32,000 bases of DNA from Acaryochloris marina MBIC11017. Lineage in GTDB: Bacteria; Cyanobacteriota; Cyanobacteriia; Thermosynechococcales; Thermosynechococcaceae. The translations under genes and the position numbers were made by a program. The stretch's first letter is position 1; each line of letters opens with the position of its first letter. Shown here piece after piece: positions 1 through 32,000 of this stretch. The stretch covers positions 510,001 to 542,000 of the forward strand of contig NC_009925.1 in the NCBI RefSeq assembly GCF_000018105.1, read 5' to 3'. The notes beneath the pieces were generated by a model that had not been told where the DNA came from, did not search any database, and saw nothing but the letters and a program-made list of their open reading frames with translations.

Positions 1-1095
1 CTGGAGATCAAAGCGAAACCGCTGTTTGAGCCCCAGGAAATCAACGGTCCCCTGGAGTTGGGACAAACGGCGAGGCCGCTGACGTCGGTTATCGAGGATT
101 AGATCTTCAGGAACATCTGCCCTTGCTCCATCAATATAGGCCTCTCCCTTCAGCTCCACCGGACGCTGAGGGGGCACCTCGATGCGAACATCGGTGCGAA
201 TGTTGTTGGCTTGGACCCGAATGGCTTGCCTGGGAATCCAAATATCCCCTTGGGATAAGGTGGCATCAGAATGAATGGTTACGGGGTGTTGGGGAAGCAG
301 TTTGACCTGAAATTGCCCCTGTAATTGTCCTTTGTTGATTTCGAACGGAAGCTTGGGCAGTAGGCCCATCAAAGGAGCAGCCACGAGGTCCTTTGTTTGG
401 GCATTCACCTCTAACTTTTTCTGTTTGGATTGCCATGCCCCTTTAACAGAAAGTTGGCCCCCCGAATCCACCTGGCTTTGGGTATTGAAGTATAGGGTTT
501 CTGGGGTTGAGAAATTAAGGGTGCCGTTGAGCTGGCTAAATTGCCGAGCCTCGATGTTGGCCGGTTCAATCTGAGCCGTTCCCTGCTGCACCTGAAGCTG
601 ATTTAGTTTGACTTTAATCCAAGCCTTTGATGGTCCAGAGCGAAGTCGCGTCGCAATCCATTCCCCATCCTGGGTCTGGTCGAGGTACAGCTGGGGTTTG
701 ATCAGTGTTGCCTCTAGAGGCAGTTTGCGGCTCCAGAGAACTGGCAACAGGTTGAACCGGATATCAACAGCTTCCATTTTGGCGGAGTCAGCGTCTTCTT
801 TCGCACATCCTTGCTGGGGCGAACAAGCCGGAATCTCCGACGGTCCAAACCGAATATGGGTGAGGGAGTAATTTTGTACCTCCCCCATTTTGACGGGCCG
901 ATTTAAAGTTTTGCTCAGCTCCTCTGCCACAAGGGGGGTTAAGTCTTCATCAATAAATCTCAACACCCACCAGCTCACCCCTGCGATCGCAGCCAGTAAC
1001 AACCCAACTACAATGAGCAGAACGTGAAGACGAGTGAAGTGTCGATGGGGAGGAGATGGACGAGAAGCTTGCCCGGGAGGGGAAGGTTGGGGCAT
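1..1095 (-). CDS. TamB/AsmA-like translocation-and-assembly-module protein, N-terminal 365 codons; the 3' end runs off the left edge
   Basis: Absent from the ORF track because no stop lies in the window. I read every + strand triplet in phase 1-3, 4-6 ... up to 1095 and found no TTA, CTA or TCA. The minus frame is therefore open from the ATG (1095-1093) to base 1. The product begins MPQPSPPGQASRPSPPHRHFTRLHVLLIVVGLLLAAIAGVSWWVL, a Pro-rich tail plus one TM helix. A long beta-type Q/L/K-rich region follows. The family call is from memory of cyanobacterial TamB-type proteins, not from a search. Confidence 0.6.
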   Translation of the reverse strand, partial: MPQPSPPGQASRPSPPHRHFTRLHVLLIVVGLLLAAIAGVSWWVLRFIDEDLTPLVAEELSKTLNRPVKMGEVQNYSLTHIRFGPSEIPACSPQQGCAKEDADSAKMEAVDIRFNLLPVLWSRKLPLEATLIKPQLYLDQTQDGEWIATRLRSGPSKAWIKVKLNQLQVQQGTAQIEPANIEARQFSQLNGTLNFSTPETLYFNTQSQVDSGGQLSVKGAWQSKQKKLEVNAQTKDLVAAPLMGLLPKLPFEINKGQLQGQFQVKLLPQHPVTIHSDATLSQGDIWIPRQAIRVQANNIRTDVRIEVPPQRPVELKGEAYIDGARADVPEDLILDNRRQRPRRLSQLQGTVDFLGLKQRFRFDLQ

Positions 1096-1423
1096 GACAT
1101 CCCTCAGAGGGGTACCGTTGACAGATAAGTAGTGGGCCCTTTAACTCAAAATCTGAATCAATGAACTGTAACCTTATTACAGAAGGCTTTTTTAAGGGTT
1201 AGTTCCTCAACAATTTATAAAGTGCAACAGAATTAAAAATGATTTGAATCAAGTAACCCTCTTCAGATATTCTGTCCCCCAAGCAAATGTTGAGTCTGAC
1301 TCACCATGGGTTAGCCTTGTTATCATTGCCCTGACAAAGAACGATTATAGAGGTAAATGTTATTCTTGTTCAGCACCCTCTAGTGGTCGATAAAAGGTAT
1401 ATATAAGATTTCAACTCAGGATC

Positions 1424-1804
1424 ATGCGTGTATTTGTTTTGTTATTTAATGCTGGAACTGAGAACGAGGGCATTCACTCCTTACAAAAGCAGGTTTCCAC
1501 CGATGAAGGCAGTTATACACAAGATGTAGTTCTGGCTTTTGAAGAGGAAGACGACGCCACTCGCTTTGCCTTAATGCTGGAAGCTCAAGATTTTCCAGCA
1601 GCCACGGTGGAGGGATTTGATCAAGAAGAGATTGAAGCATTTTGCGACAGTGCGGGCTTAGAACTGGAATTAATTCCCGTGGGCTCCCTTGCTGTACCGC
1701 CAGAGGCTAATGTCGATAAAACAGACTGGCAACCGGATCAACCGGAAGCCGATGTTAATGATTTAGATCAAATTCGTCGTCGCTTAGAGAATCTGCTGGA
1801 TTAA
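1424..1804 (+). CDS. DUF3110-family conserved cyanobacterial protein (126 aa, acidic)
   Basis: ATG at 1424. The N-terminus MRVFVLLFNAGTENEGIHSLQ and the acidic tail match my memory of DUF3110 proteins. It lies 25 bp upstream of the next same-strand gene. Confidence 0.75.
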   Translation: MRVFVLLFNAGTENEGIHSLQKQVSTDEGSYTQDVVLAFEEEDDATRFALMLEAQDFPAATVEGFDQEEIEAFCDSAGLELELIPVGSLAVPPEANVDKTDWQPDQPEADVNDLDQIRRRLENLLD

Positions 1805-1829
1805 CCCGTTACGGTCTGCAAGGGTTTCC

Positions 1830-3290
1830 ATGCTGGGTTACTTTCTAGTTGTTGTCATTATTATTTTGGGTGGTGCGATCGCGACTTTGGGCGATCGGAT
1901 TGGTTCGAAGGTGGGCAAAGCTCGCCTCAGCCTCTTCAACCTCCGTCCTAAAAATACTGCCATTGTCATTACGATCATGACGGGTGCAGTGATTTCTGCC
2001 CTTACCTTAGGGATTGTATTTGCCTTCAGCCAACAGTTTCGGGATGCCCTGTTTCGGTTTGATGATATCCAGAAACGGAGTCGGATTGTCCAAAAGGAAC
2101 TGGCGGAAACCCAGGCAGAGAAGGACTCCATTGAGGTTAATCTCACGCGGTCCCGCACCAGCCTTAGCCGGACCCGGCAACGCCTTAGGACGGCCAATCG
2201 TTCTTTGGTCAAAGCGATTACCCGAGAAAAGCGGATTGAACGCCAACTTAAGCAAACCCAAAGGCGCTTTCTCCAGTCCAAGCAGCAGATTACTCAGTTC
2301 GCGGGGCAAGCGAGACAGTTGCGATCGCAAATTCAATCCCTTCGCACAGAACAAAAAAACCTCCGAGTTCAGCGCAATCAATCTGAAGCCCGGCTCAAAC
2401 AAGTTAACGCTCAAAAAAGGAAACTCGAAACCGCGATTACTCAAGCTCAAACACGACTCCGCCAAGTCGAGGTTCAAAAGCAGGAGTTAACCACAACGAT
2501 TACAAAAGGGCGTCAGGAACTTCGAGCCGCCAATCAACAACGTCAACAACTCCAACAAGACGTTCAAGCCCTAGAAGCCAATCGTGAACGCTTAGAGAAA
2601 AATGTCGAATTTCTCCTATTGGGGCTACGTCGTGGCACCATTGCCATTCGCACTGGGCAAGTCCTGACCTCAGCGGTGATTCAAGACATTAATTCCAAAG
2701 CCGATGCGATCCAAGCCATCAACACGCTGCTCACCCAAGCCCGTCAAAGTGCGATTGCCTTGTCCAATCTGACAGACCTTCCGAATGAGCAGCAGGTTGT
2801 TCAAATGCGGCAGTCTGACGTTGAGCGGCTGGCCATTCGCATAGGGGATGGAAAATCTTATGTGGTCAAAATTCTAGCGGCTGCCAGTTATTTACAAGGA
2901 GAACGAACCATCTTTGTCGTTCCTCAGTTAGCTGCGAACCGAGTCATTTACCAAGCCGATACCCGAATTGCCCGAATTTCTGTCCAGCCCGCTCAAGTGA
3001 GTGATGAGCAACTCCTACTCCAAATTGAGCAATTGTTGAGGGTCGTCAATCGGCAAGCTATCGTTGCCGGTTTCTTGCCAGATCCCCTGACAGGTACCGT
3101 GGGTACCTTTCGACAAGTAGATTTATTCCGATTTATTTTGGCGTTGAAAGATCGGAACGATTCAGGTCCTGTCGATATTATTGCCATTACTCCGAATACA
3201 GTACTGACCGCAGGTCCACTAGCCATTGAGCTAATTGCGATTAAAGATCAACAAATCATTCTTCGAAGTAACGCTCCAGAGCCGTCATAA
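1830..3290 (+). CDS. DUF3084-family membrane-anchored coiled-coil protein (486 aa)
   Basis: The N-terminal TM segments are MLGYFLVVVIIILGGAIATLGDRIGSKVG and TAIVITIMTGAVISALTLGIVFAF. A ~200-aa Q/R/K-rich heptad region follows (RQLRSQIQSLRTEQKNLRVQRNQSEARLKQV...), then a globular C-terminus. This architecture is typical of cyanobacterial DUF3084 proteins. Confidence 0.75.
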   Translation: MLGYFLVVVIIILGGAIATLGDRIGSKVGKARLSLFNLRPKNTAIVITIMTGAVISALTLGIVFAFSQQFRDALFRFDDIQKRSRIVQKELAETQAEKDSIEVNLTRSRTSLSRTRQRLRTANRSLVKAITREKRIERQLKQTQRRFLQSKQQITQFAGQARQLRSQIQSLRTEQKNLRVQRNQSEARLKQVNAQKRKLETAITQAQTRLRQVEVQKQELTTTITKGRQELRAANQQRQQLQQDVQALEANRERLEKNVEFLLLGLRRGTIAIRTGQVLTSAVIQDINSKADAIQAINTLLTQARQSAIALSNLTDLPNEQQVVQMRQSDVERLAIRIGDGKSYVVKILAAASYLQGERTIFVVPQLAANRVIYQADTRIARISVQPAQVSDEQLLLQIEQLLRVVNRQAIVAGFLPDPLTGTVGTFRQVDLFRFILALKDRNDSGPVDIIAITPNTVLTAGPLAIELIAIKDQQIILRSNAPEPS

Positions 3291-3297
3291 GCTAGGC

Positions 3298-5358
3298 CTA
3301 ACCCGTCAAGTTGCTGATGGCATCTTGGGTGACTGCGGCAATCGCTTGATCGGTGGCTTTCGGCAAATGATAGTAGTTACCCCCTGCATTTTGGGCCAGC
3401 TCTTTGGCAAATCCAGTGGAAATAAACTTGTTCTCGGTATCAATCACCAGCAATTTCAAATTCAAGGCTCGAATGCGACCCGCAATTTCTAACAGTTCAG
3501 CCTTAATATCAGGTTTCTCCCCATCTACTGGCGGTTCACCCAAGGATGTTGTCAAGGGAATATTACCTCGACCATCCGTAATCGCGACCAATACCACCTG
3601 ACCAATATCCCCGGATGAGAGGGCATTCATCCCCACCCGAACCGCTTGGGTCAAGCCGTGGGCTAAAGGAGATCCACCGCCACAGGGCAGCGTATCCAAA
3701 CGGCGGCGAGCGGCTTCGATAGACCGAGTCGGGGGTAGGAGTACATCAGCCCGTTCCCCTCTAAAAGGGATCAAAGAAACCTGATCTCGATTTTGATAGG
3801 CTTCCGTTAATAAGCGCATCACGGCCCCTTTCGCCGACTGCATCCGGTTAAGGGCCATAGAACCTGACGCATCCACTACAAACACGACCAATGCTCCTGC
3901 TTTACGAGCCAACCGTTTGGTGCGGACATCGGACTGCTCAACAATGACTCGCCGATTCGGGTGGCGCAACCGCCGTGCCTTTTGGTAGGGAGCTGCCGCT
4001 CTCAACGTGGCGTCAACAGCAATTCGTTTAACACCGCCCTTGGGCAACATGGGTTTGACATAGCGTCCTCGATCTTCCGAAAAGACAATACTCCGACTAC
4101 CTGATTTCCCTTGTCGGCTAGCATTTTGGGCAAAGTATAAGACTTGGGGATCGAGGACAACACCATCGGGATCGAACACAAATTCTTCGGGAATGCTGGG
4201 GGGCTCTTCTGGTTCCGGTGGATCTTCTTCGTTTTGATCGTCCTCTTCTTCTTCATCTTGATCTGACTGATCGGAATTATCTTGTTGAGGTGGAGGGGGA
4301 GGTGGGGGTTGTGGTTGTTCTGGGGGTGGGGCATCAATGACCGTTGCCCGAGGGACAATCACTAATTCAACAGCACGCCGTAAATCTTCTGCAGTGACTT
4401 CTGAACGGCCATTGAGGGCCGCATGGGCTTTGGCTACACGAACGGCAAATAGTTCGGCTCGATGACCTTGCACTCCGCCTCTGAGAGCTTCATCCACAAG
4501 ATAGACAATCTGAGAGTGTTGAATCTGAACATCCTTGAGCCATTCTCGCGCCAGCAAAATCTGAGTTTTTAAATCATCTGTTTCATCCTCATACTGTGCT
4601 AAAAATGCTTGAGGAGAATTGGCATAGGCAGTAGCCTGCTCCACTGCCTGAACTCGCAGGTCAAGGCCCAACATCTGATCGGCTGAGAGGGAAATAGCGA
4701 TACGATCTAGCAGATGTTCCCGTAGAGGACCTTCTTCTGGATTGTAAGTGGCAATAAAAATAGTAGAGCAAGGATGTTGGAAGCTGAGCCCCTCGCGTTC
4801 GATTTGATTTCGACCTTCCGTTAGGCTAGTCAGCAATAAATTGGAAATCTGGTCATCCAGTAGATTAATCTCATCCACATATAAGACGCCCCGATTGGCC
4901 TCTGCCAACAGTCCGGGTTGAAATACGGTTTCTCCTAGCTTTACGGATTGGCTAACATCCACAGAACCTAACAGCCGATCTTCTGTCACTCCTAAAGGAA
5001 CCTGGACAAATGGGGTCGGAATAATTTCGGTTTCGGGTTGGGGCTGTCCATCCACTATCGGAATGGCACCAGCCTCTAGACTGGCCAATAGGTCATCATC
5101 CCAAGCAGAAGTATCCTCTGGATCGCCTTGGCAGATGGAGCCTTTGACCACTTCGATGGGGGGGAGAAGGGCATGAACCGCTCGGGCCATGACTGATTTC
5201 GCGGTCCCTCGCCGACCCGCAATAACGACCCCGCCCAGAGTTGGATCAACTGCTGTGAGCAATAATGCCAATTTAATCGCTTCTTGACCCACCACAGCTG
5301 TGAGGGGAAAGGTGGTTATTTTTTGGGGAAGTTCAGCAACTGGCATAGAAGATTTCAT
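3298..5358 (-). CDS. chlD: Magnesium chelatase subunit D
   Basis: The AAA+ N-domain reads [44 protein letters not shown]. The characteristic Pro-rich/acidic linker is [42 protein letters not shown]. The C-terminal VWA domain reads [25 protein letters not shown]. The protein appears colinear along its length with Synechocystis ChlD as I recall it. Confidence 0.95.
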
Positions 5359-5455
5359 TGGTGTTCAGACCTTCAGAATACCAAGATCCATGCTTCAAAG
5401 GCGTTGTTTCAGGATTTTGTCTGCCCCATTACCTCATCTCAACGGATGAGAGATC

Positions 5456-5665
5456 TTAGAAACGTAGCGGCAACCACCGAACTATGCCAACCATCACTAA
5501 AGTCATTGCTAGCTGAGCAGAGGGAGGAGCGAGGGCAAAACTGCATAAGCTACTTAGGAGACCCGCACAGGTTGCAGCGATGGAATGGACTTCTTCAGCT
5601 CTTCTCAGTTTGATGGCAAGAGCGATACAAACAACAGCTATCACCAGAAAGAAACCACTAAACAT
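5456..5665 (-). CDS. Hypothetical small membrane protein (69 aa from the ATG; the track ORF starts at a TTG at 5683)
   Basis: There are two or three hydrophobic segments (FSGFFLVIAVVCIALAI, AATCAGLLSSLCSFALA, LAMTLVMVGIV). It is on the same strand as chlD and upstream of it. I recognise no family. Confidence 0.3.
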   Translation of the reverse strand: MFSGFFLVIAVVCIALAIKLRRAEEVHSIAATCAGLLSSLCSFALAPPSAQLAMTLVMVGIVRWLPLRF

Positions 5666-5873
5666 TACAAACACCTCTTTCAAATGATGTTGTTTTGGAT
5701 ATAAACAGAAAGTAAGTATTTATTAAACTCAATCTAATGCGAATTAATCATTTTAATCAGTCTATCATGAGTGGACTGAGTATTTTTGCTCATCGATTGT
5801 GATTTCTTATCTGTTTCATTCAAATTCTTAAATCAATGGCACTGACTTAAGCTCAATCAAACAGCTAGCTTAT

Positions 5874-7265
5874 CCCTCTTTTATCACTTTAGACAGATAA
5901 AAAATAGACTATTCTCAGTTTCTATTTTTCTAATGAGTGATGTCAGCTTCAAGAAGTCCAGAACCAACCATTGGCTTTGTTGATGAGTACTGCCAACTAT
6001 TTGCAGAGTTATTTCCCCAAGTCCGCAGTTATGAAGCCTTCAAGCATCTCCATCTGGGGATGATTAGTGATATCAAACGTAAATCATTGCCCGCCATTGC
6101 AAGAGCAGTGGGCTTGGAGAACCATCAAAGCCTGCATCATTTTCTGAGTGAATCACCTTGGGTAGCGTCACATTTGTCTGACAAGAGATTGGACATCATC
6201 TTGAAAATACTGGATGGGCGCAGGTTAATTCTATTGATCGATGAGACGGGCGATTGCAAAAAAGGCAAGAGTACCGACTATGTGAAACGGCAGTATATCG
6301 GCAATGTGGGCAAGAAAGAGAATGGCATCGTCGCAGTCACTGCCTACGGGCTGTTTCAAGGGATGATTTTGCCTTTGTCCTTTGAAGTGTACAAACCCCG
6401 AGAACGTCTTAAAGAGGAGGATGAGTATCTCAGCAAACCCCAAATTGCTGCTGGAATGATCCGACAGTTGCAAGGGATGGGCTTTTGCTTTGAGCTCGTC
6501 CTGGCTGACAGCTTGTATGGGGAAGCTCAAACAAACTTTGTGAATGTCTTAGAGGAGTTAAAGCTGCCCTATATCCTAGCGATTCGTAGCAATCATGCGG
6601 TGTGGTTACCCGCAGAACAAGCAGTCTTTGCCGAACCGTGGCAGTCATTTGAACGAACCTTCAGCAATGGCACCACTGAAACTCGTTACAGGCAAGAGAT
6701 CATTTATGGCCAGCGACACCACCAGAAGCGCTATTGGCTATTAACCACGGACCCCCAAACGCTACCAGAGAACTCAACCTCTTATGTCATGGCAGCGGCA
6801 CCCGAGATCAAGCTGGATGAAATTGGGGATTGCTATGGCTTCAGAACTTGGATTGAGTATGGTCTCAAACAGTCTAAAGATACCTTGGGTTGGGCTGATT
6901 TTCGCATGACGCACTACGAACAAATTGAAAAGTGGTGGGAGATAGTGATGAGCGCTTTCTTGATGGTGAGTTTGTTCGCTGATGTCTTCAATGACTCTTG
7001 TCCAGTGGCACATCAACACTTTGCGCAGCATCCTTGGTGGGATAACCAAAACGGGTGGAAGAATCTGCTCAATAATGTGCGCTTGATCATTCAACCGTTA
7101 ATCAGTTGGAATCTTCTAAAGCGCTGGTTAGAAGTCTTTCCCAGCCGTGCTTTGAAAAAGGGGTTTGAGCAACTCACATCAAAGATGGAGGCATTTTGCT
7201 GTCCACTGGTGAGGAAATTGCTCAAGCATCCTGATTTTCTCTCTGTCTAAAGTGATAAAAGAGGG
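5874..7265 (+). mobile_element. IS701-family insertion sequence (1392 bp), apparently intact
   Basis: Perfect 23-bp inverted repeats: CCCTCTTTTATCACTTTAGACAG at 5874-5896 and its reverse complement at 7243-7265. A 4-bp direct repeat TTAT flanks them at 5870-5873 and 7266-7269. Confidence 0.9.
5940..7250 (+). CDS. IS701-family DDE transposase
   Basis: The track ORF starts at a GTG at 5937 and the first ATG is at 5940. The sequence has the layout I associate with IS701/ISAs-type transposases (FVDEYCQLFAELFP..., LLIDETGDCKKGKSTDYVKRQYIGNVGKKENGIVAVTAY, ELVLADSLYGE). The stop lies inside the right IR. Confidence 0.85.
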   Translation: MSASRSPEPTIGFVDEYCQLFAELFPQVRSYEAFKHLHLGMISDIKRKSLPAIARAVGLENHQSLHHFLSESPWVASHLSDKRLDIILKILDGRRLILLIDETGDCKKGKSTDYVKRQYIGNVGKKENGIVAVTAYGLFQGMILPLSFEVYKPRERLKEEDEYLSKPQIAAGMIRQLQGMGFCFELVLADSLYGEAQTNFVNVLEELKLPYILAIRSNHAVWLPAEQAVFAEPWQSFERTFSNGTTETRYRQEIIYGQRHHQKRYWLLTTDPQTLPENSTSYVMAAAPEIKLDEIGDCYGFRTWIEYGLKQSKDTLGWADFRMTHYEQIEKWWEIVMSAFLMVSLFADVFNDSCPVAHQHFAQHPWWDNQNGWKNLLNNVRLIIQPLISWNLLKRWLEVFPSRALKKGFEQLTSKMEAFCCPLVRKLLKHPDFLSV

Positions 7266-7267
7266 TT

Positions 7268-8416
7268 ATACCAAATCCGACTTACTAACCCCCGAAACAT
7301 TTCATCTGTCAAGCTGGCCACCAATGGTAATGAGTTAGAGCTTTAATGTCCGATTGCATTGTCATTAAGGTTCGACAGCGCTGCTCGAGAACATCTTCGA
7401 GGTCATCCAGGGTCTCAAAACACTGATTAGCCAGTGGCTCGTCCGCTAGCCGCCACAACCGTTCAGCTGGCTGTAGCTCTGGAGAATAGGGGGGTAAAAT
7501 CTTCAGATGAATGCCAGGTGGCACCACCCGATTCTTACAGGTATGCCATCCGGCTCCATCCAGAACGAGAAGAATCTGTTTGTGCTTTCCCGCTCCAACT
7601 TGCTGAGCAAAGCTTTGTAGGGCTTGATTAAACCATTCTCCATTGACCCGAGGTAGAATGAACCATTCGGTATCGCCGGTTGCGGGATGAACGAATCCGT
7701 ATAGATAGGTCCATTCATAGCGATGGTCCACCTCAGCAATTGGACGCTGCCCCACAGGCGCCCAAATCTTTCGAATAATGGGTTTAAGGCCTAATCGGTG
7801 TTCATCAAAAGACCAAATTTCGACCTGAGCATCACGATAGCATCGCTCTAATTCTGCTTTGTATTCAGGAAGTTTTTTTAAAGGCGGCTTGGGCCTCCGG
7901 TTCACCTTTACGATGATGAGGACGTGGGCATTGCAGGGACTGCTCCAATCGCTTGAGATAGTCCCAACCCCGTTGGGGCCAAACCTTATCGACTCCTGTC
8001 ATCTGAGCGATGACCTGGGCTACTTTGGGTCCGTTCCATAGACCACCGTCGGCGGGTGGTGTTTGTAGACGAGTCAACAATTGTGCACATTGGTCTTGAG
8101 TGAGAAGACTGCGAGATTGATGAGGTCGCTTATCTTTGCGTCGGTTGTGTAACCCATGGGCGCCATTGTGGTTATACTCCCTGACGATTTCTCGAGCGTA
8201 ATCGTAGTTGAGACCCACCACTTGAGCTGCGTGAGTCAGGGTTGTTTGCTCACTGACGAGCCATAGTAGATGCCAGCGGCGCGATTCTACTGGGTCTTTG
8301 CTGGCTCGATAATGAGACTTCAGCTCGTCAGGCGAAAAATGAGGTTCGAGATATAGTTTTCTTGGCATTCTCTAATAATGCATCATATCGGGGTTATATA
8401 AATCGGATTTGGTATT
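7268..8416 (-). mobile_element. IS630-family insertion sequence inserted in the 3' end of the IS4 transposase gene
   Basis: The imperfect terminal IRs are ATACCAAATCCGACTTAC-TAACCCCCGA (7268 onward) and the reverse complement of 8416 backward, ATACCAAATCCGATTTATATAACCCCGA. The first 13 bp are identical. The size of ~1.15 kb fits IS630. A TA lies at the right flank (8416-8417). The left flank is obscured by the IS701 insertion, so the boundaries are good to about 2 bp. Confidence 0.7.
7309..8368 (-). CDS. IS630-family transposase in two overlapping frames: an HTH part (7865-8368) and a DDE part (7309-7905), joined at an A7 run
   Basis: ORF1 (167 aa) is the helix-turn-helix half and ends ...AAFKKTS*. 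ORF2 carries the DDE half (EIWSFDEHRLGL..., LLVLDGAGWHT..., YSPELQPAERLW). The frames overlap at TTTAAAAAAACTT on the minus strand (T-run 7873-7879 on +). Joining them gives a ~350-aa product, typical of IS630. Confidence 0.8.
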
Positions 8417-9769
8417 AGCTTTGAGAGCAGAGCGAGGTTGTCGCATTCGCGGGAAAGATTTGGGTCTGCGTTTGACGACTCTCGGTTCGTGCCGATTCGG
8501 TCGAGAGGGTAATAGATCGGCTGCCATGGTCTCAAGTAGATGAGTAAACAACCGCTTTCTGGTCGCACGGTTGGCTGTCGCCAACAAAGCAAGCATCTGA
8601 TTGAAGTGTTGTCGTGCTCCTTGCACAGACAGTTGAGTTCTAGCATTATCTGCTAGCGGTGCCGCAAGTTCCATGAGACTTCTGAGTAGGTTATAGCCCA
8701 ACAAATGTACCCAAATGTCCTTGCGCACCATATCCGGAGTTTTGGCACTGAGCATCTCCATTTTTAAGGTGGTTTTGAGATGGCGCAGATTGACTTCCGC
8801 CACTGGCCAACGCCAGCCATACAAGCGAGTCAGTTGCCCAGCGCTGTAGCGTTGAGCATCCAGCAGCGTCGTCACCACAATAATGTGCTGGTCGCGAAAG
8901 CCCTTAAGGGATAAGCGCAAACACACCTCTCTAACGACCAATGTTTGAGGAATCAGGGCAAAATCTTGCTCACTCATGTGCTCAGGCCGTTGGGCTGGCT
9001 TATGCCATGTCACCTGATGATCACCAATGCCATGCTTGTTGCCTTTGCGGAAATCAGTCTTGCGAGCATGATGTTTACGCAACACTCCATCAGCCCTGTG
9101 TTGTTGAATGATGGCTAGATCAACATAGCTGCCATAAGCTTGGTCCGCCATGACCACATCACCGACCTCAAGGTCTTGATAGAGCAAACGACTCATGACA
9201 ATTTCACTGGTGTCCCAGGAGGCAATACAAGCTGACGCCACTGCACCGGTAACCAAACAGAAGAACACTACCAAGCGAGCGATGGGAAAACCACAGCCTG
9301 CTGTTTGATTGCCATGTTGTGGATATGATGCTTGGTTGGCCGCACTATCAGCCATCAACACGGTGGTTCCGTCGTAGACCTTGACGGGCCGACCACACCA
9401 GAGGTGCTCTGGGGAGAGGGGTTGCGCTAAGCACTCAGCGCTTTCGGGAATTAAACGTTGCAACAGTGACTCTGGAAAGCGACTTCTGGCTTTGCTGTAG
9501 GCTCCGGTATCAGATGAGGGCGGTTGGATGCCAGCCGCTGTGAGCCAAGTCGTGATGCATTTGACTGTGTTACGAAGGCTTTTATCGGCTGATAGCACTT
9601 GGTAAAGCATGGCCCACAGCGTAACGATGGGGCTATATATCCGGTTGCGATAGGAGAATGCTTCTTCTTTCAGGAGTTCCTCTAACCTTGAGGCTGGAAG
9701 GATATCTGTCCACGGTAAACCCAGGCTTTGGGAAAATTGCTGCTTGAGAATTTCGGCTGACTCAGACAT
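8372..9769 (-). CDS. IS4-family DDE transposase; the last ~13 codons are encoded by the inserted IS630 end
   Basis: The track ORF begins at a TTG at 9820 and the first ATG (MSESAEILKQQF...) is at 9769. The layout is IS4-like (VYDGTTVLMADS..., VVMADQAYGSY..., YGWRWPVAEVNLRHLKTTL). The C-terminal NTKSDLYNPDMMHY is translated from the IS630 inverted repeat. Confidence 0.8.
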   Translation of the reverse strand: MSESAEILKQQFSQSLGLPWTDILPASRLEELLKEEAFSYRNRIYSPIVTLWAMLYQVLSADKSLRNTVKCITTWLTAAGIQPPSSDTGAYSKARSRFPESLLQRLIPESAECLAQPLSPEHLWCGRPVKVYDGTTVLMADSAANQASYPQHGNQTAGCGFPIARLVVFFCLVTGAVASACIASWDTSEIVMSRLLYQDLEVGDVVMADQAYGSYVDLAIIQQHRADGVLRKHHARKTDFRKGNKHGIGDHQVTWHKPAQRPEHMSEQDFALIPQTLVVREVCLRLSLKGFRDQHIIVVTTLLDAQRYSAGQLTRLYGWRWPVAEVNLRHLKTTLKMEMLSAKTPDMVRKDIWVHLLGYNLLRSLMELAAPLADNARTQLSVQGARQHFNQMLALLATANRATRKRLFTHLLETMAADLLPSRPNRHEPRVVKRRPKSFPRMRQPRSALKANTKSDLYNPDMMHY

Positions 9770-10305
9770 AGTGAAAGGCAGAAGTTTATGGCGTGCAAGT
9801 CTTGATCCTATATCTATCAAGACTTGTAGCCTTTTCCTGACTTCTTAAGTCAGTGCCATTGATTCTTAAATAGCTCTCACGGCTAACGTTATTCAGGGCA
9901 GATATTGCTTTCCGGATTTTTTGGTGTGTCTACCAAAGAATTTTAGGTTGCAGCCTAGATAAGAATAGAGACTTCAACTTACCCCAATATCGGGGGGTAT
10001 GAGGGCTAAGTGTGGGTGGTCAGTAACTAAGGCTAATTCAAGTTCCAGGAAGGAAAGCTGAAACAAAAATTCTTGTATACCCGGGCTTCTGGTAACACTC
10101 TTGTTTCTCGTGAATTTCTAGTGCTTTTGAATGACTTCCTGTGAAATTAAATAGTCTTGGGAACTAACTGGGTTTAACCCAAAAAAATCACTAAGCTTAG
10201 TGAAGAACCAGCTCAGTGAAATTTTTGTTTATTGCATAAGTCTCTTAGGATATTCTCTAAAGAAACTTAAATTTTTTGTGAGATCAACCCAAAAGCCTAT
10301 TAAGG

Positions 10306-10689
10306 CTAGTTCCATACAGTTACTTTTTTGGGATCCTGAAACTCAGGAATATTGATTAAAAGTTCCACTTCATTTAGAGGATTTCCAAGTTCATAGATCG
10401 AGTTCTTCGTTGTGACATAAACACGACCTTTTTCAGAAAAATACCCTGTGACGCTTGAGGTATTGATCTTGACACCCTGGGTATATTTCTCATGATTATG
10501 AATGCGACCTTTAATGATGACTCTGCCGTTTTTACATAAGCCTACCCATGACTCAATTACTGGAACCCCCTTAAAGTCATACTTTGTAACCTTTCGACCT
10601 TCAGAGGAATGATCGAGAAAAAAACCAGTGATATCATCAACGGTAACCATGGGGATCGAGGGGAAAACGAAAGGGGACAACAAATACAT
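10306..10689 (-). CDS. Hypothetical protein (127 aa; alternative ATG at 10650 gives MVTVDDITGFF...)
   Basis: The ORF starts at an ATG and sits in a visibly AT-rich, HIP1-free islet between IS elements. I recognise no family. The composition looks beta-rich (KGRIHNHEKYTQGVKINTSSVTGYFSEKGRVYVTTKNSIYELG). Confidence 0.4.
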   Translation of the reverse strand: MYLLSPFVFPSIPMVTVDDITGFFLDHSSEGRKVTKYDFKGVPVIESWVGLCKNGRVIIKGRIHNHEKYTQGVKINTSSVTGYFSEKGRVYVTTKNSIYELGNPLNEVELLINIPEFQDPKKVTVWN

Positions 10690-10839
10690 GTATGAGTTGT
10701 GTATAACTTAATTGTATTGCCCTTGTTTTTTGCTCCCTTCAGTAATATTCCTGATCTTTTAAATATTTTTCCCAGGATAGCCACGTATTGAATTGACTAA
10801 ATATGTGGATTTTTATTTTCTGGTCACATAATGAGCTTA

Positions 10840-10907
10840 ATATTGAATTCAATATGTGATCTCAGCCCAGGCAAGAATCAGAATTCTAATTCTTGCCTGG
10901 GCTGAGA
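10840..10907. repeat. Two adjacent palindromes, each centred on GAATTC
   Basis: 10840-10855 is a perfect 16-bp palindrome, ATATTGAATTCAATAT. 10860-10907 is a 48-bp palindrome with 19-bp perfect arms (TCTCAGCCCAGGCAAGAAT and ATTCTTGCCTGGGCTGAGA). Its only mismatch is c10879 against a10888. I verified it base by base. Confidence 0.9.
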
Positions 10908-12548
10908 CCTATATTTTCTTACTAAAAAATCCAAGAAAATGTGCTTAGGTTGAACTGAGCTTATGTAGGGTTTGCTGAGAAAGTAAATTGAGCAAATTCC
11001 ATGCATCAAATCGTACAAGCAACCCATTTGTGACGGCCAGAGCCATATCCTTTGACTGGCCCTAGCAAAGCCCCAAGGAAGTCCTGACAGCTCCATAACG
11101 CTTTCCAAAACCAGCAATCCCACCCCAAAAATGAACGATAAAAAGTGGCTGAGCCACCGCTCCAGATTCATGACCAAGAACGTGATAGCAATCGCACTGG
11201 CAGCCGTATCCGCTAACTTCGCCATCACTCGATTCAAGCCAAACCGTCGCTTGGCCTGCCCAAACTTACCCTCAATCTGGACCCTCACCTTTTCATCCTC
11301 ACACGCTTGTTGCTTGAGTTGGGTCTGTACTTGTGGGTCTTGTTGAGGTCTTCCTAACGGCGGTCCACTCAAGCGAATCCCCCGAGCTTTACACCATCGT
11401 CGATTAGCCCGAGTCCGATAGATTTGGTCAGCATGGACTGAGAAAGGATAATGGCCAAAGCGACGACGAAAGGCTTCCACTTGATGTTGAAGATGCTGGG
11501 ATTCATTGAACGCATCCCAACTCAAGCGCTCCAGAAACACACATCCACGCACACAACTGAGGGATAGCTTGGCTCCAAACTCAACGGGTGTTCCAGCTTT
11601 GCCTCGGACCATCGGTCGGACATGAGGCTGACTCATACTGACAATCCGGTCGTCCACTCGACGTACTGACTGTTGATACATCCATTCTTGCTGTCGAAAG
11701 ACTTCATGAATCACCAGCAACAGACGGTACTGCCGCCGGGACAATTGGGATAGGGAAGCCCCCAATGTTATCAACCCATCAATATGGGCTAGATTGCGAC
11801 GCACATAGCCCAACTGCTGACGAATCCCTTTACGAATCAGCTTGCGGCTCGGTTGACGTTTTTTGGCAATGGCCAGATAGGCTTTGCGGGCCTTCTGGCG
11901 GTAGGTGCGAGGTTTGCACTTGAGGGACAGCATGACTTGAGCATATAAAGCATCGAGGATGGCTTCGCTTGCTTTGCGGGCATCATTGAGCAAATCCAAG
12001 TCTGTCGGATAGCGAATATCGGCTGGTGCACAGGTCGTATCTATCAACAATTGGCCCTGGTTGGGAGGGGCAGGAGGCTCATCTTCATCATCGTCAGAGG
12101 GAGGAGATGACTCAGGGGACATCGCCACAGGAGACCCCTCGGATGCCAGCACAGAGTCCACGACTGCGTCATTGACTTGAGCTAGCAGCTCTAGATTCAA
12201 CCGTTGGCGAAAGTGAACCAGCATGGAGGCATCAAACGGAGCACTCTCTCGATATTCACTAAACCCCAGAAAGTACTGCAAGTAGGGGTTCTCTCGAATC
12301 TGTTCTACGGTCTCTGCGTCGGATATACCCAGTTTCTCTTTGATGATTAAGGTCCCTAAGGCCACACGAAAGGGTTTGGCAGGTGCCCCCATGGTCTGAC
12401 TGAATTGGTCTGCATATTCTGACTCAAAGCTCTCCCAAGGAATCAACTCGGCTAGTTTGACCCAGCGATTCTCTCCTGAAAGTTTCCCTCCAAAGGGCAA
12501 GTAGAAGTTCTCAAAGGACAGTTGACCGGGGGATGGACGGCGATACAT
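10878..12548 (-). CDS. IS5/IS1182-family transposase (556-aa ORF; the last ~28 codons read past the putative IR)
   Basis: ATG at 12548. The N-terminal InsH-type region is QLSFENFYLPFGGKLSGENRWVKLAELIPWE and NPYLQYFLGF. An acidic/Pro linker follows, then the DDE region (LLIDTTCAPADIRYPTDLDLL, HADQIYRTRANRRWCKARGIRLSGPPLGRP, QIEGKFGQAKRRFGL). Confidence 0.8.
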   Translation of the reverse strand: MYRRPSPGQLSFENFYLPFGGKLSGENRWVKLAELIPWESFESEYADQFSQTMGAPAKPFRVALGTLIIKEKLGISDAETVEQIRENPYLQYFLGFSEYRESAPFDASMLVHFRQRLNLELLAQVNDAVVDSVLASEGSPVAMSPESSPPSDDDEDEPPAPPNQGQLLIDTTCAPADIRYPTDLDLLNDARKASEAILDALYAQVMLSLKCKPRTYRQKARKAYLAIAKKRQPSRKLIRKGIRQQLGYVRRNLAHIDGLITLGASLSQLSRRQYRLLLVIHEVFRQQEWMYQQSVRRVDDRIVSMSQPHVRPMVRGKAGTPVEFGAKLSLSCVRGCVFLERLSWDAFNESQHLQHQVEAFRRRFGHYPFSVHADQIYRTRANRRWCKARGIRLSGPPLGRPQQDPQVQTQLKQQACEDEKVRVQIEGKFGQAKRRFGLNRVMAKLADTAASAIAITFLVMNLERWLSHFLSFIFGVGLLVLESVMELSGLPWGFARASQRIWLWPSQMGCLYDLMHGICSIYFLSKPYISSVQPKHIFLDFLVRKYRSQPRQELEF

Positions 12549-12671
12549 CGGGTTGCAGGTGCAAGGGTTTTAAATATTTTGAATGATTTTCCTTGCACTT
12601 CTCAAGGGCCCTCAACACTTGGATACACTGCAAATATTGGAACTTAGACTTCCGAAGCAAGCCCTATGTAG
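10962..12671 (-). mobile_element. IS5-family (IS1182-like) insertion sequence
   Basis: The imperfect terminal IRs are TTATGTAGGGTTTGCTGAGAAAGT (10962-10985) and the reverse complement of 12648-12671, CTACATAGGGCTTGCTTCGGAAGT. They match at 17 of 24 positions, with a TAGGG-TTGCT core. I could not define a clean target duplication, so the boundaries are approximate. Confidence 0.6.
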
Positions 12672-12708
12672 TTAAAAATTAATCTAAATAAAAACAGTAG
12701 AATCCAGT

Positions 12709-13761
12709 TTAATAAACCGTGACTGGAGTAAAGCAAACTTTATTGCTTTCAGGACTGCTGATTTGCCCCACCTTTGCGGTGACTGTATAGCAATGTTGTT
12801 CTCCAGCCAATCCTTGCATTTCGGTTGAGTTACGACTGTCTGAACCAGTGTAAATTTTGGACTTCTGGGACGTGGAAGGAATTTCCTGATTCACTTCAAA
12901 AGTGACGCCACTTAGAGCACCGGACCACTGCCAATTTAACTCGATCTGGTTGGTGCCAGGTTGTTGAGTAGCGGTTAAAACAGGGCTAGGTTGGCTAGTT
13001 CCTGTGCGGGACGTTGCAGTACTGCTCAATCGATGAATTTCTACATCGGAGATTTGGCTACGCATAATTAGATTAACTTGACTGCCCTGTACACAGGCTT
13101 GAAACCCCCCTTTCCCCATCATTACCCCTGGTGTAGGACAGGTGGGGGTGTTATCGATTTCCGCTGCGATCGCATCCACTAAGGTATCGCTAGCAACGGG
13201 GTTACTACAGGGATTGATACTGCCATCACTGGCGGGAACACGACCATACCGGTGAATGGAGTTGGGGGCAAGCCAGTCTTGGGTACTGGGGCGGATGTCA
13301 TACACGACCTGATCATAGGTCGCGGGTTGAGGTGGAGGTGAACCTGCATTAGGACCTCCAGCAGGACAAATATCTGGAACCTGGGAGGTGATGGGAATTT
13401 CTAAGTAAAGTACGGGGTTACTCCAGTCCGAAGCTTGTAAACCTGCACTGGTCAGCATACTAGACATGGAAGAGGCATCCGTTGCCTTCATCATTTGGGA
13501 TTGGTTAATACGTTTCGCCATCCTAATTTCATTGCTAATGAAATCGAAAGCTCGGCTTAAGTCGTGGCGTCAAGCCGCAATCGCTTCAGTCCGGTTGTTG
13601 GCTCGGGTTGCTGCAATCACTCCAAGTCCTGCGACACTGACGACCAGGCTAGTAATGACAGCTGCAACCAAGAGTTCCACCAAAGTAAACCCATGGTGAG
13701 TGGATAAAGTCTTTTCAGATGGCAGCTGATTCAAACCATCTCTCCCTAAATGGTGCTTCAT
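12709..13761 (-). pseudogene. PilW/GspJ-like pseudopilin with a C-terminal FN3-like domain, interrupted by one in-frame TGA (13570-13572)
   Basis: The ATG at 13761-13759 overlaps the upstream stop as ATGA. The prepilin leader and methylation motif read MKHHLGRDGLNQLPSEKTLSTHHG/FTLVELLVAAVITSLVV, with Glu at +5. Track ORFs 13570-13788 and 12709-13521 are in the same frame, separated only by the TGA: ...NNRTEAIAA*RHDLSRAFDFISNEIRMAKRINQ. Confidence 0.8.
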
Positions 13762-14648
13762 TGCTCCTCCCAGTTCTCGGCAGTGCAACGGCCAGAGTCC
13801 GTAATGGCAGCTGGACTCATATCGCCTTGATAGGTACCAATACGGGTTAACCCTAAAGTATTGGAAATCGCAATACAGCGTTTAGTGGCTTTGGAATCAT
13901 CAGGACTGTAAAAGATAATCTTGCCACTAGGATCTGTTGGTGTTTGTTGAGCACTAACAATCGCAAATTCAGGGTTGCCTAAAACACCATATTTGATCGG
14001 GATGCTGGCTGATGGCCCAGGACTAGAGGGCGAATCGTGTCCACCATTTCCTGACTCATCTTTATCTTTGTTTTTGCAAGTCCCTAAACCTAATCCTTTT
14101 TCGGTATTACCTTTACATTTAGCGATAACCTGAACGATCACCCCCGCTTTAGATGCTTTTGCTTCAGGAACAGGAGCCATAGCGATTTGGGAGATAGTTT
14201 CACCATCGCTCAGTCCTAGAGAGGGTTGCACATCTGAACCAATTAGAACGGGCTGCCCTTCATTGGTACGGGCTGTGTTTGAGTTTGGATCTGTCAAATT
14301 AGTTGCGATCGCAACATCCGTTTCCAAGGTGCGATCACCCGATTTGAGACAAGGTCCAGTTATTTTCCCTTCCACAAAATTGAGGGTTAGGGTGCAAATT
14401 TTATTGCCTTTAATGGCTTCTCGTTGAGTTTCATTCAATGCTGTGCGGACTTCCGCCATTGTCTGCTTAACTTTGGCTCGGTTCATGGTCGCCATAATAC
14501 TCGGGGCTGAGGCAGTGGCAGCGATGCCGATAATGGCACCAATGACCATTTTTTCAGCCAGAGTAAACCCCGTCTCTGAGGGTGAAGGTCTGAGTTTAAT
14601 CAATGGATACAAGCGGAGCATGGCAATTTGCAGCAGAAGAATGAACAT
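13758..14648 (-). CDS. GspH/FimT-like pseudopilin (296 aa; alternative ATG at 14621)
   Basis: The prepilin-type motif is SETG/FTLAEKMVIGAIIGIAATASAP, with Glu at +5. The region that follows, MATMNRAKVKQTMAEVRTALNETQREAIKGNK, has a GspH/FimT-like layout. There is an internal low-complexity stretch, KNKDKDESGNGGHDSPSSPGPSAS. Confidence 0.75.
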   Translation of the reverse strand: MFILLLQIAMLRLYPLIKLRPSPSETGFTLAEKMVIGAIIGIAATASAPSIMATMNRAKVKQTMAEVRTALNETQREAIKGNKICTLTLNFVEGKITGPCLKSGDRTLETDVAIATNLTDPNSNTARTNEGQPVLIGSDVQPSLGLSDGETISQIAMAPVPEAKASKAGVIVQVIAKCKGNTEKGLGLGTCKNKDKDESGNGGHDSPSSPGPSASIPIKYGVLGNPEFAIVSAQQTPTDPSGKIIFYSPDDSKATKRCIAISNTLGLTRIGTYQGDMSPAAITDSGRCTAENWEEQ

Positions 14649-14744
14649 AAATAAAAGAGGGCTTTCAGCTTCAGGGGGGACAAACTTCCCATCCCCTATG
14701 AGACTTGCCCATACTTTGACAAGAAATGGATTAAGGCATCTTGG

Positions 14745-16214
14745 TCACAACCTCACCCGTTGCCAACTTTTCACATAGCCAAACTTATTCTTGGGAGTAA
14801 TGCCAATACCACTGACCACATCTGCCAAGCTGGATACATCGTTGGGCACTCTAATGCCGGACGTACTGCCATTGGTCGTGATGATGTCAAAATCTTCAGA
14901 AGGTACGCTGCGGGTATGGGGGGTGATGTTAATCGAACTGACGACATCCTCTACCCAAGCGACGCCATCAAAATTAGTATTTCCACTACTGGGACAGCCG
15001 TCTCCTGTCCCTTGTAAATGGAGATCATTCTCCGTGTTATAAACAAATGCGGTATCAATACAGGATTGATCGTAGAGTTCGATGGCGAGATTTGGACCAA
15101 CTGCATTGTGAACAATAATCCTTAGATCCCCCACTCGTGGAAGTTGCCCATCCGTGCGAATGTTGCGCAGTTGAGCATTGCCTCGCAATTCAAAGGATTT
15201 AGTTACGTAAAGGTAAACTGGACCATCTGTCGTGTCCACATTCACCACATTCGTACCATCCAGTTCCAGTTCTTCAATATGGTAAGGGCTGTCTGCAGCA
15301 GTGAGAGTGGTACTACTCCTGACGCTGCCTAAACTCCTCACAGTTGAGGGTAAATCGACAGAAAGTGTTTGTGTAACCTTGCAACCTACGATGTTACCGG
15401 CAATTAAATCCTCAGCAGGACCATCGGTAGCAGTTGAGTAAATGGCATTGAGATAAGCAGAACGATCAACATCATTCGGTGCTGACTTATCCGTCAGGCT
15501 GCTGTCCACAGAATAGGCCGGGTCGAAGTAAAGATTGGCATGTTGACCAATAAGGGTGCGTCCCCGAATGTAAGCACCTTCCATTGCCAGAACACCAGGA
15601 AAATTCTCTACTTCGGACTGTATAGACAGGGTAGATAGCACATAAGATACTCGTTCTCCCTGCTTACCTTCAATAAGCAGGGTCCCCGTTTGTTCCGTTG
15701 GATTATACCGATAGGCTTTGAGTTGGTATTGACCGCCAGAACCCATGTTTCCTGAAGTAGTAACACTAGGAGTGATGGTCGTCCCAGTATCCTCACACGG
15801 AGATGAAGTGCTGCCTGTATATCCCGTCCATTCGTCAATAGCCGTGGTTTCTTCATCCCCAGAATTGAGAATGCCATCAGGACCAAGATAGGTGGTTCCA
15901 GTTTTGGGATTGATCGTATCGTAGCTTCGAGTCAATAAAATTCGATTATTCGGCTGAGTCATTTGGGACAGCATGCGAGCCATGCCCCCTTCCGACACGG
16001 CTAAACTAGCCCCAGCTTCTTTGCGGCTAAATGCGGAGGTGCGATCGCTTTGGGCAATCATGATTGTCGACAACCCTAAAATGACCATCACAAAACCCAG
16101 TCCTAGGGCTAGGGGCAAGGCAAATCCCTTATTAGGTTCATTTCCCAGTCTGTTCAGAGCTAGATAGGATGGCTGCCCTAATCGAGATAGAGAGGCTGAC
16201 AACTTTGGGCTCAT
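14745..16214 (-). CDS. Large PilX-N-type pilus-associated protein, paralog B (489 aa from the ATG at 16214; the track ORF starts at a TTG at 16259)
   Basis: The N-terminal hydrophobic segment NKGFALPLALGLGFVMVILGLSTIMIAQSDR resembles a pilin leader but lacks Glu+5, as in the PilX N-terminal domain. A GGGGG Shine-Dalgarno-like run lies 8 nt upstream of the ATG at 16214. It is a clear paralog of 16856-18406 and shares the C-terminal WQRVRL. Confidence 0.8.
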   Translation of the reverse strand: MSPKLSASLSRLGQPSYLALNRLGNEPNKGFALPLALGLGFVMVILGLSTIMIAQSDRTSAFSRKEAGASLAVSEGGMARMLSQMTQPNNRILLTRSYDTINPKTGTTYLGPDGILNSGDEETTAIDEWTGYTGSTSSPCEDTGTTITPSVTTSGNMGSGGQYQLKAYRYNPTEQTGTLLIEGKQGERVSYVLSTLSIQSEVENFPGVLAMEGAYIRGRTLIGQHANLYFDPAYSVDSSLTDKSAPNDVDRSAYLNAIYSTATDGPAEDLIAGNIVGCKVTQTLSVDLPSTVRSLGSVRSSTTLTAADSPYHIEELELDGTNVVNVDTTDGPVYLYVTKSFELRGNAQLRNIRTDGQLPRVGDLRIIVHNAVGPNLAIELYDQSCIDTAFVYNTENDLHLQGTGDGCPSSGNTNFDGVAWVEDVVSSINITPHTRSVPSEDFDIITTNGSTSGIRVPNDVSSLADVVSGIGITPKNKFGYVKSWQRVRL

Positions 16215-16397
16215 TGATTTACCCCCTGTCCACGATCGGTCAGAGGGATGAAAAAGCAACTGCCATTGGAGTGGCTAAGCCAATCATTGAGCATAGAAAA
16301 ATCAGAAGGGGTTAGATGCCAATGGAGAACACATGGGCAGGACAGTGTTACAGGACAACACTGTTCATATCCTGGCTTTCATGGCCTGTAGCTGGCG

Positions 16398-16476
16398 ACA
16401 GAGATTATACGGAATTCCCTCTCAAGAATAAGTATCGTTGCCAGGGGAATTCCGTAATTTTGAGGAGAATCTCTGT
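16398..16476. other. Nested imperfect hairpin in the spacer between the two paralogs
   Basis: The outer stem pairs ACAGAGATT (16398-16406) with AATCTCTGT (16468-16476). The inner stem pairs ACGGAATTCCC (16409-16419) with GGGAATTCCGT (16445-16455). The function is unknown. Confidence 0.5.
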
Positions 16477-16855
16477 TAGATTAGGCCTAAGCTTTTTCTT
16501 CACATCTAGATTAGGGTAAGGGCCTACAATCGCATCCGTTGCCACTGCAAAGCCCTACTAAACCGATAGCGCCCTAGATAATCAACCTATTTCAAACGGT
16601 CGATTAAACGCTGACCTCTAAAGATTTCGCAATGCCAGAGGTAACGTTGGAGGTAATAACAGCATTGTAGGGAGCGCCAACTTTGCCAATGAAGGGACAA
16701 GACAAGGCCCCGCTCTGAACATTTAGAATATTGTGAATCTACCCTTGAACCTTCAAGGGTTTGTAAATATCGACGCTATGCGTGGAGAAGCGTGACAGAA
16801 AAGTACCTATTCTTCATTCCACCTCATACCCATAAAATCCAAATAATCGTCCACC

Positions 16856-18406
16856 TTATAGCCGAACGCGTTGCCAGTTCTGGACTCCGCCAAACCGATA
16901 ACGAGCTGGCCACTCCACATATTTCAGTAAATCCATCAGACTGGACACATCTTTTGGCACCGCGATTCCAGCTGTGATTCTTGAATTGGCCAAGGGATAA
17001 TAGGTGTTTTTGGGTTGATCATAGTTGGTGCCATTGAAGCCATTGAGAAAGTTCACATCCCGGTGAACTTCCTGATCCTTGAGGGCCAAGATGGCTTCCA
17101 TCCATAACACCCCCTCAACATTCGTATTTCGTCCACCTGGACAACCTGGACCGCTGGTCAGCAACCTTAATTCGTCAATCGGGAACCAGAGAAAGGCATT
17201 TTGGATGCAGCTACGGTCATAGAGGTTCACTTGACTATTTCCCCTAGCCAGAATGCGCAGATCGCCGACCTGAGGGGGTTGATCGTCTGTCCGAACATTA
17301 AGGATTTTGGCATTATCTCGCAGGGTAATGGCTAGCTCTGGATCGGTCCCCCCATACACAACATCAATTTGGACTGGACCTCCCGTGGTATCAACGGTCA
17401 AGACGTCATCATTACCTAAATCAATACTTTCGACGCGATAGAGGGTTGGGGACATGCCTCCTACCCCTCTCAGGGTCGTACTGGAAGTGATACGACCGAA
17501 GTTGGTTCCTTGAATCGTCGTCGGTAGCTTAGGGGGTAAGTTACAGGCAAAGATTTTTCCTTCTACCGTATCGATGGGACTGCCATCCGCCTCAAAATCT
17601 TCCTCATTGGTCGACCAGATGGCATTCAAATAATCATTCCGACTTAGATCTCCTGGGGCGGCACTGTTGGTTAGGGCATCATTGGCTGAGCCGTCAGGGT
17701 TGTAGTAGATATTCCCCTTGCTTCCTAGAACCTCTCGACCTCTGAGCGCCAAGGTCCCCGTCTTAAAAGCTCCATTCGTATTGCGGGAGACGATAATACC
17801 GGGAAAATTGTCTAAATCTGGGGTTACATTAATTGTGATCACGATTCCCGTGGTCTGATCATTGGTGGTTGCTTCTACGAATAATGTGCCTTGCTGCCGT
17901 TTGGGATCATAACGATAGGCCTTCAGAGTGTAGGTGCCATTCACACCGATAGGACCGGAAAACTTAAAATCAGGAGCCCCCCAGTTCATCTGCTGGTGGC
18001 AGGGTTGATTACTGGGGTCATAGCTGGTCCATTCATCAATGGGCTCTGTCTCTTCATCTCCACTATTGAAGATTCCATCTGAGCCTAAATAGGTTTTACC
18101 CGTTTGGGGATTAATTGTGTCGTAATTACGGTTGAGCAAAATGGCGTTGTTGGGGACTGTAAGCTGGGCTAAAGTCCTTGCCATTCCTCCTTCTGCGGTC
18201 GATAAGCTGGCACCCGATTCTTTCCGTTGCCAAGACGTTATGCGATCGCTTTGGGCGGTCATCATCATCGTGAGTCCCAGCACTACCATCACAAAGCCCA
18301 AACCCAAAGCCAGTGGTAAAGCAAAGCCGGCATCCCTGCGGTTGGTCGATTGTCTCTGCTGTAACCACCAACGAATCACTGTTGCGGTAAAGGGATTTAG
18401 GGGCAT
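16856..18406 (-). CDS. Large PilX-N-type pilus-associated protein, paralog A (516 aa)
   Basis: The ATG at 18406 is preceded by GAGGAGGA 7 nt upstream. The N-terminal segment is RRDAGFALPLALGLGFVMVVLGLTMMMTAQSDR. It shares blocks with paralog B (DTINPxTGxTYLGxDGIxNSGDEET..IDEWT, LKAYRY, DYLNAI, VGDLRI, LYDxSCI, PxDVSSL, WQRVRL). Confidence 0.85.
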   Translation of the reverse strand: MPLNPFTATVIRWWLQQRQSTNRRDAGFALPLALGLGFVMVVLGLTMMMTAQSDRITSWQRKESGASLSTAEGGMARTLAQLTVPNNAILLNRNYDTINPQTGKTYLGSDGIFNSGDEETEPIDEWTSYDPSNQPCHQQMNWGAPDFKFSGPIGVNGTYTLKAYRYDPKRQQGTLFVEATTNDQTTGIVITINVTPDLDNFPGIIVSRNTNGAFKTGTLALRGREVLGSKGNIYYNPDGSANDALTNSAAPGDLSRNDYLNAIWSTNEEDFEADGSPIDTVEGKIFACNLPPKLPTTIQGTNFGRITSSTTLRGVGGMSPTLYRVESIDLGNDDVLTVDTTGGPVQIDVVYGGTDPELAITLRDNAKILNVRTDDQPPQVGDLRILARGNSQVNLYDRSCIQNAFLWFPIDELRLLTSGPGCPGGRNTNVEGVLWMEAILALKDQEVHRDVNFLNGFNGTNYDQPKNTYYPLANSRITAGIAVPKDVSSLMDLLKYVEWPARYRFGGVQNWQRVRL

Positions 18407-18830
18407 CCGTTCGTCCTCCTCTGCAAAGGCAGAGAAATGGCTTGAAACGTCCCCATATCAGGCTTTTTGATCACGCCGCTAGCATGATACCGATCACTGC
18501 AATATGCTTCAAACCCAGCCATAGTAAACCTAGAGGAGGTCAGCAGTTCAACTAAACATTACCCAAAAGCCGGAGCCATAAAACGCTCATATCCGTCACT
18601 TTAACTTATGGAGGGATGAAAATAGAGTGATTCTTAATTTCGTCTCAACATCAAGAAATTAAACCTATTTTGTAGGTATAAGTGGTCAGGGTTGAGTCAT
18701 TTTAGGTGCATTCTGAATCTTTAGGTGTATTGAACTCATCTGTGCCAGACCATAAATAGGTGTCAGCATTGCTAGAACGCCGTGCCATAGTGGCACAATC
18801 CCAATTGACGAATAATTTTTGGAGTGGAAT

Positions 18831-19232
18831 ATGTCGAGAAGCAAATCAATCCTATCTTTAGGAAGTTGCGCCTTTGTTGCGCTCAGCGCAATCTTACCCT
18901 TTGGGGCGCATGCCCAAGCAGATCCTTCACAGTTAGGAATTCCTGAAGAGACAACATTTGCTATCATCACGCGGATGAGTGATACTGTTGCCGCCCGTAT
19001 CTCAGCCTCCTCCTGCAAAGATACTCGCGATCTGTTGAAAGAGATGCGTAAGAGCAAGGGTAGCAAAACCTCAGAGCTATCTCTAGAAGGTCAATTACTG
19101 GCCTCTGCCCGTACCCAACCGAAATTACAGCAAGTTGTAGCCAATCGTGTTGGCACAGCCTTGGCCCTCAAGCTGATGGAGTGCAATATGATGAATCCTG
19201 ATACTCTAGGGGCCTTGTTTGATAAGAAGTAG
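18831..19232 (+). CDS. Hypothetical small secreted protein (133 aa)
   Basis: The ATG at 18831 has GGAG 6 nt upstream, and the track ORF starts at a TTG at 18819. The signal peptide is MSRSKSILSLGSCAFVALSAILPFGAHA/QADP. I recognise no family. Confidence 0.55.
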   Translation: MSRSKSILSLGSCAFVALSAILPFGAHAQADPSQLGIPEETTFAIITRMSDTVAARISASSCKDTRDLLKEMRKSKGSKTSELSLEGQLLASARTQPKLQQVVANRVGTALALKLMECNMMNPDTLGALFDKK

Positions 19233-20564
19233 TTAGACCACCACTTGGTTTTCGACAACATTTTGTTGAGCCTGGTGGACTCGATTTCGACCTGAAGTCT
19301 TAGCACCATAGAGCGCCTGATCGGCTTGTTTGATCAGGTGCTCTTTGGTTTGGGCATCACCAGGGAAGGTGGCAACCCCTAGGCTGGCCGTCATCTCTAT
19401 TTGCTGCAAGGAGGGTAGAATAATCGCTTCCTCGGCAATGGCTAGACGGATCCGATCTGCGATCGCAACACTATCATCATGATTGGTCTTGGGCAGAATG
19501 ACCGCAAATTCTTCGCCACCATACCGGCAGACAATATCCCCAGGTCGCACTTCGCGCTGTAGAAGTTGAGCCACCTCACAAAGGGCCAAATCTCCGGCCT
19601 GATGGCCATAGGTATCATTGAGCTGCTTGAAATGATCAATATCCACCATGATCAGCGAAACTTGATCGGTATTGCGCTGGGATTTCTCGACTTCCACCCT
19701 CAACCAGCGATTAAATTCCCGCCGATTGTAAACTTCCGTTAGCCCATCCAATGTTGCTAAACGGTATAAGTCTTGTTGGCTTTGCTCCAGCTTGGTCGCC
19801 ATTAAGTTAAAGGTTGCGGCCAAATGACTAAATTCAGCGTCAGCGGCCAAAGAAATCCGATGGCTCAAATCTCCCTTGCCTAATTTCTCAACCCCGTCCT
19901 CCAAAGATTGAAGGGGGACTGTAATGGACCGAGTGAGTCCATAGGCAAACACGACTGCTAGCATCAAAGCCAAACCGCAAATCATGGCGATCATCTGTCT
20001 AACTTCTTTGCGCACGGCTTCTGCGTGGTTGGCATTGGCATCATTTTGAAATGCAATTAACCGATAATTCAGTTGTTGGACATTCTGCAAAATCATTTTC
20101 AGCTGTTCTTGCAGCTCAACTCTGGCAGGTTCTGACAAGCCCTTTCCCGATTGAGCAACCGAAGGATCCAAGATTTGTTGACACAGCTGGGAAATTCGAT
20201 GCCATTTTCGTTGTATTTCCTGTACAGAATTAAATTTGTGTGGATCCTGGTGGGAGAATTCTAGGAGCCTGGCCAAACTCGCTTCAATCGCTTGACTTTT
20301 AAGCTGATACTCACTCCACGTTATGGAGCGAGATGGTTCCACCGGTGAGGCCACCACATTTAAATCTAGAAGTAACCCCTCAACATGGGCTAGGGGGAAC
20401 AAGGCTTCTCGACCTACATTATCGTGCTTACGAAAGCTATCCAATGCCCCTTCAAAGGAAATAACTGCCCCTGCCGCTAACATCAGTAAGGGCACAAGCA
20501 TGGTCCCTAAACCCAGCCGAAGACGCTGGTTTAGAGAGGTTTTAGGCGTGGACCAAAAGGGCAT
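19233..20564 (-). CDS. Membrane-bound sensor diguanylate cyclase (TM-sensor-TM-HAMP-GGDEF)
   Basis: Two TM segments (LGLGTMLVPLLMLAAGAVISF and MIAMICGLALMLAVVFAYGL) bracket a ~170-aa extracytoplasmic region. A HAMP-like segment follows. The GGDEF domain has the active site RYGGEEF and an RxxD I-site (RPGD) five residues upstream. Confidence 0.9.
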   Translation of the reverse strand: MPFWSTPKTSLNQRLRLGLGTMLVPLLMLAAGAVISFEGALDSFRKHDNVGREALFPLAHVEGLLLDLNVVASPVEPSRSITWSEYQLKSQAIEASLARLLEFSHQDPHKFNSVQEIQRKWHRISQLCQQILDPSVAQSGKGLSEPARVELQEQLKMILQNVQQLNYRLIAFQNDANANHAEAVRKEVRQMIAMICGLALMLAVVFAYGLTRSITVPLQSLEDGVEKLGKGDLSHRISLAADAEFSHLAATFNLMATKLEQSQQDLYRLATLDGLTEVYNRREFNRWLRVEVEKSQRNTDQVSLIMVDIDHFKQLNDTYGHQAGDLALCEVAQLLQREVRPGDIVCRYGGEEFAVILPKTNHDDSVAIADRIRLAIAEEAIILPSLQQIEMTASLGVATFPGDAQTKEHLIKQADQALYGAKTSGRNRVHQAQQNVVENQVVV

Positions 20565-20575
20565 GGAAGTACTGC

Positions 20576-22939
20576 TTATTCTGCAATCGGTAGAGACAAG
20601 CTCATGGGACTAGACAGGGTAGCAATAACCTGTTGGGCTGCCTCCGGTTGAAGAGGACGAGCAAACCAATAGCCTTGTCCAAGCTCACACCCTAAGGTGT
20701 GGAGATATTGCATTTGTTCTATCGTTTCAATCCCTTCTGCCACAACATTCATCTCTAGGCCATGGGCAAGAGCAATAATGGTTTTGACAATTTGATCTTG
20801 CCCTTGGCCAATGCCCCAAACAAACGATCGATCGATTTTGAGGGTATTAATGGGCAAGTTATACAGATAATTCAAGGATGAATATCCGGTGCCAAAATCA
20901 TCCAAACTGAGGGAAATTCCTAAGTTTTGCAATTGCTCTAGTCGATCGGTGACGTAGTGAGTGGACTCCATTAACACCGTTTCGGTAATTTCCAGTTTGA
21001 GATGGTGACCAGCCAGCTGGTGCGACTGCATTAAAGATTCAACAGACTGGACGAAATTAGGTTGCAGAAACTGTTGACTCGACACGTTAATACTCATGGT
21101 TAACGGTACGGAAAATTCCTGTTCCCATACCGCGAGTTGTTGACAAGCAGCTTTTAAAACCCACTGCCCCAGCGGAATAATCAGCCCCGTTTCCTCAGCC
21201 ACAGGAATAAACTTCTCGGGGGAGATCAGGCCTTGTTGGGGATGATGCCATCGCAATAGCGCTTCAAAACCGATCAGCCGCTGTTGCCGCAAACAGAAAA
21301 TGGGCTGATACTGCAATAGAAAGGGATTCTGTCCTTGTTCAATCGCTTTGACCGCATATCTAAGACTATTGCCTAACCATAAGCGAGAGCGAACTTGCTT
21401 ATGCATGGTCTCATCGAAGACTACATACCCCCCGCGACCGTGGGCTTTGGCACGATACATGGCCGTATCTGCATCTCGCAGTAGTTCTTCAGGATGTTGA
21501 TACAGGCTGGTGGAGTGGGTAATCCCAATACTGACTGAAGTAAACACTTCTTGCTGATTGAGCTTTAGGGGCTTAGCCAGGGACCGCTGGATACGTTGAA
21601 CAATCTTATGGGCCTGTTGATGATTGACGACTCCATCCAGGAGAATGGCAAACTCATCTCCTCCCAAGCGAGCCAGCAAATCCTGAGGACGCAAACTCTC
21701 CTTAAGCTGTTGGGCAATCGCAACAAGAAGCTGATCCCCCACGCTATGCCCCAAGCTGTCATTGACAAGCTTGAAGTGATCGACATCCAGAAACAAAATG
21801 GCAAAATGGCAAAGCTCTGCCTGACGAGAGTATCCCTCTAATTGCTGGCGCTGAACCTGTTGTAACTTCCGTTGAAGCTGCTCATAGAAATAGTCTCGGC
21901 TAGGTAAACCTGTCAGGTTATCAAATAGCGCCTTTTGTTTTAATTGCTCAGCCGTCCGATGTCCCTCCATCGCAATACTCGCCAAATGGGTGGCGGTTTT
22001 AATGATGTTGAGATGATGAGCGGTGGGGGAACAGGGAACTTGATGAGATAAGGCAAAGGTTCCTAATAGATCTCCAGACTGTGAGAAGAAAGGGGTTGAC
22101 CAACAGGCAAGAATATTATGTTGTTGGGCAAATTCTCGAAAGTCCACCCAGACGGGATCGCGTTGCGTGTCTTCTACATAAACAGCCTGGCCACGAAAGG
22201 CGGCAGTCCCACAGGAGCCCGCATTTTCGGCAATTATTAAATGATCAAAGGCAGCGGCCACTTCCGAGGACAAACTGGGACCTGCTCCCATGCGTAGTTC
22301 CGGTTGATGAGCATCCCGTAAAAGGATAGAACAGACCGTCCCTGGAGACTGACTCTCAATCAATAGACACAAACTGTTGAGAATCGCATCTAGACCTTGC
22401 CCCGTTGCTACATTTTCCAAAATTTGGGTTTGGGTTTGCAGCAGCATTTCTGAACGTTTGCGCTGAATGGCTGTTGCTAATACCTGGGCCACACAGTTAA
22501 CAAAATTGCGATCCTCTTTATTCCAATTCTGAGGGTCGGGGGTCAAAATCTCCAGTAATCCCAGGGGACGATCTGGCCCAGGAATCGGAATACAAAGGCC
22601 GCTTATTCCATGGGGTTGTGTCAGGGGGAGTTGTTCGGATTGCCTGGCAATAACGGCTGTTTGCCCCGTTTGCATCAATGTCTGTAACCACGGATAGTCT
22701 CGGCTATCGATATCAGTGGAGTCCCCTAGGAGGGACGCTTTTTGTTTCGCTACTAACCGCAGAGTGTTGCTATCAGAGAGGACTTGCCACAAACTACAGT
22801 CTGAGATCGGCAAGTGGTGACTCATTAGTGCGATCGCATCCAGGTACAAGTCAGTTAAGCTAAACCCGGACAACGCCTTCTGCCCTAGTTCAGTGAGTTC
22901 TGACTGTCTATCTAGAGGATTTGTCGCAAAGTCATTCAT
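20576..22939 (-). CDS. GAF-GAF-GGDEF-EAL c-di-GMP turnover protein (787 aa)
   Basis: Two GAF-like regions come first. The GGDEF domain has RLGGDEF and an RPQD I-site. The EAL domain has GFEALLRW, ELEITE and LDDFGTGYSSL. It lies 11 bp upstream of the diguanylate cyclase gene on the same strand. Confidence 0.9.
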   Translation of the reverse strand: MNDFATNPLDRQSELTELGQKALSGFSLTDLYLDAIALMSHHLPISDCSLWQVLSDSNTLRLVAKQKASLLGDSTDIDSRDYPWLQTLMQTGQTAVIARQSEQLPLTQPHGISGLCIPIPGPDRPLGLLEILTPDPQNWNKEDRNFVNCVAQVLATAIQRKRSEMLLQTQTQILENVATGQGLDAILNSLCLLIESQSPGTVCSILLRDAHQPELRMGAGPSLSSEVAAAFDHLIIAENAGSCGTAAFRGQAVYVEDTQRDPVWVDFREFAQQHNILACWSTPFFSQSGDLLGTFALSHQVPCSPTAHHLNIIKTATHLASIAMEGHRTAEQLKQKALFDNLTGLPSRDYFYEQLQRKLQQVQRQQLEGYSRQAELCHFAILFLDVDHFKLVNDSLGHSVGDQLLVAIAQQLKESLRPQDLLARLGGDEFAILLDGVVNHQQAHKIVQRIQRSLAKPLKLNQQEVFTSVSIGITHSTSLYQHPEELLRDADTAMYRAKAHGRGGYVVFDETMHKQVRSRLWLGNSLRYAVKAIEQGQNPFLLQYQPIFCLRQQRLIGFEALLRWHHPQQGLISPEKFIPVAEETGLIIPLGQWVLKAACQQLAVWEQEFSVPLTMSINVSSQQFLQPNFVQSVESLMQSHQLAGHHLKLEITETVLMESTHYVTDRLEQLQNLGISLSLDDFGTGYSSLNYLYNLPINTLKIDRSFVWGIGQGQDQIVKTIIALAHGLEMNVVAEGIETIEQMQYLHTLGCELGQGYWFARPLQPEAAQQVIATLSSPMSLSLPIAE

Positions 22940-23477
22940 AAAACCAACGATTCAAATGTGGGAACTGTTAGATATGCAGTTGGATCACAAGGGTTCATAA
23001 AACTAAGGTTGGACATACACCACCCAATTTGTGGCAGTAGATGATTTCACTGTCCTAAATCCTAGCCAATTCTATTGAAAGAGAAATATGTAAATCTACT
23101 GAAATTTCCTTTACAAAGATATTCATGTTTCAAACTGACCGCTTCATACAATTCTCTGGCGGTTGATGTAGTTCAATTTTTATGGCTCACAAAATAGCTC
23201 AGATCATAAAGAGAAGTCTGGACAAATTATTTAGTCATCGAAGGGAATCAATAGCGAAGCTTTAAAGTATAGATATTATTAAGGGTAGCTATATTGTTAT
23301 AGTTTTCTATGTCTCTGTGGCTCTAAACTTATATGATTGATGAACTTTTTAGGGCATTAGTATCATTTGAGTCAAAGCTACTATTCTATAAAAAGAAATA
23401 GTCTTCTATTTTGAGAATCTCAATTTTGGCAGAACTAAAAAAGTCCATAAAACGAAATCTTTATGGTTGACATTCAT

Positions 23478-23505
23478 AAAAAAGAGAGGCCTATAGGCCT
23501 CTCTT
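23478..23505 (-). terminator. Rho-independent terminator downstream of hemL
   Basis: The perfect 9-10 bp stem is AGAGAGGCC-TATA-GGCCTCTCT (23483-23504). On the minus strand a T5 run follows it (A-run 23478-23482 on +). It lies ~55 nt after the hemL stop. Confidence 0.6.
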
Positions 23506-23560
23506 GAATGATTTTTTAAAGATAGTATTTCGCTGATGAAATCAACTTCTCAATTAAAGA

Positions 23561-24859
23561 TTAGATATTAGCCAATACAACTTTGGCTGCTTCTAAGGTT
23601 TGGTCGATATCTGCATCAGTATGAGCTAAGGAGGTAAAACCTGCCTCAAATTGGGAAGGCGCTAAATAAACCCCTTGTTCCAACATTCCCCGATGGAATT
23701 TAGCGAACTTAGCTGCATCAGCGGCCTTCGCATCGTCATAGCTATGGACCGGGCCAGGAGCAAAGAACATGCCAAACATGCCGTTGATATGCCCCCCACA
23801 CACCTCATGGCCTGCTTCCCGAGCAATCTGCAACAATCCAGAGATTAACTTGCCGGTCACCCGATCTAATTGATCGTAAGTTCCTGAACGTCTGAGCAAT
23901 TCTAATGTTTTGATTCCTGCTGTCATCGCCAAGGGATTACCGGACAACGTACCCGCTTGATACATGGGGCCTGCCGGAGCAACCATACTCATAATGTCTC
24001 GACGTCCGCCATATGCACCCACGGGCAGGCCGCCCCCAATGACTTTACCTAAGGTCGTTAAATCGGGGGTAATGCCAAACTTCTCTTGAGCGCCGCCATA
24101 GGAGATGCGAAAGCCGGTCATGACTTCGTCAAAAACCAGTAAAGCGCCATTCTCTTTGGTAATTTCTCGGAGGCCTTCTAAGAACCCGGCATCTGGTGGA
24201 ATAAACCCAGCATTACCGACGACTGGTTCTAAGATCACCCCAGCAATCTGATCGGGGTGCTGGGAGAATAGGGCTTGTACGGACTGTAAGTCGTTGTAGG
24301 GAGCCGTTAGGGTATTTCCCGTTACGGATTTGGGCACACCGGGCGAATCCGGTAGCCCCAAAGTTGCCACACCAGAGCCAGCCTTGACCAAAAACATATC
24401 AGCATGGCCGTGATAGCAGCCTTCGAATTTGATCACTTTTTCCCGGCCAGTGAAGGCTCTCATCAGTCTCAGGACGGACATACAAGCTTCAGTTCCTGAG
24501 TTCACAAAGCGGACCACTTCCACGCTGGGAACGGCATCAATGACCATTTCAGCTAGTACGTTTTCCAACAAGCAGGGAGCGCCAAAGCTAGTGCCTTTGT
24601 CTAAGGCTTCCTTGAGAGCCGTAAGGACTTCAGGATGGGCATGACCACAAATTGCGGGTCCCCAGGTGCCGACGTAATCAATATATTGATTGCCATCAAC
24701 ATCCCATACATGAGCCCCTTTAACCCGATCAAAAACAATGGGTTGGCCGCCCACAGATTTGAATGCGCGGACCGGTGAACTTACGCCACCAGGCATCAAT
24801 TTTTGCGCTGCCGCAAAAATCTCCTCTGACTTTGTTGTATTTAAGGTGTCAGTAAGCAA
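23561..24859 (-). CDS. hemL: Glutamate-1-semialdehyde 2,1-aminomutase
   Basis: It appears colinear with cyanobacterial HemL as I recall it ([37 protein letters not shown]..., [40 protein letters not shown]). The track ORF starts at a GTG at 24925. I prefer the TTG at 24859, which gives 432 aa and has TAAGGAG 6 nt upstream. Confidence 0.93.
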
Positions 24860-25122
24860 CGTTTTCTCCTTAAGATCAGCTGACTCGCTGAATGGTTGAA
24901 TGATCAAGGCCTTTGAAAGGTGCACTCAGCAAATTCATGCTTAAGCCCTATCAACATAGTCTTTCATTCTACTGTTTCACTCTATATGGATCAAAACTAT
25001 TGAAGGTTGGTCTACATTCTTCAAGTTTGAAGCGGTAAAACGTAAACAATTGAAAAATTTTATACATGAGTAGTAAAAATTACGATCCAGCCTCTGACTG
25101 GCCTCAAGGCAAAGAATGGTGC

Positions 25123-26811
25123 TCACCAGGTCACTTTATTCCGTAGCTGTTCCAGCAATTTCGGCCCGATGCCAGGTACTTGATCAAAATCTGCAAGGGA
25201 GGTAAAAAGACGTTCTTGCCTCACCTCGATTATTCGGGCCGCCAACTTCGGCCCCACACCGGGTAATGCTTCCAGCTCTTGTTGACTCGCTGTATTCAAA
25301 TTTACGAGGGAGCTATTAACCGGAGCGGTTTGCTCCTTTCCTAGCCAGACGGGTTGGGGAGTGCCCCTGACATGGAGCTGTAAATCGCCACATTGGCGTT
25401 GATGATCTTGGGCTTTGTTGTGGAGAAAGGTCGGAATGCCGAGACGACTACTGGCATATAACCGCTCAAATTCCCGATGATAGTGATCGGCAATTTGAGG
25501 ATGTTCAATCACCAGTAAGGTTTCATCATTGCGACGATTGGCAGCATCTGACCAATTGTGAGATCCCACAATCACAATCCGGCCATCCACAATGCCAAAT
25601 TTATGGTGCAGCACATCGCCTTTGGGGAGTTGAGGTGTCCCCACGGTTTGCAAGGGTTGAGACCAAGGTCGATTTTGGGGTTCAGCCTGACATGTTAACG
25701 TTCCACTGCGAGAGGAACTGAGGGCCACCCCTAACATATCGAGAACTTCGCTATAGCTTTGATAGGCAAACTGAGGGTCACCCAATACCCGAATTTTTAC
25801 CCCTTGATGGTCTTCCACGGCTAGCTGATCCACTAGGGGTTGCTCTGAAAAGACAAATAGCGCCAACGCAATATCTTGTGTCGCTTTCGCTAAGGTTTGG
25901 CGAATCAGACCGTTGGTACTGCGAGACCAGGGCGTAGAGACGGATGTGGGAGAAAATTGCACTTGCACTTTGGCATCACCCACCTTAAGAGTTTGGGTTG
26001 GACGCCAGGGCTTGTTCACCCCAAATTTGCTATCGGTTGCTCGACCGGGACCATCTCCCCACATCGCCTTAAATTCCTCGGTAAAGAGTTGAGCGACAGC
26101 TGGGTTCTTAAGGACGACTAGAGAATTGGCATTTCCTCGACTATCTGGCTGATCTAAATCGCCGAGCAAGCCAGACAACGTAAAGTTGGCCGTTGTCACA
26201 AGGATGGTCTGCCCATCAATGACCACAAATTTATGGTGCATCAGTCCACTGCCAGCAGAACCATCGGCCGTATCGTCTAGCCAGGGGATATCCGCCTGAC
26301 GCAGTACCTCTAGGGCATCGTTATCATTGATTTCAGACGAACTCAGCTGGCCATCTTGATCTTGGTCGATCAGTTGAAAGTTGGCTTGGTATCGGTCTTT
26401 TTGCCGTGGATCCATCCGGGCCACTTCTTGGGGCGTAAAGCTACTCCAAGGTCGGCTGTAGGTGTTTTCTAAGACCACTCGGACCTGAACACCCGCTTGT
26501 TTGCGATCTCGAAGGGCCTGGGCAATCCGGGGCGATCGCAATTCCTGTATCGCTACATCCACTGTGGATTGTGCGGCTTGGATATTCTCGACAATAATCG
26601 ACTCTAAATCATCCCCTGGGCGGGTGATTTGTCGATAAGGATCCGTAAAAGAATTAGCCAGACTCTGGTTCATATACACCTGAATCTGGCTATGTTGTGG
26701 GAGAGGTTCGATGGATTTGAATTGCGGTTGCGATCGCTGCCAACGATTAACCCCAATCCCCAGAGCACCCAGTAGGACAAGGGAAGCTAATCCCAATTGC
26801 AGTCGCTGCAT
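25123..26811 (-). CDS. Phospholipase D-family (2 x HKD) putative nuclease with an EF-hand loop and a C-terminal ComEA-type helix-hairpin-helix domain
   Basis: The first ATG is at 26811. The N-terminal signal or anchor is LGLASLVLLGALGIGV. HKD motif 1 is HHKFVVIDGQTILVTTANFT and HKD motif 2 is HHKFGIVDGRIVIVGSHNWSDAANRRNDE. A canonical 12-residue EF-hand loop, DQDQDGQLSSSE, lies at 26332-26367. The C-terminus VNLNTASQQELEALPGVGPKLAARIIEVRQ...VPGIGPKLLEQL is ComEA-like. Confidence 0.85.
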   Translation of the reverse strand: MQRLQLGLASLVLLGALGIGVNRWQRSQPQFKSIEPLPQHSQIQVYMNQSLANSFTDPYRQITRPGDDLESIIVENIQAAQSTVDVAIQELRSPRIAQALRDRKQAGVQVRVVLENTYSRPWSSFTPQEVARMDPRQKDRYQANFQLIDQDQDGQLSSSEINDNDALEVLRQADIPWLDDTADGSAGSGLMHHKFVVIDGQTILVTTANFTLSGLLGDLDQPDSRGNANSLVVLKNPAVAQLFTEEFKAMWGDGPGRATDSKFGVNKPWRPTQTLKVGDAKVQVQFSPTSVSTPWSRSTNGLIRQTLAKATQDIALALFVFSEQPLVDQLAVEDHQGVKIRVLGDPQFAYQSYSEVLDMLGVALSSSRSGTLTCQAEPQNRPWSQPLQTVGTPQLPKGDVLHHKFGIVDGRIVIVGSHNWSDAANRRNDETLLVIEHPQIADHYHREFERLYASSRLGIPTFLHNKAQDHQRQCGDLQLHVRGTPQPVWLGKEQTAPVNSSLVNLNTASQQELEALPGVGPKLAARIIEVRQERLFTSLADFDQVPGIGPKLLEQLRNKVTW

Positions 26812-26822
26812 CAATAGAGAAG

Positions 26823-27545
26823 CTAGAAGCGGCTAAAGGTCCCTAACTCAGACTCTTCCAATACCTGGCGGAGAGAATCAACCACCACAGGAGCCTCTAC
26901 ATCTGGATCTCTAAAAATTCGGCGTGGGGTAATGGATTTGCCATATAAATCACGATTTTTCCCTTTGTTGAACCCTAGCTTAGAGCCATCAATGGCGACC
27001 CCACCAAATAGACCACTACTGCGGGCATAGGTCAGAATCGGTGACTTGCTGTAATCTTCGGTGGGATCAACCGCTGTTGCCCCCACGGGGCCAGCCGTCC
27101 CTGAGACACTACCGCCGATATCGAAAGATTTGGAAAGTACTTCATTGACCGTGCTGCGGTTGGGGAACACCAAGACAATATCGCTGGATTTAGCCCCAAT
27201 TTGGAGACCAAAACTACCCCCCGTGATGTTGATAAATGCAGGGTTACTCCAGGTGCCATCTTCTTGCCGGAGCATCATCACCCCTGTGCCTCGGCGAGCG
27301 CCAAACAGGAACCCCGCTTGGATGACACCGGGAAAGATAGCAATACCTTCGCTTTGTTCTAGCAGCTCTGAAGGAATTTGAGTCTTGGGATCACTGAGAA
27401 TTTCTTCTAAGACATTTTGAGAAGAGTAAATAATTTTTTCGGCATGGGCCTGCTTTTCGACATCTGTCGCGGCCATGGTCGGCATCGTGGTGGTGACTAC
27501 GAGCACTGCTGTTACGGGCACAGCCACCATAGACTTAAATTTCAT
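26823..27545 (-). CDS. SYLF (DUF500/Ysc84-like) lipid-binding domain protein with a signal peptide
   Basis: The signal peptide is MKFKSMVAVPVTAVLVVTTTMPTMAA. The SYLF-type blocks are GIAIFPGVIQAGFLFGARRGTGVMM, WSNPAFINITGGSFGLQIGA and GLFGGVAIDGSKL. It lies 11 bp upstream of the PLD gene. Confidence 0.75.
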   Translation of the reverse strand: MKFKSMVAVPVTAVLVVTTTMPTMAATDVEKQAHAEKIIYSSQNVLEEILSDPKTQIPSELLEQSEGIAIFPGVIQAGFLFGARRGTGVMMLRQEDGTWSNPAFINITGGSFGLQIGAKSSDIVLVFPNRSTVNEVLSKSFDIGGSVSGTAGPVGATAVDPTEDYSKSPILTYARSSGLFGGVAIDGSKLGFNKGKNRDLYGKSITPRRIFRDPDVEAPVVVDSLRQVLEESELGTFSRF

Positions 27546-27807
27546 CGCTATCTCTCCCTAGACAAGACGAGCATATGGGTAATGACCCTGGGTTTACCGG
27601 AAAGTTTCAGCCGTTTCATCCATCTAAATGGTGCCGAAATTGGGATACCGTGCTTAGTAACAACTACGGTAGGGGGCAAACTGGCTTCAGTCCCTTATTT
27701 TCTAGCCCTTAATTAGCACCGAAATTATAAAATGGCAAGGTTTTCGAGATGAAACTTGTTGTTTGCTCGGTCTAGCCCACCCTGCTTTTTGATATTCCCC
27801 ATGGAAG

Positions 27808-30255
27808 ATGGTTCAAAAATTCCTTCAATTGGTTCGTAACCGCTACCGATGGATCGTCCTCAGTCTGGTCACGCTATGTTTCAGCTGGGGCGTACTCCAG
27901 CTAACAATGGGGCAGCCCCTTCGGGCAGAGGTCAAATCTTCTTCACCCCCTCAACTCTCTGCCGCACAGATCTCTAACGCTGAAGAAGGCTATCGTCCAG
28001 TGGGGGAGTGGGTCGGAAGACTGATACTACCACCCGCAGATGGCACGGACTGGGTTTGGTTTGAAGTGCACCATAGTCCCAATCCCAAGTTTGTGGGGCA
28101 AACTGTGCGGTTGCAGTGGCAGGATCATCCTGATGTCCAAGCCCGCATCAAACGGGTACAGCAGGATATCAACCTCTCTGCAGAAGCACATCAAAGCTTG
28201 AAGCGGGGTAATATTCACCCGCAACGATTAGATGGACGGCGGCAGGTGGGACCATTGCAGTCCTTAGCAGGAGCAAGGCCCACAGATGACCTGATCGTAA
28301 GTTTAAAGAAGGTGCAAGCCGTTAATGCCCCTAGTCCTTACCTAGAAATTGCAGTAGATCCGCTACAGGTCCCTGGATTCGACTATGGACTCGTCAAAAT
28401 CCTCGGTCCAGTCTCCACGTCAGAATCCGTTCCCAAAGACTGTCCTGGATCACCTCCTTGTCCGAGCGAGTTGACTCGGGTGCGTCACTACAATCCCCTG
28501 ACTCAACGATTTAATGGTCCTGAAGAAAGGGTACACATTCGTCAGGATCAGCCCAATTCAGCTGGAGTCTTTCAGTCCACTCCTAGGAAATTAGCCGACT
28601 CTCCGGCCGGACGTTCAGGCTGGTATATCTATGGTTCGAAGAATATGGAAGGGGTGTTTGAGGTGAATGCGATCGCACCTCGGTCTCTGTTCCAACTCCA
28701 GCCTGATCATCACTTCTCTACCATGGGGGCAGGACTGCACTACTTCAAACGCAAAGTTTGGCAGCAAACTGTTCAACATAAGGGCAAACTCCAACGAGCC
28801 CTGGTTGATAGCCAACATCGTAGACAGAAAAAAGCCGTGGATCAGTGGCAGGAAGGTGATCAAGCCTTAGTTGTCCATCTGTTTGGCGGTATTGGTGGTA
28901 ACAAAGCTGAGCCCCAGGCAGTTATCGGAACGGTCACGGGGCATTTTGGCTACGGTATCGCTACGGTCATTAAAGATCCCTTTACGGGGGAACGTCAGTT
29001 TGAGATCGAGTACCAACAGGTTTACGCTCACAACCCAGAGGGAATTGTGGCCGGACCGACCCATTGGTCCGAATATATGGGCCATCTTAACCGGGGATGG
29101 TTGGGAAGTCGGCCCGTATTGGATGTGTTGGTAAAGTCTGCGGCCCTGACGCAGCCCTATAAATTTGGCGAGATCAGTCTAGATCCCTTGGCTGAGCTTA
29201 AAACCCAGCTACAACTAATGGCAGCACGCTATCGAATTGGTGATGGTACAGGTTCCGCTTTAGTTACCCCGGCAAAATCCTGTGTTCAAGATTCCAGTCA
29301 AGCGGTTTACCAAACCATTAAGCGTATTCAATATCAGGTGCAAATGTCCCCAGCCATTCAAACTTGGTTGTCAGAACATCCTCACGCCCCTCAAACCCTT
29401 CGGTTTCAAGAATTAACGACTTTAGGGAATGCCCTGGAGAAAGAACTAGTCCCTCTGGGCATTGTCCGCAGTGATTGGCAGCAAAATGCCCAGGTTGCGG
29501 CAGGTATCTCAACACCTGGGACATTTCGCCAATCAGACGATTTCTTGGCTCAGGTTCTGAGCTGGCGAACCCTGATTCCTCGGGTTGCCCAAGATCAAAT
29601 CATTCGTATTTTTCTGAAGCAAGGTACCCCGCTTTGGTTTCTCAACACGAATCAGGTTGGAGGTTGGGATGCGGATATCAGACCCCTCGCCCCCACAGAG
29701 TTATTTGGGAAATGGCCAGTCGTTTCCTTTTCCTTTTCTCGGTTGGTGGAAGCAACCACAACGGTTCCAACTCCGATGGGATGGCTCGTTTCAGGAGGGA
29801 TTTTAGGAGGCTATGGTCTCTTTGCTGTCGTTTGGGGCCGAAAAGTGGGGTTTCTGACCCCACCCAAATGGGCTGCTTATTCCCCATCTGTGCAAATAAG
29901 ACTCTGGATCGGCACTTTGATCATGCCAGCCCTAGTCGAAGAATTATTATTTCGCTGCCTCCTCATTCCCCACCCCCAAGAAGGTGTGTGGTGGGTGACG
30001 CTGCTGCTTTGGTCAGGATTTAGCTTAATCCTCTTTGTGCTTTATCATCCCCTCAATGCCCGTACCCTCTACAGAGCAGGCGATCCAACCTTCTTTGATC
30101 TCAGATTTTTAACTTTAGCCACTGTGTTGGGGATAGTCTGTACTGGCACCTATTTGTTCACAGGTTCAATCTGGCCAGGAACTATTTTGCACTGGCTTGC
30201 TGTTGCAATTTGGTTGCTGTATTTAGGCGGGCAAGAACGTCTGAGCAAAGTTTAG
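27808..30255 (+). CDS. CPBP-family (CAAX/Abi-type) intramembrane protease with a ~600-aa N-terminal domain
   Basis: The N-terminal TM is WIVLSLVTLCFSWGVLQL, followed by a large soluble region. The C-terminal multi-TM domain has the CPBP motifs EELLFRCLL (EExxxR), FVLYHPLN and GTILHWLAV. Confidence 0.8.
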   Translation: MVQKFLQLVRNRYRWIVLSLVTLCFSWGVLQLTMGQPLRAEVKSSSPPQLSAAQISNAEEGYRPVGEWVGRLILPPADGTDWVWFEVHHSPNPKFVGQTVRLQWQDHPDVQARIKRVQQDINLSAEAHQSLKRGNIHPQRLDGRRQVGPLQSLAGARPTDDLIVSLKKVQAVNAPSPYLEIAVDPLQVPGFDYGLVKILGPVSTSESVPKDCPGSPPCPSELTRVRHYNPLTQRFNGPEERVHIRQDQPNSAGVFQSTPRKLADSPAGRSGWYIYGSKNMEGVFEVNAIAPRSLFQLQPDHHFSTMGAGLHYFKRKVWQQTVQHKGKLQRALVDSQHRRQKKAVDQWQEGDQALVVHLFGGIGGNKAEPQAVIGTVTGHFGYGIATVIKDPFTGERQFEIEYQQVYAHNPEGIVAGPTHWSEYMGHLNRGWLGSRPVLDVLVKSAALTQPYKFGEISLDPLAELKTQLQLMAARYRIGDGTGSALVTPAKSCVQDSSQAVYQTIKRIQYQVQMSPAIQTWLSEHPHAPQTLRFQELTTLGNALEKELVPLGIVRSDWQQNAQVAAGISTPGTFRQSDDFLAQVLSWRTLIPRVAQDQIIRIFLKQGTPLWFLNTNQVGGWDADIRPLAPTELFGKWPVVSFSFSRLVEATTTVPTPMGWLVSGGILGGYGLFAVVWGRKVGFLTPPKWAAYSPSVQIRLWIGTLIMPALVEELLFRCLLIPHPQEGVWWVTLLLWSGFSLILFVLYHPLNARTLYRAGDPTFFDLRFLTLATVLGIVCTGTYLFTGSIWPGTILHWLAVAIWLLYLGGQERLSKV

Positions 30256-30273
30256 ATCAGATGAAACAGGCCT

Positions 30274-31254
30274 TTAGTCATAACACCAGGTATCAAAGGA
30301 TCGGTTGGGTGGTGCCTGATTTGAACGCACAGGCCGATGGAAGATGGATTTGGTATTCGTTGACTTCTTGCGAGTGGCTAATGCTGAGGACTTTTGCGTT
30401 TTTCTAGGAGTTGCAATGGTTTGCTGCTCAGTCAATTCTTTTTGTAACCGGGCATTCTCTTTTGCTAATCGCACTGCATCCTGGGTGGTTTGCTCCAGTT
30501 TCCCCTTAATCGCATCGATTTGATTGTTTGATTTCTGCAATGCAGTCAGGGCTGTTTTTTGTTCCGCTAACTGTGCCTCTAATTGAGCCACTTTCTTCTG
30601 TAAAGAGGTCTCTTTGGTTTGAGCTGCCTTTAAATCTTTGGTTAGGGCACTCACCTTCACTTCTAAATCAGCGTTGATGGATTGAGTGCTGGCAGTAGGG
30701 CTGTTTGTTGAGGCAGTTTTTGCTGCTGCTTTCTTCGCAGTAGAGGTGGCAGGTTTAGCTTTCTTTGCGGTTGATGGGGGCTTTGCAGCTGTTTTCCGAC
30801 TAGAGGAGCGGCTAGACGTTGCCTTTTTGGCAGGAGAAGATTTTGCGGTTGATTTTTTAGCAGCGGGCGCAGCAGTTTTGGTCTTGGCAGCTGACTTCTT
30901 CGCTGCGGTTGTAGTAGCCTTTGTTGTCGAAGCTGACTTCTTCGCTGCCGGTGCCGCAGTCTTAGTCGTCGAAGCTGAATTAGCCGTTGATTTTTTGGCT
31001 GTAGCCTTAGCAGCGGGTGCAGCAGTTTTAGTCGTCCCGGTCGTCTTCTTTGCCGTAGTTTTTTTCGCAGTTGATTTTGCCGTGCTTTTTTTGGCTGTCG
31101 TCGTCTTTTTAGCCGTAGTTTTTTTAGCTGTTGTGGCTTTCTTTTGGGCCGACGACGCAGCTGGTTTAGCACCTACATCCTCTTTTTGATCAGGGGCTGC
31201 AGTTTTAGTTGCTTCTTCCCGTAATAAATCTGACAAACTCTTCTTCGTAGCCAT
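30274..31254 (-). CDS. Lys/Ala/Thr-repeat, coiled-coil ParA-partner candidate (326 aa from the ATG; McdB-like)
   Basis: The ATG at 31254-31252 overlaps the ParA stop as TAATG. The track ORF starts at a TTG at 31266. The N-terminus is [14 protein letters not shown]. About 150 aa of AKKTT and TKTAAPAAKK repeats follow. A heptad region then runs from LEVKVSALTKDLKAAQ to ARLQKELTEQQ. The C-terminus is ...NRSFDTWCYD. Confidence 0.7.
   Translation of the reverse strand: MATKKSLSDLLREEATKTAAPDQKEDVGAKPAASSAQKKATTAKKTTAKKTTTAKKSTAKSTAKKTTAKKTTGTTKTAAPAAKATAKKSTANSASTTKTAAPAAKKSASTTKATTTAAKKSAAKTKTAAPAAKKSTAKSSPAKKATSSRSSSRKTAAKPPSTAKKAKPATSTAKKAAAKTASTNSPTASTQSINADLEVKVSALTKDLKAAQTKETSLQKKVAQLEAQLAEQKTALTALQKSNNQIDAIKGKLEQTTQDAVRLAKENARLQKELTEQQTIATPRKTQKSSALATRKKSTNTKSIFHRPVRSNQAPPNRSFDTWCYD
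30709..31167 (-). repeat. In-frame low-complexity coding repeats (AKKTT, and TKTAAPAAKK three times)
   Basis: The repeats are visible at the DNA level, for example GCTGACTTCTTCGCTGC twice near 30889 and 30933. The compositional bias keeps three frames open here (track ORFs 30274-31266, 30663-31172 and 30686-31189). Confidence 0.8.
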
Positions 31255-31964
31255 TAACTTTCCCAATCCCGCTTAATTTCATCAACAACGCGGCAATAAT
31301 CTGCTTTTGCCTCTTTACTATATTTCCCTTTCCATTGTGTAATTGGCTGTCCTTCTAAAGCTGCCCGTTCATGGGCCTTATAGCTCCGTACAAAGGCATG
31401 AAAAGCCGGAATGCCTAACTCCATCAATGTGTTTTGAGCATCTAATGCTTCTCGCAAACTTCGAGGGTCGACCCGTGTTAGTAATACCCGATGAGCCACA
31501 CCGGATGGTTTGACCAATGTCCGCACCGTTTCAATGAGAACAGCTATTTCCATTGGGGCAGGCGGCGTAGGAAGCACTAAATAGTCAACCACAGGAATGA
31601 CCATTTTCAAAATCTCAGATTCCAGTCCTGGTGGTGTATCGACGACCACGAGCTCTTGTTTACTGGATCGGCGCAGTGCTTTCAATTCTTTGGCGCTAGT
31701 TCCAGACTGGACTTGAAATTTCAGAGAATTGTTATCACGCTGGGTCCACCAGGTAGCGGATCCTTGTGGATCAGCATCAATCAGGAGAACTTGATGAGCT
31801 TCTGCAAATACGGCTGTGAGATTGACAGCTGTGGTGGTTTTACCGACACCACCTTTGCCATTAAGGACTGCTACAACCTTAGTTTTTGAAGATTTAGAAG
31901 GCAACTTGGGCACCACTAATGATTGCCAATGGTAAGCAGGAGGCTCCGATTTTGCAACTTGCAA
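31254..31964 (-). CDS. ParA/MinD-family P-loop ATPase (start codon uncertain; TTG at 31964)
   Basis: The deviant Walker A with the signature lysine reads [20 protein letters not shown]. Walker A' reads [10 protein letters not shown] and Walker B reads LVVVDTPP. It is translationally coupled to the downstream repeat protein. Confidence 0.85.
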
Positions 31965-32000
31965 AAGACTCCTGGGATGACTATACAGCTTTATTGACTA

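Follow-up and report, generated by a model that had tools for sequence, protein, structure and literature searches.

What do four neighbouring minus-strand genes of Acaryochloris marina MBIC11017 encode, and is the set still whole in this strain? The genes, here called A1, A2, B and C (Table 1), lie in a 32,000-nucleotide stretch of contig NC_009925.1, referred to below as the window. A preliminary description took them for four consecutive genes of an Hps-like pseudopilin cluster. The four genes exist, but the fourth is not one intact open reading frame. The evidence supports a pilin-type gene set, and we put at roughly 80% the probability that this Acaryochloris-type cyanobacterium has here one of its several ‘core minor pilin’ sets, specifying a priming or tip complex of type IV pili. 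The genes are conserved across several cyanobacterial families, in at least 25 loci. Compared with the related locus L026 (~85-90% nucleotide identity), A1, A2 and B gave dN/dS values of 0.08-0.15, with A1 at 0.08, indicating purifying selection. Given this conservation and these ratios, the four are real genes and not chance ORFs.

Table 1. Coordinates of the features discussed, numbered from the first nucleotide of the window
Feature	Position	Strand	Evidence
orf127/114, small conserved gene, normally follows C	10306..10650	-	ORF list, synteny
IS5-family insertion sequence, ~1.7 kb	10968..12664	-	NF033578, junctions, empty sites
C, PilW/GspJ-like minor pilin, 350 codons	12709..13761	-	N_methyl, HpsC/GspJ matches, ortholog names
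In-frame TGA, codon 64 of C	13570..13572	-	AGA (Arg) in orthologs
B, FimT/GspH-fold minor pilin, 296 aa	13758..14648	-	NCBIfam, AlphaFold2, Foldseek, alignment, source names
A2, the other PilX-family paralog, 489 aa with the start at ATG 16214	14745..16214	-	ORF, DUF7305, orthologs, tree
Remnant of a third (‘middle’) PilX paralog	16523..16817	-	Comparison with L026 and L029
A1, PilX-family minor pilin, 516 aa	16856..18406	-	ORF, AlphaFold2, Foldseek, homologs, dN/dS
orf137, small, secreted-looking, divergent from A1	18819..19232	+	ORF list, identity in relatives
Membrane HAMP-GGDEF diguanylate cyclase, directly upstream	19233..20564	-	Pfam, synteny
GAF-GAF-GGDEF-EAL c-di-GMP turnover protein, upstream	20576..22939	-	Pfam, synteny

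The two large proteins share the N-terminus GFALPLALGLGFVMV, in which the +5 residue is Leu rather than Glu, in agreement with the earlier view of these N-termini as pilin-like leaders lacking Glu+5. In A1 the leader is followed by a cleavage-type motif, G↓FALPL. The A2 reading frame can be opened at a TTG (14745-16259, 504 aa); the ATG start is more likely, and in L026 and L029 the A2 ortholog is called as a 489-aa protein. The AlphaFold2 model of A1 (pLDDT 87, pTM 0.82) has an N-terminal helix (residues 29-82), a four-stranded sheet (150-196), a beta-rich block that we read as a solenoid (~204-441) and a final strand (503-514). In this arrangement a beta-solenoid interrupts a pilin fold ahead of its final strand, as is reported for every cyanobacterial PilX homolog (bioRxiv 10.64898/2026.02.12.705559). 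The best PDB match in Foldseek was ComZ of Thermus thermophilus (6qvi, E 7e-4), a competence-associated tip pilin that also carries a large beta-solenoid inserted in a pilin fold, followed by the solenoids of ice-binding proteins. The likeness to ComZ is weak globally, with a TM of ~0.2 and 11% sequence identity.

Profile searches gave A1 no significant Pfam or NCBIfam match. A2 scored 25.1 bits against Pfam DUF7305 (PF23981), just under the gathering cut-off of 27, and A1 did not match this model; 54 of 69 distant relatives of the A proteins matched it at E <= 0.01, and several close homologs carry a precomputed DUF7305 annotation. PilX_N (PF14341) matched neither A1 nor A2 at E <= 1 and was found in two of the 69, while the A-family profile retrieved no PDB sequence at E <= 1. 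A1 has 260 homologs in cyanobacteria. The assignment of A1 and A2 to the cyanobacterial PilX family, as tip-type subunits without Glu+5, is supported. A1 and A2 are 45% identical and fall in separate clades of the tree, A2 in a deep-branching one, so that by sequence divergence the paralogs are old. The duplication of the large subunit, earlier described as an unfamiliar feature, turned out to be commonplace, as related loci often carry one to three PilX copies in tandem.

The 600-bp gap between A1 and A2 holds the degraded remains of a third PilX paralog, which the preliminary description had overlooked. The remnant keeps ~42 N-terminal and 57 C-terminal codons, whose translations match both termini of the middle copy of L026. 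It is broken by an in-frame stop and a frameshift and has lost 1.25 kb internally, and the window contains no sequence equivalent to L026 positions 11956-13208. The same remnant is found in L029, a 98%-identical relative in which C is intact, implying that the deletion did not inactivate the set.

Gene B carries the motif G↓FTLAE, conforming to the G↓FxxxE pattern of FimT/GspH pilins; an alternative start at 14621 would give a protein of 287 aa. A disordered insertion of ~70 aa is, among the aligned orthologs, seen only in those from Acaryochloris. NCBIfam yielded weak N-terminal matches to GspG, ComGD and GspH. For the AlphaFold2 model (pLDDT 71) the ten best Foldseek matches were all to EpsH, FimU or XcpH, led by EpsH and FimU, with probabilities of 0.97-0.99 for EpsH and 0.93 for FimU and E-values of just 0.05-0.9. 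Together with the ‘FimT family’ source name of the orthologs, the predicted model supports a GspH/FimU fold, and the GspH/FimT-like label originally given to this gene stands.

Gene C overlaps B by ATGA, as first described, and bears the motif G↓FTLVE, a Pfam N_methyl match above cut-off (27.7 bits) and a C-terminal module of ~90 aa that looks Fn3-like. Its best NCBIfam match, HpsC at 32.6 bits (cut-off 200), covered the N-terminal 82 residues only; GspJ matches were weak, sub-threshold and likewise N-terminal. Intact orthologs are 340-360 aa long and bear the source name PulJ/GspJ family. The PilW/GspJ-like identity proposed for C is probable. The gene is split by an in-frame TGA, also overlooked earlier, into a head of 63 codons and a tail of 270 aa, so that the encoded product would end after the N-terminal leader and most of the hydrophobic helix. 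L029 reads AGA (Arg) at this codon. Since dN/dS for C against L029 is still 0.10, with no relaxation, the stop is either very recent or a sequencing error. Given this stop, the set may be non-functional in this strain.

Loss at the distal end was also proposed, as an IS5-type element follows gene 4. The element is present, although the distance from the last stop is 44 bp (IS end 12664) and not 37 bp. Its transposase scored 441.9 bits with NF033578 (cut-off 275), its terminal inverted repeats are imperfect (GGGCTTGCT... and GGGTTTGCT...), and it is flanked by a target duplication of 6-7 bp, (C)TACATA. Both L026 and L029 lack the element at exactly this site and have the same small gene, orf127/114, directly after C. 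The element is therefore a clean insertion, without loss of genes in comparison with the closest relatives, and the suspected truncation is not borne out. In more distant Acaryochloris genomes a second complete minor-pilin set occupies the position after C where the IS5 element lies here, and in L016 and L020 orf127/114 is found upstream of the PilX gene.

The order PilX, then FimT and PilW, occurs in 18 loci, the window included. A PilV-like gene usually lies between PilX and FimT (L008, L013, L014, L016, L017 and L020-L024), giving the order PilX-PilV-FimT-PilW in most other genera. In the window A2 and B are separated by only 96 bp, and neither a motif scan nor synteny revealed a PilV-type pilin in the locus or elsewhere in the window. 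PilX and PilV are described as strictly co-occurring partners (bioRxiv 10.64898/2026.02.12.705559), so the set may be incomplete or may use a PilV encoded elsewhere; up to 44 pilins and multiple minor-pilin sets are reported for A. marina in the same study.

The domain scan covered ORFs of at least 120 aa in the window, apart from one 126-aa ORF opposite orf137. None of the scanned ORFs encodes a major pilin, ATPase, platform protein or secretin, as had been noted before, and the motif scan of the window revealed no further prepilin motif beyond the cluster. Consensus scans gave promoter-like and terminator-like sites no more often than expected by chance. The HAMP-GGDEF cyclase upstream has a GGEEF motif and an RxxD I-site that appear intact by eye, and an ortholog lies immediately upstream of PilX in about ten related loci of several lineages (L001, L004, L012, L014, L017, L021, L024, L026, L027 and L029). 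This conserved neighbour suggests a link of the pilin set to c-di-GMP signalling. The GAF-GAF-GGDEF-EAL gene is kept in the Acaryochloris relatives L004, L026, L027 and L029. The small orf137, without a Pfam domain match, is 82-99% identical in L001, L002, L004, L026 and L027 and was found only in Acaryochloris loci.

The preliminary description favoured an hpsA-hpsD-type pseudopilus module for secretion of hormogonium or sheath polysaccharide. The gene order is indeed that of Nostoc punctiforme hpsA-hpsD, a large PilX-superfamily protein preceding pseudopilins; HpsC is the best model for C, and HpsA itself belongs to the cyanobacterial PilX superfamily (bioRxiv 10.64898/2026.02.12.705559). 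None of the four proteins, however, reaches the cut-off of an Hps equivalog model (NCBIfam NF038301/303/304). A1 and A2 do not match HpsA (NF038301) at E <= 1, although the model is among those searched, as weak matches to it from three of the 69 distant A relatives show. The HpsC match of C extends over the shared N-terminal helix only. An HpsB-type pilin is missing; B has no HpsB match, nor does the PilV-like gene of L017, whose set also fails the models. No glycosyltransferase domain or other hps gene was found among the scanned ORFs of the window. Size also separates the two families: the HpsA-like (EPS) subfamily is greatly expanded, with Slr2018 at 773 aa and some members above 1,280 aa (bioRxiv 10.64898/2026.02.12.705559), whereas the A proteins, at ~500 aa with a single solenoid, have a third or less of the length of the largest, and none of the best-scoring 150 A relatives exceeds ~600 aa. 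We therefore rejected the Hps label, regarding such a module as very improbable, and from size and the absent HpsA similarity we favour the non-EPS (‘Com’) lineage for the A family.

A tip set of a type II secretion pseudopilus, analogous to GspH-GspJ-GspK and serving protein or slime export, would account for the GspH fold of B, the GspJ family name on C orthologs, weak GspK matches in four of the 69 distant A relatives and the missing Glu+5, which is common to GspK. Yet A1 and A2 match neither GspK nor GspI, no GspI or other type II secretion gene lies in the window, and the sole weak T2SSK match there belongs to an unrelated PLD/HhH protein. The analogous cyanobacterial sets characterised so far, from Synechocystis and Thermosynechococcus and of the same protein family, act through type IV pili. 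We consider a secretion pseudopilus extremely unlikely. A different kind of alternative is that the locus is a non-functional relic in this strain, decaying alongside insertion-sequence expansion while redundant sets elsewhere do the work. The stop in C, the reduced middle PilX copy, the missing PilV gene and the multiple sets reported for A. marina are all consistent with decay, as are two IS-bearing blocks, 10968-12664 and 5834-9861, that are absent from the closest relative. Against it, A1, A2 and B have intact reading frames and evolve under purifying selection, C shows no relaxation, and the remnant is common to a relative with an intact C. A relic is possible but, on this balance, rather unlikely.

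The reading as a core minor-pilin set fits best with the PilX-PilV-PilW-FimT sets described by Schuergers et al. (bioRxiv 10.64898/2026.02.12.705559), which have the same protein types, a solenoid PilX whose +5 residue is hydrophobic, a FimT-fold protein and a PilW-like protein, in the window probably C. Compared with these, the window locus has no PilV, two tandem PilX genes and one remnant, the insertion in its FimT-like protein and an interrupted PilW-like gene. Synechocystis PilX1-3 (Slr0226, Slr0442, Sll1268) and PilA12 (Slr2018, of the pilA9-slr2019 operon) resemble A1 and A2 by description, as PilX-like proteins with a reported hydrophobic +5 residue and several paralogs per genome. However, no other pilin gene is linked to PilX1-3, and Slr2018 is last in its operon, whereas in the window the cluster opens with tandem PilX genes. 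The FimU-PilVWXE set of Pseudomonas and GspHIJK of type II secretion share with the window the GspH/FimU fold (B), probably a GspJ/PilW-like subunit (C) and a tip subunit without Glu+5, and by analogy priming and tip formation would be the common role. The window PilX proteins are far larger and carry a solenoid, and the locus lacks PilY1 and genes for PilV/GspI or PilE.

By extension from the family, a prepilin peptidase would cut the pilins after the conserved Gly, and the cleaved pilins would form a priming complex in the inner membrane. This complex would nucleate the major-pilin polymer that is built by type IV pilus machinery from other loci, and would end at the pilus tip, with the PilX solenoid as cap or adhesin. 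A1 and A2 would serve as alternative bulky subunits beside B and C, and PilX paralogs this divergent probably allow more than one kind of tip. Part of the set has decayed in this strain, which has a PilX remnant, an early stop in the PilW-like gene and no cognate PilV in the locus. The kind of gene set is a known one, recently described in cyanobacteria, and the copy in the window is an ordinary, slightly decayed example. More speculatively, the PilV-less module with multiplied PilX genes, physically coupled to a dedicated membrane sensor cyclase, could be a c-di-GMP-linked ‘tip cassette’. In such a cassette, PilX caps with beta-solenoids of the A1, middle or A2 type and C-terminal PilW modules (Fn3-like or VHL-beta) would be exchangeable on a shared FimT-PilW scaffold, with PilV borrowed from another set. 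We think this improbable; if true, exchange of caps or modules would change the binding target of the pilus.

The best-supported reading of the cluster at 12709-18406 is that of a core minor-pilin (priming and tip) set for type IV pili. Its four successive coding regions, all on the minus strand, encode two PilX-family paralogs of ~500 aa (A1 and A2), a FimT/GspH-like pilin (B) and a PilW/GspJ-like pilin (C). From the family and the conserved neighbourhood we infer that the set would act in priming and at the tip, with A1 and A2 as alternative PilX caps combined with the FimT-like and PilW-like subunits; gene content, folds and synteny were observed directly. The ORFs and motifs agree with the preliminary description of four minus-strand genes, pilin leaders lacking Glu at +5, and an ATGA overlap of the last two genes. 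A1 and A2 share the N-terminal sequence ...GFALPLALGLGFVMV..., in which prepilin-type cleavage after Gly leaves Leu, not Glu, at +5, and the canonical prepilin motifs GFTLAE and GFTLVE are present in B and C, respectively. Hydrophobic +5 residues were described in an earlier preprint for Synechocystis PilX1-3 and Slr2018 (773 aa).

Coordinates of the minor-pilin genes, neighbouring features and the second set of related loci
Feature	Sequence	Coordinates	Strand	Description
A1	window	16856-18406	-	516 aa
Middle A copy	window	about 16523-16817		remnant
A2	window	ORF 14745-16259	-	orthologs start at ATG equivalent to 16214, giving 489 aa
B	window	13758-14648	-	296 aa
C	window	12709-13761	-	overlaps B by ATGA
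orf137	window	18819-19232	+	small conserved gene
IS5-family element	window	10968-12664
orf127/114	window	10306-10650	-	small conserved gene
Transposase gene	window	5937-7250	+	DDE_5
Transposase gene	window	7309-8368	-	split HTH + DDE_3
Transposase gene	window	8372-9820	-	DDE_Tnp_1
Second set	L001	13917-17259		A' PilX-like 462 aa, V' PilV-like 277 aa, B' FimT-like 189 aa, C' PilW-like 254 aa; compact
Second set	L004	12160-15518		as for L001
Second set	L005	12184-15530		as for L001

A motif scan of the window gave no further prepilin motif, and no major pilin, PilB/C/Q or T2SS genes were present among the window ORFs scanned. The other window genes are cyanobacterial, for example ChlD, DUF3084 and DUF3110. 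A scan for promoters and terminators returned a number of sites not above chance. Elsewhere in the window, the 3' neighbour of a ParA/MinD-type ATPase gene (31254-31964, minus strand) overlaps it at its start and encodes a 330-aa low-complexity protein rich in Lys, Ala and Thr. This protein has a coiled coil in its C-terminal part, a Trp near the C-terminus (...SFDTWCYD) and no Pfam match. The two genes (30274-31964) look like a McdA/McdB carboxysome-positioning pair.

The AlphaFold2 model of A1, built with 83 homologs, was confident (pLDDT 87, pTM 0.82). It opens with a long N-terminal helix (29-82), continues with a sheet of four strands (150-196) and a beta-rich block (~204-441) that we read as a beta-solenoid, and closes with a strand at 503-514. 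The model is a pilin fold into which a large segment is inserted ahead of the last strand, exactly the architecture given for all cyanobacterial PilX homologs (bioRxiv 10.64898/2026.02.12.705559). The top Foldseek match of the model in the PDB was the Thermus thermophilus tip pilin ComZ (6qvi, E 7e-4), followed by ice-binding-protein solenoids; since the global TM-scores were low, these matches are consistent with the assignment and do not prove it. Sequence searches of the PDB with the A and B profiles and an intact C ortholog returned nothing, or just the universal pilin N-terminal helix.

All A1 homologs come from cyanobacteria and are labelled ‘hypothetical proteins’, the nearest being from Acaryochloris. 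A full-library search with the A-family profile returned 419 representative clusters at E <= 0.001, and the best-scoring 150 relatives of that search are at most ~600 aa, the full-length ones mostly 430-600 aa. Among 69 distant full-length relatives, 54 match the Pfam family DUF7305 and two match PilX_N, with weak matches to GspK in four and to HpsA in three; A2 itself, at 25.1 bits, falls short of the DUF7305 cut-off of 27, and A1 matches no Pfam family. The two paralogs are 45% identical, with the highest identity in the N-terminal helix (64%) and the lowest in the solenoid and the stretch before the last strand (25-44%). In a neighbour-joining tree, A1 and a third, middle copy fall in sister clades of Acaryochloris sequences only and A2 lies in a deeper clade alongside the A gene of L024, another Acaryochloris locus, so the paralogs are old. 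An A-family gene in a Thermosynechococcaceae MAG (L019, 1433-2815) has an in-frame stop, and may be a pseudogene or an assembly error.

The cluster had previously been labelled Hps-like, and this did not survive the membership tests. In Pfam and NCBIfam searches, none of the four proteins qualified as a member of the Hps, PilX_N or GspK families. No HpsA match was obtained for A at E <= 1, C reached 32.6 bits for HpsC, whose cut-off is 200, no HpsB-type pilin was found, and the scanned window ORFs included no glycosyltransferases. HpsA belongs to the PilX superfamily but is distant from A and much larger (bioRxiv 10.64898/2026.02.12.705559), so ‘Hps-like’ holds at the superfamily level only. 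The size of the A proteins, their one solenoid and the absence of similarity to HpsA favour placement in the non-EPS (‘Com’) lineage. Primers for the Thermosynechococcus vulcanus deletion loci, taken from the same 2026 preprint, matched no fetched locus, the single near-match being to the shared GFTLxE pilin motif, so this placement was inferred from protein size and the missing similarity to HpsA.

The assignments of B and C to minor-pilin families came from several comparisons. The model of B (pLDDT 71) has EpsH/GspH and FimU among its top ten Foldseek matches, and B orthologs carry the source name ‘FimT family’. C passes the N_methyl model and gave its best sub-threshold matches to HpsC and GspJ, within the N-terminal ~90 residues; its orthologs carry the source name ‘PulJ/GspJ family’. 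Residues ~142-202 of B (window 13800-14200) form a low-complexity, Gly/Asp/Ser/Lys-rich insertion of ~70-85 aa that is predicted to be disordered and, among the aligned orthologs, is confined to Acaryochloris FimT-like proteins; a different, Gly/Asn-rich insertion occurs at another position in the FimT-like ortholog of a Thermosynechococcaceae locus (L008). The C-terminal ~90 aa of C (window 12709-12990) also vary among orthologs. This region is Fn3-like by eye in the window and in Altericista, and VHL-beta (PF01847) is the C-terminal module of several Stenomitos-like and metagenomic PilW/GspJ-like orthologs (L015 2610-3782; P0475-P0501).

Synteny was compared across 25 loci from species-representative genomes and four contig look-ups. 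A is followed by B and C in 18 loci including the window, and a ~190-aa PilV-like pilin lies between A and B in most loci other than the window-type Acaryochloris locus. The resulting PilX-PilV-FimT-PilW order is found, for example, in Altericista, Chroococcidiopsis, several Acaryochloridaceae MAGs and L024. The window-orthologous Acaryochloris locus lacks PilV and has one to three A copies; in L026, a relative at 85-90% nucleotide identity, three A genes (516, 515 and 489 aa) lie in tandem ahead of B, a C gene that is intact at 350 aa, and the small gene found beyond the IS5 element in the window. L010 also has three A-family genes in tandem. Five loci (L006, L007, L018, L019 and L027) have A-family genes without adjoining pilins, resembling the unlinked Synechocystis PilX1-3. 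In the complete A. marina genome L027 (CP064923, 10001-12300), unrelated genes (a ClpB fragment and RRM proteins) take the place of A2, B and C after the A1 ortholog, so the locus is rearranged there; the same chromosome has a second A homolog (P0017) at another site. In ~10 loci from several lineages, a HAMP-GGDEF cyclase ortholog on the same strand immediately precedes the PilX gene. The divergently oriented neighbour of A1, orf137, has a signal-peptide-like N-terminus, looks secreted and was found only in Acaryochloris loci. The small gene orf127/114 follows C in Acaryochloris, and in L016 and L020 it directly precedes the PilX gene.

C is not the single intact ORF described initially. At codon 64 (13570-13572) an in-frame TGA ends the reading frame, leaving the leader and most of the hydrophobic helix ahead of the stop; the matching codon is AGA (Arg) in L029, a Logan contig with 98% identity to window positions 24647-12665, 10968-9862 and 5833-1. 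Selenocysteine or read-through recoding of the TGA was rejected, as orthologs have Arg (AGA) and there is no sign of recoding. The dN/dS values against L026 are 0.08-0.15 for A1, A2, B and C, and C shows no relaxation against L029; these genes have been functional, and the stop is either very recent or an error. DNA alignment showed that the middle A copy lacks an internal 1.25 kb in both the window and L029; the remaining ~300 bp still translates to the N- and C-termini of this copy, with a stop and a frameshift. With a stop in the PilW-like gene, a remnant middle copy and no PilV, the set is partly decayed in this strain.

The IS5-family element (NF033578, 441.9 bits) begins 44 bp past the C stop and had been thought possibly to truncate the distal end of the cluster. 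Three Acaryochloris MAGs that are more distant (L001, L004 and L005) do carry a second complete set, A'-V'-B'-C', between C and orf127. Deletion of this set by IS5 was rejected because the two closest relatives, L026 and L029, lack it, as the window does, and have the target site empty and intact. The terminal repeats of the element are imperfect, and the site that is empty in these relatives is duplicated over 6-7 bp, (C)TACATA; the element is therefore a simple recent insertion that removed nothing. In L029, which also lacks a 4-kb block with three transposase genes (5834-9861), ChlD comes straight after the small genes that lie downstream of the pilin set. This block and IS5 together point to a recent IS expansion in the strain.

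A two-set minor-pilin framework for cyanobacteria has been newly described, with Acaryochloris already noted for many sets (bioRxiv 10.64898/2026.02.12.705559). The window set fits this framework and adds little to it conceptually. The tandem deep PilX paralogs, the loss of PilV at the locus, the recurrent cyclase neighbour and the variable C-terminal modules on the PilW-like protein are so far undescribed and represent modest extensions. These ‘hypothetical’ ~500-aa proteins can be annotated as PilX-family tip pilins rather than HpsA. Among the close relatives compared, tip-subunit genes turn over fast, with one to three copies, one copy deleted, one nonsense mutation and IS entry nearby. Finally, the recurrent HAMP-GGDEF adjacency suggests a testable link by which c-di-GMP signalling may be connected to minor-pilin sets.

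Follow-up and report, generated by a model that had tools for sequence, protein, structure and literature searches.

A chromosomal ParA-type ATPase and its Trp-tailed partner in Acaryochloris: a probable Type 2 McdAB pair with a polycationic linker

Which cargo is positioned by a ParA-type ATPase whose partner carries a long, lysine-rich, low-complexity tract? We addressed this question for a gene pair near the end of a 32,000-nucleotide stretch of Acaryochloris DNA (hereafter, the window). Judged by its sequence, the pair is probably a chromosomal Type 2 McdAB carboxysome-positioning system of this organism. The sequence features published for this type (PMC7182216) were found here except for one minor McdA motif, the Glu and Pro after the double Trp, and Acaryochloris is not named in the text of that paper in either version. 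The family assignment adds little in itself, as Type 2 McdAB is already widespread in beta-cyanobacteria, being reported in about 75–86% of their genomes; the polycationic linker of McdB is the only unusual feature of the Acaryochloris pair. Coordinates are listed in Table 1.

Table 1. Features of the mcdAB pair, in positions of the window.
Feature	Position	Strand	Basis or remark
mcdA, ParA-type ATPase	31254..31964	-	236-aa ORF from TTG; Pfam and NCBIfam matches
Deviant Walker A with signature Lys and two extra Thr (K37-GGVGKT-TT45)	31830..31856	-	Read from sequence
Double Trp (W72 W73) after Walker A' DADPQGS	31746..31751	-	Invariant in homologue alignment
TAATG overlap	31252..31256	-	mcdA TAA stop at 31256..31254, mcdB ATG at 31254..31252; one base in common
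mcdB, predicted adaptor protein of 326 aa	30274..31254	-	HMM homology to Trp-tailed partners, including ccmK-adjacent ones
N-terminal peptide, basic then acidic residues	31204..31254	-	Conserved motif; AF2 helix at residues 7-17
Polycationic low-complexity linker, residues 29-186	30697..31170	-	A/K/T/S/P, net +41; AF2 pLDDT <50
Central coiled-coil helix, residues 186-281	30412..30699	-	Single AF2 helix, pLDDT 93-98
Disordered C-terminal tail ending SFDTWCYD	30277..30411	-	Trp323 codon at 30286-30288

Anatomy of the ATPase and its partner

The ATPase gene, recognized in a preliminary description by its KGGVGKT motif, is present as an ORF whose product matches CbiA/AAA_31 in Pfam and, at 112 bits and thus under the equivalog cut-off, ParA_partition in NCBIfam. 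Its start codon at 31964 is a TTG with AGGAG ahead of it, but the placement is uncertain: since most homologues are about 216 aa long, we also considered a TTG at 31904 (codon 21), which would give a protein of 216 aa. McdA is 61–75% identical to these cyanobacterial homologues, aligns with them gap-free, without the Type 1 internal extension, and falls at either length inside the published Type 2 range of 202–253 aa. NGKGGVGKT occupies residues 35–43, the Walker A columns being invariant among homologues, and GKTTT (T43–T45) provides the two additional Thr of Type 2; the signature Lys, GKTTT, and double Trp are all as in Type 2 McdA of beta-cyanobacteria (PMC7182216). F83 is also present, whereas the stretch after the double Trp, ETDP in the family, reads SGTSA (QSGTSA) and lacks the conserved Glu and Pro. 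In Type 1 McdA, Ser replaces the signature Lys and there is a long internal insertion, both of which are absent from the Acaryochloris protein.

The partner gene, mcdB, is the ORF directly after mcdA, as in Type 2 loci, and the TAATG overlap, which had been read correctly before, implies translational coupling of the two genes; a stop/start overlap or tiny gap is also seen in most related loci. The reading frame is real, with N-terminal peptide and C-terminal tail in one frame across orthologues of 254–326 aa, and the exact protein was found on 11 public contigs. McdB lies within the published length range (132–394 aa) and consists of four parts: a basic/acidic N-terminal peptide, an A/K/T/S tract, a helix of about 96 residues, and the tail. 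Approximately 70% of it is predicted by AF2 to be disordered, with pLDDT at about 50 or below (block means 43–53) over most of residues 18–185 and about 51–63 in the tail.

The short basic N-terminus, earlier said to recall ParA-stimulating peptides, was found to be basic-then-acidic and conserved: almost every full-length partner found behind a ParA of this subfamily keeps [KR][KR]xL[SA]DL[LV]xEE, with that of locus L094 diverging, and partners adjoining ccm genes carry the same peptide. By analogy with ParB-type partners (PMC7182216, PMC11321042), it would be the element that contacts McdA and stimulates its ATPase. The central region had been described as a Q-rich heptad region of about 85 aa. 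Its heptad periodicity held up, with Leu, Ile, Val, or Met at 0.52 of the a/d positions of residues 196–284 versus 0.31 ± 0.04 in shuffled sequences (0 of 2000 reached 0.52), whereas Gln enrichment was only moderate (13% in the coiled coil versus 5% in the whole protein). The tail does end in the FDTWCYD that had been noted, Trp323 being the fourth residue from the end, and may serve as a carboxysome-shell binding motif, by analogy with other McdBs in which a role of the C-terminal Trp has been demonstrated (PMC11321042). Searches of Pfam, NCBIfam, and PDB detected no DNA-binding domain in McdB, in agreement with the earlier view that the partner lacks a ParB fold, and the PDB search returned weak coiled-coil noise only.

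In Type 2 McdB, likewise, basic residues precede acidic ones at the N-terminus, the central coil contains Gln, the protein is largely disordered, and a Trp lies among the last four residues (PMC7182216). The Acaryochloris protein differs in its polycationic linker, with +41 over 158 aa, and in a tail of the WC[YF]D subtype instead of the common IGWVD or MWLLD. The Type 1 pair of Synechococcus elongatus PCC 7942, which has been characterized experimentally, presumably works in the same way, with a ParA-type ATPase on the nucleoid and a carboxysome adaptor with a C-terminal Trp, but in its McdB the coiled coil is C-terminal and the order of charges at the N-terminus is reversed, neither of which is seen in the Acaryochloris pair.

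Whereas anatomy, homology, conservation, and genomic context were observed here, the mechanism of the pair is proposed by analogy in every biochemical step. McdA-ATP dimers would coat the nucleoid non-specifically, as in the characterized systems of S. elongatus and H. neapolitanus, and McdB would sit on the carboxysome shell via its acidic Trp-containing tail, made multivalent by the central coiled coil. If its N-terminal peptide contacts McdA and stimulates the ATPase, McdA would be cleared locally, and carboxysomes would therefore ratchet toward higher McdA and become evenly spaced.

Homology of the partner and the genomic context

We gathered partners from gene neighborhoods and ran an exhaustive phmmer search with McdB residues 187–326. 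An HMM of 52 non-Acaryochloris Trp-tailed partners matched exactly this part of McdB (E = 1.7e-19), and the coiled-coil part alone was still matched at E = 2.6e-15. With an HMM built from only the five partners adjacent to BMC/ccmK genes, coiled coil and tail were matched at E = 1.8e-12, versus E = 1.2 for another coiled-coil ORF of the window used as a control; together with the presence of nearly all Type 2 features, this homology supports the initial McdA/McdB-like reading. A search of a 5.8-billion-protein index with full-length McdB gave a single spurious match of 4% coverage and was uninformative because low-complexity words swamped the candidates.

Conservation of the C-terminal Trp had been set as a check on that reading. 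A near-terminal Trp (last 3–5 residues) was found in every full-length homologue except that of L030. When 1.84 billion representatives were searched, it was present in 18 of the 19 matches inspected (of 20), the nineteenth being without sequence, and 11 representative homologues share the tail F[DE][TSI]WC[YF]D. At four loci (L041, L062, L072, and L075), a gene of the same ParA subfamily adjoins a pair of BMC genes, and the L094 pair lies inside an operon of the order ccmK-ccmK-ccmL-ccmM-ccmN-mcdA-mcdB-ccmK-ccmK-ccmO. The matches of a CcmK query in tblastn were confirmed as BMC domains by Pfam.

The Acaryochloris pair itself, unlike such Type 2 loci, adjoins a CcmR/NdhR-like regulator and not ccm genes; no BMC or ccm gene was found within 10 kb, either in the window or in the Acaryochloris loci. 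About 31% of the published McdAB pairs cluster with ccm or ccmK3/K4 genes (PMC7182216). The order dxr, ppx, lysR, mcdAB, CPBP protease, hemL is conserved across Acaryochloris, which confirms the impression of chromosomal rather than plasmid-borne flanks, and ppx lies about 3 kb upstream of mcdAB. Just beyond the window, the divergent LysR-type gene encodes a protein 66% identical to Synechocystis NdhR/CcmR. An exact ATAG-N8-CTAT box, matching the NdhR consensus, occurs in the intergenic region shared by regulator and mcdAB in 7 of 7 Acaryochloris cases. Because of this box and the divergent regulator, mcdAB expression may follow carbon status, and the positioning of carboxysomes might thereby be tied to carbon sensing. 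A scan of the locus for sigma-70 promoters and terminators gave nothing above shuffled sequences.

The cargo might instead be something different from carboxysomes, e.g., polyphosphate granules or some other protein assembly, and the likeness to McdB architectural only. The lack of nearby ccm genes and the neighboring ppx would fit such a role, the criteria published for McdB are mostly a matter of composition, and cargo that is not DNA is positioned by many ParA-like ATPases (PMC7182216). We nevertheless consider it unlikely, as the homology to partners beside or inside ccm loci is at the sequence level, the adjoining gene is a CCM-type regulator, and the acidic Trp tail, for which carboxysome binding has been shown in other McdBs (PMC11321042), is conserved.

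Plasmid relatives of the ATPase

McdA is also 61–63% identical to Thermus plasmid ParAs and 53% identical to Nostoc plasmid ParAs, which share GKTTT and the double Trp with it. Certain plasmid ParAs are thus about as close to this ATPase as other McdAs are, and the McdAB assignment therefore rests on the partner. A neighbor-joining tree of the ATPases did not separate cargo classes with support; a placement of the Acaryochloris McdA clade beside a plasmid-type clade in the first such tree was rejected, its bootstrap being 5%. In the small plasmid ParA systems of Thermus and cyanobacteria (type Ib-like), the ATPases are 48–63% identical to McdA, the partners start with a K/R-rich LxDLxxEE peptide like that of McdB, and the two genes are coupled as in mcdAB, but these partners have neither a coiled coil nor a Trp tail. 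They end in a conserved module, RKExRLRxDQ...ERITENTLIRVAVDLLL, which McdB lacks. By eye, this module (RKExRLR...ITENTLIRVAVDLLL) resembles a ribbon-helix-helix; searches of Pfam (with whole protein and module) and a PDB profile search gave nothing significant for such a fold. Since GKTTT, the double Trp, and the N-terminal peptide are common to plasmid systems, cargo specificity would reside entirely in the C-terminus of the partner. The ATPase does not identify the cargo, and annotation from McdA alone is unsafe.

These relationships raise the question of whether the pair is a DNA-partition system, with a replicon as the cargo of the ParA and the partner binding a centromere through its lysine-rich tract. 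The nearest plasmid ParAs belong to the same ATPase subfamily, and their partners share the N-terminal peptide of McdB. In addition, K/A/T-rich tracts are compositionally like the DNA-binding tails of H1-like proteins, and lysine/alanine repeats of this kind are known in bacteria, e.g., in AlgP, Hc1, and the C-terminus of mycobacterial HupB. The similarity of the tract to histone H1 tails that had been remarked on at the outset is indeed one of composition: like histone H1 C-terminal tails and bacterial H1-like repeats, it is K/A/P/T-rich, acid-free, and disordered, but it is richer in Thr and Ser, poorer in Pro, and embedded as an adaptor linker, and McdB showed no homology to linker-histone or H1-like families in Pfam or NCBIfam.

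Several observations make DNA partition very improbable. McdB matches the coiled-coil and Trp-tail profile and not the plasmid-type module, the locus is chromosomal and syntenic, and the Acaryochloris plasmids gave no match at E < 1e-40. A parS-like repeat near the genes had been named as evidence that would speak for partition; no direct or inverted repeat arrays were found around the operon, and neither the 178 bp of intergenic DNA upstream nor the DNA downstream holds a repeat family, repeats being present only inside the mcdB coding sequence. Moreover, the tract is absent from the orthologues of L004 and L022, which keep everything else; the L004-type orthologue has a net charge of +13.

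The lysine-rich linker

The preliminary description counted about 150 aa of AKKTT and TKTAAPAAKK repeats in the partner. The tract is real and spans 158 aa (A46, K39, T36, S22, and P9), with zero acidic and zero hydrophobic residues, but the repeats are degenerate and form no clean tandem array. AKKTT occurs four times, AKKST three times, and TKTAAPAAK three times, and the degenerate repeats are 14 aa and 9–11 aa long; the DNA contains four 42-nt units at 60–79% identity along with 27- and 33-nt units. Tandem Repeats Finder reported only a 2.1-copy array of 42 nt, and a gap-free repeat finder revealed the wider degenerate families.

That the tract is unusual, as suspected earlier, became clear from the comparison with other partners: the net charge of whole McdB is +50 versus a median of −4 among 64 partner rows, making it an extreme outlier, and its pI is 10.55 versus a family median near 5.4. 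Across the partners sampled, net charge ranges from about −27 to +50, with the variation mainly in the linker, and polycationic linkers are confined to a close Acaryochloris subclade. The acid-free Lys/Ala/Thr linker is, on sequence comparison, a lineage-specific expansion of a normally variable disordered spacer. Most probably, it would alter condensate and solubility behavior or add a weak affinity for polyanions (DNA); it is no sign of another cargo. In S. elongatus McdB, N-terminal basic residues have been implicated in condensate solubility (PMC11321042), and the natural charge variants of the linker could be used to test this charge–solubility idea.

More speculatively, the linker of the subclade may bind the nucleoid, RNA, or polyphosphate directly, and the pair may be controlled by CcmR/NdhR through the ATAG-N8-CTAT box, a combination to which we give only a small chance. 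If true, the linker would tether carboxysomes to DNA independently of McdA-ATP and shift the Brownian-ratchet regime, and the regulator would couple carboxysome spacing to carbon status.

A possible, if somewhat doubtful, alternative is that the tract reflects neutral low-complexity drift by replication slippage in a tolerant spacer, without functional consequence. The repeat units are degenerate, the length and charge of the linker vary widely across the family, and the linker is the fastest-evolving part of the protein, being 61% identical to that of the closest relative, L019, versus 78–90% in the flanking regions. Three MAG contigs break off at the very start of the gene holding the tract or slightly within it, and we suspect the repeats as the reason. 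However, the composition is strictly held, and the linkers of L019 and L020 have stayed similarly long and similarly charged (+44) although 39% of the sequence has changed. This preservation of length and charge while the sequence diverged, together with the exclusion of acidic and hydrophobic residues, suggests selection on linker composition.

Layout of the gene pair

Reading the minus strand confirmed the preliminary description of a ParA-type gene with a KGGVGKT motif overlapping its partner gene as TAATG, in which the TAA stop of mcdA and the ATG of mcdB have one base in common. The mcdA product matched CbiA (4e-17) and AAA_31 in Pfam and ParA_partition in NCBIfam (112 bits, below the equivalog cut-off), and the partner had no significant family in Pfam or NCBIfam. 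Sequence composition and AlphaFold prediction divide the partner into five parts. Its linker contains no acidic and no hydrophobic residues, has a net charge of +41 and is predicted with pLDDT below 50. The lysine-rich repeats described earlier are present as motifs over 158 aa (AKKTT four times, AKKST and TKTAAPAAK three times each), whereas the units are degenerate at the DNA level (four 42-nt units of 60–79% identity and several 27/33-nt units). Similarly, the described Q-rich heptad region holds as a heptad signal in a single predicted helix (LIVM fraction at a/d positions of residues 196–284, 0.52 versus 0.31 ± 0.04 in shuffles, with 0 of 2000 reaching 0.52), whereas Gln enrichment in the helix is moderate (13%). 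The anticipated disorder, coiled coil and FDTWCYD ending with a near-terminal Trp were all recovered.

We applied the Type 2 McdA/McdB criteria of MacCready et al. 2020 (PMC7182216). The ATPase has the signature Lys (KGGVGKT), the two extra Thr (GKTTT) and the double Trp by Walker A' (ATWW), and its length falls within the 202–253 aa of Type 2 McdA; of the Phe, Glu and Pro following the WW pair, Phe alone is retained. The partner gene lies directly downstream of mcdA, and its product has an N-terminus that is basic then acidic, a central coiled coil with Gln, disorder with biased composition, Trp among the last four residues, and a length within 132–394 aa.

Positions of the features discussed, in window coordinates unless a locus or residues are named
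Feature	Position	Strand	Details
mcdA ORF	31964..31254	minus	236 aa from TTG; ParA/MinD-class P-loop ATPase
mcdB ORF	31254..30274	minus	326 aa
Partner N-terminal peptide	residues 1-17		short helix predicted at 7-17 (AlphaFold)
Partner short mixed segment	between N-terminal peptide and linker		
Partner linker	residues 29-186		A46 K39 T36 S22 P9 plus six other residues
Partner coiled-coil helix	residues 186-281		single helix, pLDDT 93-98
Partner C-terminal tail			disordered, basic, ends SFDTWCYD; Trp323 fourth from end
CPBP/Rce1-like protease	27808-30255	plus	815 aa; large unannotated N-terminal domain, protease C-terminal
Two-PLD-domain nuclease-like protein	25123-26814	minus	fused to ComEA-type helix-hairpin-helix
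LysR gene, divergent from mcdA	L015 8198-9112	minus	beyond window end
ATAG-N8-CTAT box	L015 9169-9184 (~window 32071-32086)		past window end; 178-bp lysR-mcdA intergenic region
Plasmid-type locus, Thermus pTthSNM1-1c	L013 2519-3501		
Plasmid-type locus, Nostoc punctiforme pNPUN03	L014 2513-4028		
Further plasmid-type loci	L047, L061, L067, L078, L081 and others		
mcdAB among ccm genes, metagenome contig	L094 754-6953		
McdB homologue	L030 3295-3774		ends SFNKNIHLF
DUF3084 coiled-coil ORF	1830-3290		
Transposase cluster	5937-12548		at least four different genes
Low-GC stretch	10001-11000		37% GC
Three tandem ORFs	13758-18406	minus	296, 504, 516 aa

Partner homology and ATPase relatives

Starting from 12 aligned ATPase homologues (A1), we retrieved 80 metagenome loci and added genome, plasmid and Logan loci; the ORF downstream of each collected ATPase was taken as the partner. 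We found two partner classes downstream of these ParA-subfamily ATPases: 64 Trp-tailed rows, including some duplicates, and 23 rows without a near-terminal Trp. Trp-tailed partners combine a KKxLSDLLREE-type N-terminus and a coiled coil with a Trp 3–5 residues from the C-terminus (endings IGW[VFM]D, MWLLD, NTWLL(D), IGSWLG and FDTWCYD). BMC genes occur within 4 kb at five Trp-tailed loci, and on one of them, L094, the pair lies within a complete ccm cluster of the order ccmK-ccmK-ccmL-ccmM-like-ccmN-like-mcdA-mcdB-ccmK-ccmK-ccmO-like. Most Trp-less rows are of the Thermus-plasmid type or several cyanobacterial plasmid types, with the same N-terminal peptide and a conserved C-terminal module RKExRLRxDQ...ERITENTLIRVAVDLLL; the remaining rows comprise the McdB homologue L030, one partner resembling ParB (L092) and a small number of unrelated or mis-called ORFs. 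L030 matches the McdB profile (E 3e-15), yet lacks the C-terminal Trp that is otherwise invariant.

An HMM of 52 non-Acaryochloris Trp-tailed partners matched residues 187–326 of the window partner at E 1.7e-19 and its coiled coil by itself at E 2.6e-15, and an HMM of the five BMC-linked partners alone matched the partner at E 1.8e-12 (all at Z = 6000). The match is not a generic coiled-coil effect, because the other long coiled-coil ORF of the window (DUF3084) scored E 1.2. Searching 1.84 billion representatives exhaustively by phmmer, we matched residues 187–326 to 20 proteins; 19 were inspected, leaving aside P0140, a 1567-aa coiled-coil protein, and sequences were read for 18. The C-terminal Trp was present in all 18, with an F[DE][TSI]WC[YF]D tail in 11, and therefore the possible objection that this Trp is not conserved among orthologues does not refute the McdB reading.

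In a tblastn search of 72,556 plasmids, the window ATPase was 61–63% identical to ParAs of Thermus small plasmids and 48–53% identical to those of Nostoc, Oscillatoria and Geminocystis plasmids, all of which also carry GKTTT and WW; these Type 2 McdA hallmarks are thus not specific to carboxysome systems. Mean identity was 60.7% to non-Acaryochloris Trp-tail-associated ATPases versus 56.3% to the plasmid-type clade, and neighbor-joining bootstraps supported the Acaryochloris ATPase clade at 98%, its grouping with the plasmid clade at only 5% and a monophyletic plasmid clade at 30%. The cargo is thus not defined by the ATPase, and it is the partner that carries the carboxysome assignment. Acaryochloris plasmids in the same search gave no ATPase match at E < 1e-40, and no parS-like repeat array, a feature expected of a partition system, was present around the operon. 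Plasmid systems resemble the window pair in GKTTT, WW and the KRxLxDLxxEE N-terminal peptide of the partner, but their partners end in RKExRLRxDQ...ITENTLIRVAVDLLL, a conserved module that by eye resembles a ribbon-helix-helix, although Pfam and PDB gave no match. The pattern suggests a past exchange of C-terminal cargo modules between McdB and the plasmid adaptors, built on one shared peptide that contacts the ATPase.

The Type 2 features and the profile homology of the partner support the proposed McdA/McdB reading, and the two proteins probably function as such a pair. The pair belongs to a known, widespread McdAB kind, with a lineage-specific polycationic linker. By analogy with the systems of PMC7182216 and PMC11321042, McdA-ATP would bind the nucleoid, and McdB would bind the carboxysome shell via its acidic Trp tail, with avidity added by the coiled coil; its N-terminal peptide would stimulate McdA release, and the resulting McdA gradients would space carboxysomes.

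The lysine-rich linker

The lysine-rich tract, previously called unusual, is indeed extreme: the window partner (net +50, pI 10.55, 18.4% Lys) lies at the limit of the 64 Trp-tailed rows, whose medians are net charge −4, pI 5.4 and 219 aa. In the two closest relatives, whose McdA is 97% identical, the partners measure 318–319 aa with net +44. Next come the Acaryochloris-like relatives L004 (McdA 86%) and L022 (McdA 73%), whose partners are 254–267 aa long, carry net +13 to +14 and share the N-terminus and tail. Beyond this group, P0127 (292 aa, net +27) is the most basic representative. Compared with the L019 partner, the linker is 61% identical, whereas identity reaches 82% for the N-terminus, 78% for the coil and 90% for the tail; the linker is thus a recent, fast-evolving expansion of preserved composition. 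The tract is a variant of the family's usually variable spacer rather than a new architecture. No description of a lysine-rich McdB or an Acaryochloris mcdAB pair was found in the literature searched, and the linker is a possible subject for specialist follow-up.

In three Acaryochloris MAGs (L001, L002 and L003), contigs end 6–29 bases past the mcdA stop, at or just inside the mcdB start. We suspect that the repeat breaks short-read assemblies at mcdB; if so, mcdB would be under-represented in MAG-based surveys.

Chromosomal setting and divergent regulator

The mcdAB setting is chromosomal, as the preliminary description held from the flanking genes. The window ATPase is 86–97% identical to Acaryochloris MAG proteins, 11 public contigs encode a partner identical over all 326 aa, and gene order is conserved in Acaryochloris: M23 peptidase, dxr, M48 peptidase, ppx, a 226-aa ORF and divergent lysR on one side of mcdA-mcdB, and the convergent CPBP/Rce1-like protease (18 bp between stop codons), Ysc84, PLD/HhH nuclease and hemL after mcdB. 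The nuclease-like protein has a weak DISARM DrmC-like match below the cut-off. Elsewhere the window contains chlD, hemL, GGDEF/EAL genes and several IS transposases, and BMC-domain genes are absent within 10 kb of mcdAB.

Locus L015 matches the window exactly wherever the two were compared and extends it to the divergent LysR gene, whose product shows 66% identity to Synechocystis NdhR/CcmR (PDB 5Y2V; PMC11495319) across 300 residues. An exact copy of the NdhR consensus ATAG-N8-CTAT (PMC13249358) lies between lysR and mcdA; 7 of 7 Acaryochloris loci retain it, and the N8 spacer and flanks vary among them. At minimum, this box fits autoregulation of the regulator gene; we hypothesize that mcdAB is also under LysR/NdhR-type control. 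The lysR-mcdAB adjacency is limited to Acaryochloris.

The clustered transposase genes encode DDE_5, IS630-like HTH+DDE_3 (two ORFs), DDE_Tnp_1 and DUF772+DDE_Tnp_1_2 types. The three tandem ORFs had no significant Pfam match (sub-threshold DUF7305 for the 504-aa ORF). Their N-termini resemble prepilin/pseudopilin signal-anchor segments (GFTLAEKMV..., GFALPLALGLGFVMV...), the 504- and 516-aa products have a common C-terminal ending WQRVRL, and the ORFs may form a minor-pilin-like cluster.
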